From: a virus
Taxonomy: Duplodnaviria > Caudoviricetes
IMG/VR virus record: IMGVR_UViG_3300009104_001126
Span: 1 to 55,930 of that record
Direction: 5' to 3' (one strand)
DNA length: 55,930 bases
Part shown: positions 1 through 55,930 of the stretch, one piece after another
Layout of the letters: each line of letters opens with the position of its first letter
Numbering within the stretch: the stretch's first letter is position 1
The notes under the pieces: model-generated
Database searches by the model: none
What the model saw: the letters and a program-made list of their open reading frames with translations, nothing else
What the model was told of the DNA's origin: nothing
Made by a program: the position numbers and the translations under genes

Positions 1-165
1 GCCGCGAAGAAAAAAGCTGAAGAGGCAAAACGCGCTGCAGAAGCAAAAGCAAAGGCCGCAGCAGATGCCGCAAAAGCAAAAGCTGAAGCAGCAAAGAAGG
101 CTGCAAAGAAAACTGCCAAGAAAGTAACCAGTGTTTTTAAAAAGAAAAAAAAGAAGAAAAGATAA
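1..165 (+). CDS. Partial CDS, 3' end of an Ala/Lys-rich protein (histone H1/TolA-like low complexity)
   Basis: Frame 1 reads AAKKKAEEAKRAAEAKAKAAADAAKAKAEAAKKAAKKTAKKVTSVFKKKKKKKR, TAA at 163-165; absent from the ORF track because its start is outside the window. Confidence 0.75.
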   Translation, partial: AAKKKAEEAKRAAEAKAKAAADAAKAKAEAAKKAAKKTAKKVTSVFKKKKKKKR

Positions 166-177
166 TGAAGGATATTA

Positions 178-804
178 ATGAGTTTGAGTGGCTATGAATA
201 TCAGTGGCGAGATGATGGACAAGGAAATAGAGTACATGAAACAGCAATAGTAAATTGGAATAGAGTAAGAATAGGTTCTGGAAATGAGATCGGTCCTGGT
301 GCATGTATCGGTACAGATGCACAACATCGGAATGAAGAATCTGTCGGAATGATTTATATTGGTGATAATAATGTTATTAGAGAATTTACAACAATACATT
401 TACCTACTAGATGGTCTGGAAAAACTATTATAGGGAATAATAATTATTTAATGGTTCTTTCACATATCGCGCATGACTGTGTTCTAGAAGATGATATTAC
501 ATTTTCAAATAACGTGACATTAGGTGGACATGTTTATATAATGAAAGGGAGCCAATTCGGATTCGGTACTATTATACATCAACATCAAGTTATTGGTTCT
601 CATTGTATGTTCGGGATGGGAACAATTATAACAAGTAAATCATTAGTAGGCCCAGGTGGATTATGGTATGGTAATCCAGGTAGATCTGATAGAAAGAATG
701 TAATTGGGTTAGAGAGAAATGAGATCGATGATAAGGAATTAAAATTAGAGCTTGTCAGACAGGAATTTATCAGGCAAGAAAGATCTAAATATAAGTATGA
801 ATGA
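178..804 (+). CDS. lpxA: LpxA-like hexapeptide-repeat acyltransferase (UDP-GlcNAc O-acyltransferase family)
   Basis: IGDNNVIREFTTIH, SHIAHDC, LGGHV, IHQ and NVIGLERN match LpxA motifs; left-handed beta-helix repeats. Confidence 0.75.
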   Translation: MSLSGYEYQWRDDGQGNRVHETAIVNWNRVRIGSGNEIGPGACIGTDAQHRNEESVGMIYIGDNNVIREFTTIHLPTRWSGKTIIGNNNYLMVLSHIAHDCVLEDDITFSNNVTLGGHVYIMKGSQFGFGTIIHQHQVIGSHCMFGMGTIITSKSLVGPGGLWYGNPGRSDRKNVIGLERNEIDDKELKLELVRQEFIRQERSKYKYE

Positions 805-1033
805 AGCATTCCTCACTATTGTCGACGATAAATTATGTGTGGATAGGACTGTGTTTGAATTAGATGACCTTCGAGGTGTGAGACAATACTTTCAAGAGAA
901 CGGTTATACGTCTTCTCAATTTTATCCTGAAGGTGAAAACGATATAGATAAGTTACATAAAATAATTGAAAAGATGGGTGAACTTTCCCCTGAATGTCGC
1001 GAAGGCGATATGGATAGCTATTATTTGAATTAG
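797..1033 (+). CDS. Hypothetical protein
   Basis: Track ORF 752..1033; ATG at 797 overlapping the upstream stop region is the more plausible start. Confidence 0.6.
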   Translation: MNEAFLTIVDDKLCVDRTVFELDDLRGVRQYFQENGYTSSQFYPEGENDIDKLHKIIEKMGELSPECREGDMDSYYLN

Positions 1034-1042
1034 GAGAATTAA

Positions 1043-1780
1043 ATGGAAATTTTTGTCAACGGGCCAGGTGTATCTATAGTAGCCCAAGAAATAGATCAAG
1101 CGACCTATTCATATTGGAAAAATCGTGGACTAAAAGATCTATGGGATTATTCTTGGAATATACCAGATTTACGAGAAGACACTGTATTTGATGAAGATCA
1201 TCCCAGTCGCGTTAGTATGGCAGTTAACCGCGAAGCAGATTTCTTAGGAGATAAATCTTGGCAAGAACCTACGTTTGGAAAGTGGACTATAGCTGCTGCA
1301 GATTATGAAACAGCAACTGTATATGTAGAAGATAATGGAGTAATCGAAAAGTATCGACCACATGATATACCTCACGTAAAACATATTCTAAAACCGTTTG
1401 ATGTGGAAGATGAAAATAATCGAACTATCGATTATTTTTATACAGGATTTTCAACTGAAATAGGTAATTGGCAACATAAGCAATATAGTACTTCAGTTCC
1501 TCTTGGAAAATTTAGATTACAAATAATGGAGGTATCTCGTAGAAGATGGATTATAGGTTTGGAGACATCTCAAGAAGTTGATTATGATATGTACGAAGAA
1601 ACACATTTAGATTGGAGTTATAGACTTCACGTTAGAAATCGTATATTCTTAGAAGATTGGATGAAAGCAACAGGCTTGGAATTAGAGTATGATATGTTTA
1701 CGGGTAATCATGAAAGAGATTGTTCTAATTTTTTAATTCACGAACCTGATAGTAGAGAATACCCAAAAGACCCTGCTTAA
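1043..1780 (+). CDS. Hypothetical protein
   Basis: 245 aa ORF with AGGAG RBS. Confidence 0.75.
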   Translation: MEIFVNGPGVSIVAQEIDQATYSYWKNRGLKDLWDYSWNIPDLREDTVFDEDHPSRVSMAVNREADFLGDKSWQEPTFGKWTIAAADYETATVYVEDNGVIEKYRPHDIPHVKHILKPFDVEDENNRTIDYFYTGFSTEIGNWQHKQYSTSVPLGKFRLQIMEVSRRRWIIGLETSQEVDYDMYEETHLDWSYRLHVRNRIFLEDWMKATGLELEYDMFTGNHERDCSNFLIHEPDSREYPKDPA

Positions 1781-1789
1781 AATTATATT

Positions 1790-2467
1790 ATGATAAGTAT
1801 TTTTGGGGATAGTTATGTTGATCCCTGTAGTGGTGATTTAGATCAAAGTAAAAGATGGTATAATAATCTTGGCGAACCAACTTTCGTTTACGGATTAGCA
1901 GGATCAAGTATAGATTGGTCCTTAGATATTTTTATTAGTGGTCATGTGGAAAGATCCGGCAAAATAATTTTTATAGAATCCATACCGCGTCGATTTCATT
2001 TTGAATTTTTAAGAACACCTAAACATGACGCTGCTGTAATGTGGGAGAATGATTGGGAAAATGATAAGTGGCTTTCAGAACCTGGAATGGAATATGTTCA
2101 TCGTCATAAAAGGTTCGTTGAGTATTTTCATAAAAATTATAAAGACTATCATAAAGCAACAAAAGCAAGATGCGTATTAAAAGCGTTATCCGATCAATAT
2201 GAAAAAGTATTATATTTTTCAACCTCTCGAAATGATAATCTTTATAGATCTCCTCACATACAATCAAATAATAATTTTGAAATAGCTGATGTAATGTTAA
2301 TGGATATTTCCAGAGGTGAAATTAAAAGCGACTATGATCCAGAGTTTAGAGATTCAAGATCGAATCATTTTAGTGAAACAAATCATATAATTTTTTCTTC
2401 ATATATAAAGAGAAAGTTTAATAATGAAAGTACTGAAGATATAATATTTGAAAAAAATTTGATATGA
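1790..2467 (+). CDS. SGNH/GDSL-like hypothetical protein
   Basis: N-terminal IFGDS motif and C-terminal NHFSETNH. Confidence 0.55.
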   Translation: MISIFGDSYVDPCSGDLDQSKRWYNNLGEPTFVYGLAGSSIDWSLDIFISGHVERSGKIIFIESIPRRFHFEFLRTPKHDAAVMWENDWENDKWLSEPGMEYVHRHKRFVEYFHKNYKDYHKATKARCVLKALSDQYEKVLYFSTSRNDNLYRSPHIQSNNNFEIADVMLMDISRGEIKSDYDPEFRDSRSNHFSETNHIIFSSYIKRKFNNESTEDIIFEKNLI

Positions 2468-3921
2468 TTTATTGGGGGATAACTTGCGGTTCGCATGATG
2501 GTGCTGTATCGGTATTTAATAATAGTGATTTATTATTTGCAACCGATGCAGAAAGATTTTCTAGAAAAAAGAACGATCCAGAAATTCCCGAAAATCTTTT
2601 TAGTTATATTTTTGAAGAATATGGAAAACCATCTAAAATTTATTTTTATGAAAATCCATATGTGAAGATGTCTCGACGTTGGTACGCGGGACAAAAGCCA
2701 GCCTGGAAACCACCTAAGCTTCCCCATTTTTATTCTGGAAGAGATTTTAAAGTTCATGATTATAAATTGCATTATACATCTCATCATTTATCACATGCGG
2801 CTTATGGATATTATACTTCACCGTTTGATAATGCTATGGTTTTGGTTATCGATGCAATTGGGGAATGGGAAACCTTAACTGTATGGAAAGCTAAAGGTAA
2901 AAAGTTAAAGAAGTTATGGAATTGGAAATATCCTAAATCTTTAGGTTTAATGTATTCCGCATTAACACAATATGCTGGATGGAAACCTAATGAAGAAGAA
3001 TATATTATGATGGGTGCGGCAGCTCGCCAGACACATCCATATGAACCAGTTTATAATAGAATATTGAATATTTGGGAAGAAGGAACATCCTGGCATAAAG
3101 GTTTAAATAAAGTATTAGCCTGGAAAGAAAGACCAGAAGTTCATCCTGAAGATGTCCCTACTGCAGCTCAAGCAGCATATGAAAAACTTTTTAAAGAGAT
3201 AGTAATAAATGTTAGTAAACATAAAGCTAATGAATCCGGTAACATTGTTTTTGTTGGAGGCTGTGCGTTAAATGTTAGTGCCAATAGATTTCTCAGCGAT
3301 AGTTTTACTCGCGTCCATATTCCTCCTAATCCAGGCGACTCTGGTTCTGCTGTGGGATGCATTCTTGCAAGGACAAGAAGGCATATTGATCCTACTCCTT
3401 ATCTTGGTTATGACATACAAGGACCATTTCCGTTCCAAGAAGTAATAGATGAATTAATGATTAAAAGAATAGCAGGGGTTGCTAATGGTAGATGTGAATT
3501 TGGACCGAGAGCATTAGGCAATAGAACTTTGTTTGGAGATCCTAGAGATCCCAAAATAAAAGATAAAATTAATCAAGTAAAGGGTAGAGAACCGTTTAGG
3601 CCATTTGCCCCAATGATATTAGAAGAAGATGTTTCAAAATATTTTAATGGCGGGTTCTTTTCACCATATATGAGTTGCGCGCTTCAAGCAACACAAGAAT
3701 TTAGAAATAATTATCCAGGTGTTGTTCATTTAGATGGAACTTCCAGATTACAAGTTGTTAAAGAAGATCCGCATAGAACATTATTACAAATTTGGAAAGA
3801 TATTACAAAATGTCCAGTGTTATTAAATACATCTTTAAATGTTAAAGGAGAACCGATTGTCAACACCAGAAAAGATGCCGAAGCTTTCACTGCGAAAACG
3901 GGTGTCAACGTATATTCTTAA
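2464..3921 (+). CDS. Carbamoyltransferase (NodU/CmcH family)
   Basis: SHDGA, ERFSRKKND, HHLSHAA, DAIGE, GGCALN, GDSG, EFGPRALGNR, FRPFAP, LLNTSLN motifs. Confidence 0.95.
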   Translation: MIYWGITCGSHDGAVSVFNNSDLLFATDAERFSRKKNDPEIPENLFSYIFEEYGKPSKIYFYENPYVKMSRRWYAGQKPAWKPPKLPHFYSGRDFKVHDYKLHYTSHHLSHAAYGYYTSPFDNAMVLVIDAIGEWETLTVWKAKGKKLKKLWNWKYPKSLGLMYSALTQYAGWKPNEEEYIMMGAAARQTHPYEPVYNRILNIWEEGTSWHKGLNKVLAWKERPEVHPEDVPTAAQAAYEKLFKEIVINVSKHKANESGNIVFVGGCALNVSANRFLSDSFTRVHIPPNPGDSGSAVGCILARTRRHIDPTPYLGYDIQGPFPFQEVIDELMIKRIAGVANGRCEFGPRALGNRTLFGDPRDPKIKDKINQVKGREPFRPFAPMILEEDVSKYFNGGFFSPYMSCALQATQEFRNNYPGVVHLDGTSRLQVVKEDPHRTLLQIWKDITKCPVLLNTSLNVKGEPIVNTRKDAEAFTAKTGVNVYS

Positions 3922-3994
3922 ATATTATTTAAGGATTAAAGAAAAGATTTTTGGAAAAGATAAACAAGATTTAGACCCATTTATATATGAGTGA
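3902..3994 (+). CDS. Small ORF (30 aa) ending DPFIYE, coupled to the carbamoyltransferase
   Basis: GTG-TCA-ACG...GAC-CCA-TTT-ATA-TAT-GAG-TGA; fills the gap between neighbours and overlaps both; below the track cutoff. Confidence 0.5.
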   Translation: MSTYILKYYLRIKEKIFGKDKQDLDPFIYE

Positions 3995-4505
3995 ACTACC
4001 TCTCTCAATGATACATGATTCAATACCACACGTATTGATAGCACCTAAAAATAAATTACTTGATTTTCCCAGCCATGTAAATATTTTTGATGATCAAGGT
4101 TTCGGTTTTGATTATCAAGAACATTTAATTCGAAAGGTTTATAATGAAATGGGTTCCAACATATATCTTTATTTGATATATGAGGATTTTAAAAAGAGTG
4201 CTGGTTTTGCCGAGACAAAAATATATCCAAGAGATTCGGCAGAAGGATTAAAGACAAAGACGATTATATCCACAGATAAAATGAGTAAACATCAAAGAAA
4301 GAAGAAAGGTTTAAAACCTGGATCTGGAGGATCTGTTTATAGAAATTGTCATTGGGATCCTTTCTTAGAATTTTATTGTAAGAATAAATTTTGGAAAATA
4401 GAATATGAAAAATTTATTAAAACTTTAGAACATTATAAAAAAGCTTTTTATAGTTTTACTTATTATCATATACAAGATCAAGAACTGGTTAGAAACTTAT
4501 TATAA
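3987..4505 (+). CDS. Hypothetical protein
   Basis: 172 aa ORF, TAATG-coupled to the next gene. Confidence 0.65.
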   Translation: MSELPLSMIHDSIPHVLIAPKNKLLDFPSHVNIFDDQGFGFDYQEHLIRKVYNEMGSNIYLYLIYEDFKKSAGFAETKIYPRDSAEGLKTKTIISTDKMSKHQRKKKGLKPGSGGSVYRNCHWDPFLEFYCKNKFWKIEYEKFIKTLEHYKKAFYSFTYYHIQDQELVRNLL

Positions 4506-4951
4506 TGTATTCTATTCAAAATTTTTTAGATAAAGAGCACATCAATATTTTAAAAAGTTTTTGGAAAAGAAATACTGAAGATATTAAACGGAAAGATAGT
4601 CATTATAATTTACATAATATACAAATTTTGTATGGTAGAAAGTCAGATGAAGAATATAATAAAGTACTTAAAGTTTTTGATGACATTGCTGGCCGCGAAG
4701 CAGATAAACATTATTTTTTAAATTATGTTGAAGAATCATTTGCAAGAATTCATAATGATGCAACGGGTAATCAAACATTTGTTACATTAATTGAACAAAG
4801 TAATGTTTTACTAGGTGGTCAAACGTTAACGGGTGATCAACAATATATCGATTTGAAAGTTGGTCAGACGTTAGTATATGATCATGATTTCAAACATGGT
4901 GTCGCCAGAGTATCCCGAGGCAATCGAAAAGTTTTTATAGTTTGGTATTAA
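4505..4951 (+). CDS. 2OG-Fe(II) oxygenase
   Basis: HxD (IHND), HGV and RKVFIVW: facial triad plus 2OG-binding Arg. Confidence 0.8.
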   Translation: MYSIQNFLDKEHINILKSFWKRNTEDIKRKDSHYNLHNIQILYGRKSDEEYNKVLKVFDDIAGREADKHYFLNYVEESFARIHNDATGNQTFVTLIEQSNVLLGGQTLTGDQQYIDLKVGQTLVYDHDFKHGVARVSRGNRKVFIVWY

Positions 4952-5887
4952 ATGAAAATTGGAATAATAGGATGTAGTCATAGTGCAGGTGTTTCTGAAA
5001 GTGGACTATTAAAGAAGTCTGGTGGATTTAATGCTTGGAGGGGCTGGCCAAGAGAATTGGCGAAAGCCTATCCAGATCACGAAGTTCATTTATTTGCTTC
5101 TCCTGGTGGAGGACAGAATAATATGGAATCTGCTTTGAGGACATGTCTCATTGAAGATATTGATATGGTGCTTCTTCAATTTACAACACAGCGACAATTA
5201 TATCCAACCCAAATAGATCGATTTTCGAAAAAGAGCGATGGGTCTTTAGATTCATGGTATACCACACAACGAAAAAATAATTTTGTTTTACGGCAACAAA
5301 AAATGAGATCTCTTTCGATAAAGAATTATGTAGTAGAACGTAAATGCGTTATGGTGGGTAACCATTTTGACGCAAGGAATCGAATACAAGAATTAAAAGA
5401 TGTTGGTGTTAATGGATATGAATTACCACAAGTCTTATTAGAGATATTCATCGATAATGAATACTTTAATGAAATGGCTGAAACATTCTATGGCTGTAAT
5501 AAGTTATATAAAAAATTATTTAAACATTTTTATTCTATGTTATGGGTTCCAACACATAGTTATGGACCGAGCCACGGAGATCAATCTGTTGTAGAGATAA
5601 AAGATAAAGTGCCTCTTTTTATGTCTGAATTTCTAACAGGAAAGAATCTTGATAACAAAGTTGATTGGCCTAAAACAATATATGATTGGTTAGTTGAACA
5701 TTGGACCGAAACTCGTGGCTTGAGTTCAGAGGACGCGAAAAGGATGGTCTTTCATGAATATAAAAAATACAAAGGTCATTTAGGAGAAGAATCACAACAA
5801 GAAGTATTATTCAATTATATTTTAAAACATAGACGATTAAGGGAGGCTTTAGATTATGATAAAAAAGAAGGACCGGAAATTATATGA
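4952..5887 (+). CDS. SGNH-like hypothetical protein
   Basis: N-terminal IIGCSHS, GGGQN, C-terminal GHLGEESQ. Confidence 0.55.
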   Translation: MKIGIIGCSHSAGVSESGLLKKSGGFNAWRGWPRELAKAYPDHEVHLFASPGGGQNNMESALRTCLIEDIDMVLLQFTTQRQLYPTQIDRFSKKSDGSLDSWYTTQRKNNFVLRQQKMRSLSIKNYVVERKCVMVGNHFDARNRIQELKDVGVNGYELPQVLLEIFIDNEYFNEMAETFYGCNKLYKKLFKHFYSMLWVPTHSYGPSHGDQSVVEIKDKVPLFMSEFLTGKNLDNKVDWPKTIYDWLVEHWTETRGLSSEDAKRMVFHEYKKYKGHLGEESQQEVLFNYILKHRRLREALDYDKKEGPEII

Positions 5888-5912
5888 TACTTGGAAATAT
5901 AAAAAAGGAGGT

Positions 5913-6353
5913 ATGATGGAATTTAATAACCCAGTGTTTCAGACAATATTAGGATTAGTGATATTTTATATTGGTCTTAAAATGTTTTCTGGTGGAATGA
6001 AGTCAATGGGAAAATTAGAACATTTAGAATATTTTATACATAATCCCTATTGGATGTTTTTTGGAGCAATTGGTTGTACTCTTCTTTGGCAATCAAGTTC
6101 TCTCTCAACAACCGCGATAATCGGATTAGTTGCTTCAGGTGCTTTACCACTACCTTCTGCAATCGCAGCAGTGCTCGGTGCAAATATAGGAACAACAGGA
6201 ACTATATGGTTAGCTGGTATAATGGTTTCTGATGGTATGCCACAGGGAATAACGAAACAAATAGCACTAGTGCATACAGGAGTAAATGCAGCAATGGCAA
6301 TTGCTTTACTTCCATTTTGTCAAGTCATAGCAAGGTTTGTGTCAAAATTTTAA
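5913..6353 (+). CDS. Na+/Pi cotransporter-like membrane protein, single repeat (NptA/YjbB/SLC34 family)
   Basis: WQSSSLST and GANIGTT signatures, hydrophobic helices; GGAGG RBS before ATG 5913 (track start 5856). Confidence 0.85.
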   Translation: MMEFNNPVFQTILGLVIFYIGLKMFSGGMKSMGKLEHLEYFIHNPYWMFFGAIGCTLLWQSSSLSTTAIIGLVASGALPLPSAIAAVLGANIGTTGTIWLAGIMVSDGMPQGITKQIALVHTGVNAAMAIALLPFCQVIARFVSKF

Positions 6354-6377
6354 ATTTATAAATATAAGTTTACAAAA

Positions 6378-6487
6378 TGGCTCTGGGGGTTGGATTCGAA
6401 CCAACACATCTTTGATCTAGATTTGATCGATCAATCAAAGATAATACGCAAACAACGTACCGCGTCTTCCTGTTTCGCCACCCCAGA
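6378..6487 (-). tRNA. Non-canonical tRNA-Asn(GUU) with 38-nt variable arm, CCA encoded
   Basis: Reverse complement folds as TCTGGGG/CCCCAGA acceptor, GCG/CGC D-stem, GTACG-TTGTTTG-CGTAT anticodon arm (GTT at 6453-6451), long variable stem, GTTGG-TTCGAAT-CCAAC T-arm, G73-CCA. Confidence 0.85.
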
Positions 6488-6505
6488 GTAAATCCATCCC
6501 TCTGT

Positions 6506-7354
6506 TTAATTGTTCAATGCACTGATGAGTCTGGTTAGTCCTATTCCACCACCGTATCTTGGAAAAAAATCTAAATTTAAAAATTCTTCCAATTCTTTTT
6601 CTACTCTCTCTTCGCCAAATAATTTAAATAATAATTTAGCATATCCTCCGTCAGAAATAGTGTAGAATAGTTCTCTCATTTCCTCTACATCGGCAGATCT
6701 TTCTGCAGATCCAATTGTTTCCATTCCTCCTATAATAACATCACATTTGTTAGCTACATTGCCTTCTTTTTTCATATTCCAAAAGGGGGATGTGGAATAA
6801 GGAAATCGAGTTATAAATCCTACTCCGGTGGGATGTGAATCAGATATCATCTGTTCGTGCTCGTGGTCTAATTCTTCGCAATTAAATTCTGAACACCACT
6901 GGCGATAATCCTTTTCAGGAAACGGTCCAGCAATGCCCCCGACTTCTCCTATCAAACCCAAATGCTTAATCAGATCTCTTTCCATTTGTAACAAGTCTCG
7001 AAAATTACCTGGTGCTTCAAATTCAAACATAGGAAAGATGACTTCGTGTCTTCCTTCAACTATATTTGGTTCTTGTCTATAAGATGTTGAAACACAGAAA
7101 CAACCCGGTAGATCTGGATTGTTGAGTAATTCATATTCGAGCCACATCTGACCAGTTTGAGGAAGTGGCCATATGATATCATTATATGTGTACGTTGCGA
7201 CGGTTGTGGGATCTTCGCAAGCAGCTAATATGGATAATCTGTTTTGGGTATGAACTTCGAGAAAACCTCGGGAATGAAAAAAATCACGGAGACTAACGAC
7301 GACATTGTCAAAATCAGTCGGTGTGATTAGACTAGTCAGGTTGCTCCTTTCCAT
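6506..7354 (-). CDS. Class IIb aminoacyl-tRNA synthetase-like protein, catalytic domain only (AsnRS/AspRS/archaeal asparagine-synthetase-like)
   Basis: Motif 1 LRDFFHSRGFLEVHT, LPQTGQMWLE, motif 2 YRQE...RH..FPMFEFE, ETIGSAER, motif 3 GGGIGLTRL; 282 aa with no N-terminal OB-fold. Confidence 0.85.
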   Translation of the reverse strand: MERSNLTSLITPTDFDNVVVSLRDFFHSRGFLEVHTQNRLSILAACEDPTTVATYTYNDIIWPLPQTGQMWLEYELLNNPDLPGCFCVSTSYRQEPNIVEGRHEVIFPMFEFEAPGNFRDLLQMERDLIKHLGLIGEVGGIAGPFPEKDYRQWCSEFNCEELDHEHEQMISDSHPTGVGFITRFPYSTSPFWNMKKEGNVANKCDVIIGGMETIGSAERSADVEEMRELFYTISDGGYAKLLFKLFGEERVEKELEEFLNLDFFPRYGGGIGLTRLISALNN

Positions 7355-7386
7355 GAAAAAGTGTTAAGTATTTTCCACAATTGGTT

Positions 7387-7394
7387 TATTTATA
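7387..7394 (-). promoter_or_regulatory. T4-type late promoter for the aaRS-like/tRNA unit
   Basis: TATTTATA on + equals TATAAATA on -, about 32 nt upstream of the ORF start. Confidence 0.7.
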
Positions 7395-7436
7395 AAAAAA
7401 GATCCCTAATGATTTGAGCGCTCTACCTGTATCTCA

Positions 7437-7505
7437 TTGAAATCATTGATAATCTTTTTTCAGCAATGATTTCAACACGATATATGTAACTCCTTGAAAT
7501 CATTG
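7437..7505. repeat. TTGAAATCATTG boxes (direct and inverted)
   Basis: TTGAAATCATTG at 7437-7448 and 7494-7505; exact inverse CAATGATTTCAA at 7464-7475. Confidence 0.85.
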
Positions 7506-7518
7506 ATAAACAAAAGTG

Positions 7519-7547
7519 TTGACATTTTGGGCTAGTTGTTATATAAT
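7519..7547 (+). promoter_or_regulatory. Sigma70-like early promoter
   Basis: TTGACA (7519-7524), 17 nt, TATAAT (7542-7547). Confidence 0.9.
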
Positions 7548-7595
7548 ATATATAAAGAATGAGAGAATTTTCGCCAACCTTCAACGAGAGAGATT

Positions 7596-7763
7596 ATGTG
7601 TAAATTGTATGTATATTATGAAAGTTGCTTCGAGGACAAGAAGCTGTGTTGCACAGAGATCATCGTTCCATATGATGAACAGATCCAGGATGCCATCAAA
7701 CATTATAAGACAGGTGGTAGAATTGTGATCACAGAACCCGTAACCGAATTATTGAGTGTATAA
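7596..7763 (+). CDS. Small early hypothetical protein (55 aa)
   Basis: MCKLYVYYESCFEDKKLCCTEIIVPYDEQIQDAIKHYKTGGRIVITEPVTELLSV; TAATG overlap with the next gene; below the track cutoff. Confidence 0.7.
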   Translation: MCKLYVYYESCFEDKKLCCTEIIVPYDEQIQDAIKHYKTGGRIVITEPVTELLSV

Positions 7764-10327
7764 TGTACGATCAACTGAAAGAACAAAAAAGTATTTTAGC
7801 AAGACTAATGGCATCGGAGAACATTTCTGTTCGCCACGCTAAAGTTCCTACCGCAGGATTCAATCCAACAACCAGAACATTGGTTTTACCAATTCTCAAA
7901 GAGATGGAAGGTGATGTCTATGACTTATTCGTTTGTCACGAAGTAGGACATGCTTTATATACACCATCTCAAGGTTGGCATAGCGTCATCGAGAAGAAAG
8001 GTCCTAACTATAAAGGATTTTTGAATATCGTAGAAGATGCGAGGATTGAAAAATTAATCAAAAGAAAATTCGCAGGCGCTGCAAAAGCAATGCACAAGGG
8101 ATATAAAATATTGGTTCACGATAGAGATTTTTTCGGACTTAAGCAATATAATATTGATATCGATTCTGCATCGCTCATCGATAAACTTAATATCCATTTC
8201 AAAGGCGGACCTTTGGAGAATGTTAAATTCACTGAAGATGAAAAACCATTTATTGAGAAAATGGAAAAGCTGGAAACATGGGAAGATGTTGAAGAGCTGA
8301 CTGAAGAACTTTGGAAATATGCTGAAGAGAACGAAGAAGATCAAATGACATGTACCGACGATATGTCAATGGAAGAATCGATCGAATATGAAGATGATGA
8401 CGATGACGATGAAGAAGAGTGGGAAGATTTTCAAGATTCATATGATCGAGAATCCGATAATGATTGTGATGCTCCGGTTGATAAATGTGATAATTCAGAT
8501 CAACCAGAAAATAATACAGATGGAAATGATGAAGGTGGTTCATCTGAAGAAGAACAAGAAAAAGAGAATAGCGAAGGTGAAACAAAAGCTGAAGATTCTT
8601 CTGAGGGAAAAGAAGAAGAAAGTAAATCTGAAGGAGGTACAAGTTCAGGTGGAGGATATGATCAATGGTATGAAGATAATGCTTGGAAATCCGGCAGAGA
8701 ACCAAGATCGATAACCGATCAACACTTTCGTGAAAAAGAAGAAGAGTTAGTTCACGAAGACGCACTGGATTTAAAATATTATAATTCTCCGAAAATTAAT
8801 TTGAAACATGTAGGACCAGACGGCAGACCTTTAATCATAGGTTACAAAGAGCTTTTGAAAAGAACACAGAGTGCCTTAGATGCGCGCGAAAAACACTTAG
8901 TAGAAAGTAAGTTGACTTCCTTAGATTGGGAGAGAGAAAGTTCTGTTATGTTCGGATATGCGAAAGAATATTTGAAATATGTTGATAAAGAAAATAAGCC
9001 AGTTGTTAATTATCTCGTTAAAGAATTTGAGATGAAAAAGAAAGCGGCTGAATATAAAAGATCTGCGACAGCAAATTCAGGTGTTATATCACTTTCAGAT
9101 ATTCACAAGTACAAATATTCTGATAATATATTTAAAAAGATTACTATTGTTCCCGAAGGAAAAAATCACGGACTTTATTTTTTGATGGATTGGTCAGGTT
9201 CAATGAGTGAAAAAATAATGCCGACCTTAGTTCAGTTATTTCAATTAATAGATTTTTGTAGGAAGTGTAACATTTCTCATGAAGCATATGCTTTCGTTGA
9301 TTATAGTTATGATGAACAGGGACATTCATTAACTGAAGAAGGGACCTTCGGTTTTCCTTTCAAACCAGAAGCTAATTCATTAGCAGTAGGAGATATTGCA
9401 ACACAATTGGTTGAAATATTTTCACATAAAATGACTGCAAAGGAATTTAATGCTCAACGTGAATATCTTCTTTTATCGATCTTACGATGCGATAGAGATT
9501 TCACTGGTGCGCCTTGGTTAGATGAGAAAAAAGAAAGAGCTCATTGGAGAAACCAAATGAATGGTAACACCAGAGCTAGAGTTCCAAAAGATACAATTCC
9601 ATATTTAATTTATAAATCTTGGGGTCAAGAGAAGAAGTGTCAAACTAATTGGGAATGGAATTCAATAGGACGATTTGTTAAGTTCCCATTAGAAAGACTT
9701 TGTGGAACTCCTTTGAATGATGCGATCTTGGTCAGCACAGAAAATGTTAAAAGATTTAAAAGAGAAAATAATCTTGACATAGTTAATACAATTATTCTTT
9801 CAGATGGAGAATCAAATTCATCTCATAGATTTTATTCTGAAGAGAAAATGGCTGAAGCAGAAAAGACCGGTAACATGAAGGACATCACTGAAATGATAAG
9901 TTCAAGAGAATGTAAAATCAAATTAGTGGACAGAGAAACAAAGGATGTTTTTGAATGGACTGCTGTTCATGGAATGAGACAGACAAAAAACTTTCTTGAT
10001 TATTTTAAAGCAAAAACAGGTTCGAATGTTATAGGATTCTTCCTTACATCTTCAGCTGATGACGCTGGACGAGTTGTCGGTTGGCATGATTGGTCTACTG
10101 CAAAAGCAGAATATAATAGACTTGGTTATTTGATTAGGCAAGATCATGGTTACGATGAGCTCTATGTGATCAAATCTCATAGTTCTGTTCCTCTGGAAGA
10201 TGAGATCAAAGTGGATACTGATAAGAAAAATACAACCGCGACGTTAGCAAAGGCATTCAAGAATTTCCAAAAAGGCAAATTGGAAAAGAGAATAATGTTG
10301 CAAAGCTTCGCAGAAAAGGTTGCATAA
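7763..10327 (+). CDS. Metallopeptidase-like/VWA domain protein (CobT-like partner of the AAA+ ATPase)
   Basis: HEVGH and EDARIE, acidic linker, MIDAS DWSGS...GTPL...SDGES. Confidence 0.85.
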   Translation: MYDQLKEQKSILARLMASENISVRHAKVPTAGFNPTTRTLVLPILKEMEGDVYDLFVCHEVGHALYTPSQGWHSVIEKKGPNYKGFLNIVEDARIEKLIKRKFAGAAKAMHKGYKILVHDRDFFGLKQYNIDIDSASLIDKLNIHFKGGPLENVKFTEDEKPFIEKMEKLETWEDVEELTEELWKYAEENEEDQMTCTDDMSMEESIEYEDDDDDDEEEWEDFQDSYDRESDNDCDAPVDKCDNSDQPENNTDGNDEGGSSEEEQEKENSEGETKAEDSSEGKEEESKSEGGTSSGGGYDQWYEDNAWKSGREPRSITDQHFREKEEELVHEDALDLKYYNSPKINLKHVGPDGRPLIIGYKELLKRTQSALDAREKHLVESKLTSLDWERESSVMFGYAKEYLKYVDKENKPVVNYLVKEFEMKKKAAEYKRSATANSGVISLSDIHKYKYSDNIFKKITIVPEGKNHGLYFLMDWSGSMSEKIMPTLVQLFQLIDFCRKCNISHEAYAFVDYSYDEQGHSLTEEGTFGFPFKPEANSLAVGDIATQLVEIFSHKMTAKEFNAQREYLLLSILRCDRDFTGAPWLDEKKERAHWRNQMNGNTRARVPKDTIPYLIYKSWGQEKKCQTNWEWNSIGRFVKFPLERLCGTPLNDAILVSTENVKRFKRENNLDIVNTIILSDGESNSSHRFYSEEKMAEAEKTGNMKDITEMISSRECKIKLVDRETKDVFEWTAVHGMRQTKNFLDYFKAKTGSNVIGFFLTSSADDAGRVVGWHDWSTAKAEYNRLGYLIRQDHGYDELYVIKSHSSVPLEDEIKVDTDKKNTTATLAKAFKNFQKGKLEKRIMLQSFAEKVA

Positions 10328-10373
10328 ATGCATTTTTGTTTTACATTGAAATCAATAGGTTATAAGGAACTCG

Positions 10374-10427
10374 TTGAAATCATTGATAAACAAAAGTGTT
10401 GACATTTTGGACTAGATCAGTTATAAT
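10374..10427 (+). promoter_or_regulatory. Sigma70-like early promoter, duplicate of the 7494-7547 promoter
   Basis: 37 bp identical to 7494-7530; TTGACA 10399-10404, 17 nt, TATAAT 10422-10427. Confidence 0.9.
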
Positions 10428-10466
10428 ATATACATATTAAATAATAACATAAGCGAGAGAGGTTAT

Positions 10467-11648
10467 ATGATGGCAAATCGAGAAAAACTATTAGAAGCTT
10501 GGAAATCTGTACACGGTGAGAACACAGTGTTAGATCGTTCTCAGGTGAATGCAATGGCGGCAGCCAGTGATTTACCAGAACCAAATCAAAATTTCCTAGG
10601 TAAACTTAGAGTAGGACGAAATCAATTTTCAATTACAAATTACGGAACAAATATGGCAACACCAGCTGCAAAATGGGGTGACAAATTTCGTAAACCTAAA
10701 GCATTAAAAGATGTGAAGGTTGTCCAACACGAAACCACAATTAAGAAAGTAGACGAAGCGATCTCTTTCGTACCGGATAAAGATCCCAATTATATTAAAG
10801 CTGGATATTTTAAAGAGTTGGTTCAGATATTCAAGTCTGGAATGTTTGTACCATCCTTTATTACAGGTTTATCTGGAATGGGAAAAACCAAAGAAGTTTT
10901 CGAAGCAGCCGCAGCTACAAAGCGCGAATTGATTCGAGTTAATATTACCATCGAAACAGATGAAGATGATCTTCTCGGTCACTATGTTTTGAAAGACGGA
11001 GAAACTATCTGGGAAGACGGACCAGTCATTGTTGCGATGGAACGTGGTGCTATATTGCTTTTAGATGAGATTGATTTAGCATCAAATAAGATCATGTGTC
11101 TCCAACCCGTACTCGAAGGCGGAAATATCTTTTTGAAGAAGATTAATCGTCTCGTAAAACCCGCACCAGGATTTAACATCGTTGCAACTGCCAATACAAA
11201 AGGTAAAGGTAATGATGACGGAAGATTCATAGGAGCAAATATTCTTAATGAAGCTTTCCTTGATCGTTTTCCAATAACGTTCGAACAAGATTATCCACCA
11301 GCAACCATCGAAAAGAAAATCGTTTCCAGGATTCTTGAGAATGCAGGAATCAATGATTCAGATTTTGTTAATCATCTTACTCAATGGACAGATGTTATTC
11401 GTAGAACATTTGCTGATGGTGGAATTGATGAAATAATTTCCACACGTCGTTTGATTAACATCGCTACGTCTTATATGATCTTCGGAAACAAAGAAAAAGC
11501 GATCGAATATTCGATCAATCGTTTCGATGAAGATACCAAAACAGGCTTCATGGATCTTTGGACAAAAGTAGATCCTAGCGCCGCACCAGATGAAGAAGTA
11601 CAAGGTGAGGGTGAACCTGAAGAATCAAAAGAAGAAAAACTTTACTAA
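10467..11648 (+). CDS. cobS: CobS-like MoxR-family AAA+ ATPase
   Basis: GLSGMGKT Walker A, LLLDEID Walker B, TANTKGKG, LNEAFLDRF, ISTRRL. Confidence 0.85.
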   Translation: MMANREKLLEAWKSVHGENTVLDRSQVNAMAAASDLPEPNQNFLGKLRVGRNQFSITNYGTNMATPAAKWGDKFRKPKALKDVKVVQHETTIKKVDEAISFVPDKDPNYIKAGYFKELVQIFKSGMFVPSFITGLSGMGKTKEVFEAAAATKRELIRVNITIETDEDDLLGHYVLKDGETIWEDGPVIVAMERGAILLLDEIDLASNKIMCLQPVLEGGNIFLKKINRLVKPAPGFNIVATANTKGKGNDDGRFIGANILNEAFLDRFPITFEQDYPPATIEKKIVSRILENAGINDSDFVNHLTQWTDVIRRTFADGGIDEIISTRRLINIATSYMIFGNKEKAIEYSINRFDEDTKTGFMDLWTKVDPSAAPDEEVQGEGEPEESKEEKLY

Positions 11649-11656
11649 TTTAATCC

Positions 11657-11685
11657 TTGACATTATATACATTATCAGCTATAAT
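11657..11685 (+). promoter_or_regulatory. Sigma70-like promoter for the replication operon
   Basis: TTGACA 11657-11662, 17 nt, TATAAT 11680-11685. Confidence 0.85.
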
Positions 11686-11737
11686 TACAACAATTAGTTG
11701 ATAATGTATATTTGTTGTTAATGAGAAAAAGGAATGT

Positions 11738-12751
11738 ATGCAAATTGAAGTACCTATATCTGATTTGAGAAAGAAAAAGATATTTGTTGCAACACCTATG
11801 TATGGAGGACAGTGTTCCGGAATGTATACAAAGGCTTGTTGTGATTTAGCAACTACTGCTACCAAATATCAAATTGATCTAAAATATTTTTATCTGTTTA
11901 ATGAATCTTTAATAACCAGAGCTCGAAATTATTGTGTAGATGAATTCTTGAGATCAGGTTATACTCACCTCATGTTTATAGATAGCGATATTTGTTTCGA
12001 TCCTAATTACGTTCTTACATTAGCAGCGTTATGCGATGAAACAAAACCAATCGTTGGAGGTATATATCCTAAGAAGTGTATTGCTTGGGAAAAGGTACGT
12101 AATGCAGTTGACAAAGGTCTGGCAGATGAAAATCCAATGCTTCTTGAAAAGTTCACTGGAGACTTTGTGTTTAATCCAACTGGCGGAACACAAACAATAT
12201 CATTATCAGAACCTGTTGAAGCTTTGGAAATAGGAACAGGCTTTATGATGATTCGAAGAGAAGCATTAGAAGAATTTGCAAAAGCTTATCCTAAATTTCG
12301 ATATAAACCCGATCATAATCGATCAGATCATTTTGATGGTTCTCGATATATTCATGCTTTCTTTGATACCATTATTGATAACGATCAATGGATGGGTGAG
12401 GGCAAATCGGAAGGGTCTGATCGATATCTTTCTGAAGATTATATGTTTTGTCAATTGTGTCAGAAGATAGGTATCAAAACTTATCTATGTCCTTGGATGA
12501 AATTACAGCATATTGGAACATATGTGTTTAATGGTAACTTACCGGATATGGGTGCATTGGAATATGCAGCACATGGATATGATACTGAGAGTAGACCTTT
12601 CTTGGAAGACCGGAAAGCAAAGTTAGCATCAAAGGGAATGAGCAGGAAAGATAGACGAGCTCTTGCTAAAGAAAAGCGAAAAGAGTCTAAAAAGAAACTT
12701 AAACAACCTGAAGAAAATTCAGAGGAACATAAGAGTCCTAACCACCTATAG
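11738..12751 (+). CDS. GT-A fold glycosyltransferase-like protein
   Basis: ATPMYGG, SLITRARN, FIDSDI (DxD), GTGFMMI, YLSEDYMFC, HIG. Confidence 0.8.
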   Translation: MQIEVPISDLRKKKIFVATPMYGGQCSGMYTKACCDLATTATKYQIDLKYFYLFNESLITRARNYCVDEFLRSGYTHLMFIDSDICFDPNYVLTLAALCDETKPIVGGIYPKKCIAWEKVRNAVDKGLADENPMLLEKFTGDFVFNPTGGTQTISLSEPVEALEIGTGFMMIRREALEEFAKAYPKFRYKPDHNRSDHFDGSRYIHAFFDTIIDNDQWMGEGKSEGSDRYLSEDYMFCQLCQKIGIKTYLCPWMKLQHIGTYVFNGNLPDMGALEYAAHGYDTESRPFLEDRKAKLASKGMSRKDRRALAKEKRKESKKKLKQPEENSEEHKSPNHL

Positions 12752-12758
12752 AGATAAA

Positions 12759-13442
12759 ATGATTATACATAATGAGACCATTGAGTATTTAAAAAACTTT
12801 GCTGAAATCAATCAAAGCTTGGTCATTGAAAAAGGCGATGTAATCAAAACAATTAGTGAACAGACAAACGTAATGGCAAGGGCTGGTTTGAAACAAGACT
12901 TTCCACAAGACTTTGCGATTTACGATCTTAATAAGTTCTTAGGTGTTCTGTCTTTATTCGCTGAACCTGAATTTAAATTTAGAGAAAAATCTATAACAAT
13001 TCAATCAAGTGTTGATGCAAATAATTTTACAGCCGGTGATTCTGTGGCTGAATATCAATTTGCGAATATGTCTTTATTTGAAAATGAAAGAAAGATCCTA
13101 GCAAAGGATATTGAGTTACCTTCTGAAGATGCTTCGTTTAAATTAGAAGAAAAATATCTTATATCTATTATGAGGGCAGCGTCAGTTATGAGTCTCCCTG
13201 AGATCGCAGTTGTAGCATCTGAAGGAAAGATTAAATTACAAGCAATCGATTCTAAAACATCTGTTGATAGTTACGCAGTTGAATTAGGACAAACAGATTC
13301 TAATTTTAAAATGATTTTTAAGATAGAAAATCTTAAAATGATGAAAGGATCTTATGATGTAAAAATATCAAATAAAGGTCTAGGACATTTTAGAAATTGT
13401 GAGAAAGATCTTCAATATTGGATAGCAACTGAACAGGCGTAA
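12759..13442 (+). CDS. gp45: Sliding clamp
   Basis: LKNFAEINQS, FAIYDLNKFL, YWIATE; synteny with gp44/gp62; start refined from track 12663. Confidence 0.92.
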   Translation: MIIHNETIEYLKNFAEINQSLVIEKGDVIKTISEQTNVMARAGLKQDFPQDFAIYDLNKFLGVLSLFAEPEFKFREKSITIQSSVDANNFTAGDSVAEYQFANMSLFENERKILAKDIELPSEDASFKLEEKYLISIMRAASVMSLPEIAVVASEGKIKLQAIDSKTSVDSYAVELGQTDSNFKMIFKIENLKMMKGSYDVKISNKGLGHFRNCEKDLQYWIATEQA

Positions 13443-14380
13443 TGACAGATAATATATTATGGGTTGAAAAATACAGACCACAAAAAGTTTCAGAATGTAT
13501 TCTACCAGATCATTTAAAAGAACCATTTGAATCTTATGTAGCTTCAGGCAACATACCGAATCTTCTTTTATGTGGAGGTCCTGGTATGGGGAAGACTACA
13601 ATTGCGAAAGCAATGTGTAAAGAGATTGGTTTAGACTATTTGGTTATTAACGGTTCTCAAGAATCTGGTATTGATTTATTAAGAGTAAAGTTAGAAAATT
13701 ATTGTAGTAGTGTTTCACTGATTGGTGGTCGTAAGGTTGTTATTATAGATGAGGCTGATTATTTAAATCCTCAATCTACGCAGCCAGCAATGAGAGGGTT
13801 TATTGAGCGATTCGCTGATAATTGTAGTTTCATTTTTACATGTAATTATCTTAATAGAATTATCGATCCTATTCATTCTCGATGTTCGGTAGTTGAATTT
13901 AAAGTAGATAAGAAAGAATCTCCTAAAATAGCTCAACAGTTATTAGAAAGAATTATTGTAATTCTTAATGAGAATAAAGTCGAGTTCAATGAGAAAGTCA
14001 TTGTTGAACTCATTATGAAATATTATCCAGATTTTAGAAGAACATTAAATGAATTACAACGTTATAGTAGTAGTGGACAGATTGATAGTGGTATTCTCAG
14101 TCTACTCTCAGATAGCGATTTTAATGCGCTTATAAACGCGTTAAAAGAAAAGAACTTTACAAAGGTTCGTAAATGGGTTGTTGATACAAGCCATACAGAT
14201 GCTAGGACGATATATAGAAAATTATACGATAATTTACACGAACATTTAACACAGAATGCATTACCGCCAATTATTTTACTATTGGCTGATTATCAATATA
14301 AAAGTGCATTTGCAGCAGATCAAGATATAAATCTTACAGCATGTTTAATTGAGATCATGATAGAAGGACAATGGCAATGA
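13442..14380 (+). CDS. gp44: Clamp loader large subunit
   Basis: LWVEKYRP, GGPGMGKTT, IIDEAD, SRC. Confidence 0.95.
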   Translation: MTDNILWVEKYRPQKVSECILPDHLKEPFESYVASGNIPNLLLCGGPGMGKTTIAKAMCKEIGLDYLVINGSQESGIDLLRVKLENYCSSVSLIGGRKVVIIDEADYLNPQSTQPAMRGFIERFADNCSFIFTCNYLNRIIDPIHSRCSVVEFKVDKKESPKIAQQLLERIIVILNENKVEFNEKVIVELIMKYYPDFRRTLNELQRYSSSGQIDSGILSLLSDSDFNALINALKEKNFTKVRKWVVDTSHTDARTIYRKLYDNLHEHLTQNALPPIILLLADYQYKSAFAADQDINLTACLIEIMIEGQWQ

Positions 14381-14796
14381 ATCCATTCGATTTTGTAAAT
14401 GATATTAATTATAAGAAGAAAGATTTATTGAAAGACGATATAGATAATCAAAAAGAAAGCGATTATAAACCATTTCTTGTTAATCGATCTTTAAGTTTTA
14501 ATTTTGATACTATCCTTCAATCTAATGAAATGAACATTAGAACACACCTAGATAATAAGCTTCAATACCACTATTTGCTAAATATTATCAGACCCAAGAA
14601 TAGATTTGGTCGATGGTTAAAAGCTGAGAAGTATGAAGCCATAGATCTTATTGTTGAATATTATGGATACAGCCTTCAGAAAGCGAGAGAGGTTGTTGAT
14701 ATTTTCAGTGATGAGGATTTGAATACTCTTAGGCAAGAATTATTTACAGGTGGTTTGAAGGAGAACAATGAGCGTAGAGATAGATTCTCTCGTTGA
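14371..14796 (+). CDS. gp62: Clamp loader small subunit
   Basis: NPFDFVNDIN, YKPFLVNRSLS, YYGYS, TGG; synteny. Confidence 0.9.
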   Translation: MAMNPFDFVNDINYKKKDLLKDDIDNQKESDYKPFLVNRSLSFNFDTILQSNEMNIRTHLDNKLQYHYLLNIIRPKNRFGRWLKAEKYEAIDLIVEYYGYSLQKAREVVDIFSDEDLNTLRQELFTGGLKENNERRDRFSR

Positions 14797-15196
14797 AATC
14801 AAGTTAAAACAACCCGATGATTTTTTAAAAGTAAAGGAAACATTAACAAGGATAGGTGTAGCTTCAAAGAAAGATAAGATATTATATCAATCTTGTCATA
14901 TTCTCCATAAGCAAGCCAGGTACTATATTGTTCATTTTAAAGAATTGTTTATGTTGGATGGAAAGCCTTCCAACTTTTCGGATAACGATGCAGCGAGAAG
15001 AAATACTATAGTTAATTTATTAGCTGAATGGGATTTAATTGAAAAGGTCGATAATGCTAAAATCGATGATGATAATGTGGTTCCTATTAATCAATTAAAG
15101 ATTATATCTTTCAAAAAGAAAGATGAGTGGGAACTTGTGGCGAAATATAATATAGGTAATAAAAAGAATGACGATGCTAAAATTGAGGGCTCATAA
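14768..15196 (+). CDS. regA: Translational repressor RegA
   Basis: DDFLKVKETLTRIGVAS, LYQSCHILHK, YYIVHFKELF. Confidence 0.95.
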   Translation: MSVEIDSLVEIKLKQPDDFLKVKETLTRIGVASKKDKILYQSCHILHKQARYYIVHFKELFMLDGKPSNFSDNDAARRNTIVNLLAEWDLIEKVDNAKIDDDNVVPINQLKIISFKKKDEWELVAKYNIGNKKNDDAKIEGS

Positions 15197-15677
15197 GATA
15201 TATTCTGATGTAAAGCTTCCAACATTTTCAACCCGCGGTTCTGCATGTTTTGATATATGTGCATATTATACACCTGAATTGGGTTATGATATTTGGAATG
15301 ACGCCAGAAAAGATTTTGTTAAAAGACACGACCCTAATATAACAATACATCCTTTTCAAAGAGTCCTAGTACCAACGGGATTAATTTTAGATATCCCCGC
15401 AGGACACTCGGTAAGAATACATCCGAGATCTGGTAATGCAATTAAAAAAGGTTTAAGTTTTATTAATTGTGAAGGAATAGTTGATTCTGATTATATCGAT
15501 CCGTTAATGGTTCCGGTAATAAATTTATCAGATGTTCAGACAATTGTTATAAATAACAATGATCGAATTGCACAGGGTGAATTAATTAAAGATTTAAGTT
15601 ATAATATAGAAGAAATTAGTTCACCTCCCGAACAAAAAACCGACCGTGAAGGTGGTTTTGGGAGTACTGGCGCATGA
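15168..15677 (+). CDS. dut: Trimeric dUTPase
   Basis: SACFD, PRSG, GIVDSDY, RIAQ, REGGFGSTG. Confidence 0.95.
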   Translation: MTMLKLRAHKIYSDVKLPTFSTRGSACFDICAYYTPELGYDIWNDARKDFVKRHDPNITIHPFQRVLVPTGLILDIPAGHSVRIHPRSGNAIKKGLSFINCEGIVDSDYIDPLMVPVINLSDVQTIVINNNDRIAQGELIKDLSYNIEEISSPPEQKTDREGGFGSTGA

Positions 15678-15868
15678 GTAAATTTAAAGTTGTCGGGCAC
15701 AGTTTCGACTTAGAAGTATATAACGAAGTTTTAACTGATCCCGAAAAAGGCACTACAGAGTTCGACGAGGTCGGAGTATATAGTGCCAATTCCATAATGC
15801 ATTTATTATGGATTGTGTTCAAACATAGGTTTGAACATTTTTTAGCAGGAGAAGGTTGGAGAGATTGA
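15674..15868 (+). CDS. Hypothetical protein
   Basis: 64 aa, ATGA-coupled to dut. Confidence 0.65.
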   Translation: MSKFKVVGHSFDLEVYNEVLTDPEKGTTEFDEVGVYSANSIMHLLWIVFKHRFEHFLAGEGWRD

Positions 15869-15885
15869 TCTTCCCCTTAACATAC

Positions 15886-15954
15886 CATTAAGAATTGCTT
15901 GCGTAAGGGTTCTTAATGTTTCTTATTAACGTCTTTGCTTAAAGAAGGAGGACT
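15886..15954 (+). promoter_or_regulatory. ROSE-like RNA thermometer candidate in the hsp20 leader
   Basis: Upstream hairpin CATTAAGAAT/GTTCTTAATG, then GTCTTT-G-CTT pairing with AAG-GAGGAC (SD) with a bulged G (UUGCU motif). Confidence 0.6.
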
Positions 15955-16398
15955 ATGTTAACAACTAACGCACTTTCCATGTTTCCCACCCAAAAACAGT
16001 TAGAACAAGCATTTGGTCGATCAGTAGGGTTTGATACTCTATTTGATAGATTTTTTGAAGTTAATTCAGCACAACAAAATTCGGGATATCCACCTTATAA
16101 TCTCAAAAAGGATGGAGAGCATTATACTCTTGAACTTGCTGTTGCGGGATTATCCGAAAAGGATCTTTCGGTGCATGTGGAAGATGGGACTTTGACTGTC
16201 TCCAGTCAAACAGATAAATCTGAAGAAGAATTTCTTCATCAGGGAATCGCCAGGCGCTCTTTTAAAAGGTCTTGGACACTCGCTGATGACATGATAGTTA
16301 ATGACGCTAAATTAGAAAGCGGAATGTTATCAATTTCCTTAGAAAAAATTGTTCCTGAGGAAAAGAAAGCGAAACAGATTCCTATTGTTACGAAGTAG
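15955..16398 (+). CDS. hsp20: Small heat shock protein
   Basis: VGFD, YPPYN, LELAVAG, HQGIARRSFKRSW, GMLSISL. Confidence 0.95.
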   Translation: MLTTNALSMFPTQKQLEQAFGRSVGFDTLFDRFFEVNSAQQNSGYPPYNLKKDGEHYTLELAVAGLSEKDLSVHVEDGTLTVSSQTDKSEEEFLHQGIARRSFKRSWTLADDMIVNDAKLESGMLSISLEKIVPEEKKAKQIPIVTK

Positions 16399-16424
16399 TT
16401 TCGTAAACCCTTTAGAGGGTGCGT

Positions 16425-16432
16425 TATAAATA
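16425..16432 (+). promoter_or_regulatory. T4-type late promoter
   Basis: TATAAATA upstream of the peptidase gene. Confidence 0.75.
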
Positions 16433-16472
16433 TGATATTAAAATATGTTAACAAACCCTCTTTAGGATTATT

Positions 16473-16970
16473 ATGATAGATTTATTAAATACAGATGAAG
16501 ATATTAGAGTAGCACAAAATTTTACTCTACCTGAACTTGTGAAGAGTTCGACCGCGGATAGATTAGGAATAAGTAATATGCCTGCCAATGCGCAGATATT
16601 AGTTAATCTCGTAAACACTGCAAATCATATTTTACAACCAGTAAGAGATCAATTCGGACCAATTCGAGTTAATAGTGGATATAGGGGACCGGCTTTGAAT
16701 AAAGCAGTTGGAGGGTCTAAGACCAGTCAACATTGTAAAGGAGAGGCCGCAGACTTTGAAAGTTCCAGAATAGGCAATTATAAATTAGCCTGCTGGGTTA
16801 AAGATAATTTAGAATTTGACCAATTAATTTTAGAATTTTATACACAAGGCGAGCCGAGTAGTGGATGGGTTCATTGTTCTTATAGAACAGATGGACAAAA
16901 TCGAGGAAAGATAAACACTGCTTTAAGAATAAAAGGAAAAACAGTATATAAGGACGGATTAATTCAATGA
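16473..16970 (+). CDS. Peptidase M15A family (probable endolysin)
   Basis: NSGYR, SQHCKGEAAD, WVHCS zinc ligands. Confidence 0.88.
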   Translation: MIDLLNTDEDIRVAQNFTLPELVKSSTADRLGISNMPANAQILVNLVNTANHILQPVRDQFGPIRVNSGYRGPALNKAVGGSKTSQHCKGEAADFESSRIGNYKLACWVKDNLEFDQLILEFYTQGEPSSGWVHCSYRTDGQNRGKINTALRIKGKTVYKDGLIQ

Positions 16971-17128
16971 AACAATTTAAGATATTTCCAATGTTATTAT
17001 ATCTTCAATTTTTATATTTTATCGGTGCATTCATGGCCAGGAGTTGGGTTGATGATCAAATATTATGGGTCTATGGGAAATTGGATTCTTGGGGACATAA
17101 GGTACATTACAATCATTTGGATAAATGA
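16967..17128 (+). CDS. Small hydrophobic protein (53 aa)
   Basis: MKQFKIFPMLLYLQFLYFIGAFMARSWVDDQILWVYGKLDSWGHKVHYNHLDK; ATGA overlaps at both ends; below the track cutoff. Confidence 0.65.
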   Translation: MKQFKIFPMLLYLQFLYFIGAFMARSWVDDQILWVYGKLDSWGHKVHYNHLDK

Positions 17129-19629
17129 AATTTTATACGAACGTTCATCAAATAGGTGATCATGTTTTAGTAAGGGGATATGAAAACGGTCAACGCTTTG
17201 ATGATCGTATTGAGTATCATCCTACAGTTTATATTCCTACCAAAGATAAATCAAAATATAAATCTATTGATGGAAAATCTCTGGCTCCTGTTAAACCAGG
17301 GACTATTAAAGAGACAAGAGAGTTTATTCGAAAATATGATGGAGTAGAAAATTTCCAAATCTACGGAATGACTGCTTGGAGGTATGGTTATATTTACGAA
17401 AATTATCCCAAAGATAGAGGAATAGATTATGACTATTCTCAATTGTGTGTTGCAAGTATTGATATAGAGGTTGCATCAGAACATGGGTTTCCCGATCCAA
17501 TTTCTGCTTCAGAAGAAATTCAAGCCATAACCGTTGGAGCAAATAAAAAATATTATGTATTTGGATGTGGTGAATATAATAATACAAATCCAGAAGTTGA
17601 ATATTTTCAATGTGCAGATGAGAATCATTTAGTTCAAGAGTTTCTTTCTTTTTGGGAAAAGTTAGCACCAGATATTATTACAGGCTGGAATATTCAAGGA
17701 TTTGATATTCCTTATTTGGTTAATAGAATTTCCAGATTGTTCGATAAAAAGATGGTTAAAAGATTATCTCCTTGGAGATTGGTTAATGAGAGATCAACAA
17801 CCTTCAGGGGAAGAGAAACAATCTTTCATGATATTATCGGAATGTCTGTGATCGATTATATCGATGTATACAGAAGAAATTCACCACCAGCTGAAAGTTA
17901 TAGGTTAGATTATATTGCATCTGTTGAATTGGGTGAAAAGAAATTATCCTTTGAAGAATATGGAAACCTTCATACTTTGTATAAAGAAAATTATCAATTG
18001 TTTATTGATTATAATATTAAGGATGCTCAGCTCGTAGATCGATTAGAAGAAAAGAAAAAATTGATAGAGATGGTAGTTGCTTTGGCTTATGAAGCAAAAG
18101 TAAATTATCAAGATACATTTGGAATGGTTATGATGTGGGAGGTTATTCTCGCGAACGATCTCATGAATAGAAACATCATTGTCCCACCTAAAAAAGACAA
18201 TACAAAAAATGCTGCATATACCGGAGCCTATGTAAAAGAAGTTCAAGCAGGGTTGCATAATTGGGTTGTTAGCTTTGATTTAAATAGTCTATATCCTCAC
18301 TTAATCATGCAATACAATGTTAGCCCTGATACAATTTTAACAGGTGTTACAGAGCAATGTCGAGTCGATTCTTTATTGAATAAGCAAGTTGATTTACAGA
18401 AATATTATGATAAAGATATTGTTATTGCACCTAATGGTCAGGGATTCAGAAAAGATATTCAAGGATTCTTACCTAGGTTAATGCAGGAGAAATATGATAA
18501 TCGAGTTATCTTCAAAAAGAAGATGATTGATGCTAAAAAGAAATTAGAGAAAGCAACTGATCCAGATGAGATAGAAAGATTAAAGAAAGAAGCAGATTCG
18601 TTTGGTAATAAACAGACTGCTATGAAGTTAATGCTTAATAGTGTTTATGGAGCATTTGGGAATCCATATTTTAGATTTTATGATCTAAGAATTTCTGAGG
18701 CTATTACATTAGGAGGGCAGCTCAGTATTCGCTGGGCAGAAACTGTGGTCAATAATTATCTTAATCAAGTTATGGAGACAGAAGAAGAAGATTATGTTCT
18801 TGCATCGGATACTGACTCCCTCTATATTACTTTAGAAAAATTAGTAACCAAAGTGTTTCCAGAAAAACCAGATGTTGATAAAGTTATTAATTTTTTAGAT
18901 AAGGCATGTGAAGATAAGCTTCAAGAAGTAATCGATAATGGATATTCAGACTTAGCGAAATATATGAATGCATATGATCAGAAGATGTTTATGAAAAGAG
19001 AATGTCTTGCTGATAAAGGTATTTGGACAGGCAAGAAACATTATATTCTCAATGTTCATGATAATGAGGGAGTAAGGTATACTAATCCACGACTCAAAGT
19101 TATGGGCATTGAATCTGTTAAATCTTCAACACCAACATCTTGTAGGGACAAGTTGAAAAAATCTTTTGATATTATTATCAATAAAGATGAATCTGCCATA
19201 CAAGAATTTATTGCAGATTTTAGAGAACAGTTTGAAAAAGAACCTATCGAGAATATTGCCTTTCCTAGATCTGTTAAAGGAATTGAGAAATATAACGGAG
19301 GTACAACTTTATATGCCAAGGGAACACCGGTGCATGTAAAAGCAACTCGTTTATATAATCATTATCTAAAAGAAAAGAAATTACATAATAAACATCCTTT
19401 TATTCAAGAGGGTGAGAAAATCAAATTTGTTTATTTAAAACAACCAAATCCTATCAGGGATAGCGTTATAGCTATGATGGAAGGTCTACCTGAAGAATTC
19501 GGATTACATGATTACATTGATTATGATAAACAATTTGAAAAGTCATTCAGGGGACCTTTGAATGAAATATTGAAAGTAATTGGATGGTCTCCGGAGAAGA
19601 AAAGCTCTTTGGAAGCCTTTTTTATATGA
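17125..19629 (+). CDS. gp43: Family B DNA polymerase
   Basis: DIEV exonuclease, SFDLNSLYPH, KLMLNSVYG, SDTDS; C-terminal clamp-binding SLEAFF. Confidence 0.98.
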   Translation: MKFYTNVHQIGDHVLVRGYENGQRFDDRIEYHPTVYIPTKDKSKYKSIDGKSLAPVKPGTIKETREFIRKYDGVENFQIYGMTAWRYGYIYENYPKDRGIDYDYSQLCVASIDIEVASEHGFPDPISASEEIQAITVGANKKYYVFGCGEYNNTNPEVEYFQCADENHLVQEFLSFWEKLAPDIITGWNIQGFDIPYLVNRISRLFDKKMVKRLSPWRLVNERSTTFRGRETIFHDIIGMSVIDYIDVYRRNSPPAESYRLDYIASVELGEKKLSFEEYGNLHTLYKENYQLFIDYNIKDAQLVDRLEEKKKLIEMVVALAYEAKVNYQDTFGMVMMWEVILANDLMNRNIIVPPKKDNTKNAAYTGAYVKEVQAGLHNWVVSFDLNSLYPHLIMQYNVSPDTILTGVTEQCRVDSLLNKQVDLQKYYDKDIVIAPNGQGFRKDIQGFLPRLMQEKYDNRVIFKKKMIDAKKKLEKATDPDEIERLKKEADSFGNKQTAMKLMLNSVYGAFGNPYFRFYDLRISEAITLGGQLSIRWAETVVNNYLNQVMETEEEDYVLASDTDSLYITLEKLVTKVFPEKPDVDKVINFLDKACEDKLQEVIDNGYSDLAKYMNAYDQKMFMKRECLADKGIWTGKKHYILNVHDNEGVRYTNPRLKVMGIESVKSSTPTSCRDKLKKSFDIIINKDESAIQEFIADFREQFEKEPIENIAFPRSVKGIEKYNGGTTLYAKGTPVHVKATRLYNHYLKEKKLHNKHPFIQEGEKIKFVYLKQPNPIRDSVIAMMEGLPEEFGLHDYIDYDKQFEKSFRGPLNEILKVIGWSPEKKSSLEAFFI

Positions 19630-19654
19630 TAAATATGTAATAAGGTTATTCGTT

Positions 19655-20140
19655 ATGAAAGATATGAAAAAATTATGGTATAGCTGGCAGGATATGTGTT
19701 CGGATGTAAATCAACTCTGTCGTGATATTGTATTGGATAATTTTAAGCCCGATGTAATTGTCGGTCTTTCCCGTGGCGGGTTAACGCCCGGTGTTATGAT
19801 GTCTCATTGGTTGAAGAAACCATTTAAGCCTGTGAAAAGCGCTCTCCGTGATTTTCCTGAATGGGAAGACTATTTGCCACGGAAGACAGATAAGAGAGTG
19901 TTAATACTAGATGATATATGTGACAGTGGTGAAACATTTGAACGTATATCAGAACATATCAAAAGGCCTCGAGAGAACATGCCTTTACAACTTCAGTGTG
20001 ACGTAAGATTTGCATCACTCTGGTGGAACAATGAGGTAAAATTTAAACCTCATTATTACGTTAGGGAAGAAGCCAAAGATGCTAATAATCTTTGGGTAGT
20101 TTTTCCATGGGAATCATGGTGGAACGCTCCTAACAATTAA
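19655..20140 (+). CDS. Type I phosphoribosyltransferase (xanthine/guanine PRT-like)
   Basis: GLSRGG, LILDDICDSGET, WVVFPWE; start refined from track 19580. Confidence 0.88.
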   Translation: MKDMKKLWYSWQDMCSDVNQLCRDIVLDNFKPDVIVGLSRGGLTPGVMMSHWLKKPFKPVKSALRDFPEWEDYLPRKTDKRVLILDDICDSGETFERISEHIKRPRENMPLQLQCDVRFASLWWNNEVKFKPHYYVREEAKDANNLWVVFPWESWWNAPNN

Positions 20141-20170
20141 TCAAGTATAACCATACTAACGAGGAGTTAA

Positions 20171-20389
20171 ATGTTAGATACCGTACTTGGATGGATTAAA
20201 TCCGTCACAGAACTTGGTTTAGCAGTTATTGCCCTTGGCGTGGTTCTTCAGATCATTTTTGGAGCAGCAGTACCATTCATCGGAATTGATATCGTGGGTT
20301 CAGTTGTTACACTCGTAAAATCACTAGGAAGTGAAGGACTAGTTGGACTAGTCGCAATATGGGTGCTCTGGGGAATTTATTCCAAGTAA
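20171..20389 (+). CDS. Small membrane protein
   Basis: 72 aa, hydrophobic helices, GAGGAG RBS. Confidence 0.8.
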   Translation: MLDTVLGWIKSVTELGLAVIALGVVLQIIFGAAVPFIGIDIVGSVVTLVKSLGSEGLVGLVAIWVLWGIYSK

Positions 20390-20400
20390 CTTAACCATGT

Positions 20401-20429
20401 AAAGGGAGTTCTTTAAGGACTCCCTTTTT
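20401..20429 (+). terminator. Rho-independent terminator
   Basis: AAAGGGAGTTCT-TTA-AGGACTCCC-TTTTT. Confidence 0.85.
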
Positions 20430-20458
20430 ACTATTTAAATATTGAATTAAGGAATATT

Positions 20459-20770
20459 ATGGGCCCATTAGCAATTGGATTATTTAATGTCCTAACTGGA
20501 TTAGTAGTTGACAAAGCCACAGACTTAGCGAAAGAACATGTGGAAAAGATGATAGATGATGTCCTACCAAAAGATACAAAAAAACAATTAGATGAAATTA
20601 TAAAAAAAGATCCCGCGCATACATTTAAAAACGCGAAAGATGCACTTAAAGGTGCAGTAGAAGGCAAATTACCTATTATTAAAGCAGACGGTTCAATTTT
20701 GCCAATAGAGTTTACAGTAAAAGTTTCATATGATCCGGCCACAGGTAAAATTGACGTTAAAAAGTCTTGA
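20459..20770 (+). CDS. Hypothetical protein
   Basis: 103 aa, AAGGA RBS. Confidence 0.7.
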   Translation: MGPLAIGLFNVLTGLVVDKATDLAKEHVEKMIDDVLPKDTKKQLDEIIKKDPAHTFKNAKDALKGAVEGKLPIIKADGSILPIEFTVKVSYDPATGKIDVKKS

Positions 20771-20795
20771 TTATTTTATTTGTTTATATTATAAT
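20767..20795 (+). promoter_or_regulatory. Sigma70-like promoter
   Basis: TTGATT, 17 nt, TATAAT upstream of uvsX. Confidence 0.65.
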
Positions 20796-20822
20796 ATATT
20801 TTTATGATGATAAATTGAAAAG

Positions 20823-21881
20823 GTGATGATGAGTGATTATTTTGGAGAAATGTTACAGGTAACCAAAAATGAATTTGGTTCAAAAGTAAGTGATGGTGTT
20901 GAGGCTGGAGATGTAGAAAGTTTTATTGATACTGGTTCTTATATTTTAAACGGATTATTATCTGGAAGCATCTACGGTGGATTGCCTTCAAATAAAATTA
21001 CCGCATTTGCCGGTGAAAGTTCTACGGGTAAAACTTTTTTCGTTTTGGGTTGTGTTAGACAGTTTCTTTCAGATAATCCTACTGGCGGTGTTATATACTT
21101 TGAGTCTGAATCAGCTTTAACAAAAGAGATGATCGAATCAAGAGGGATAGATTCTACGAGAATGATTATTCTTCCTGTAGCTACCGTTCAAGAATTTAGA
21201 ACACAGGCAACAAAAGTTTTAGAAAAACATTTAGAAGAACCTGAAAAGGGCAGACCACCAATGATGATATGTTTAGATTCATTAGGTAATCTTTCTACTT
21301 CTAAAGAGATGGAAGATGTTAGTGATGGTAAAGATACCAGAGATATGACCAGAGCTCAAATGGTTAAAGGAACATTTAGAGTTCTTACTTTATTAGGAGG
21401 AAAAGCAAAAGTTCCCCTTGTTGTTACTAATCACACATATGATCAAATAGGTACATTGTTTCCTCAAAAGATTATGGGTGGTGGAACTGGTCTTCATTAT
21501 GCTGCGTCTAGCATTGTATTCCTGTCTAAGAAGAAAGAAAAAGATGGGACGGAAGTAATTGGTAATATAGTACATTGTAGAAATTATAAATCTCGTCTCA
21601 CTAAGGAGAATAAGATGGTCGATGTCCTTCTTACGTATAAAGAAGGATTAAATCGATATTATGGTTTAGCAGAGCTAGCTGAAAAATATGGTATATTTAA
21701 AAAAGTTTCTACCAGATTAGAAATGCCAGATGGAGAAAAAGTTTTTCTAAAATCTATTCTCAAAAATCCGGATAAGTATTTCACTAAAGAAATTTTAGAT
21801 AAGATAGACGAAGTCGCTCATAAAGAGTTTCTTTACGGTCAGGTTGGTATTGAGGATGAAGCAACAGAAGAAGAAGTCTGA
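20823..21881 (+). CDS. uvsX: RecA-like recombinase UvsX
   Basis: [31 protein letters not shown]. Confidence 0.95.
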
Positions 21882-22056
21882 AGATTTAATAATACAAAAA
21901 GTTAAGATAGTGGAATTAACATTAGAAGATGGTTCAAAATTTCTTTGCCGAGCAGGAGAAGCGGCTGTAGCGAGAGCATGGAAAAATTATCCAGTTGTTT
22001 CTGCTGAGTATACAGGAAAAGAAGAAATAATGCAATATTGGGATCCGAATGAGTAA
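21856..22056 (+). CDS. Hypothetical protein
   Basis: Overlap-coupled ORF; track start 21844. Confidence 0.55.
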
Positions 22057-22465
22057 TGAATTAACGAAAGAAGATTATGATAGGATTGATGGATATTATT
22101 CTTTAGTACCTCATCCTGAACATCCTGAGGATGTTTCACAAATGTGTGTGCAAATAAACACTGGCCCTTTTGAAGGAACTGTTATAAAATATGGAAAGTT
22201 TCAAATTGCACCTCCGGATTATGAAGGAGAAAGTACTGCAAAATATGAATACGATATTGTTACAGTTCCACCAGAATTAAAAGATGTGGAACATTCCGAT
22301 GAAGAAGGAGAAAAATTTGAATTTATGATTGGAGAAATTTTAATTAAATTATTATGGGACAGACATATCGAAACCTTAAAAGAAGAGCAGAAGGAGATCA
22401 AAACTAATGACGGCATCATTGGAGAGGATAGAGAGACTGATATTATCACATTTAATACACAATGA
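22049..22465 (+). CDS. gp40-like head vertex assembly chaperone
   Basis: Lies between uvsX and gp41 as in T4; GPFEGTVIKYG...YEYDIV...IGEILIKLL. Confidence 0.55.
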   Translation: MSNELTKEDYDRIDGYYSLVPHPEHPEDVSQMCVQINTGPFEGTVIKYGKFQIAPPDYEGESTAKYEYDIVTVPPELKDVEHSDEEGEKFEFMIGEILIKLLWDRHIETLKEEQKEIKTNDGIIGEDRETDIITFNTQ

Positions 22466-23822
22466 AAATTTTTCACGTAAAGTTGTCCCCTACGTAAAAG
22501 CTGAATATTTTGAAGACTCATCTGAAAAGTTGGTTTTTAAATTAATTCAAGAATATATTTTAAAACATAACGACTTACCTACCAAACAAAGTTTAGCGAT
22601 AGATTTAGATCAATTAGATGGCATTCATGAAAATGAATATTCCAAATCAAGTCAAATAATTGATTCTTTAGATAAGCCTGAAAGCACAGATATCACACCT
22701 TGGCTTTTAGAACAATCAGAAACATTTTGTCAGGATAAAGCAATATATAACGCAGTTGTTGATGCGATTGCTATTTTAGAAGGTAATGATAAGAAAACTC
22801 ATTTATCTAAAGGAGCAATTCCAACTGTCTTATCAGATGCCTTAGCCGTTTCTTTTGATCCACACATTGGTCACGATTTTATTGAAGACGCAGAAAACAG
22901 ATTTGACTTTTATCATAGAATAGAAGAAAAGCTTGAATTTGATTTAGAGATGTTTAATAAAATTACGAAAGGTGGTTTACCAAAGAAAACTTTAAATATA
23001 TGTCTAGCGGGCACTGGAGTAGGTAAATCATTATTCATGTGTCATCAAGCGGCTGCAGCACTTTCTGTTAATAAAAATGTATTATATGTTACATTAGAGA
23101 TGGCTGAAGAAAGGATCGCTGAAAGAATAGATGCAAATCTTTTAGATATTCCCATTAGTCAATTAGAAGAAATTCCCAGAGACATGTATAAAAAGAAAAT
23201 TGATAAACTCAAAGGGAAAACTAAAGGAAAAATAATTATTAAAGAATATCCCACAGCATCTGCAAGTGCAATGCATTTTAAAAATTTATTAGGCGAATTA
23301 AAGTTGAAACGTAACTTTTCTCCTGATATAATATTCATAGATTATTTAAACATATGTACTTCTTCAAGGATAAGAGCAGGAGCAAATGTTAATTCATATA
23401 CCTATATTAAATCCATTGCGGAAGAATTAAGAGGACTAGCAGTTGAATATGATGTTCCAATTGTTTCCGCAACACAAACAACAAGAACAGGATTTACAAG
23501 TACGGATATTGGATTAGAAGATACTTCTGAGAGTTTTGGTTTACCGGCAACAGCTGATTTTATGTTTGCACTTATATCTTCTGAAGAAATGGAAGAATTA
23601 AATCAAATGCTTGTAAAACAATTAAAAAACAGATATAATGATCCTACATCATATAGAAAGTTTATTGTTGGAGTAGATAGAAGTAAAATGAGACTTTATG
23701 ATGTAGAACAAAAAGCTCAAGAGGATATAGCAGATAGTGGACAAGATGAACCATTGTTTGATGTATCAACTGGTAATAGAATGCGAAATAAAGCCGACTT
23801 CGGTACTTTTCAATATGAATGA
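22407..23822 (+). CDS. gp41: Replicative DNA helicase
   Basis: LAGTGVGKS, TLEMAEE, IKEYPT, IDYLN, SATQT, ESFGLPATAD, KNRY. Confidence 0.97.
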   Translation: MTASLERIERLILSHLIHNENFSRKVVPYVKAEYFEDSSEKLVFKLIQEYILKHNDLPTKQSLAIDLDQLDGIHENEYSKSSQIIDSLDKPESTDITPWLLEQSETFCQDKAIYNAVVDAIAILEGNDKKTHLSKGAIPTVLSDALAVSFDPHIGHDFIEDAENRFDFYHRIEEKLEFDLEMFNKITKGGLPKKTLNICLAGTGVGKSLFMCHQAAAALSVNKNVLYVTLEMAEERIAERIDANLLDIPISQLEEIPRDMYKKKIDKLKGKTKGKIIIKEYPTASASAMHFKNLLGELKLKRNFSPDIIFIDYLNICTSSRIRAGANVNSYTYIKSIAEELRGLAVEYDVPIVSATQTTRTGFTSTDIGLEDTSESFGLPATADFMFALISSEEMEELNQMLVKQLKNRYNDPTSYRKFIVGVDRSKMRLYDVEQKAQEDIADSGQDEPLFDVSTGNRMRNKADFGTFQYE

Positions 23823-24432
23823 TTTAGATTTTGTTAAAAATTCATTAGGATGTATAAACGAAGCCTTTAGAGATTTTAAAGATTCTTATAATACATTAAA
23901 ATTCGGCTTCAGGAAACCCATATCTCATTGGCATGCATGCGCCAACAGAATGGAAGAAATATTAGAAGAAGAATTAGGATTTTCATGTTATGTTAATGTA
24001 CGGAAAGATAGAAGCCATGCTTTATATGAAGTGACTTTTGATGGGGCGGCAAATGTTCCTGAAGAACATATCGCAGAGTCTGAATTAGAAATTACAATTA
24101 ATATATCACCTGAATTTTATACACAACAATTATATATACCAGATGAAACCTGGGAACAATATAAAGAACAACTCACCCTCACATTTATTCATGAATTAAC
24201 ACATTCTTTACAATTAGATGATGGTCGCAAGACTAAATATGATGATTATTTTTCAAACCCATTTGAAATAGATGCGTATAGTTCGGAACTCGCCTTTGAT
24301 ATGTTTCTTTATAATAAAGCAGAAAAAACTTGCGAATCGTACGCAAGGTATGCTACAATAGATAACAAGATACAAAAACAGATGATTTCTTTAGCAAGAA
24401 AGAAATACAGTTATCTTAAAAACAATAAATAA
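23815..24432 (+). CDS. Zincin-like (HExxH) hypothetical protein
   Basis: FIHELTHSLQ...PFEIDAY; start refined from track 23737. Confidence 0.65.
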   Translation: MNDLDFVKNSLGCINEAFRDFKDSYNTLKFGFRKPISHWHACANRMEEILEEELGFSCYVNVRKDRSHALYEVTFDGAANVPEEHIAESELEITINISPEFYTQQLYIPDETWEQYKEQLTLTFIHELTHSLQLDDGRKTKYDDYFSNPFEIDAYSSELAFDMFLYNKAEKTCESYARYATIDNKIQKQMISLARKKYSYLKNNK

Positions 24433-24460
24433 GATTATAAAACTATTTTGAGGGGTAACT

Positions 24461-24724
24461 ATGCAAAAAGTTCATGATCTACACGAATCGGCTAAGGAAG
24501 TTTTAGAAAGAGTCGTGATAAGCAAATTAGCCGTGATGAAGATGGAAGAAGTAGCTAAACGCGCAAATCAAATTGCGAAATGGGCCCGAAAGAATGCTGA
24601 AATGAATAGCGATTCTGCTCAAGCAGTTAAAGATTTAGCTAAAGAAATTCACCAAGTTATGGATACATACACAAAGGGTTCTAAGAATCCTGATTTAACT
24701 AATAACCCAATGAAGAAACTGTAA
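24461..24724 (+). CDS. Hypothetical protein
   Basis: 87 aa, GAGGGG RBS. Confidence 0.7.
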   Translation: MQKVHDLHESAKEVLERVVISKLAVMKMEEVAKRANQIAKWARKNAEMNSDSAQAVKDLAKEIHQVMDTYTKGSKNPDLTNNPMKKL

Positions 24725-26233
24725 ATGAAAACATACAGATCTTTTATGGCGCCTGGTTATACTAGGAGCGAAATTCATACTCTTTTAGAAAAAGTTTCAC
24801 CAGATCTCAAAAAACAAGTTCTTGATCAAATCGAGTTGGTTGATACGGACGAGGTGTTAAAGAATGTTTTGGAAGCGATTCAAAAAGATGTAATGGCGCG
24901 GATGCTAAAAGAAAAAGCAGATGATGCTAAAATTACAATGAATCAAGATTTGTTTATAGATTCTATGATATCTATAATTAATAAAACACAAGAGAGTGCC
25001 GAAGATCAAGTTAATTTCCTTACGGACTTACTTAATGGTAAGGTGATTGATTGTATTAAATTAGTTAAAGATAGTGTAAATAAAGTAGTAAAAATGGATT
25101 CTTATGTTAAGACAAAGAGTCCGTTATGGGGAAAAGTTAAAGACAAGTTGACTGCCCTAGATATAAAAATAGATAATCAAAACATTGGACCTGGTGAAAT
25201 TCTTTATATTGTATCAACTCCTGGAGCTAAAAAAGGAGATGAAGAAAATAAAGGTGATGCTTGGTTAGCACAAGGTGTTAATGTTGAACTAAAGAAAGAT
25301 GGTGGAACTTTTTCAAAGCCAACAAAATTTGCAGATGCTCGATTAGAATGGATTAATGCATTTAAAGCTTTAGGTAGAGATTTATCCGGAGAAGAAACAG
25401 ATACTATGGGCCTTGGTGGAACCAGCGTATACGGAGAATCAAATAGAGGTGGTGGTATAGCTAATGCATTGTCAATAGGAAGTAAAGAATATACAGCATT
25501 ATATATGGCAAAGAACGAACGAGCTAGTCAAAGAGTAGCAGATAAAGAATGTGAAAAATTATATCAAAAGGTTTGCCAGATAGCAATGCCTAATAATGGA
25601 GTTATTCCATATAATTTTAGTGGTACAGTAAAGAATGGTTTAACAGATCCTAACGAATTTATAAGACAATGGAATGCTAATGCTCTTCATGATTATAAAT
25701 CACACGGTTGGGATTATTTGACCTTATTTAATTCTGATTCCGGCGATACAATTTCATTTACAAATGCCCAGGATTTATATAAGTCAAAACAATGGAATGT
25801 TGGTACTGAATGGATGTTGAGATGGACCGGCGGTGGAGGTTTTGGTGGTACTGGATCATCAACAAGAGTATATGCCGGGACATTTAAAAATGTCGCAACA
25901 TTCGATCCAGGTGATACCGAATTTGAGAAGAAATTACAAACTCAAAATGATTTGAGAAAAATTTTAATGCATACCTTCGGACAATTACAAAAAGGTAAAG
26001 TAACCACAAAGATTAAAGATGCTTTTGCATCAGCAAAGAAATTAAAAGGTCCGGTAAATGATGTAACTCAAAATAATGATCCAAAAGATTTGAAACCTGT
26101 AGTTAGAGATATTGGTACAAAAATACAAGACTATTTTAAAGCGAAAAAAGATCTCGGATTCGGAACAGATAAAGCCGATAGAGAAATCGGAATGAGTTAT
26201 AAAGCCATGAAACAAAAATTGGGTATTAGATGA
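24725..26233 (+). CDS. Hypothetical protein, possible PD-(D/E)XK nuclease-like, probably capsid-internal
   Basis: MKTYRSF N-terminus; GPGE...KGD...VELK pattern. Confidence 0.55.
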   Translation: MKTYRSFMAPGYTRSEIHTLLEKVSPDLKKQVLDQIELVDTDEVLKNVLEAIQKDVMARMLKEKADDAKITMNQDLFIDSMISIINKTQESAEDQVNFLTDLLNGKVIDCIKLVKDSVNKVVKMDSYVKTKSPLWGKVKDKLTALDIKIDNQNIGPGEILYIVSTPGAKKGDEENKGDAWLAQGVNVELKKDGGTFSKPTKFADARLEWINAFKALGRDLSGEETDTMGLGGTSVYGESNRGGGIANALSIGSKEYTALYMAKNERASQRVADKECEKLYQKVCQIAMPNNGVIPYNFSGTVKNGLTDPNEFIRQWNANALHDYKSHGWDYLTLFNSDSGDTISFTNAQDLYKSKQWNVGTEWMLRWTGGGGFGGTGSSTRVYAGTFKNVATFDPGDTEFEKKLQTQNDLRKILMHTFGQLQKGKVTTKIKDAFASAKKLKGPVNDVTQNNDPKDLKPVVRDIGTKIQDYFKAKKDLGFGTDKADREIGMSYKAMKQKLGIR

Positions 26234-27462
26234 AATCTTATAAACAGTTTCTAACAGAAGCATCAGGTAAGAATCTTCATATGGAACATCTCGAAGATGA
26301 GGTGTTAAATGGAGGGGTTAATGGTACTAGAGGTGCTATTAATTTTTTAAGATCTCTTAGAGATATGTTAGCGGGTAATAATAAAGAAGCCGTTAATGTT
26401 ACAGTAAAATGGGACGGCGCTCCAGCTATATGTGCTGGCATACATCCTAATGGAAAATTCTTTGTTGATTATAAATCAATGAGACGACCATGTTTTACTC
26501 AATCAGATGTAGATGAACATTTCAGTGGTGGCCCTCTTCATTCTAAAATGAGTGCTTTGTTAGAACATTTACCTAAGTTAAAGATTCCAGGTAATATTTT
26601 TCAAGGCGATGTTCTTTGGACGGAAAATAAAGATAAAAAAATTAAAACAATAGATGATGAAAAGAGTATTACGTTTACACCTAATACTATAACTTATGCA
26701 GTTCCGTTAAATACCGAACTGGCTAAAAAAATTATTGAAGCTCAAGTTGGGATTGTTTTTCATACAACATATAGAACATCCGGTGCGGAAGACCTTACCG
26801 ATCTTAAAGCTGAATTTGGTGCCGATATAAATTTATGGTCTTCTCATAAAGATGTATGGGCTGTAAATGCTGATTTCACCGATTTAAGTGGTTCAGCAAC
26901 ATTTACTAAAGCAGATACTACTAAAGTAACCAGAATGCTTTCTGAGTTAGGAAAAGATTTTAATAAGGTCAATGGAAGATTCCTTGATAATATATCAAAA
27001 GATAATATTATTAGAACACATATTAAAACCTTTATGAATACAAAAGTTAGAGAAGGTGAATTTGTTGATAATTATAAAAGGTCGGCTAAAGAATGTGTTA
27101 AATGGATTGAAAATAAAATGCAAAAAGAAGTTGCGAAATTAAAGTCTGAAAGAGGAAGACAAAGAAAACAAATGACTGTTGATGGATATATGAAAACTTT
27201 AAATGGTTCTATGGATCAAATAGAGATCATATTTCGATTAATGTCATTAATAAACAATATAAAACTTTTTATAGTTGAGAAGTTGGAAGAAGTCAAAGGT
27301 ATAACAAACACCTTTATAAGAACACCAAGTGGATATAAAGTAACTAAACCAGAAGGTTTTGTTGCTATTGATACTTTTGATAATCAAAAAGGTTTAAAAC
27401 TAGTTAACAGAATGGAATTTAGTAGAATAAATTTCACCGCAGAAAAGGAGTGGGACCAATGA
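26230..27462 (+). CDS. Conserved T4-like phage protein with ligase/nucleotidyltransferase motifs (DUF6267-like)
   Basis: HMEHLED, TVKWDGAPA (KxDG), FQGD, PEGFVA, LKLVNRMEFS. Confidence 0.7.
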   Translation: MKSYKQFLTEASGKNLHMEHLEDEVLNGGVNGTRGAINFLRSLRDMLAGNNKEAVNVTVKWDGAPAICAGIHPNGKFFVDYKSMRRPCFTQSDVDEHFSGGPLHSKMSALLEHLPKLKIPGNIFQGDVLWTENKDKKIKTIDDEKSITFTPNTITYAVPLNTELAKKIIEAQVGIVFHTTYRTSGAEDLTDLKAEFGADINLWSSHKDVWAVNADFTDLSGSATFTKADTTKVTRMLSELGKDFNKVNGRFLDNISKDNIIRTHIKTFMNTKVREGEFVDNYKRSAKECVKWIENKMQKEVAKLKSERGRQRKQMTVDGYMKTLNGSMDQIEIIFRLMSLINNIKLFIVEKLEEVKGITNTFIRTPSGYKVTKPEGFVAIDTFDNQKGLKLVNRMEFSRINFTAEKEWDQ

Positions 27463-27725
27463 GACCTATTTTCATGAATGAAAAAGAAAATTTACACGAA
27501 TCTAAGTATTCTGATAAACTAATTGATGCACTACGTGATTGTATTGATGCGGCCCCTTCGCGAAACAAAGATAAATTGGCTCAGATTTATGAAGACTATG
27601 TACATAAGTTTATGAGAAGGCCACAGAAATTACCATATATGTTACAAGGGTTTTTAGATGCAATAGAAGAAGCTTCCGATGCAAGAATAGAATGGAAAGG
27701 CGCCGGAGATAGGGAAGACTGGTGA
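27450..27725 (+). CDS. Hypothetical protein
   Basis: ORF in coupled array; start uncertain. Confidence 0.65.
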   Translation: MGPMRPIFMNEKENLHESKYSDKLIDALRDCIDAAPSRNKDKLAQIYEDYVHKFMRRPQKLPYMLQGFLDAIEEASDARIEWKGAGDREDW

Positions 27726-27970
27726 AAACATTTAAAGAATGGAGTTTAGATGATAAACTCGACAAATATGTCAGTAACGAAATCAAAAAGAGGAGACTCG
27801 CTAGATTTCCGGTAAATGCTACTGATGACTATAAGATGAAAAAAGGTAAACCAGCTTTTACCTTCCCTTCACCAACTGGCGAAATGGTTATTCATGTTTG
27901 GTTAAGGCCTATGGCAAAGCCAGCAAAAAGTCATACAAAAGCTTTTAACTATGAGTTAGACGATAAATGA
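27722..27970 (+). CDS. Hypothetical protein with internal-protein-like N-terminus
   Basis: GTG start, MKTFKEW. Confidence 0.65.
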   Translation: MKTFKEWSLDDKLDKYVSNEIKKRRLARFPVNATDDYKMKKGKPAFTFPSPTGEMVIHVWLRPMAKPAKSHTKAFNYELDDK

Positions 27971-28575
27971 AATCCTTTTTACAATATCTAGAAGAGGCGG
28001 CCAATAAAGGGTTGACAATTTTTGATATTGATGATACTCTTTTTCATACACAAGCAAAAGTGTATGTAAAGAAAGACGGTAAAGTTGTACAAACATTAAA
28101 CAACCAAGAGTTTAATACATATAAACTCAAGGATGGTGAAGAGTTTGATTTTGGAGAGTTTAGATCAGCAAAGCTATTCCAACAAACATCAACACCTATT
28201 GGAAAAATGATTAAAAGGGCCAAGGCTATAATTAAAAAAGCTATTCCGAGAGGCTCTAAGGTTATCATGGCTACTGCGAGAGCAGATTTTGACGATAGAG
28301 ATACGTTTTTAGATACTTTCAAATCACATGGAATTGATGTTGATAAAATTTATATTGAAAGAGCAGGAAATTTAGATTTAGGATCTTCTGCAAAAAACAA
28401 GAGATATATATTCCATAAGTATTTAAGATCGGGACTTTATAAAAGAATTAGATTATTTGATGATTCTAAAGAAAATTTAAACACCTTTATGTCACTCGCA
28501 AAAAAATATCCAGATGTTGATTTCGAGGCATATTTGGTAAAAAATAACGGAAACGTTTCGGGTTTTAAAATATAA
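27967..28575 (+). CDS. HAD-family phosphatase
   Basis: IFDIDDTL, TAR, K, LFDD motifs. Confidence 0.8.
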   Translation: MKSFLQYLEEAANKGLTIFDIDDTLFHTQAKVYVKKDGKVVQTLNNQEFNTYKLKDGEEFDFGEFRSAKLFQQTSTPIGKMIKRAKAIIKKAIPRGSKVIMATARADFDDRDTFLDTFKSHGIDVDKIYIERAGNLDLGSSAKNKRYIFHKYLRSGLYKRIRLFDDSKENLNTFMSLAKKYPDVDFEAYLVKNNGNVSGFKI

Positions 28576-28587
28576 AGGAAAATAACA

Positions 28588-28830
28588 ATGGCATCAATGT
28601 GGGAAAAGTTTAAAGCATGGGTTTCGGGGTGGCCTATAAGTGATTCAGCAGGTGATATGGATGAACCTGAATTGATTGAATGGGCGGAAGAAGAATCTAA
28701 TGATCCCCCTAAGTTAGAATCCATGACCAAAAAAGAATTAGAAGCCTATGGTAGGACTATTGGTATAGAACTAGATAGGCGAAAATCCAAAGCAAAGTTA
28801 ATTGCAGAACTAGGAGAACATAGTGGCTGA
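28588..28830 (+). CDS. Small protein with Rho-N/HeH-like C-terminal domain
   Basis: LESMTKKELEAYGRTIGIELDRRKSKAKLIAEL. Confidence 0.65.
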   Translation: MASMWEKFKAWVSGWPISDSAGDMDEPELIEWAEEESNDPPKLESMTKKELEAYGRTIGIELDRRKSKAKLIAELGEHSG

Positions 28831-29053
28831 TAAAAAAAATGAATATTTCGGTGGTGGCCCCTTTTCAAGAGATTATGATGATTTAGCACAATCTGTAAAA
28901 AGAATTGCAGATAAAAAAGCTAAAGGATTCATGGCCGGATGGACTCAAGAACAAGTTACTGATGTATCGGAACAAATGGCAAATAAATCTGTTCAGGATA
29001 CTTATATGGAAAAAATTATTAATCCAGCTCGAGAGCTTGAAGAGGATAAATGA
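28823..29053 (+). CDS. Hypothetical protein
   Basis: AGGAG RBS, GTG start. Confidence 0.65.
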   Translation: MADKKNEYFGGGPFSRDYDDLAQSVKRIADKKAKGFMAGWTQEQVTDVSEQMANKSVQDTYMEKIINPARELEEDK

Positions 29054-30459
29054 CATCATTTTCTGAATTACGTGAAGGAAATATAAAGACTGCTGTTTTT
29101 ACATTTGGGAGATTTAATCCCCCGACAATAGGACACGAAGTTTTAGTTGATAAAATTGAAACTGTGGCTAGCCGAAATCGAGCAGACGCCTTTGTTTTTG
29201 TAAGTTCATCACAAGATTCAAAAAAGAATCCATTAGATTATAGAGATAAAATCAAATGGATGAAAAAAATGTTTAAAGTAAGAGGCCAAAATATTTTCAA
29301 ATATTCTAAAGATAAACCTGAAAATATTATGAAGATCGCTTCATTATTACATGATAAAGGATATGAGCAAATTATTATGGTTGTTGGAAGTGATAGGATA
29401 AATGAATTTAAAAAGCTCTTAACTCAATATAATGGTGTCGAAGATAAGCCACATGGCTTTTATAATTTTAAAAATATAGATATAGAAAGTGCCGGAGAAC
29501 GCGATCCAGATGCAGATGATGCTACTGGTATGTCAGCATCTAAATTAAGATCTCTTGCTGTAGACGGTGATTTCGAGACATTTAAAACCGGATTACCTGA
29601 TGCTTTAAGTGAAAGAGATCAAAGAAGCCTATATCAATTGCTGAGGAAACAAATGAAACTTAGTGTGATGGAAAAGCAAAGGACAAATAAACTTACGGAA
29701 ATTGGAAAATTGCCTCCATATAAGAAGAAAACAATAAAAAGCCCATCTAAGGATCAACAGAAAAAAAGTACTGATGATTTCATTAGTAATATGACGCCAG
29801 ATCATAAGCCAGCCAAATATGACGATGATGAGACGGCACTTAAAAAAGCTAAGGCTTCCATCGGATATGAACCAACTGTTAAAGAGTGTTTATATATGGA
29901 AAAAATTGAATTTGAAGGAGATTCTTACGATATAGATTCAAGAGCAGTGAAAATATTTGAATATATAAAAACATTACCTTATAATTCAACTGAAATTGCT
30001 TATATTAAGGGATGCCTAAAAGAATGCGAAGGATTTTTTAACGAATATACATTAATAACTAAAAAAGTTAGACTTTGGGAAATTTCAAAATTAAGAGGTT
30101 TTATTAAAAAGACAAATGATTATATTATGGTATTGGATGAAAACTCCGGAATGATTGATTTTGATAAAACAGATTTTACATATTTACATGAAATGGTTGA
30201 CGATCTTCCTAAAGATGAAAGTAATTTACAAGATCCTGTTAGTAATAAATTACAAAATCTTCTTGGATTAAAAGAATGGAGCAAAGATCGCGCTGGAGAA
30301 GGCCGTCAGTTAGAATTCGGAACCGATAAATATAGACAGTATACTGTAGATTTAACTCCTGAAGAAGAGTTTAACCAAGAACAGGATAAAAAAAGATTTC
30401 AACAATCAGAAAGATATAATAAGATTCTTTCGAAAATACTTGCAAGTAGGAGCAAATAA
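29050..30459 (+). CDS. Phage cytidyltransferase-like (HxGH nucleotidyltransferase) with C-terminal extension
   Basis: FTFGRFNPPTIGH, KNPL, VVGSDR, SAGERDPD, MSASKLR. Confidence 0.85.
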   Translation: MTSFSELREGNIKTAVFTFGRFNPPTIGHEVLVDKIETVASRNRADAFVFVSSSQDSKKNPLDYRDKIKWMKKMFKVRGQNIFKYSKDKPENIMKIASLLHDKGYEQIIMVVGSDRINEFKKLLTQYNGVEDKPHGFYNFKNIDIESAGERDPDADDATGMSASKLRSLAVDGDFETFKTGLPDALSERDQRSLYQLLRKQMKLSVMEKQRTNKLTEIGKLPPYKKKTIKSPSKDQQKKSTDDFISNMTPDHKPAKYDDDETALKKAKASIGYEPTVKECLYMEKIEFEGDSYDIDSRAVKIFEYIKTLPYNSTEIAYIKGCLKECEGFFNEYTLITKKVRLWEISKLRGFIKKTNDYIMVLDENSGMIDFDKTDFTYLHEMVDDLPKDESNLQDPVSNKLQNLLGLKEWSKDRAGEGRQLEFGTDKYRQYTVDLTPEEEFNQEQDKKRFQQSERYNKILSKILASRSK

Positions 30460-32534
30460 TGGACTGGTCAAAATATTATCCCGCAAATTACACTGCGATT
30501 ACCGCCGACGATGTTAAGATGATTCAAGAATTGAAACGGGCCCAGGCTGAAGATAACACCAATGATAAGTCAGATGATGGTGAAGGATTGGATAAAGTCC
30601 AGCCAAAGGCTCTGAAAAAGAAATTTGATAAACGTAAAGATACAGATATCGACAATGACGGAGATACTGACGATTCTGATGAGTTTATTCATACTAAAAG
30701 AAAAGCCATTAGTAAGGCCATTGATGATGAAGAAGAGGAAGAGGAAGAGGAAGAAGAGTCTAAAAAAGAAGCCGTAGTCAAAGAAAAGAAAAAGAAAAAA
30801 GAAGACAAATGGCAAGAGACTGATTTTTCAAAAAGCCAAGATACAGTAACGAATATGGAAATGGCTAAAAACATAATTCACAAATATCATAAAATAGATG
30901 AACATTGTGGATGGTGTGAGCAAGGAATAACAAGTGAAAAAGAAGCCTTACAAGAATTATCTACATCAAAAGATATAGCCAAGCAAATTAAAGAATTAGC
31001 TAAAGCCGTTCGAGGAAAAGATAGAATTTCCTTAGAAGGCGCTTCAAAATTTGTAGAGAAAAAACAATATGAAAAATTAGCTGCTTATCTAGATAGCATG
31101 GCTGAAGAAGCCCGCCAAAGTGTTTTGATGGTTCTAATGAATGATCAAAAAATTGCTAATATGGTAATGAAGAAAATGAAAACAGAAGAATATGATACTT
31201 GTGAAATCCCTTCTCATAAGTTTATTCTTAGTGAAATGCATAAAAAATATCAAGGTCTAACATGGGGAGAAATTGGTGAAAGGTTAATTAAAAATACAGA
31301 GCGCAGATTAGTTTCTCTTGCTTATGCTACTAAATTAGGAACAATTGATGCCCCTTCACCTGAAGTTCAAAAATTAGCCGATGAGTGTGAATTAGAAGAT
31401 TTGGAAAATGCTTCGAAACAATTCATTGAAGATGATTCTGATTTAAAAGAAGATGCTGCCAGTGTAGCTTCAGGAATTGGTGGTGCTATAAAATCGGCTG
31501 CAGGTTATTTAACGAAACAAGGTAGGACACAAAAAGCCCTTGATAGAACTAAGGCAAAAGCGGATAAGATACAAAAGCATAAGGATAACTTAGGAGCTCT
31601 TAGTAAAGAAAAAACACGATTAAAAAAATTACAACAAACAAAAAATACACCTTCAAGGCCCAGAACCGCAAAACCGGATGCGCCGGCAACAGCTAAACCA
31701 GCTAAGCCGCCAAAATCTGGTGCACCAAAACCTAAGACAACGAAACCCGCAGCTGGAGGCGCTTCTTCGGGAAGTCAATATGCGGCAGGAGGTTCAGGAT
31801 CGCCAAAACCTAAGACAACAACGCCAGCAAAGACAAAGCCAACTAAAAAGTTACCTGATATGGATAAACACGGAACTCCGACTACGAAAAAAGGATCTGC
31901 GCTTGGTGCGATTGGTCAAGCAGTGCTCGGAGCAAGTTATGATCCACCGGGTACTCCTTTAATAGAAGAAGTAGATATTGAAGTTCCAGAAACACTTGAT
32001 GCCAGACGTAAAATCTTTAGAGAAAAAATCAAAAAATTGGCCTATGAAAAAGCTAAAGAAATTTTAGGTAGAAGGAACTCAGTAGACGCAGTGAAAGAAA
32101 CTAAAGATGATGAAGAAGATTCTTCTAAAGTAAAAGAGACTGGTAAAGTCAATAATAAAGTAAAAATGAATCCAGAGGAGGATAGTGTGAAAGAAAGTAC
32201 GGGATTAGCTTTTGTTCGCAAATATAAAAACAAGGTAAATGAATTAAACAAAGAAGGTGAAACTTCATTGCAGGATCAAATTTTAGAATTGTTCCGAAGT
32301 TCTTTTGCTAGCACTGATGGGCAACCAGCCGGAGCTGAATTTGCAGTTGATGATGAACCAGCTTCTGCTTCAAGTATTGCAAGAATGTTAAGATGTAGTC
32401 CAACAGAAGTACAAAAACTTTTAGATGATATGGTCGAAGCGGGTCAAATCACAAGAGTTGGAGATGCTTATTCATATGCTTCTCCAAGAGCCGCAGAACC
32501 AATGGGAGTGCAGGTACACGGACCAGCCGCTTAA
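30459..32534 (+). CDS. Large charged protein, probable prohead-core/internal protein with C-terminal winged HTH
   Basis: DIDNDGDTDDSD, poly-E/K tracts, P/K/T/A-rich linker, LDARRKIFRE, SIARMLRCSPTEVQKLLDDMVEAGQI. Confidence 0.6.
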   Translation: MDWSKYYPANYTAITADDVKMIQELKRAQAEDNTNDKSDDGEGLDKVQPKALKKKFDKRKDTDIDNDGDTDDSDEFIHTKRKAISKAIDDEEEEEEEEEESKKEAVVKEKKKKKEDKWQETDFSKSQDTVTNMEMAKNIIHKYHKIDEHCGWCEQGITSEKEALQELSTSKDIAKQIKELAKAVRGKDRISLEGASKFVEKKQYEKLAAYLDSMAEEARQSVLMVLMNDQKIANMVMKKMKTEEYDTCEIPSHKFILSEMHKKYQGLTWGEIGERLIKNTERRLVSLAYATKLGTIDAPSPEVQKLADECELEDLENASKQFIEDDSDLKEDAASVASGIGGAIKSAAGYLTKQGRTQKALDRTKAKADKIQKHKDNLGALSKEKTRLKKLQQTKNTPSRPRTAKPDAPATAKPAKPPKSGAPKPKTTKPAAGGASSGSQYAAGGSGSPKPKTTTPAKTKPTKKLPDMDKHGTPTTKKGSALGAIGQAVLGASYDPPGTPLIEEVDIEVPETLDARRKIFREKIKKLAYEKAKEILGRRNSVDAVKETKDDEEDSSKVKETGKVNNKVKMNPEEDSVKESTGLAFVRKYKNKVNELNKEGETSLQDQILELFRSSFASTDGQPAGAEFAVDDEPASASSIARMLRCSPTEVQKLLDDMVEAGQITRVGDAYSYASPRAAEPMGVQVHGPAA

Positions 32535-32541
32535 ATTAAAC

Positions 32542-33285
32542 ATGTATGTAGTGATTGGAAACGGTGAAAGTCGTAAAGACTTTGACCTAAATTTATTATT
32601 AGAACATACGACTTATGGTTGTAATGCAATGTACAGAGATTGGACACCTTCTCATCTCATTTGCATTGACAATAAGATGTTACATGAAATAGTATCATCA
32701 CAATATCCGAAGTCGAATCATTGTTGGTTTAGAAATTTTGCATTACTGGAACCTCAGATGTATCCAGTTTTTAGATCAACAATAACACCTGGAATAGAAG
32801 TAGTAGAGAATAAAAATACAGGTTATAGATTCGCTTATTATGGGCAAGAAATAAGTAGAGTTTTTCATGATGATACCCATACGATGGATTTAGAACAAAA
32901 ACCATGTCATTGGTTTACATGGGTATCTGAAGATGATAAAATAGATGTAGTAGATGAATTAAAACATATACCTATGTTAGATTCAGGGCCACTTGCAACT
33001 TGGTTATGTTGTGAGAAAGAAAAACCCGACAAGGTATATTTAATGGGCTTTGATTTTAACATAAATAATGGAAAAGTAAACAACGTATATAAAGACACTG
33101 ATTGTTATGCTCCGAGTTATGCTTTACCTGTTCAGGCAAAAGGATGGATTCAGAATTTTGAAGTAATGTTTACAGATTATTTTCCTGAAGTTGAATTTAT
33201 ACATGTTCAGGAAGAACAGTGCTTTAATAAAGAAATTCCTAATATAGATACAATTTCTATAAGTGAATTTAAAAAATTGTTATAA
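32542..33285 (+). CDS. Hypothetical protein (MptE/DUF115/GT-like fold)
   Basis: VIGNGESR, YGCNAMYRD, DSG, YLMGFD; start refined from track 32425. Confidence 0.65.
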   Translation: MYVVIGNGESRKDFDLNLLLEHTTYGCNAMYRDWTPSHLICIDNKMLHEIVSSQYPKSNHCWFRNFALLEPQMYPVFRSTITPGIEVVENKNTGYRFAYYGQEISRVFHDDTHTMDLEQKPCHWFTWVSEDDKIDVVDELKHIPMLDSGPLATWLCCEKEKPDKVYLMGFDFNINNGKVNNVYKDTDCYAPSYALPVQAKGWIQNFEVMFTDYFPEVEFIHVQEEQCFNKEIPNIDTISISEFKKLL

Positions 33286-33288
33286 ATA
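33281..33288 (+). promoter_or_regulatory. T4-type late promoter
   Basis: TATAAATA upstream of the structural gene block. Confidence 0.8.
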
Positions 33289-33313
33289 TTTTATAAACTA
33301 ATAAGGAGAAGTA

Positions 33314-33889
33314 ATGCCTTTATGGGGAAAAGCCGCAGCTGGTACGCAGGCGCAAAAACCAAAATGGATAGGTACCACAGAAGGTGCTCAGTATAATAAA
33401 ATGGATGTCTATGCGACTAACGAAGGGTGGGCCATTAATACAAAAGCAAGTAAAAATGCTTCTGCGGCCCCCGAGATTTTAGTTGCAATGGGAAGTCTTG
33501 GAACTACACTTGCTGCACCAACTGTTACATCAATGAGATTTACAGCATCCGCAATTACAGGTGGATCGAGAACAATAGCTGTTCAGATTACTTGGGATGA
33601 AAGAGTTACAGTTGTCGGAACTCCACAAGTTGCTATTGCAAATGGTAACCAAGGATCCGGATCAGGTCGAGGACCACACACTGCTTCATATGCATCTGGT
33701 TCTGGAACAAACAGACTCACTTTTAGTGTAGCGAGCCAAACAGTTGCAACAGACGATGTTCTTACATTAGGTGGATCTAATGTGTCACTAAATAGTGGTA
33801 CAATTTCTGATACAACCGCCGGTGGAACTTCTGTTGCTGCATCATTAGTTCTTTCAGGATTAACTGCGGTAACATTAACAGTAACTTAA
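33314..33889 (+). CDS. Virion structural protein (Ig-like, T/S/G-rich)
   Basis: MPLWG start, YASGSGTNRLTF, late promoter upstream. Confidence 0.7.
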   Translation: MPLWGKAAAGTQAQKPKWIGTTEGAQYNKMDVYATNEGWAINTKASKNASAAPEILVAMGSLGTTLAAPTVTSMRFTASAITGGSRTIAVQITWDERVTVVGTPQVAIANGNQGSGSGRGPHTASYASGSGTNRLTFSVASQTVATDDVLTLGGSNVSLNSGTISDTTAGGTSVAASLVLSGLTAVTLTVT

Positions 33890-33904
33890 TAATTAAATAA
33901 TATT

Positions 33905-34147
33905 ATGGAATATGTGGAAAATATAAATGTGAGCGCGATTATTGAAAAACGCGCCGGACACGTAGCTGCGAAAGCTGAATTAGAAAGAAGGCTTTCGCAA
34001 CTACAACATGATCTTGAGTTAACAAGAAATAATATACATGCCTATAACGGTGCGATTAGTGCTTGTGATGATATCTTATCAACGGCTGAATCAACGGACG
34101 TTGACGTACCTGAACTGAAAGAACTTGAAACGGAATCGAAGAAATAA
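33905..34147 (+). CDS. Small coiled-coil protein
   Basis: Heptad pattern ending in NGAISACDDIL. Confidence 0.7.
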   Translation: MEYVENINVSAIIEKRAGHVAAKAELERRLSQLQHDLELTRNNIHAYNGAISACDDILSTAESTDVDVPELKELETESKK

Positions 34148-34990
34148 ATGGCAGATAAAACGATACCAGCTTTAGATACTCATGCTACACCTACCGCTGA
34201 AGATTTATTAATTATAGTAGATGATCCGATTGGTAATCCGGTCAATAAAAAGATTAGATTAGATAATTTACTATCAGCATTATCCACAGATACAACTACC
34301 AGAAGCGTTACTAATAAAGTACAATCACGAGCTGATACAAATGTTGCTAGAGATATAAATCTAAGAAACTCTCCGACTGTATTACAACCCGAAATATTAA
34401 AAGGTGAACAAGATGATCTAACGGTTGTTTTGGGAACCTTAGACTTAGCAGAAAATTCAGTATGGCATGTTGAAATTGACGGAACATCCGCGACTGCTAA
34501 CGATACTTTTAAATGGTGGAGAGATGGGGATACTTCCTCCGGTGCAGCAACTATTGATATCGACGGCACCGATCAAGCACTAGCAAATGGTATAAGTATT
34601 AGATTTGATTCAGTCACCGGACATAAGGCAACTGATCGATGGCAGATTGTCGGTTTAATAGAATCAAGAATTGACTTTCAGGGTAGCTTATTAATAGAAG
34701 ACAACATACCAGAGAATGGTTCTTTTACTAGCAAATTTTCTGAAACTGGAAATATGCAATTAGAATCTGGTATGGATATGGCTTTAGAAGATGGTGTTGA
34801 GAAAGATATGTATATTTCGGCCAATACTACGGTAATGAGATTTAGAGGCGCTATGCAAATAGGAAGCGCTACAGATACAGTGGGTTTTTATGGTACTGCC
34901 CCTGTATCACAAAATACTTCGTTTGTATCTGGTGCTAGTACAGCAGCACACATAATTACGGAGTTAACCCGCTTAGGATTAGTATCATAA
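34148..34990 (+). CDS. Probable virion fibre/structural protein
   Basis: MADKTIPAL...EDLLIIVDDPIGNPVNKKI N-terminal module shared with 35091. Confidence 0.65.
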   Translation: MADKTIPALDTHATPTAEDLLIIVDDPIGNPVNKKIRLDNLLSALSTDTTTRSVTNKVQSRADTNVARDINLRNSPTVLQPEILKGEQDDLTVVLGTLDLAENSVWHVEIDGTSATANDTFKWWRDGDTSSGAATIDIDGTDQALANGISIRFDSVTGHKATDRWQIVGLIESRIDFQGSLLIEDNIPENGSFTSKFSETGNMQLESGMDMALEDGVEKDMYISANTTVMRFRGAMQIGSATDTVGFYGTAPVSQNTSFVSGASTAAHIITELTRLGLVS

Positions 34991-34998
34991 ATATTTGG

Positions 34999-35080
34999 AT
35001 GTCTGAGAAGGACCCTTCGCGCAAGTGAGCGATTCTCAGCATAAATTAAACTGGTGGTGAGTCCCACCTACATAGCCAGC
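34999..35080 (+). other. Structured intergenic leader (two hairpins)
   Basis: CTGAGAA/TTCTCAG stem enclosing TCGC-GCAA-GTGA; CTGG/CCAG stem enclosing GGTG/CACC; follows CATAAATA at 34986-34993. Confidence 0.55.
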
Positions 35081-35090
35081 AAGGAGAAAA

Positions 35091-35810
35091 ATGGCAGATA
35101 AGAAAATAACCGCGTTAACGCCCGCGTCAGAAGCGGCGTCAGAAGATCTACTTCATATAATTGATGACCCGAGTGGATCCCCTGTGAACAAAAAGCTCAC
35201 AGTAAAAGATTTCTTAGCAAACGTTACACATACTATTACAGGTACTGCGGCTGCTACAGAAGAAATCGTTCATAAAACTACACACACCGCTAATATCACA
35301 CCTTCATCTACTGATGTTTTTGATAACATCACTACATCACAAATTATCGTTGATGCAAAAGGTGCAGGAGCAACACAAGCTAATGTTGGAACTTTAACGG
35401 CTTCATCCTCAAAAGTTTTAATTCATGATGCTAACGTTGCATTTACTGCGGAAACATCAGCCCTTAAAGGAACACTTGATTTAAACACATGGGATAGTGC
35501 CGATTCCGGTAATTCATATGTCATGGTTTTATCTCATGCTAATTCCGCGGCCGCACCAAGTGCTTCACCAACAGCATTCATTAAATTTGATGTTGCAAGT
35601 ACATTAACAGGAGCATCACAAAATGTTTCTTTTGCTTGGGACGCAACACCAGGTGGTGGATATGGAGCAGCTGCTGCTTCTAATGTTGGACCATTTTTTA
35701 CTACCGGAGCAAATACCGTTAGTACACATACAGGACCCGCGAATGGCGCTATAAAAGTTTGCGTTTCCGGTGTAACCAAGTACGTATTACTTTGGGATGA
35801 TATTGCGTAA
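35091..35810 (+). CDS. Probable virion fibre/structural protein
   Basis: MADKKITAL...[19 protein letters not shown]; T/A/S/G-rich. Confidence 0.7.
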
Positions 35811-35835
35811 TTAATTTTTAACTAATGGATATATT

Positions 35836-36090
35836 ATGAGTATTGTTGAAAAAGCGGAAATTGAAACGCAGTTAGAGTTCCTCCAAAAGGACAGAGAACA
35901 AGTCCAAACAAGATTAGATCAAGTGATCGAAGAGACGGAAACGTTAAAACGAACACTTGGTCATCTTGATGGAGCGATTCAAGTTTCAAATCATTATTTA
36001 AATATTGCGACCGGTAAGGAAGAACCACCGGAAGATAATGGAACTGAAGAAAAAGACAGTTCAAAAAGTGAGAAAAAAGATAAAAAGTGA
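35836..36090 (+). CDS. Small coiled-coil protein
   Basis: Heptads ending LDGAIQVSNHYL, similar to 33905. Confidence 0.7.
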   Translation: MSIVEKAEIETQLEFLQKDREQVQTRLDQVIEETETLKRTLGHLDGAIQVSNHYLNIATGKEEPPEDNGTEEKDSSKSEKKDKK

Positions 36091-36479
36091 ATTTTGATGA
36101 TATAAATGAAAATAACATAGAATTATATTGCATGAAATATTATGATAATCCTCAATGTATTGGTACTGAGGATTTCAGAGATGATATGAAAAGGTTTAAA
36201 TATTTAAAAAGACTTTTAAATCATTATCTGGTTACTCATGAATTAAAGCAAAGATTAATTCTTAACCACTTAATTATGATATATAATCTATTCGATAACG
36301 AAGCTGCTACTCGAATATTGTTTTATAAAATAGACGAAAATAGTTGGCAAGTATTAAAGCCTTTTTTAATATATTTAAAAAGAATGCCAAAAATTGTTCG
36401 TGGAATTAAAAGTAAAGACATTCGAGATAGCGATATAACTCTAGACCAACATGTAGTAAAGCAATTACGATGCCTATAG
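36087..36479 (+). CDS. Conserved T4-like hypothetical protein
   Basis: YDNPQC, RFKYLKRL, RLILNHLI. Confidence 0.75.
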   Translation: MNFDDINENNIELYCMKYYDNPQCIGTEDFRDDMKRFKYLKRLLNHYLVTHELKQRLILNHLIMIYNLFDNEAATRILFYKIDENSWQVLKPFLIYLKRMPKIVRGIKSKDIRDSDITLDQHVVKQLRCL

Positions 36480-37177
36480 GATTAAAAAACGCACTTATAC
36501 AAGGTTCAGAATTATATTTTCTATATTCCTTCCTAAAACGATTAGTTACCAAATTTGAAAAAACAGATGCTTATAAGTTAGGCATTATTGATAAGAATGG
36601 TAAAGTTCTTATTAAGAAAAGAGACTTTACTACTATAGAGCAAAAAAATGCCTACACTATGATGGATACCCTTATCTTCAATTTAAAGAAATTGTTAGGT
36701 AAGTTACCTTTCGGAAAAACAACACTCGCTTCTTACGCCGCGGCTTTACTGCTTCTTCGCGAAGAAAAAAATTTAAAATTGATGACAGATGAAAAAGAAT
36801 TAGAAAAAGAATTTCTAATTCTATATGAAGACATGCTTTATGAATTTGGAGAAGATAGAAGCCTATTAATAGAAGGAGATATTGAGTCTGATAAAAAAGC
36901 GGGTATTAAATGGGCAGATGATCCAGATTGGAAAAAACTTCACGATATGGATCTTCAAATGGTAAAAGATTTTATTAAGCATAAAGAAGATGTTAAAGAA
37001 GATGCACCCGCTATGTCCATGGGAGCTGGTGGAATAGCCGGAAGTGCAGAAGCAGGAGACGACCCACCTGTAAGAAAGAAAAAGAAAAAGGGAGAAATTT
37101 TAAGAAGACTTGAACCAATGGGAATTAAGGAACAACACAGAATATTCCCTTCTCATTCCTCAACTGACAACTTATAG
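36470..37177 (+). CDS. Conserved T4-like hypothetical protein
   Basis: DAYKLGIIDKNGKVL, LASYAAALLLLRE, KEDAPAM. Confidence 0.75.
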   Translation: MPIGLKNALIQGSELYFLYSFLKRLVTKFEKTDAYKLGIIDKNGKVLIKKRDFTTIEQKNAYTMMDTLIFNLKKLLGKLPFGKTTLASYAAALLLLREEKNLKLMTDEKELEKEFLILYEDMLYEFGEDRSLLIEGDIESDKKAGIKWADDPDWKKLHDMDLQMVKDFIKHKEDVKEDAPAMSMGAGGIAGSAEAGDDPPVRKKKKKGEILRRLEPMGIKEQHRIFPSHSSTDNL

Positions 37178-37187
37178 AAAGGTAATT

Positions 37188-37523
37188 ATGGCAGGAATAC
37201 AAGAAACAAAAGATGTATTAGCTTTTGTTTTTTCATTAGGTAAGGCGACTGCTTCCGCAATGGAAGATGGTGATATTGGATGGTCAGATGCAATGAAGTT
37301 CATTGATCCTTTGAAAAGGTTAGGACCGGCAATTGAAAATATTGAAGATGTTTTGGTTGAACTACAAGATTTAGACGATGAAGAATTTATGGAATTAGTA
37401 CAATTTGCTAAAGATGAATTTGGATTAGAAGATCTTGCAGACGATCTTGAAGTACAAGTTGAAGAGGCATTAAATGCTGGAGTTGAGGTAATGAAAATTA
37501 TAAGGATGTTTAGCAAACCTTAA
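37188..37523 (+). CDS. Acidic hypothetical protein
   Basis: AAGGT RBS before ATG 37188; track start 37110. Confidence 0.7.
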   Translation: MAGIQETKDVLAFVFSLGKATASAMEDGDIGWSDAMKFIDPLKRLGPAIENIEDVLVELQDLDDEEFMELVQFAKDEFGLEDLADDLEVQVEEALNAGVEVMKIIRMFSKP

Positions 37524-37540
37524 CAATATCCTCGGCGGAT

Positions 37541-37570
37541 AAAGAAGGGACCATGTGTCCCTTTTTTTTT
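37541..37570 (+). terminator. Rho-independent terminator
   Basis: AAGGGAC-CATGT-GTCCCTT followed by a T-run. Confidence 0.85.
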
Positions 37571-37571
37571 C

Positions 37572-37600
37572 TTGATTTTCCTAGCGAATCATATTATAAT
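37572..37600 (+). promoter_or_regulatory. Sigma70-like promoter
   Basis: TTGATT, 17 nt, TATAAT upstream of primase. Confidence 0.65.
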
Positions 37601-37637
37601 ACCTAATTATGAAATTAAACCCTTTCTATAGAGCACA

Positions 37638-38639
37638 ATGAGTTTATATATTGACCACAAATATACCAATTTAATTTCTTCCCGATTATCTCGTTTCGCT
37701 CGCAAGTCCAGAGAATTATATAATTTCAGGTGTCCATTATGTGGAGATTCTCAAAAAAATCAATATAAGGCGAGAGGTTATCTTTATAACAAAAAAAATA
37801 ATTTAATTTTTAAATGTCACAATTGTGGAGCCGGTGGCGCATTAAAATTTTTATTAGATAAAATCGATCCTGTTATATCAAGACAATATTCATTTGAAAA
37901 ATATAAAGAAGAAAATGGAACTCCTATAGAGACAGAACAAAAAGTCCCTATTTTTAGAAAACCCAAATTTACAAAAATAGAAGCACCAAAAATTTCTGAA
38001 TTAGATTCAGATCATCCAGCTGTAAAATTTTGCGATGTAAGAAAGTTACCTAAAGTTCGATATAATGATATGTATTTTGCAGATTGTTTTAAAAGTTGGG
38101 TGAGTAAATATGATACAGAATTAGCAGCGCGGCTAAAAGAAAAAGATCCAAGAATAATAATTCCATTTTTTAATAAAGAGAAGAAGCTAGTAGCCGCACA
38201 GGGGAGAAGTTTAGAAAATAATACATTAAGATATTTTACTATTAAAATAGATAAAGAAGCTCCGAAAATATTTGGTTTAGAAAGAAACGATCCAGCGCAA
38301 TTAACTTATATTGTCGAAGGACCATTTGATAGTATGTTCCTTCCAAATTCTCTTGCAATGGCAGGTAGTGACTTAGATGATGTTAGTATGTTTTATGCAA
38401 GAGACGTCGTTTTTGTGTATGATAATGAACCGAGAAATAATGAAATTGTTCATAAGATTGAAAAATGTATTAAAAAAGGCTTCGCGATTTGCATCTGGCC
38501 CGACACGGTTAAATTTAAAGATATTAATGATATGGTCTTAGGTGATATGGACATTTTGGAAATTATTGATATAATAAATACCAATACATTCCGCGGCCTT
38601 CCCGCAAGATTAAAATTTAACCAGTGGAAAAGAACATGA
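37638..38639 (+). CDS. gp61: DNA primase
   Basis: CPLCGDS...CHNCG zinc finger, EGPFDS, DNEPRN, KDIND TOPRIM motifs. Confidence 0.95.
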   Translation: MSLYIDHKYTNLISSRLSRFARKSRELYNFRCPLCGDSQKNQYKARGYLYNKKNNLIFKCHNCGAGGALKFLLDKIDPVISRQYSFEKYKEENGTPIETEQKVPIFRKPKFTKIEAPKISELDSDHPAVKFCDVRKLPKVRYNDMYFADCFKSWVSKYDTELAARLKEKDPRIIIPFFNKEKKLVAAQGRSLENNTLRYFTIKIDKEAPKIFGLERNDPAQLTYIVEGPFDSMFLPNSLAMAGSDLDDVSMFYARDVVFVYDNEPRNNEIVHKIEKCIKKGFAICIWPDTVKFKDINDMVLGDMDILEIIDIINTNTFRGLPARLKFNQWKRT

Positions 38640-39424
38640 ATGAAGAGGTGAAGGTCCATGAATTTGGACTAGTTAGATTATTAGATATTATGGGAAGTGA
38701 CGACGACGTAGTTGATGCAGCACGGATAAGTTACGGTAAAGGTACAAAAAAAGTTAGTGAAACCCGTAATTTAATTCGGTATTTAATGAGACATAAACAC
38801 ACATCACCTTTTGAGATGTGTGAAGTTAAGTTTTATTTAAAATTACCCATCTTTATTATGAGACAAATAGTTCGTCATCGGACGGCGAATTTAAATGAGT
38901 ATTCAGGACGTTATTCAGTAATGAGTGAAGATTTTTATCTTCCTCATGATGACGATATTCAAAAGCAATCAACCCAAAACAATCAGGGTAGGGGTGAAGA
39001 AATTGAACAAAAAGGCCTTGTTAAATTTGAATTCAATCGCATATATGATAATGCCATTCATTCCTATCATAATTTATTAGAACTTGATGTAGCTCGAGAA
39101 TTATCTCGTTCTGTACTCCCTGTAGGGAATTACACTGAAGTTATATGGAAAATTGATCTACATAATTTTTTCCATTTTTGTAAATTAAGAACAGATAAAC
39201 ACGCGCAGAAAGAAATTCGAGATTATGCAGAGGCAATGTATAAATTGATCAAACCCGAATTTCCCTTATGCTGTGAAGCTTACGAAGATTATATTCAAAA
39301 TGGGGTGATGTTTTCTGCTCAGGAAATGAAAATAATTAAAAGAGAATTATCTGGAAGAAGTTGGTCATTAGATCAAGTATTATCAAAACGAGAACAAAAC
39401 GAATTTTTAGAAAAACTACTTTAG
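38636..39424 (+). CDS. thyX: Flavin-dependent thymidylate synthase
   Basis: AARISY, HTSPFE, RHRTANLNEYSGRY, LRTDKHAQKEIR. Confidence 0.96.
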   Translation: MNEEVKVHEFGLVRLLDIMGSDDDVVDAARISYGKGTKKVSETRNLIRYLMRHKHTSPFEMCEVKFYLKLPIFIMRQIVRHRTANLNEYSGRYSVMSEDFYLPHDDDIQKQSTQNNQGRGEEIEQKGLVKFEFNRIYDNAIHSYHNLLELDVARELSRSVLPVGNYTEVIWKIDLHNFFHFCKLRTDKHAQKEIRDYAEAMYKLIKPEFPLCCEAYEDYIQNGVMFSAQEMKIIKRELSGRSWSLDQVLSKREQNEFLEKLL

Positions 39425-39438
39425 CATAAGGAACATGA

Positions 39439-41403
39439 ATGAATTTACCCACAGAATATCAATCATTTATCCATCTTTCAAGATACGCCAGATGGAGATA
39501 TGATGCAGAGAGAAGAGAAAATTGGTCTGAAACAATTGGTAGATATTTTGATTTTTTTAAGGAAGACCTAAAAGAAAAATGTAGTTATGAATTAGTTGAA
39601 GATATTAGAAAAGAATTAGAAGAATCGGTTTTAAATTTAGAGGTCATGCCGTCTATGAGATGCTTAATGACAGCCGGCGATCCTCTCAAAAAAGAAAATG
39701 TGGCTGGGTATAATTGTTCATATTTAAAATGTGATAATCAAAGAACGTTTGATGAAATCATGTATATTTTAATGAACGGAACTGGTGTGGGATTTTCCGT
39801 TGAAGAAAAATATACCAAACAAATGCCAACTATTGCTGAAGAATTTTATCCAACAGATACTACTATTGTAGTTGCGGATAGTAAATTAGGTTGGTGCAAA
39901 GCTTATAAAGAATTAGTATCACTATTATATCAAGGACTTATTCCTAAATGGGATGTGACCAGAGTTCGACCAGCAGGTGCACCATTAAAAACTTTTGGAG
40001 GACGAGCTTCAGGTCCAGATCCATTAGTAGATTTATTTAATTTTGTAACAGGAATAATTTCAAATGCCGCGGGAAGAAAACTCAAACCAATCGAATGTCA
40101 TGACATTATATGTAAGACTGCAGAAGTGGTTGTGGTCGGCGGTGTACGTCGCTCTGCTCTTATTAGTCTCAGTGATCTTAATGATAGAGAGATGCGATTC
40201 GCAAAGCACGGAGAATGGTATAAGTTTAATGTGCAACGTGCTCTAGCAAATAATTCCGTTAATTATAAAGAACGGCCAGATATTGGAACTTTTATGAGAG
40301 AATGGTTATCTCTTTATGATTCAAAGTCTGGTGAACGTGGAATATATAATGGAAATTCGGCTCAACGTCAAGTACAAAAGTTAAATGAAAGGGAACAAGA
40401 TGGAAACGGAAATCATATACGAAGACGAATTGCCAGAGATGATTTTGGTACAAATCCGTGCAGCGAGATCATTTTACGGTCCCGAGAGTTTTGCAACTTA
40501 TCTGAAGTCGTTGTCCGAGGACGGGACACTCGCGAGTCTCTTAAAAGCAAAGTGCGCAATGCAACCATTCTTGGAACGTTCCAATCTACCCTTACCAACT
40601 TCAAATACATTACCAGAGAGTGGTCCAATAATTGTAGAGAAGAACGACTTTTGGGAGTTTCTCTTACCGGAATAATGGATAATGAATTAACAAATGGTAA
40701 AAAAGGAAAAGATAAAACTGGTAAGCTTTTAGAGGAACTTAGAAATGTTGCTATTGAAACAAATAAAGAATGGGCTGAAAAACTTGGTATTCCGAGATCA
40801 GCCGCCATTACGTGTGTCAAACCTAGTGGTACTGTATCTCAGCTTGTTGATAGTGCTTCTGGTATTCATGCCCGTCATAATCCTTATTATATTAGGACAG
40901 TAAGAGCAGATAATAAAGATCCATTGTGTAGGTTTATGAAAGACGCAGGTTTTCCTAATGAGCCCGATGTAACCAAACCAACACATACAACTGTGTTTTC
41001 ATTTCCTATGCAGAGCCCAAAGAACGCAGTATTCAGACAAGATATGACTGCTATTGAACAACTTGAATTGTGGAAAATTTATCAAGATCATTGGTGTGAA
41101 CATAAGCCTTCTATTACAGTATCAGTTAAAGAGCATGAATGGATGGGCGTAGGTAATTGGGTATGGGATAATTTTAATAACATTAGTGGCATTTCATTTT
41201 TACCTTTTAGTGAACATACATATCAACAAGCACCTTATCAAGATTGTGAAGAAAAAGAATATAAAGAATTATTAGCAAAGATGCCAAAAAATGTAATGTG
41301 GGATAAATTAAGTGATTATGAAAAAGAAGATCATACAGCCGGTGCGCAAAATGCAGCATGTGGTGCAGATGGTGGTGGCTGTGAAGTTGTAGATTTGGTT
41401 TAA
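39439..41403 (+). CDS. nrdJ: Class II (B12-dependent) ribonucleotide reductase
   Basis: PSMR, YNC, GTGVGF, GGVRRSA, TNPCSEI, CNLSE, KPSGTVS, C-terminal Cys pair; no nrdB in window. Confidence 0.92.
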   Translation: MNLPTEYQSFIHLSRYARWRYDAERRENWSETIGRYFDFFKEDLKEKCSYELVEDIRKELEESVLNLEVMPSMRCLMTAGDPLKKENVAGYNCSYLKCDNQRTFDEIMYILMNGTGVGFSVEEKYTKQMPTIAEEFYPTDTTIVVADSKLGWCKAYKELVSLLYQGLIPKWDVTRVRPAGAPLKTFGGRASGPDPLVDLFNFVTGIISNAAGRKLKPIECHDIICKTAEVVVVGGVRRSALISLSDLNDREMRFAKHGEWYKFNVQRALANNSVNYKERPDIGTFMREWLSLYDSKSGERGIYNGNSAQRQVQKLNEREQDGNGNHIRRRIARDDFGTNPCSEIILRSREFCNLSEVVVRGRDTRESLKSKVRNATILGTFQSTLTNFKYITREWSNNCREERLLGVSLTGIMDNELTNGKKGKDKTGKLLEELRNVAIETNKEWAEKLGIPRSAAITCVKPSGTVSQLVDSASGIHARHNPYYIRTVRADNKDPLCRFMKDAGFPNEPDVTKPTHTTVFSFPMQSPKNAVFRQDMTAIEQLELWKIYQDHWCEHKPSITVSVKEHEWMGVGNWVWDNFNNISGISFLPFSEHTYQQAPYQDCEEKEYKELLAKMPKNVMWDKLSDYEKEDHTAGAQNAACGADGGGCEVVDLV

Positions 41404-41413
41404 TATTTTTTCG

Positions 41414-41442
41414 TTGATATTTGCATATCAATGTAATATAAT
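41414..41442 (+). promoter_or_regulatory. Sigma70-like promoter
   Basis: TTGATA, 17 nt, TATAAT. Confidence 0.6.
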
Positions 41443-41451
41443 AAGGATAAT

Positions 41452-41664
41452 ATGAAAACACCATTTGAAAAATATACTGAAGATTGTGTTCGACTTCTTG
41501 AGAAACACACTGAGTCATTAGGCGTTACCGCAATTCAAGAATTGTGGAAAGATATTGAGAATGCTCCGGCCTTTACAGGCAAATTATGGTTGGAAGATAT
41601 TCTCGATAAACAATTTAAAGAAAAAGTACAACTCGAAGGAGATACGAATTTCGTATATGATTGA
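41452..41664 (+). CDS. Hypothetical protein
   Basis: 70 aa, AAGGA RBS. Confidence 0.65.
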   Translation: MKTPFEKYTEDCVRLLEKHTESLGVTAIQELWKDIENAPAFTGKLWLEDILDKQFKEKVQLEGDTNFVYD

Positions 41665-42131
41665 TTATGAAAGTATTTCTTGATATGGATGGAGTCTTAG
41701 CAGACTTTGACAAACCTATTCTTGACAAATTTGGCACTAAGGAAAAGTGGAATAATAGATGGGAACTTCTCCCTAAAGACTTTTTTAGAAAACTTCCTAA
41801 AATGCCAGATGCAGACGATTTGACAGATTATGTTGGCGGACAATTTGATTGGCATGTATTAACCGCTATTCCTACACAAAATGAATTTGCTAATTCACGT
41901 TTACAAAAAATGCAATGGCTTTTTGAACATTATAAAATATACCCCGCGAGGATTCATTGTGTCTTCAGAAGTGAAAAGCAATATTTTGCAGCCGAAGAAA
42001 ACTTATCTCCAAATCTTTTAGTCGATGATAATTTAGATAATATAGCTGAATTTAAAGCTAAAGGTGGAATTGCAATTCATCATACTTCCGCAGAAAATAG
42101 TATAAGAGAATTGCAACAGTTAGGATTTTAA
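41661..42131 (+). CDS. 5'(3')-deoxyribonucleotidase-like HAD protein
   Basis: FLDMDGVLADF, LTA, K.QWL, LVDD. Confidence 0.85.
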   Translation: MIMKVFLDMDGVLADFDKPILDKFGTKEKWNNRWELLPKDFFRKLPKMPDADDLTDYVGGQFDWHVLTAIPTQNEFANSRLQKMQWLFEHYKIYPARIHCVFRSEKQYFAAEENLSPNLLVDDNLDNIAEFKAKGGIAIHHTSAENSIRELQQLGF

Positions 42132-42671
42132 TTGATATGTGCAGGAATTGATTATTCAACTCTCAGCCCAAGTATTTGCGTATATAAAAAAGATGGACCA
42201 GTTAATCCTTCTAATTGTAATTTTAGTTTTTTTGCTTTGGATAAGTGGAGGCCTAGGTGGGCCGCCCTTCAAAATGTAAACGTGTATAAGTTTCCTAAAG
42301 AAATAAAAGATATAGATAGATATCTATTTTTAGCGGATTGGACTATCGAACAAATACGTTGGTATACAGGAAGAGTGCAGAAAGTTATATTAGAAGATTA
42401 TTCTTTTGGATCTACAGGCAGAGTTTTTCATATAGCGGAAAATGTTGGTATTTTAAAATCGTTTTTAAAAAAGAACGGTTTCCGCTATGAAACAATTGCA
42501 CCAACAACTATTAAGAAGTTCGCTACAGGTAAGGGAAATTCTAATAAAGAAGCAATGTTAGAAGCCTGGAAAGCGGAACCCGGTACTTTTGAATTAGTCC
42601 AGGAAAATGGGAATCCTTCTACCGATATTGTTGATTCCTACTTCCTTTGTAAATATGGAGTTACTCAGTGA
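42132..42671 (+). CDS. RuvC-like nuclease/resolvase
   Basis: AGIDYS, ILEDYS, IAEN, IKKFATGKGNSNK, DIVDSY. Confidence 0.8.
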   Translation: MICAGIDYSTLSPSICVYKKDGPVNPSNCNFSFFALDKWRPRWAALQNVNVYKFPKEIKDIDRYLFLADWTIEQIRWYTGRVQKVILEDYSFGSTGRVFHIAENVGILKSFLKKNGFRYETIAPTTIKKFATGKGNSNKEAMLEAWKAEPGTFELVQENGNPSTDIVDSYFLCKYGVTQ

Positions 42672-43053
42672 ATATATTTACGTCGCGAGTATGCGCAGTA
42701 ATTTTCTCAATTTGTGCTTCTAAAATCTCTCGCCTATTAGGCCAATATATGTATTCATTAGTAGAAGATTTTGCTAAGTTATTTAACAATGGAACTATTA
42801 AGTCTTCAACTTCTTTCATTTGTCGTTCATATTCTTTATTCAGTTTGTCTTTATGTTTATCAATATCTTCGTAATGATAATCCAACAAATTCCAGATCTT
42901 CTTACACGTTGCTTCAACTTCTTTAATTTGTCCAGATTTAGCTTTTTCAACCGCAGCGGAAACTACTTCCTCTTCGGGTGCTTTTGCTTGCGCGGTAAAA
43001 TCAGATTCGCTTACCGTACTAAATCCAAAATCATTTAAATCCTGCATGATCAT
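42661..43053 (-). CDS. Hypothetical protein
   Basis: DFGFS...IVPLLNNL...YIYWPNR; AAAGG RBS; fills the gap between + genes. Confidence 0.75.
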   Translation of the reverse strand: MIMQDLNDFGFSTVSESDFTAQAKAPEEEVVSAAVEKAKSGQIKEVEATCKKIWNLLDYHYEDIDKHKDKLNKEYERQMKEVEDLIVPLLNNLAKSSTNEYIYWPNRREILEAQIEKITAHTRDVNIFTE

Positions 43054-43062
43054 ACCTTTCTT

Positions 43063-43926
43063 ATGGAATTACAGTTTACCAATATATTTAGGACAGACGA
43101 GACTAACATAGGCGATTCTTATAGTACTCCAACAAGATATTTTGATTTACCCGGAAATCAAAAAGATATCTATAAAATGGAGTATGATTATAAACCCCCA
43201 CATGAAAATGTTATCTATGGAGGCGGAGGTCTTATAGGACAATTTAGACCAATGTCTCATGTTATAAAATTTCAAAAAAATACTAATCATAGAATATACG
43301 GTTGGGGATTAGGAGAACATACATATGTTTGTTTAGATGAACAAACCCAATGTATTCCCCCAATGAATATAACGTATCCAGCCTATATAAGAGCATTTGA
43401 TTTAATGGGTATACGAGATCATCATTCTCATTTATATCATGCAATTCCTCATGCAAGATGGGTTCCGTGTGCTAGTTGTATGCACGAAGCTTTTGATAAA
43501 GAATATGAAGTAAAACATGATATTGTGTTTTTTACACATGCTCAACTTCCAATGAATATTATTCACGGTATGCCAAAAGAAACTTGGGATTATCCACATA
43601 AGGCAAACAGTGAAATGAATTTTGAAGAAACAATAGAATTTTTAGGTAGTGGTGATATTATAATTACAAATTCTTTTCATGGAGCTTACTGGGCAACATT
43701 ATTAGGAAAAGTAGTTTGTTGTTTTCCTTGGTCTTCTAAATTTTATGGTTTAAAACATCAACCTTTATATTGTCCTACAACAGATTGGTGGAAAACTATT
43801 AATGAGAAGGAACAAAGACAATATAAAAGTTCACTAGAAGAATGTAGAGAAGCGAATAAAAAATTTCATATAGAATTAATAGAACATGCACAGAACTCAC
43901 CAAGAACATTTAAGGTTGAAATATGA
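43063..43926 (+). CDS. Polysaccharide pyruvyl transferase-like protein
   Basis: NIGD, YGGGGLI, GIRD, ITNSFHG, SSKF. Confidence 0.7.
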   Translation: MELQFTNIFRTDETNIGDSYSTPTRYFDLPGNQKDIYKMEYDYKPPHENVIYGGGGLIGQFRPMSHVIKFQKNTNHRIYGWGLGEHTYVCLDEQTQCIPPMNITYPAYIRAFDLMGIRDHHSHLYHAIPHARWVPCASCMHEAFDKEYEVKHDIVFFTHAQLPMNIIHGMPKETWDYPHKANSEMNFEETIEFLGSGDIIITNSFHGAYWATLLGKVVCCFPWSSKFYGLKHQPLYCPTTDWWKTINEKEQRQYKSSLEECREANKKFHIELIEHAQNSPRTFKVEI

Positions 43927-44948
43927 AAGACATTTATAAAGATAAAACAATACCTCAAAGAGGTGAAAAAAATATAGCTAGGAATTCTTTTGGAGGAACT
44001 GAATTAACAACATTAGAATTATGGTCGCATTTACCTAAAAAATATAAAACAGATTATCATTGGGTAATTTCAAGATTATATCCTGAAGATCTACAATCCG
44101 TTTTACCTAAAATTTGGTGGTTCCATGACCTAGCAAAAGATCCATGCCATGAATATTTAAAAGTCAGAGGTCAAGTCAATGAATTTGATAGATTAATTTT
44201 TTCAAGTTATTGGCAAATGCATAGTTTTATGGAAATATATGATTTGCCAATGGATCGATGTGAAGTTCAAAAAACAGCAATATTTCCGCACGAACATTAT
44301 GATAAACCCAAAGACGGTAAAATTAATTTAATATATGCTTCTACTCCTCAAAGAGGTTTACACATATTATGTAATGCGTTACATTTACTTGAAAGAGATG
44401 ATTTTCATTTACATGTTTATTCAAGTTTTAGTGTATATGGTTGGAAAGAAAATGATCAACCTTATAAAGAATTATTTGATCATATTGAACAAAATCCTAA
44501 TATGACGTTACATCCTAGTGTTGTAGGAAGACCTTTAAGAGAAGAATGGAAAGACATGCATATTTGGGCTTATCCATGTATATGGGAAGAAACATCTTGT
44601 AGGACTGCTATGGAAGCAATGTCTTCTCGAACATTGATGCTAACGAATAGTTTAGGTGCATTACCTGAAACTTGCTCTGATCATGCTATTATGTATCCTT
44701 ATATTAAAGACGAAGTCCAGCATGCTGATAGAATGGCAGATGAATTAGATAAATTATTAGATAATTATTGGGACGATGAAAATCAGGAAATGTTGTCAAC
44801 AGCCAAAGCTCATGCAGACAAATATTATAGTTGGGAATATAGAGCTCCAAGATGGTTAGATATGTTTCATTATATGGATATTGAAGATGAACTCGAAGAA
44901 ACCGTCGAAACTACTGACGAAGAAAAAATAGCAACCGCGATATCATGA
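43923..44948 (+). CDS. Glycosyltransferase (GT-B, family 4-like)
   Basis: GGTE, STPQRGL, EETSCRTAMEAM, GALPET. Confidence 0.85.
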   Translation: MKDIYKDKTIPQRGEKNIARNSFGGTELTTLELWSHLPKKYKTDYHWVISRLYPEDLQSVLPKIWWFHDLAKDPCHEYLKVRGQVNEFDRLIFSSYWQMHSFMEIYDLPMDRCEVQKTAIFPHEHYDKPKDGKINLIYASTPQRGLHILCNALHLLERDDFHLHVYSSFSVYGWKENDQPYKELFDHIEQNPNMTLHPSVVGRPLREEWKDMHIWAYPCIWEETSCRTAMEAMSSRTLMLTNSLGALPETCSDHAIMYPYIKDEVQHADRMADELDKLLDNYWDDENQEMLSTAKAHADKYYSWEYRAPRWLDMFHYMDIEDELEETVETTDEEKIATAIS

Positions 44949-45364
44949 TAAAAGGATTTACAGCATCTGCTTTTGATTTATTACATGTAGGACACATTGT
45001 AATGTTAGAAGAAGCAAGAAAAAATTGTGATTATTTAATCGTTGGACTCCATACTCATCCTGCCCATAAGAAAAATTTAGTTCAAACTGTTTTTGAACGA
45101 TATATTCAATTAAAAGGCTGTAAATATGTTGATGAGATTATTCCTTATGAATCAGAAGATGATCTTAAAAATTTATTACAAACCTTAGATATAGATATTA
45201 GATTTTTGGGTGAAGATTATTTGCGTGACAATAAACCCATTACAGGTTATAATACGTGTACGTTACGAAAAATCCATCTTCATTATTGTGGAAGATTTCA
45301 CCCTTATTCATCAACTGAACTGAAAAAAAGAATTGTTAGTATGTCAGACACCCTTACGGATTAG
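44945..45364 (+). CDS. Cytidylyltransferase (TagD/HldE domain II-like)
   Basis: FDLLHVGH, LIVGL, ER, VDEII, SSTELK. Confidence 0.88.
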   Translation: MIKGFTASAFDLLHVGHIVMLEEARKNCDYLIVGLHTHPAHKKNLVQTVFERYIQLKGCKYVDEIIPYESEDDLKNLLQTLDIDIRFLGEDYLRDNKPITGYNTCTLRKIHLHYCGRFHPYSSTELKKRIVSMSDTLTD

Positions 45365-46292
45365 CTTTTTCGGGGGTGGAACCGATATTCCAGAATATTA
45401 TACTTCACGGCCTCACGGAGGCCAGGTCATAAGTGCCGCTATTGATAAATCTACTTATATTATATTAAATAGATTATATCGAGATCAATTCGTTTGTAAT
45501 TATACCAAAAAAGAAACAGTTAATTATATTGATGATATCGAACATGAATATATTCGCGAAGTTCTCAGGCATTTTAATGTAAAGCCAGGTCTTGAAATTA
45601 CAACATTGGCGGACATTCCTTCTGAGGGTTCTGGCTTAGCTTCTTCTTCAAGTATATTAGTTGGTTTAATAAATGCTATAAGTACTTGGATTGGAGAGCC
45701 GATGAATCGCGTCGATATAGCGCATCTAGCATGTCATATTGAGCTTGAAATCCTAGATAAGCCAATTGGGAAACAAGATCAATTTGCTGTTAGCTACGGC
45801 GGTTTTAACCACTTTCAATTTCTTGAAAATGGTACTGTGAAAATTAAAGAATTACCATATAGTAAAAAATTTGAAGAAAAGTTCGTTTTAGTCAATACTG
45901 GGCTACATAGACAATCATCTTCAATTCTCTCTTCTCAAAAAAAATCCATTGATAAAAAAATTGATAATTACGATTCAATATATAAATTTTGTACTAAAGC
46001 TTTAGAACATTATAAAAATAAAGAATATGATGAATTTGGTATGGATATGAGTAGGTCCATGCAAATTAAAAGCACACTCGCTAAAGGAATTACTAATAAA
46101 GCAATTAATAATATAGTTAAATCTTCAATTCCATGGTCATATGGTTATAAAATATGTGGTGCAGGTGGTGGAGGATATTTACTTTTTATGACAGATAATG
46201 CAAATGAGATACATATGAGAAATAGAGTTTTGAATACATTTGATGTTAAATTTGATAAATTAGGAACTAGAATAGTATTTTATAATGAATAA
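45333..46292 (+). CDS. hddA: GHMP sugar kinase (heptose-7-phosphate kinase-like)
   Basis: PLRISFFGGGTD, GSGLASSS, GKQDQ, KICGAGGGG. Confidence 0.85.
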   Translation: MLVCQTPLRISFFGGGTDIPEYYTSRPHGGQVISAAIDKSTYIILNRLYRDQFVCNYTKKETVNYIDDIEHEYIREVLRHFNVKPGLEITTLADIPSEGSGLASSSSILVGLINAISTWIGEPMNRVDIAHLACHIELEILDKPIGKQDQFAVSYGGFNHFQFLENGTVKIKELPYSKKFEEKFVLVNTGLHRQSSSILSSQKKSIDKKIDNYDSIYKFCTKALEHYKNKEYDEFGMDMSRSMQIKSTLAKGITNKAINNIVKSSIPWSYGYKICGAGGGGYLLFMTDNANEIHMRNRVLNTFDVKFDKLGTRIVFYNE

Positions 46293-46971
46293 AAATATAG
46301 GTATAAACTGGAATCGAAAAATCGAAGAAAATAAAATGTTCGCAATAACAGCGGGTTCTTACATAGAAATAAAGGATAAGACAGGATGGCTAGGACACGC
46401 GACTTCTGTGTATAATTCCTTACAAGAAGTTGAGGAAAGCTCTATAAAATACCTAATAGAATGTATTTGGAGCATATATATAAACGAAAAACAATTTTTT
46501 ATATGTGGGAATGGTGGCAGTGCGTGCAACTCTAATCATTTTGCGCAAGATTTAACAAAAGGAACAATTGGAAATGGAATTTCAAGACCTAGGATTAAAG
46601 CTATATCTCTTTGTAACGATATCGGCTTCATTACTGCTACATCTAACGATGATTCATACGATAATATATTTAAGCACCAACTTGTAGCTCATGCTAACGA
46701 AGGTGATGGATTATTCGTTATAAGTGGTAGTGGCAATAGTAAAAATCTCATAGAGGCCGTTGAATGGTCAAATTCAAACGGGATAGAAACTTATGGGATT
46801 TTGGGTTATGATGGTGGAAAAATAAAAGACAAACTCTCAAGTTATATACATATTAATTTAAATCACATGGAAAAGTGTGAAGGCATAATGTCGATCATTT
46901 TACATTATGTTATGTGTCAACTAAAAGATATGATTGAAAATAAACATGGCTTTTCAAAAAAGATCACTTGA
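46285..46971 (+). CDS. gmhA: Phosphoheptose isomerase (SIS domain)
   Basis: CGNGGS, HFAQD, TATSND, ISGSGNS, GYDGG. Confidence 0.88.
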   Translation: MNKNIGINWNRKIEENKMFAITAGSYIEIKDKTGWLGHATSVYNSLQEVEESSIKYLIECIWSIYINEKQFFICGNGGSACNSNHFAQDLTKGTIGNGISRPRIKAISLCNDIGFITATSNDDSYDNIFKHQLVAHANEGDGLFVISGSGNSKNLIEAVEWSNSNGIETYGILGYDGGKIKDKLSSYIHINLNHMEKCEGIMSIILHYVMCQLKDMIENKHGFSKKIT

Positions 46972-47704
46972 AGCAAAACATATGGGAGAAGAACCTGATC
47001 CTAGAGATTGGGAAGGGTTTGATGATGCTCAATTGCAAGAAGCAATATATGAAGCCTTTAGGTGGTATTATAAATTTTTTGATTTTAAAGAGAGTATGGG
47101 CTTTGTTCAAGAATATTATAAAAAGAACAAAGTAAAAAGTAAATCTCCTGGTAAAATTAAAATTACCGATCTCGCTCAAGTTGGTAACCATGTTGGATAT
47201 CTTGCGCGATTAAAAACAAGAGGATGTAATTTTTTACCAGAAAAGTTCGAAACTCTTTTTATTGATAAGTTAAAAAAGATTGAAGAATTGGCTTCTGTGC
47301 GTAAATCCCAAGAAGCTGCTAAGCCGGATAAAATAAAACCAGATATTCAAAAAAGAATTCGAGAAGCCGCGAGGAAATTAAGGTATGATATAGAAGATGT
47401 TGTTGATGAACAACTCGAAGAAGATTTTAAAAAGAAATTTAATTTTAAACTTTTTTTAGAACGTAATAAAGTTTCAAAACCGGTCGCTAAACATTTAAAA
47501 CCTGAAATCGAAGATTTGGCTAATGAGATAAAATTAGCTAAAGATGGAGATCCAGATTTTAAAGAGGCTTATAGTCATATGAGTGGCCATTTACAAAATA
47601 GACTAATAAAATTTTATGATAAAATGATAGAGGAATGTGATGTGATAATTACAACAAAGAAGGTAAAGGTTAAAAAAGCAGCGAGATACAAACGAAAAAA
47701 ATAA
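46946..47704 (+). CDS. Conserved T4-like hypothetical protein
   Basis: MGEEP, IQKRI, FKEAYSH; upstream of rnh. Confidence 0.7.
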   Translation: MAFQKRSLEAKHMGEEPDPRDWEGFDDAQLQEAIYEAFRWYYKFFDFKESMGFVQEYYKKNKVKSKSPGKIKITDLAQVGNHVGYLARLKTRGCNFLPEKFETLFIDKLKKIEELASVRKSQEAAKPDKIKPDIQKRIREAARKLRYDIEDVVDEQLEEDFKKKFNFKLFLERNKVSKPVAKHLKPEIEDLANEIKLAKDGDPDFKEAYSHMSGHLQNRLIKFYDKMIEECDVIITTKKVKVKKAARYKRKK

Positions 47705-47705
47705 C

Positions 47706-48563
47706 ATGATATTAATTGATTATAATCAGATGATAATTGCAAATTTCATGCAATTTCGAAAACAGTTTGAACCAGGTAAAGAAGATTCCATAATGAGGCA
47801 CATGGTTCTGAACAATATTAAAATGATTAAAAATAAATTTAGTGCCAAATATGGAAAAGATATAGTTTTTTGTTGTGATAGCAAAAAGAATTGGCGTAAA
47901 GATGTTTTTCCTTATTATAAAGCCAATAGAAAAAAAGTAAGAGAAGAGAATAAACAAAATGTAGACTGGGAAGCTCTGTTTAATATTCTTGATGGCATTC
48001 GAGATGAAATTGCTGAAAATATGCCTTATAGAGTAGTTGCATTAGACGGATGTGAAGCAGATGACATTATTGGTGTTATTTGTAAAAATTATTCTCATAA
48101 AGATTATAATATATTAATAGTTTCCTCAGATAAAGATTTTATTCAATTGCAACGATATCCTAATGTATTTCAATGGTCACCTCGAACCAAAAAATTCATT
48201 AAAGAGTCAGATCCGGAAAAACAATTGCGTGCCTTAATAGTAAAAGGCGATAGAAGTGACGGGATACCTAATATTCTTTCAAACGATACTTGTTTAGTAG
48301 AAGGAATGAGACAAAAGCCAATGTCTAAGCGGAAGATCCTAGATTGGCTAAATATAATACCGGAAAAGGCATTCGAGGGGGAGATCTTACGTAACTTCAA
48401 ACGCAATGAAACCTTAATAGATTTGGGGCGTATCCCAGATAAAATAGAGATAAATATAAAAACACGATATGAAAGTGAACAATATCTAGGTCGTGAAAGG
48501 ATGCTTAATTATTTCATTAAGCACCGCCTTAAAGATATGACTGAATCGATACAGGAGTTTTAG
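47706..48563 (+). CDS. rnh: RNase H / 5'-3' exonuclease
   Basis: ILIDYNQ, WRKDVFPYYKANR, EADDII, SSDKDF, GDRSDGIPN. Confidence 0.95.
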   Translation: MILIDYNQMIIANFMQFRKQFEPGKEDSIMRHMVLNNIKMIKNKFSAKYGKDIVFCCDSKKNWRKDVFPYYKANRKKVREENKQNVDWEALFNILDGIRDEIAENMPYRVVALDGCEADDIIGVICKNYSHKDYNILIVSSDKDFIQLQRYPNVFQWSPRTKKFIKESDPEKQLRALIVKGDRSDGIPNILSNDTCLVEGMRQKPMSKRKILDWLNIIPEKAFEGEILRNFKRNETLIDLGRIPDKIEINIKTRYESEQYLGRERMLNYFIKHRLKDMTESIQEF

Positions 48564-48566
48564 ATT

Positions 48567-49034
48567 ATGGCTAGATCACTATTAGAATTATTGGAATTAG
48601 TAGACAAGGCAAAAAGCCAAAAGGAGCGAGGAGAGCTACTTAAACAAAATCATACAGATCATCTGGAGAACTTATTGTGGTACACGTTCCATCCGGATGT
48701 AAAATTTTTGTTGCCAGAGGGGAAGCCGCCGTTTAACGCTGGTGCCGAAGATCCGAGTTCAACAATGATGTTTCAACAAATACGTAAATTACGTTATTTT
48801 GTAGAAGGACCCGGAGGAGAAGCTTTTTGTGTGGGAAACAATATTAATCCAATTAAAAGAGAAACGATGTACATAGGAATGTTAGAGAGCGTTACACCAA
48901 GAGAAGCCGAGTTTCTTGTAAATATAAAAAAGAAAGATCTCGGAATAAAAGGCCTAACTTACAAACTCGTAAGTGAAACTTTTCCCCATCTGTTACCACC
49001 AATGCAAACAGCTAAAGAATCTAGCAACACTTAG
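48567..49034 (+). CDS. Conserved T4-like hypothetical protein
   Basis: LPEGKPP, KRETMYIGMLES, ETFP. Confidence 0.75.
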   Translation: MARSLLELLELVDKAKSQKERGELLKQNHTDHLENLLWYTFHPDVKFLLPEGKPPFNAGAEDPSSTMMFQQIRKLRYFVEGPGGEAFCVGNNINPIKRETMYIGMLESVTPREAEFLVNIKKKDLGIKGLTYKLVSETFPHLLPPMQTAKESSNT

Positions 49035-49091
49035 AATAGATAAACATATCATAATAATGGAAATGTGACTTAACATTTCGGAGCAAGTTAT

Positions 49092-49700
49092 ATGAAATTT
49101 TTATTAGCTTTGGTTATAGCTGTGGGAGTTCTTACTTACCCAGCAAAAATAGTTATACAGGATAAGGAAGCCGTGGCGGCGAAGACAAATATGCCAGGCG
49201 TCCATCAACCAACAGATCTCCTGTTAACTGAAAATACTTCACTTATTGGTCCAACTGGTTCACCGAGGATGGACGCAATGATATCAGTAGACCAAAAAGA
49301 AGTCGCCTGTCTGGCAAAAAATATATATTTTGAAGCCGCAGTAGAAAGTACTGCTGGGAAATTGGCCGTAGCGCACGTTACTTATAATAGAGTTCGAAGC
49401 GGGCATTTTCCTAATACTTATTGTGAAGTAATTTTTCAAGGAGCTCATACCAGTACCGGTTTTCCAGTACGAGATCGATGTCAATTTAGTTGGTATTGTG
49501 ATGGGGTTCATGATACACCGTATCCAGGAAAAACTTGGCAAAAAGTACAAGATTTAGCAGAGTATTTTTATACACACGAAAACCTTAGAGATATAACAGA
49601 TGGTGCTACTCATTATCACGCTGATTATATTAATAATCCTAGGTGGACTACATATAAAAAGAAAACGGTTAAAATAGATACACACATTTTTTATAGGTAA
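49092..49700 (+). CDS. SleB/CwlJ-like cell wall hydrolase
   Basis: Signal/TM segment, CLAKNIYFEA, NRV, CQFSWYCDG, GATHYHA, HIFY. Confidence 0.9.
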   Translation: MKFLLALVIAVGVLTYPAKIVIQDKEAVAAKTNMPGVHQPTDLLLTENTSLIGPTGSPRMDAMISVDQKEVACLAKNIYFEAAVESTAGKLAVAHVTYNRVRSGHFPNTYCEVIFQGAHTSTGFPVRDRCQFSWYCDGVHDTPYPGKTWQKVQDLAEYFYTHENLRDITDGATHYHADYINNPRWTTYKKKTVKIDTHIFYR

Positions 49701-49703
49701 ATT

Positions 49704-49967
49704 ATGCCAACATATGATTATGGTTGCGTGGAATGTGATTACGAAGTTGAAGAGATTCTTCCCATTGCAAGAAGGCATGAGCCTTTGGAAAGCCCTTGCC
49801 CGAAGTGCAATGGAAGAATTGAACAGAAAATTGCATGTCCGGGATTTGTATATGATAACATTTCGGGTACGACCGCTAAGGGTCATAAGAAAAAGCCAGA
49901 CCAAGCTTTTACAGATCACCTGAAACAAATAAAGCGAAATTATCCTGGAGCAACAATGAATGTTTGA
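49704..49967 (+). CDS. FmdB-family zinc ribbon protein
   Basis: MPTYDYGCVEC...CPKC. Confidence 0.85.
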   Translation: MPTYDYGCVECDYEVEEILPIARRHEPLESPCPKCNGRIEQKIACPGFVYDNISGTTAKGHKKKPDQAFTDHLKQIKRNYPGATMNV

Positions 49968-50604
49968 TCATGTAGACCTTGAGTTTGAAGAATTAAATTC
50001 AATCACAAAAAATGGTTCTAGAGTTTATGATACTCCTGACGGAACCTTTCCATCAATTACAACAGTATTAGGTAGAAAAAAAGCTCAATTCTTTAAAGAA
50101 TGGAGAGCTAGAATTGGTGAAGAAGAAGCCAATAAAATAACAACTCAAGCGACCCGCCGTGGAACAAAAGTCCACAAAGTTATAGAAAATTATATTTTTA
50201 ATAAAGAAGATTATTTCGAAAATTCATTACCGAATGTTCGAGAGATGTTTAATACTGTTAAACCCCATTTAGATGATAAGCTCGCTAATATTGCAGGTAT
50301 AGAAATTCCACTATGGAGTAAACATTTAGGAGTTGCTGGTCGTTGTGATTGTGTAGCCGATTGGAAAGGGCAGAAAGCAATTATAGATTGGAAAACATCT
50401 TCGAAGCCCAAAAAGAAAGAATGGGTTGAAGAATATTTTCTCCAGGCTACAGCTTATTCCATAATGTTTGAAGAAAGAACAGAAATTCCAATAAATAATA
50501 TTGTAATAGTAATTGCTGTTGAAAATGAAGAACCTCAAATTTTTGAAGAAAAATCTTTTGATTATTGGAAGTTGCTTGAATCAACATTAAAGGAGTGGCT
50601 ATGA
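49960..50604 (+). CDS. PD-(D/E)XK exonuclease
   Basis: PSITTVL, RGTKVH, AGRCDC, IIDWKTS, QATAY. Confidence 0.88.
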   Translation: MFDHVDLEFEELNSITKNGSRVYDTPDGTFPSITTVLGRKKAQFFKEWRARIGEEEANKITTQATRRGTKVHKVIENYIFNKEDYFENSLPNVREMFNTVKPHLDDKLANIAGIEIPLWSKHLGVAGRCDCVADWKGQKAIIDWKTSSKPKKKEWVEEYFLQATAYSIMFEERTEIPINNIVIVIAVENEEPQIFEEKSFDYWKLLESTLKEWL

Positions 50605-51389
50605 AAGTATTAATTACCGGAGTTAAGGGATTTATTGGTCATCACTTATATAATTTTTTATCTGAAGAGGGACATGAAGTTTATGGTATCGATAATTGTT
50701 CAGGATTAGGTTGGGATAGTCGAGATGTTCCTCACGAAGATTGTGATATTACTAAAGATGAACTACCACATACCGATGCAGATGCAGTAGTTCATTTAGC
50801 AGGGAAAGCTGGTGTTCGCGATAGCTGGAAACCAAAATATTTAAAAAAATATTATGATATTAATGTTACCGGAACTAAACGAATTTTTGATACCTACGCA
50901 AATTCTAGAATTTATTATGCATCGAGTTCATCTGTTAAAGATTTAAAAAGCCCTTATGCGATGACAAAAGCTATGTGTGAAGTCATGGCACCTATACATG
51001 CTATAGGGATGAGATTTTTTACTGTATGGGGGCCTCAATCTCGACCCGATATGTTTTATAGACAATTGCAAGAAGGAAAAATTGGATATTTAACAACCCA
51101 TACAAGAGATTGGTTGCATGTAACAGATTGTGTAAAAGCAATCTATTTAATTATGACAGAAACTTTTATATCTCTTCAACATTTTCCAAGAGTATATGAC
51201 ATTGGATATGGCACACCTAAATCTGTTTACGATTTTGCTAAAGAAAATGCTCCCGAAGATTTTGATATTGATTCAATTGATTTTAAAAATGTAACTGGCG
51301 AAAGTGAAGAAACTTGTGCTGATCCTACCGAAATTAAAAAGTTGGGTTGGAAACCGGGTTTGCCTAGTGATGATTTCTATGTAGAATAA
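50601..51389 (+). CDS. NAD-dependent nucleotide-sugar epimerase/dehydratase (WcaG-like)
   Basis: ITGVKGFIG, HLAG, ASSSS, YAMTK, RFFTVWG. Confidence 0.9.
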   Translation: MKVLITGVKGFIGHHLYNFLSEEGHEVYGIDNCSGLGWDSRDVPHEDCDITKDELPHTDADAVVHLAGKAGVRDSWKPKYLKKYYDINVTGTKRIFDTYANSRIYYASSSSVKDLKSPYAMTKAMCEVMAPIHAIGMRFFTVWGPQSRPDMFYRQLQEGKIGYLTTHTRDWLHVTDCVKAIYLIMTETFISLQHFPRVYDIGYGTPKSVYDFAKENAPEDFDIDSIDFKNVTGESEETCADPTEIKKLGWKPGLPSDDFYVE

Positions 51390-52534
51390 TGTTATGCAGT
51401 TATCCTTTTAAACAAATAACTTTAAGAGATTGGGATGGTGATAGAATTAAGTGGTTCCATCCTTGTTGTAATATGTCTCGGCCAGATTGGGAAGATCCAA
51501 TGGAATGGCTCGATACAGACCTTTCCCCCGAAGAAGCTTTTAATTCAAAACAATTTAAAGAACTACGAGAAGCTTTATCCAATAATATAAAACATCCGTT
51601 TTGTAAAACATGTTGGGATATGGAAGATAGAGGTATCGAATCTTTCAGAATCCATAATGATGATACTAAGCCCAGAGGAAAATTAGATGTAGTAGATTTT
51701 ATTGCTTCTAATAAATGTAATCTTGCTTGTAGAATGTGCGATCCTCAAACAAGTCATAGATTAATGTTAGACTTTGAATTTTTTAGTAGAGAACATTTAC
51801 TTCACGAAGTTGAAGAAGCCACATGCGGCAAATTCAGAGGAAGAATTACAATTCCAAGGACTTCTAATTCAAAGCAATATCAATGGTTGTTAAATAATCC
51901 AGTAAAGGAACTTAGATTTAGTGGAGGAGAACCATTTTTCGATGCTCAAATTTTAAAACTCCTTGACAGATATATTGAAAAAGGTTGGGCTAAAGACACG
52001 ATCCTTGCGTATCATTCCAATGGTACGATGTTTAATACTCATCTGATAAATAAATTAAATAAGTTTAAGAAACAACATCCCAAATTAAGTATCGATGGTG
52101 TTGAAGAATGTTATGAATATATAAGATATCCCCAATCGTTTGATGAGTTGGATAGATCTATAAGATTATTTCTAAAAACATCCACAAATTTGGGAAGAGT
52201 AAATATTGCAGTTGTTGTTTCTGCTTTAAATATTTTAGATTTACACGAACATTGGCAATGGTGTTGTTCTTTACCAAAGAAAGTTTATATTTCATATTGT
52301 GAAGTATATCCAGATTCTCGCGGTATAAGTCCAATACATTTAAATGTAGATTTATTGAAAAAAGTTCCATGGTTAGATTCAAAGAAATTTAATCAGATAT
52401 GTAAATCATATGTTAAAAGAAATGCAGAGAATAAAAATTTAATGCTTAAAGAAATAACATTATTTGATTATTCCCGAAATCAAAAATTTCAAGATTTTTT
52501 GCATCCACATTTAACTCAATGGTTAATTAAATAA
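51389..52534 (+). CDS. Radical SAM protein with N-terminal SPASM/twitch-like Cys cluster
   Basis: CNLACRMC, GGEPF, SNG, SIDG; N-terminal C...CC...CxxC. Confidence 0.92.
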   Translation: MLCSYPFKQITLRDWDGDRIKWFHPCCNMSRPDWEDPMEWLDTDLSPEEAFNSKQFKELREALSNNIKHPFCKTCWDMEDRGIESFRIHNDDTKPRGKLDVVDFIASNKCNLACRMCDPQTSHRLMLDFEFFSREHLLHEVEEATCGKFRGRITIPRTSNSKQYQWLLNNPVKELRFSGGEPFFDAQILKLLDRYIEKGWAKDTILAYHSNGTMFNTHLINKLNKFKKQHPKLSIDGVEECYEYIRYPQSFDELDRSIRLFLKTSTNLGRVNIAVVVSALNILDLHEHWQWCCSLPKKVYISYCEVYPDSRGISPIHLNVDLLKKVPWLDSKKFNQICKSYVKRNAENKNLMLKEITLFDYSRNQKFQDFLHPHLTQWLIK

Positions 52535-52544
52535 GGGGAAATGA

Positions 52545-52964
52545 ATGTCACATATGAATTTTAAAATGGTCGGAACGAAAACGAAAGAAGGCGGCTGGGA
52601 TGATATAAGAGAATTTAAACGTGAACATCTTATAGATACTCCGGGTTATGTTGATGACACAGGACTCTTGGTTCAATTCGAAGACAAATTAACTAATTCA
52701 GTTATAACTTGTAATGAATGTTTTGTTCCCTCAGAAAATGCATCATATCATAAATTAGAAATTGATACTGACGCTGACGATTTAATAAACAATCTTAAAA
52801 CTGCAATAGATGCTACTTCTAGTTGGAATCTCGTAAATGTTTCTTATATAACTGATGAAGAATTTAATACAGCGAGTACGGGACAAACTTTAATGGCTTG
52901 TTGTGGTAATTGTGCGACGGGAACTGAATTAATTGCTGTTTGTTTAGCGAGTCGTGCTGGATAA
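52545..52964 (+). CDS. Hypothetical protein, Cys-containing
   Basis: 139 aa, AAGGGG RBS; CNEC and CCGNC...C. Confidence 0.7.
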   Translation: MSHMNFKMVGTKTKEGGWDDIREFKREHLIDTPGYVDDTGLLVQFEDKLTNSVITCNECFVPSENASYHKLEIDTDADDLINNLKTAIDATSSWNLVNVSYITDEEFNTASTGQTLMACCGNCATGTELIAVCLASRAG

Positions 52965-52979
52965 AATAAAATGGAATAA

Positions 52980-54032
52980 GTGATAATTGAAATTGATAGA
53001 ATTAAATATCAAACTATTCAAGATTTGTTATTAGATTATGATCTCATAAAATATCCCACTTCAGAACGAATTGTATTTTTGGATTTGAATGAGGCCGGCC
53101 ATTATTATCCCTACTCTACCACTCAATTATGGAAATTCAATAGTTTATATCATATCTACAAAAATCTTCACATAAAAAATTATAAGAATACTTATTTTTA
53201 TAATAATGATATTAATTTAAATCATAATCACAATCAAGTAAAAAAATTAATGCAAATAAAGGAAGGTATTAATGTTAAGAGCTTTCCGTGGTATACTGTT
53301 TGTAGAGGGTTTAAAAGGGGCGATTTTGCGCATGAAAATGTTAATAAGGGTTTACTATATAATGTTATCTTTATGTGCGGTGAGCAGAGATTAAACAGGC
53401 TTATGATACTAAATGAACTACATGAGTTCGACAACTTTGCTTATTCTAATAGGGTTCCTAGAATAGTTGACCCCGAGCCCATTACTTCATTAGATTTTTT
53501 AAATGATGATAATCTTTTAGTGAACGGAATAAAAACAAATTCCGATGTAATAACTCCTTCGTTTGTATTCAAAAAAGGTTCTTGGTGCACATCTATTAAA
53601 AAAGAATTAACAGATAGAAAAAATATAAACATATTAGGAGATGTTCCTGAGGAATATCTTTATTCGGCGATTGAATTAGTCGGAGAAAGTTATACAGATA
53701 AGGGTTGTTGTTTAACTGAGAAAGTTTTGAAACCACTATATTATAAAAAGCCCTTTATTTCTATGGCGAGTAAAGGTTATCACACATTTCTCAAAAATCA
53801 AGGATTTTATTTGTATGATGAACTTTTTGATTATAGTTTTGATAATAGTTCCTTCAAGGTCAGATTTAATTCAATTATGGATCAAATAAAAAATATTTTA
53901 AGCCAACCAACAGAAAAATTGAAAAATGAAATAAATAATATTAAATCTAAATTAAAACACAATCATAAATTGATCAAGCAAAAAATAGAAGAAAATAATT
54001 ATTGCCTAGATGTGAAAAATATACATGATTAA
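52980..54032 (+). CDS. Hypothetical protein (GT-like C-terminal domain)
   Basis: ELVGES...LTEKVLKP...KPFI...GFYLYDELFDYSFD. Confidence 0.65.
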   Translation: MIIEIDRIKYQTIQDLLLDYDLIKYPTSERIVFLDLNEAGHYYPYSTTQLWKFNSLYHIYKNLHIKNYKNTYFYNNDINLNHNHNQVKKLMQIKEGINVKSFPWYTVCRGFKRGDFAHENVNKGLLYNVIFMCGEQRLNRLMILNELHEFDNFAYSNRVPRIVDPEPITSLDFLNDDNLLVNGIKTNSDVITPSFVFKKGSWCTSIKKELTDRKNINILGDVPEEYLYSAIELVGESYTDKGCCLTEKVLKPLYYKKPFISMASKGYHTFLKNQGFYLYDELFDYSFDNSSFKVRFNSIMDQIKNILSQPTEKLKNEINNIKSKLKHNHKLIKQKIEENNYCLDVKNIHD

Positions 54033-55080
54033 AATAGATACTACCATTACGATTCCTGATAAGAATTTTGATTCTAAAAAAGATTGGAAAGATTATTGTG
54101 TTTCTAATTTTGTTCCGGAAAAGACTGATCCCTTACGAATTTATAATTTCGAACTTATGGAAAAATATGGTGATGGATTTTTCTATTTAATATTTCATAA
54201 ACCAAATAAAGGTATATTAAATCATATCTATCAAACATATGATGAGTATGAAAAAAGTATAAAATTAAGAAATGATCAAAAGAAATTATTAGAATCTAAT
54301 AATATAGTTTATAATGTTTCTGAACCTTATGAAATTAATGATAGTGTACTAACGAAAAAACAATATTATAATTTGCATACTGCTAATTTAGTTCCGTTAG
54401 ATATTAAAATTAATGTTGATTCTTTTTTATTAGAAATTGAAAGATATAAGGATAATTTTTTTAGATGGGGTGATAGGTATAAAGAATATCCAAGATATGC
54501 AATACCGTTGATTAATTTAAATGGAAAATTAGATAATGATTCTGAACCAGCATGTTATCCTTTAGATAGGTGGAATTTTTTACAAACCGGTTTAGAAGAT
54601 AATGCTGAAAATTTTACTGATTATGTATTCAATATGAGTCATTTTGAAAAAAATGATATTTTATTTGAAACAAGTTTTAAAGAGCAAACAGAGTTAATGG
54701 AGTTTAGAAGTTTAAAAGCTTTGGAACCTATTAAAGAATATATGGTTCGTTCCTGTATTTTTAAATGGCATTCAATGGGCCATCTTTTACCACATTTTGA
54801 TACTTGGCATCCTACAAAATGGTTGAGACTTTGGGGTACAACAGATCCTGAAAAAATGAAAATAAGATATAAGGTTAGTGGTGAGGGCTTTGTTGAAAAT
54901 AAATTAACTAATAAATTTGAAAAATATATACCTGAAAAAAATATTGAACCAGGAAGATTATATTTACATGATAGTTTAAAATGGCATGATGCATTTGCAT
55001 TTGATGATGAAGTTTATCAATTCTTTATTGCATTAAATGTTGATAGTTATGATTGTATTAAAAAATTAAAATTATGTTAG
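54025..55080 (+). CDS. Hypothetical protein, possible Fe/2OG (cupin) oxygenase
   Basis: PHFD...EPGRLY...WHDA pattern. Confidence 0.55.
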   Translation: MIKIDTTITIPDKNFDSKKDWKDYCVSNFVPEKTDPLRIYNFELMEKYGDGFFYLIFHKPNKGILNHIYQTYDEYEKSIKLRNDQKKLLESNNIVYNVSEPYEINDSVLTKKQYYNLHTANLVPLDIKINVDSFLLEIERYKDNFFRWGDRYKEYPRYAIPLINLNGKLDNDSEPACYPLDRWNFLQTGLEDNAENFTDYVFNMSHFEKNDILFETSFKEQTELMEFRSLKALEPIKEYMVRSCIFKWHSMGHLLPHFDTWHPTKWLRLWGTTDPEKMKIRYKVSGEGFVENKLTNKFEKYIPEKNIEPGRLYLHDSLKWHDAFAFDDEVYQFFIALNVDSYDCIKKLKLC

Positions 55081-55930
55081 ATAAAGATCCTGATAATTTA
55101 CCATCAGAAACTTTTTGTGCGTTACCTTGGATGCATATTTCTACTCGACCTTCTGGTCATATGAGAGTGTGTTGTACGGCGAATGCATCTGCAGTACAGG
55201 ATAAAAATTCAACAAATAAAACAATTTCAGAAGCAGGTGTTCTCAGAAGGGATGATGGCAAGCCTGCTAATTTAGCAACAACACGTCTACTCGATGCATG
55301 GAATAATGAGTATATGAAATCCGTGCGCAGAATGATGCTTAAAGGTGAGCGTCCTGCATCTTGTTTAAAGTGTTTTAAGGAGGAAGATGCCGGACATAGA
55401 AGTAAAAGACAATGGGAAACTGCCAAGTGGATCAATGAACTCGGATTGGATGATATTCTCAGTGGAACAGGAGAAGACGGTACCATTCCGCCAAGAGTAC
55501 GGTACATTGATCTTCGGCTTGGTAGTAAGTGTAATCTTGCATGCGTCATGTGTAGCCCTCATGATTCATCAAAATGGGTAAAAGAATATAAACAAATTTG
55601 GCCCACTCTGGAAAACAGAAGACTCAAGTCTAGTATGGAGTGGGAAAAGGAATCTGGAAAATTAGCATGGTCGGGTGGTTCATATGCATGGCATAAAAAG
55701 AATCCAGAATTTTGGGAAGATTTTTATAAACAAGTACCTACACTAAGGCAATTATATTGGGCTGGTGGTGAAGCCCTTATAATGAATGAACATTATGAAG
55801 TTCTTGAAAAAATTATTGAAATGGGATTTGCTAAAAATATAGAAGTGAGATACAATTCAAATGGTATAGAATGGCAACCTCAATTATTTGATTTATGGAA
55901 AGAATTTAAAAACGTAATCTTTCATTTTAG
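55074..55930 (+). CDS. Radical SAM protein with N-terminal SPASM/twitch-like domain, partial (runs off window)
   Basis: MLDKDPDNLPSETFCALPWMH...RVCC...CLKC...KCNLACVMC...AGGE...NSNG; absent from the track because it has no stop in the window. Confidence 0.9.
   Translation, partial: MLDKDPDNLPSETFCALPWMHISTRPSGHMRVCCTANASAVQDKNSTNKTISEAGVLRRDDGKPANLATTRLLDAWNNEYMKSVRRMMLKGERPASCLKCFKEEDAGHRSKRQWETAKWINELGLDDILSGTGEDGTIPPRVRYIDLRLGSKCNLACVMCSPHDSSKWVKEYKQIWPTLENRRLKSSMEWEKESGKLAWSGGSYAWHKKNPEFWEDFYKQVPTLRQLYWAGGEALIMNEHYEVLEKIIEMGFAKNIEVRYNSNGIEWQPQLFDLWKEFKNVIFHF

Follow-up and report, generated by a model that had tools for sequence, protein, structure and literature searches.

How is a tRNA charged when it appears to join the anticodon and acceptor end of tRNA-Asn to a body of tRNA-Leu type, and what would a phage gain from encoding it? 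The question is raised by a 110-nt gene in the window, the 55,930-nt stretch of viral DNA analysed here (IMG/VR record IMGVR_UViG_3300009104_001126), which derives from a T4-like phage. A sequence-only reading had placed the gene correctly, with its GUU anticodon, U37, G73, encoded CCA and 38-nt variable arm, and left unstated that it lies on the minus strand. The coordinates of the gene and its surroundings are collected in Table 1.

Table 1. Positions of the tRNA, its parts and the neighbouring features, numbered along the window
Feature	Position	Strand	Details
tRNA gene, phage tRNA(GUU) family	6378..6487	-	110 nt; sequence parse, Rfam tRNA, family model R1
Acceptor stem	6487-6481 with 6388-6382	-	7/7 pairs; U1-A72
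U8-G9, 3-bp D-stem and 11-nt D-loop, bacterial tRNA-Leu type	6462..6480	-	parse, R1, direct comparison
Anticodon GUU	6451..6453	-	G34 6453, U35 6452, U36 6451; U33 6454, U37 6450
Variable region, long hairpin	6406..6443	-	38 nt; perfect 9-bp core ATCTTTGAT/ATCAAAGAT
Discriminator G73	6381	-
Encoded CCA	6380-6378	-
Spacer, synthetase-like stop codon to tRNA position 1	6488..6505	-	18 nt
Class IIb aminoacyl-tRNA-synthetase catalytic core P0001, AsnRS-like	6506..7354	-	282 aa; PF00152 E 6.2e-17
Intergenic region upstream of the module	7355..7762	.	minus-strand sigma-70-like sites, both weak: 7729-7702, 7622-7593
Perfect sigma-70-like site	7519-7547	+	faces next gene

All of the stems are intact, as the sequence-only reading had reported. 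Besides the fully paired acceptor stem and the uninterrupted helix of the long arm, there is a D-arm of the form GCG / AAACAGGAAGA / CGC, a 5-bp anticodon stem (including one G-U) closing the loop UUGUUUG, and a T-arm reading GTTGG / TTCGAAT / CCAAC. The minimum-energy fold is a cloverleaf with a long arm (-35.1 kcal/mol, z -2.56), an energy equalled by 3 of 200 shuffles. The gene escapes standard tools: ARAGORN finds no tRNA in the window, and a scan of the whole window at the Rfam gathering threshold reports no family. On the region alone, RF00005 reaches 38.3 bits, above its gathering score of 29 (E 9.8e-07), in an alignment that spans the whole model (positions 1-71 of 71) and places 35 inserted nt in the variable region, and the covariance model R1, built from relatives, gives the window copy 83.3 bits (E 6e-18). 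By its variable hairpin of more than 10 nt and its 3-bp D-stem the molecule is a type II tRNA, but its anticodon is that of Asn rather than of Leu, Ser, Tyr or Sec. Nor does it look like a canonical elongator, which combines U33 with a purine at 37 in a 7-nt loop; U33 is present, but position 37 is U, and U32 and G38 are able to pair, closing the anticodon loop to 5 nt.

Relatives of the window tRNA are common. Of 80 viral loci fetched, 71 have a family tRNA (58-94 bits with R1) downstream of the same synthetase-like gene and in the same orientation; with the window copy this makes a family of 72 members. Across 41 sequences, 99.6% of the cells in the cloverleaf are paired and both sides have changed in 17 of 20 pairs; no shuffle among 500 did as well, and slid controls were 41-53% paired. 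The suggestion of selection rather than decay is thus borne out by the covariation and by the size of the family, and the feature in the window is a genuine, selected tRNA gene.

The family also separates what is held constant from what is not. All but one of the 58 distinct members carry GUU (57). Among 56 complete distinct sequences, 55 have U1-A72 (the remaining one has U-G), all 56 have G73, and CCA is encoded in 37. In contrast, the 58 distinct sequences have U (42), C (9) or A (7) at position 33. At position 37 a pyrimidine, always U, occurs in 46, with G (8) or A (4) in the rest, and variable regions span 5 to 39 nt. The family constants are therefore U1-A72, G73 and GUU on a tRNA-Leu-type D-arm, with 33, 37 and the variable region free. 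Variable arms of 13 to 39 nt form a continuum of lengths, with a hairpin in every case, and since this region is free to vary, the 38-nt arm of the window tRNA is simply one extreme. Homologous long arms occur in L004 (39 nt) and in L005/L006 (38 nt), and unrelated ones in L139 (38 nt) and L117 (33 nt). Neither the long arm nor U37, both stressed in the sequence-only reading, turns out to be obligatory: 8 of the 58 distinct members have a variable loop of only 5-7 nt, with partner gene and GUU unchanged, and L005/L006, closely related to the window tRNA, combines this long arm with A37. That reading had also anticipated that ordinary 76-nt relatives with A37 would speak against it. This objection applies only in part: relatives of 77-79 nt do exist, but they retain the unusual D-arm, and the base at 37 is G in 7 of the 8 distinct short forms and U in the other.

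Set beside bacterial tRNA-Asn, the window tRNA shares GUU, G73, U1-A72, the 7-bp acceptor stem, the 5-bp T-stem and a TTCGA T-loop. Review passages give the anticodon and G73 as the determinants of Asn identity, and U1-A72 as the flag that marks tRNA-Asn for amidation. By this account, G73 together with GUU and U1-A72 belongs to an Asn-type identity and amidation set rather than pointing to SerRS in particular. The body is a different matter. Instead of a 4-bp D-stem, a variable loop of about 5 nt and A37 bearing t6A, there are a 3-bp Leu-type D-stem with an 11-nt D-loop, a 38-nt arm and U37; t6A is thus impossible in the window tRNA. From positions 8 to 26 the D-arm is identical, or nearly so, to that of bacterial tRNA-Leu, which also shares the long variable hairpin, and so the earlier description of a Leu/Ser-type D-arm holds for Leu (by R1 matches and by direct comparison) and not for Ser. 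The family departs from tRNA-Leu in having U1-A72 rather than G1-C72, GUU, arms of up to 39 nt (the tRNA-Leu genes compared have 13-15 nt), and an invariant G73 where the tRNA-Leu identity table of the review gives A73. On these comparisons the tRNA is a chimera, with a D-arm of bacterial tRNA-Leu type, a long arm in most members, and Asn-type GUU, G73 and U1-A72.

Overlooked in the sequence-only reading, which had entertained charging by SerRS, is the AsnRS-like gene on the same strand just upstream of the tRNA. Its product, P0001, matches phrog_29758 (E 1e-111), whose annotated function is unknown, and its matches in the Protein Atlas are to its own viral clusters only. The sole Pfam match is PF00152, over residues 17-280. 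When an AF2 model (pLDDT 87.5) was ranked by fold (VIA Z), AsnRS chains filled the top 7 places (Z 26.6-25.8), and other matches included archaeal-type AspRS (25.7-25.1), archaeal asparagine synthetase A (23.8-23.3) and GenX (23.1). Superposition on canonical AsnRS (1x54, 8h53, 2xgt) gives an rmsd of 2.4-2.6 over 250 residues at 22-25% identity, and the best PDB match of the P0001 profile is also AsnRS (1.2e-09). Motifs 2 and 3 are held in common and their residues R93, E95, R102, H103, E212, R219 and R275 are invariant. In the amino-acid pocket, QTGQMWLE lines up with QSSQLYLE of AsnRS (Brugia AsnRS aligned) and not with QSPQLYKQ of AspRS. The QxxQxxLE motif shared with AsnRS indicates an AsnRS-type pocket, in which these residues are presumed to select Asn. 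By fold, motifs and pocket, P0001 has the character of an AsnRS class IIb core.

What P0001 lacks is the N-terminal OB-fold anticodon-binding domain of canonical AsnRS, a further departure from the tRNA-Asn system. PF01336 has no match in P0001 or elsewhere in the window at E values up to 1, in a search whose control matched in 14 of 14 genomes, the window being about one third of a genome; within that third, a separate anticodon-binding protein was likewise rejected. On the modelled structure, then, P0001 is closest in fold to AsnRS, minus this domain. Curated models all score it far under their cut-offs: 27.5 bits against 342.6 for TIGR00457 and 26.2 against 414 for NF003037 (both AsnRS), 19 against 389 for NF005055 (archaeal asparagine synthetase A), and 18 against 264 for NF006828 (EpmA/GenX). 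The low AsnRS scores count against the AsnRS reading, as does the single family member with a GUC anticodon, L060. Core-only paralogues are known: archaeal asparagine synthetase A (3p8t, 3reu) and GenX/EpmA/PoxA (3a5y) likewise consist of a core of about 280-325 aa with no anticodon-binding domain, and score Z 23.3-23.8 and 22.4-23.1, respectively. The former acts on free aspartate and the latter on elongation factor P, neither of them on tRNA, and to our knowledge none is encoded beside a bespoke tRNA.

The two genes make up a module found in marine T4-like phages, in which a minimal class IIb core of AsnRS type is followed, as a rule after no more than about 10 nt, by its bespoke tRNA. The spacer measured at 71 related loci is 9 nt long at the median (range -18 to 226 nt), and the module is present in the Prochlorococcus phages P-SSM2, P-SSM5 and P-SSM7; 6 of 77 evaluable viral loci have no tRNA adjacent to the enzyme gene. 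No conserved third gene accompanies the pair. One scan returned 595 related viral stretches, and there are at least 8000 related protein clusters. Contigs from RNA libraries of three studies overlie the synthetase-like ORF, one of them extending 16 nt into the tRNA; in four runs contigs reach low depths, of 2 to 9, over parts of 6472-7367, with DNA carry-over possible. Such contigs cannot show ends, and their lack of cover over the tRNA body (6378-6471) is uninformative. Upstream of the module, 7 sigma-70-like sites were found where shuffles predict 6.4, and these sites therefore give no evidence of function; the promoter and terminator scan as a whole gave counts no better than shuffles. In the literature searched, the pair is mentioned only in a table row reading 'tRNA ligase' (PMC3037559). 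The pair looks like a self-contained charging enzyme and tRNA that had not been described before.

The enzyme also turns up sporadically in bacteria that lack the special tRNA, where it is equally conserved. Phage and bacterial sets share 93 residues at 95% conservation or more, and at no position do the two sets conserve different residues. Among 80 genome loci carrying the enzyme, the family tRNA was found at 6, which look like phage contigs, and R1 detected only ordinary tRNAs near the other 74. A special partner tRNA elsewhere in the genome was sought in five whole genomes and rejected, the best 10 R1 loci fetched all being tRNA-Leu (57-66 bits). The five bacterial genomes with the enzyme that were examined for these genes all have gatB and no asnS above cut-off. 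There are 414 cellular carriers of the enzyme in all; sampling of Patescibacteria found it in 2 of 151 genomes. Since the enzyme occurs in bacteria without the tRNA and stands alone at the few viral loci noted above, it evidently does not need this particular tRNA.

The explanation that we favour, with about even confidence, is that the minimal AsnRS-like enzyme is dedicated to the tRNA transcribed with it and charges this tRNA by way of its acceptor end. The pair would be transcribed together and the tRNA excised from the 3' end of the mRNA. The enzyme, having no anticodon-binding domain, would read U1-A72, G73 and CCA and would load its co-encoded tRNA, most probably with asparagine. Once charged, the tRNA would decode AAY codons and so provide the phage with its own direct, host-independent source of Asn-tRNA. 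In evolutionary terms the variable arm is a labile appendage which, with the relaxed positions 33 and 37, may act as an anti-determinant against host enzymes or nucleases. U37 may also allow evasion of anticodon nucleases or independence from t6A, both raised in the sequence-only reading. That said, relaxed 33 and 37 and a closable loop are odd features for a ribosomal decoder and count against this explanation, as does the occurrence of the enzyme where the special tRNA is missing. Moreover, because GUU is conserved in a tRNA whose partner has no anticodon-binding domain, some other reader of GUU is implied, either the ribosome or a host enzyme.

If that reader is a host enzyme, the neighbouring gene may have a different role. 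AsnRS or a non-discriminating AspRS would recognise GUU and G73, GatCAB would use U1-A72, and P0001 would be an archaeal asparagine synthetase A-type enzyme or one that amidates Asp on the tRNA, the pairing serving to link asparagine supply with asparagine decoding. We regard this reading as unlikely. It would account for the near-fixation of GUU beside an enzyme that does not bind anticodons, for U1-A72 as an amidation signal, for a core-only architecture like that of archaeal asparagine synthetase A (matched over 244-246 residues) and for the equal conservation of the enzyme where the tRNA is missing; loss of A37 would also remove t6A, which the review describes as an anti-determinant against AspRS in yeast tRNA-Asn. 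Against it, the NF005055 score is far below its cut-off, the profile search against PDB sequences picks up no asparagine synthetase A chain at an E of 0.001 or better, and AsnRS chains outrank that enzyme in fold. With gatB present and asnS not above cut-off in the five bacterial genomes, free asparagine would be useless for translation there, and the tight same-strand spacing in 71 loci exceeds the needs of a loose metabolic link. Quite improbable, in our view, is that the RNA is not mainly a decoder but a non-ribosomal aminoacyl carrier, a decoy for anticodon-loop nucleases, or a tRNA-shaped regulator or stabiliser at the 3' end of the mRNA. A fixed GUU with relaxed U33 and purine 37 is what would be expected if GUU were a protein-recognition element, the RNA does sit in the 3' untranslated end of the synthetase-like mRNA, and its arm changes freely in length and sequence. 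However, a carrier would want a neighbouring gene to use the aminoacyl-tRNA, and none is conserved; the conserved acceptor and T-arm, G73 and frequently encoded CCA fit a chargeable tRNA; and a decoy leaves the partner enzyme unexplained.

Charging by SerRS (through the long arm and G73) or by LeuRS (through the Leu-type body), with serine or leucine placed at Asn codons, draws on the type II body and on the close match of the D-arm to tRNA-Leu, yet we consider it very improbable. Partner and GUU are unchanged in the short-loop members, which excludes the arm as a shared identity element; the review counts G73 among the anti-determinants against LeuRS; and the D-loop is not Ser-type. Proteome-wide exchange of Asn for Ser would be costly, Asn making up 5.4% of codons in the 43 ORFs of the window. 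Given an AsnRS-like core gene upstream that is conserved together with the tRNA, a dedicated partner enzyme is the more parsimonious choice. That the gene is instead a former tRNA-Asn broken by an insertion, mobile palindrome or intron in its variable loop is hardly credible. A palindrome-rich arm and a gene missed by tools tuned to normal tRNAs might suggest as much, but every stem is intact and covaries, the length continuum is hairpin-forming throughout, the arm is conserved in some relatives while unrelated long arms arose in others, and no contig joins across it. The 33-nt arm core occurs once in the window (0 of 100 shuffles), which led to rejection of a mobile palindromic insert. An archaeal intron or split tRNA, suggested by GC-rich stems in AT-rich DNA, was set aside as improbable on the T4-like phage context of the window and the continuum of arm lengths; the setting is bacterial and phage, and no bulge-helix-bulge motif is seen in the perfect 9-bp stem.

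A stronger form of the favoured explanation, in which a dedicated enzyme charges its own tRNA, can be put forward only tentatively: that this is a natural, self-contained and anticodon-blind pair, with recognition confined to the acceptor end and a core that, at 280 aa, would be smaller than any other natural class II enzyme charging full tRNAs. If so, the tRNA would have been rebuilt on a tRNA-Leu chassis and be recognised by U1-A72 and G73 only, marine phages (and, sporadically, parasitic or epibiotic bacteria lacking AsnRS) would have a GatCAB-independent source of Asn-tRNA, and the foreign body, long arm and odd bases at 33 and 37 would shield the tRNA against host synthetases, anticodon nucleases and dependence on t6A. 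Such a pair would be a natural case of rebuilt tRNA identity, in which a Leu-type body bears acceptor and anticodon signals of the Asn type and is served by a core-only synthetase. This is exactly what engineers of orthogonal pairs aim at. It would add a translation function to abundant phages of the ocean, and it bears on the source of Asn-tRNA in organisms without AsnRS.

Close analogues are bacterial pairs of an extra synthetase and an odd tRNA, such as ProRSx/tRNA-ProA, which mistranslates deliberately, and the allo-tRNAs. They too set a tRNA of mixed-class body and anticodon beside its own synthetase-like gene. Here, however, the acceptor/T layout is the normal 7/5 rather than 8/4 or 9/3, the enzyme is stripped of a domain, and the setting is viral. 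A bolder version of the pair, in which the enzyme loads an amino acid other than Asn and the phage recodes its AAY codons, could be imagined; acceptor signals and anticodon agree, both being Asn-type, and so no recoding is implied.

The annotation of these genes also deserves comment. ARAGORN labels 59 of the 72 family members as tRNA-Asn; the other 13, whose arms reach 27 nt or more, all escape it. Standard finders thus miss or mislabel the long-arm members, and censuses of phage tRNAs undercount the family. In the RefSeq record of P-SSM2, the tRNA feature lies about 2 kb away from the true position of the gene.

The 110 nt that the sequence-only reading had called a tRNA gene do form a complete cloverleaf when the sequence is parsed, and the gene is real: scanned alone, the stretch matches the Rfam tRNA model from end to end (38.3 bits, E 9.8e-07; gathering score 29), its variable region holding a 35-nt insertion relative to the model. 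Its detection is tool-dependent. ARAGORN reported zero tRNAs across the whole window, and an Rfam scan of the whole window gave no match at the gene or elsewhere. The minimum-energy fold is the cloverleaf plus long arm (-35.1 kcal/mol, z -2.56), and 3 of 200 shuffled sequences fold as well.

Its gene content marks the window as a piece of a T4-like myophage genome. It encodes the gp45 clamp, gp44/gp62 clamp loader, RegA, gp43 polymerase, UvsX and gp41 helicase, along with RNase H, ThyX and a class II ribonucleotide reductase, at a GC content near 33%. Cultured cyanomyoviruses have polymerases that share only about 50% identity with this one. Nearly every gene is on the plus strand; a small island on the minus strand consists of the tRNA and one ORF (P0001, a synthetase-like protein), and the ORF stops 18 nt ahead of tRNA position 1.

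Features of the window, with residue counts across the tRNA family (58 distinct sequences, of which 56 are complete)
Feature	Window position	Strand	In the window	Across the family
Carbamoyltransferase ORF	2464-3921	+	485 aa, NodU/TobZ type (Carbam_trans_N + Carbam_trans_C)	
PF02690 ORF	5856-6353	+	165 aa, first Na/Pi-cotransporter repeat only (E 9.5e-16)	
tRNA gene	6378-6487	-	110 nt	
Acceptor stem		-	TCTGGGG/CCCCAGA, 7/7 pairs, first pair U1-A72	1:72 U-A 55, U-G 1 (n=56)
Positions 8-9		-	U8-G9	UG 53, UA 3
D-arm		-	3-bp stem GCG/CGC, 11-nt loop containing GG	stem 3 bp in 41/41 aligned sequences; loop 10 or 11 nt in 56/56
Anticodon	6453-6451	-	GUU	GUU 57, GUC 1 (n=58)
Anticodon arm		-	5-bp stem, loop UUGUUUG, U33, U37	position 33 U 42, C 9, A 7 (n=58)
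Variable region	6443-6406	-	38 nt, perfect 9-bp stem	
T-arm		-	normal, GTTGG/TTCGAAT/CCAAC	
3' end		-	G73, then encoded CCA	G73 56/56; CCA encoded 37, not encoded 19 (n=56)
P0001 ORF	7354..6506	-	282 aa	
Sigma-70 consensus	7519-7547	+	perfect (TTGACA, 17 nt, TATAAT)	
ORF of no known family	7763-10327		854 aa	
Sugar/LPS-type gene run	43063-55928	+		

A DNA search located the P0001 ORF in three Prochlorococcus phages (P-SSM2, P-SSM5 and P-SSM7), all of which annotate it as 'tRNA ligase'. P-SSM5 and P-SSM7 have an annotated 85-86-nt 'tRNA-Asn' directly behind this gene, and ARAGORN detects the same tRNA behind the P-SSM2 ORF. In the P-SSM2 record (L001, NC_006883.2) the ARAGORN tRNA lies at locus 3242-3329, matching the P-SSM5 annotation; the RefSeq tRNA-Asn feature, PSSM2_199, is placed at locus 5254-5339 inside PSSM2_205, about 2 kb off the real gene. 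The pair is already annotated in GenBank, and a table entry for 'tRNA ligase' (T4-GC 194) gives 741 bp in P-SSM2 and 798 bp in P-SSM7 (PMC3037559). Within the open full-text literature, no analysis of the pair, its Leu-type body or its missing anticodon-binding domain was found. The two genes are best described as a new form of putative synthetase:tRNA pair that is common across ocean phages.

All told, 595 stretches in the viral-contig scan encode relatives. Eighty of these loci were searched with a covariance model built from 41 family tRNAs, and 71, plus the window, carry a family tRNA (58-94 bits) 3' of the gene on the same strand; three end too soon past the gene (L008, L053, L070), and in six the model found no adjacent family tRNA (L036, L048, L056, L059, L069, L076). 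The gap from stop codon to tRNA is short (median 9 nt, range -18 to 226 nt), which points to co-transcription. RNA-library contigs from three studies include parts of the P0001 ORF at low depth, one running from the ORF to 16 nt inside the tRNA, and these are no proof of transcription. Other tRNAs occur nearby in places: a conserved 75-nt tRNA-Cys (GCA) lies about 900-1100 nt 5' of the gene on the opposite strand in a single phage lineage (L012, L018, L025, L027, L033), and L056 has an upstream array of Ser, Phe, Glu, Cys and Arg tRNAs.

The inference that intact stems reflect selection proved correct. Across 20 pairs of a 41-sequence alignment, standard pairs fill 99.6% of 818 cells, and 17 of the 20 pairs have changed on both sides. 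None of 500 shuffles equalled the observed pairing or covariation, and pairing fell to 41-53% once the 3' partners were shifted by 1-3 columns. The family is thus under selection as a tRNA. The long arm and U37, taken at first as the essence of the molecule, do not define it: the variable region ranges from 5 to 39 nt, and position 37 is U in 46, G in 8 and A in 4 of 58 sequences. Regions of at least 13 nt form a hairpin in every case, the stem growing with length. The window's arm is shared with L004 (39 nt) and with L005 and L006 (38 nt, but A37). In a protein tree (FastTree, midpoint root, 162 rows, L111 and L159 left out), the window falls in an 8-row clade (support 100) whose variable regions measure 38, 38, 38, 39, 29, 20 and 7 nt, and unrelated long arms occur in the other phage clade (L139, 38 nt; L117, 33 nt), so long arms are recurrent and labile. 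The one GUC (Asp) anticodon belongs to L060 (2380-2478), with G37 and a 27-nt arm in an otherwise typical family tRNA; its protein-tree neighbours carry GUU.

The tRNA combines a Leu-type body with an acceptor end and an anticodon of Asn type. When five bacterial genomes were searched with the family model, the best matches were tRNA-Leu at all 10 fetched loci (57-66 bits). Some family members have a D-arm that agrees with that of bacterial tRNA-Leu in every letter. Exactly three differences separate the family from this chassis: pair 1:72 (U-A), position 73 (G) and the anticodon. As outlined in the identity review PMC9976931, bacterial Asn identity lies in G73 together with the anticodon, U1-A72 flags Asp-tRNA-Asn for amidation, G73 acts as an anti-determinant against LeuRS, and t6A37 shields yeast tRNA-Asn from AspRS.

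P0001, assigned to phrog_29758 (a family without assigned function), matches the class II (D/K/N) synthetase catalytic domain over residues 17-280 (PF00152, E 6.2e-17). The protein lacks an anticodon-binding domain, and a search for PF01336 had no match anywhere in the window. With an AlphaFold model (36-row alignment, pLDDT 87.5, pTM 0.86) as query, Foldseek returned AsnRS in the top 11 rows and in 12 of the best 13 among the matches listed, led by 1x54 (E 7.8e-19). VIA-align Z scores, in which differences below 1 are ties, were 26.6-25.8 for AsnRS, 25.7-25.1 for archaeal-type AspRS, 23.8-23.3 for archaeal asparagine synthetase A, 23.1-22.4 for GenX and about 22 for LysRS. The family profile's best PDB match was Brugia AsnRS (1.2e-09), whose QSSQLYLE aligns with the family's QTGQMWLE (QSPQLYKQ in Leishmania AspRS), and the residues of motifs 2 and 3 do not vary. 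Scores against curated models fall far below cut-off (asnS 27.5 vs 342.6, asparagine synthetase A 19 vs 389, EpmA 18 vs 264). Because of these fold and pocket matches and sub-cut-off scores, P0001 is best described as AsnRS-like in fold and pocket but outside AsnRS proper, its AsnRS-like active site intact. One relative, P0076, has a 52-residue internal duplication across motif 2 (alignment columns 110-161).

Scanning a single genome for each species yielded 414 cellular relatives at 55-72% identity, in carriers that include Patescibacteria, Dependentiae, Rickettsiales, Legionellales, Bdellovibrionales and Aureispira. NCBI names them 'amino acid--tRNA ligase-related protein' or, in two cases, 'transposase'. 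Of 80 genome loci examined (L084-L163), only 6 have a family tRNA, all on marine MAG contigs placed within phage clades. Synthetase cores 55-62% identical stand without the tRNA in Patescibacteria, Dependentiae, Rickettsiales, Aureispira and others (e.g. L088, L122, L113, L153). In Patescibacteria the gene is rare (2 of 151 genomes sampled), and its neighbours are housekeeping genes, Dus on the upstream side and DnaX on the downstream side. Residues at least 95% conserved in both phage and cellular versions number 93, and nowhere do the two sets each conserve a different residue; this shared conservation suggests that the enzyme does the same thing with and without a bespoke tRNA. All five carrier genomes checked lack asnS above cut-off and have gatB, an AspRS and, besides it, the short paralogue. 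The cellular enzyme is compatible with a minimal AsnRS working on the acceptor end of the cell's own tRNA-Asn.

What is seen, then, is a selected tRNA tightly linked to an enzyme on the same strand. The reading we favour, at roughly even probability, is that the two are co-transcribed, that the enzyme would charge the tRNA through its acceptor end, probably with Asn, and that the product would be used at AAY codons (640 AAU and 117 AAC in 43 window ORFs). The main tensions are the relaxed U33 and purine 37, and an invariant GUU beside an anticodon-blind enzyme, and they keep two rivals alive. GUU would be expected to hold if host enzymes charged the tRNA and its neighbour were asparagine-synthetase-like. 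The enzyme's occurrence in AsnRS-less genomes argues against a plain asparagine synthetase. The loosened positions 33 and 37 would suit an off-ribosome carrier or decoy, which is likewise a live alternative.

Other features of the window lie outside the module. NodU/TobZ-type carbamoyltransferases combine Kae1-like and YrdC-like domains that are kin to the t6A37 machinery; the presence of one 2.5 kb from the module of a tRNA without A37 is probably coincidence. The PF02690 ORF overlaps the end of the 311-aa ORF before it; it could be either a piece of a phosphate transporter or a small phage form of one. The sigma-70 consensus sits 5' of the 854-aa ORF. The sugar/LPS run (pyruvyl transferase-like, glycosyltransferase, cytidylyltransferase, GHMP kinase, SIS isomerase, epimerase/dehydratase and radical SAM genes) resembles the surface-polysaccharide clusters of cyanomyoviruses.
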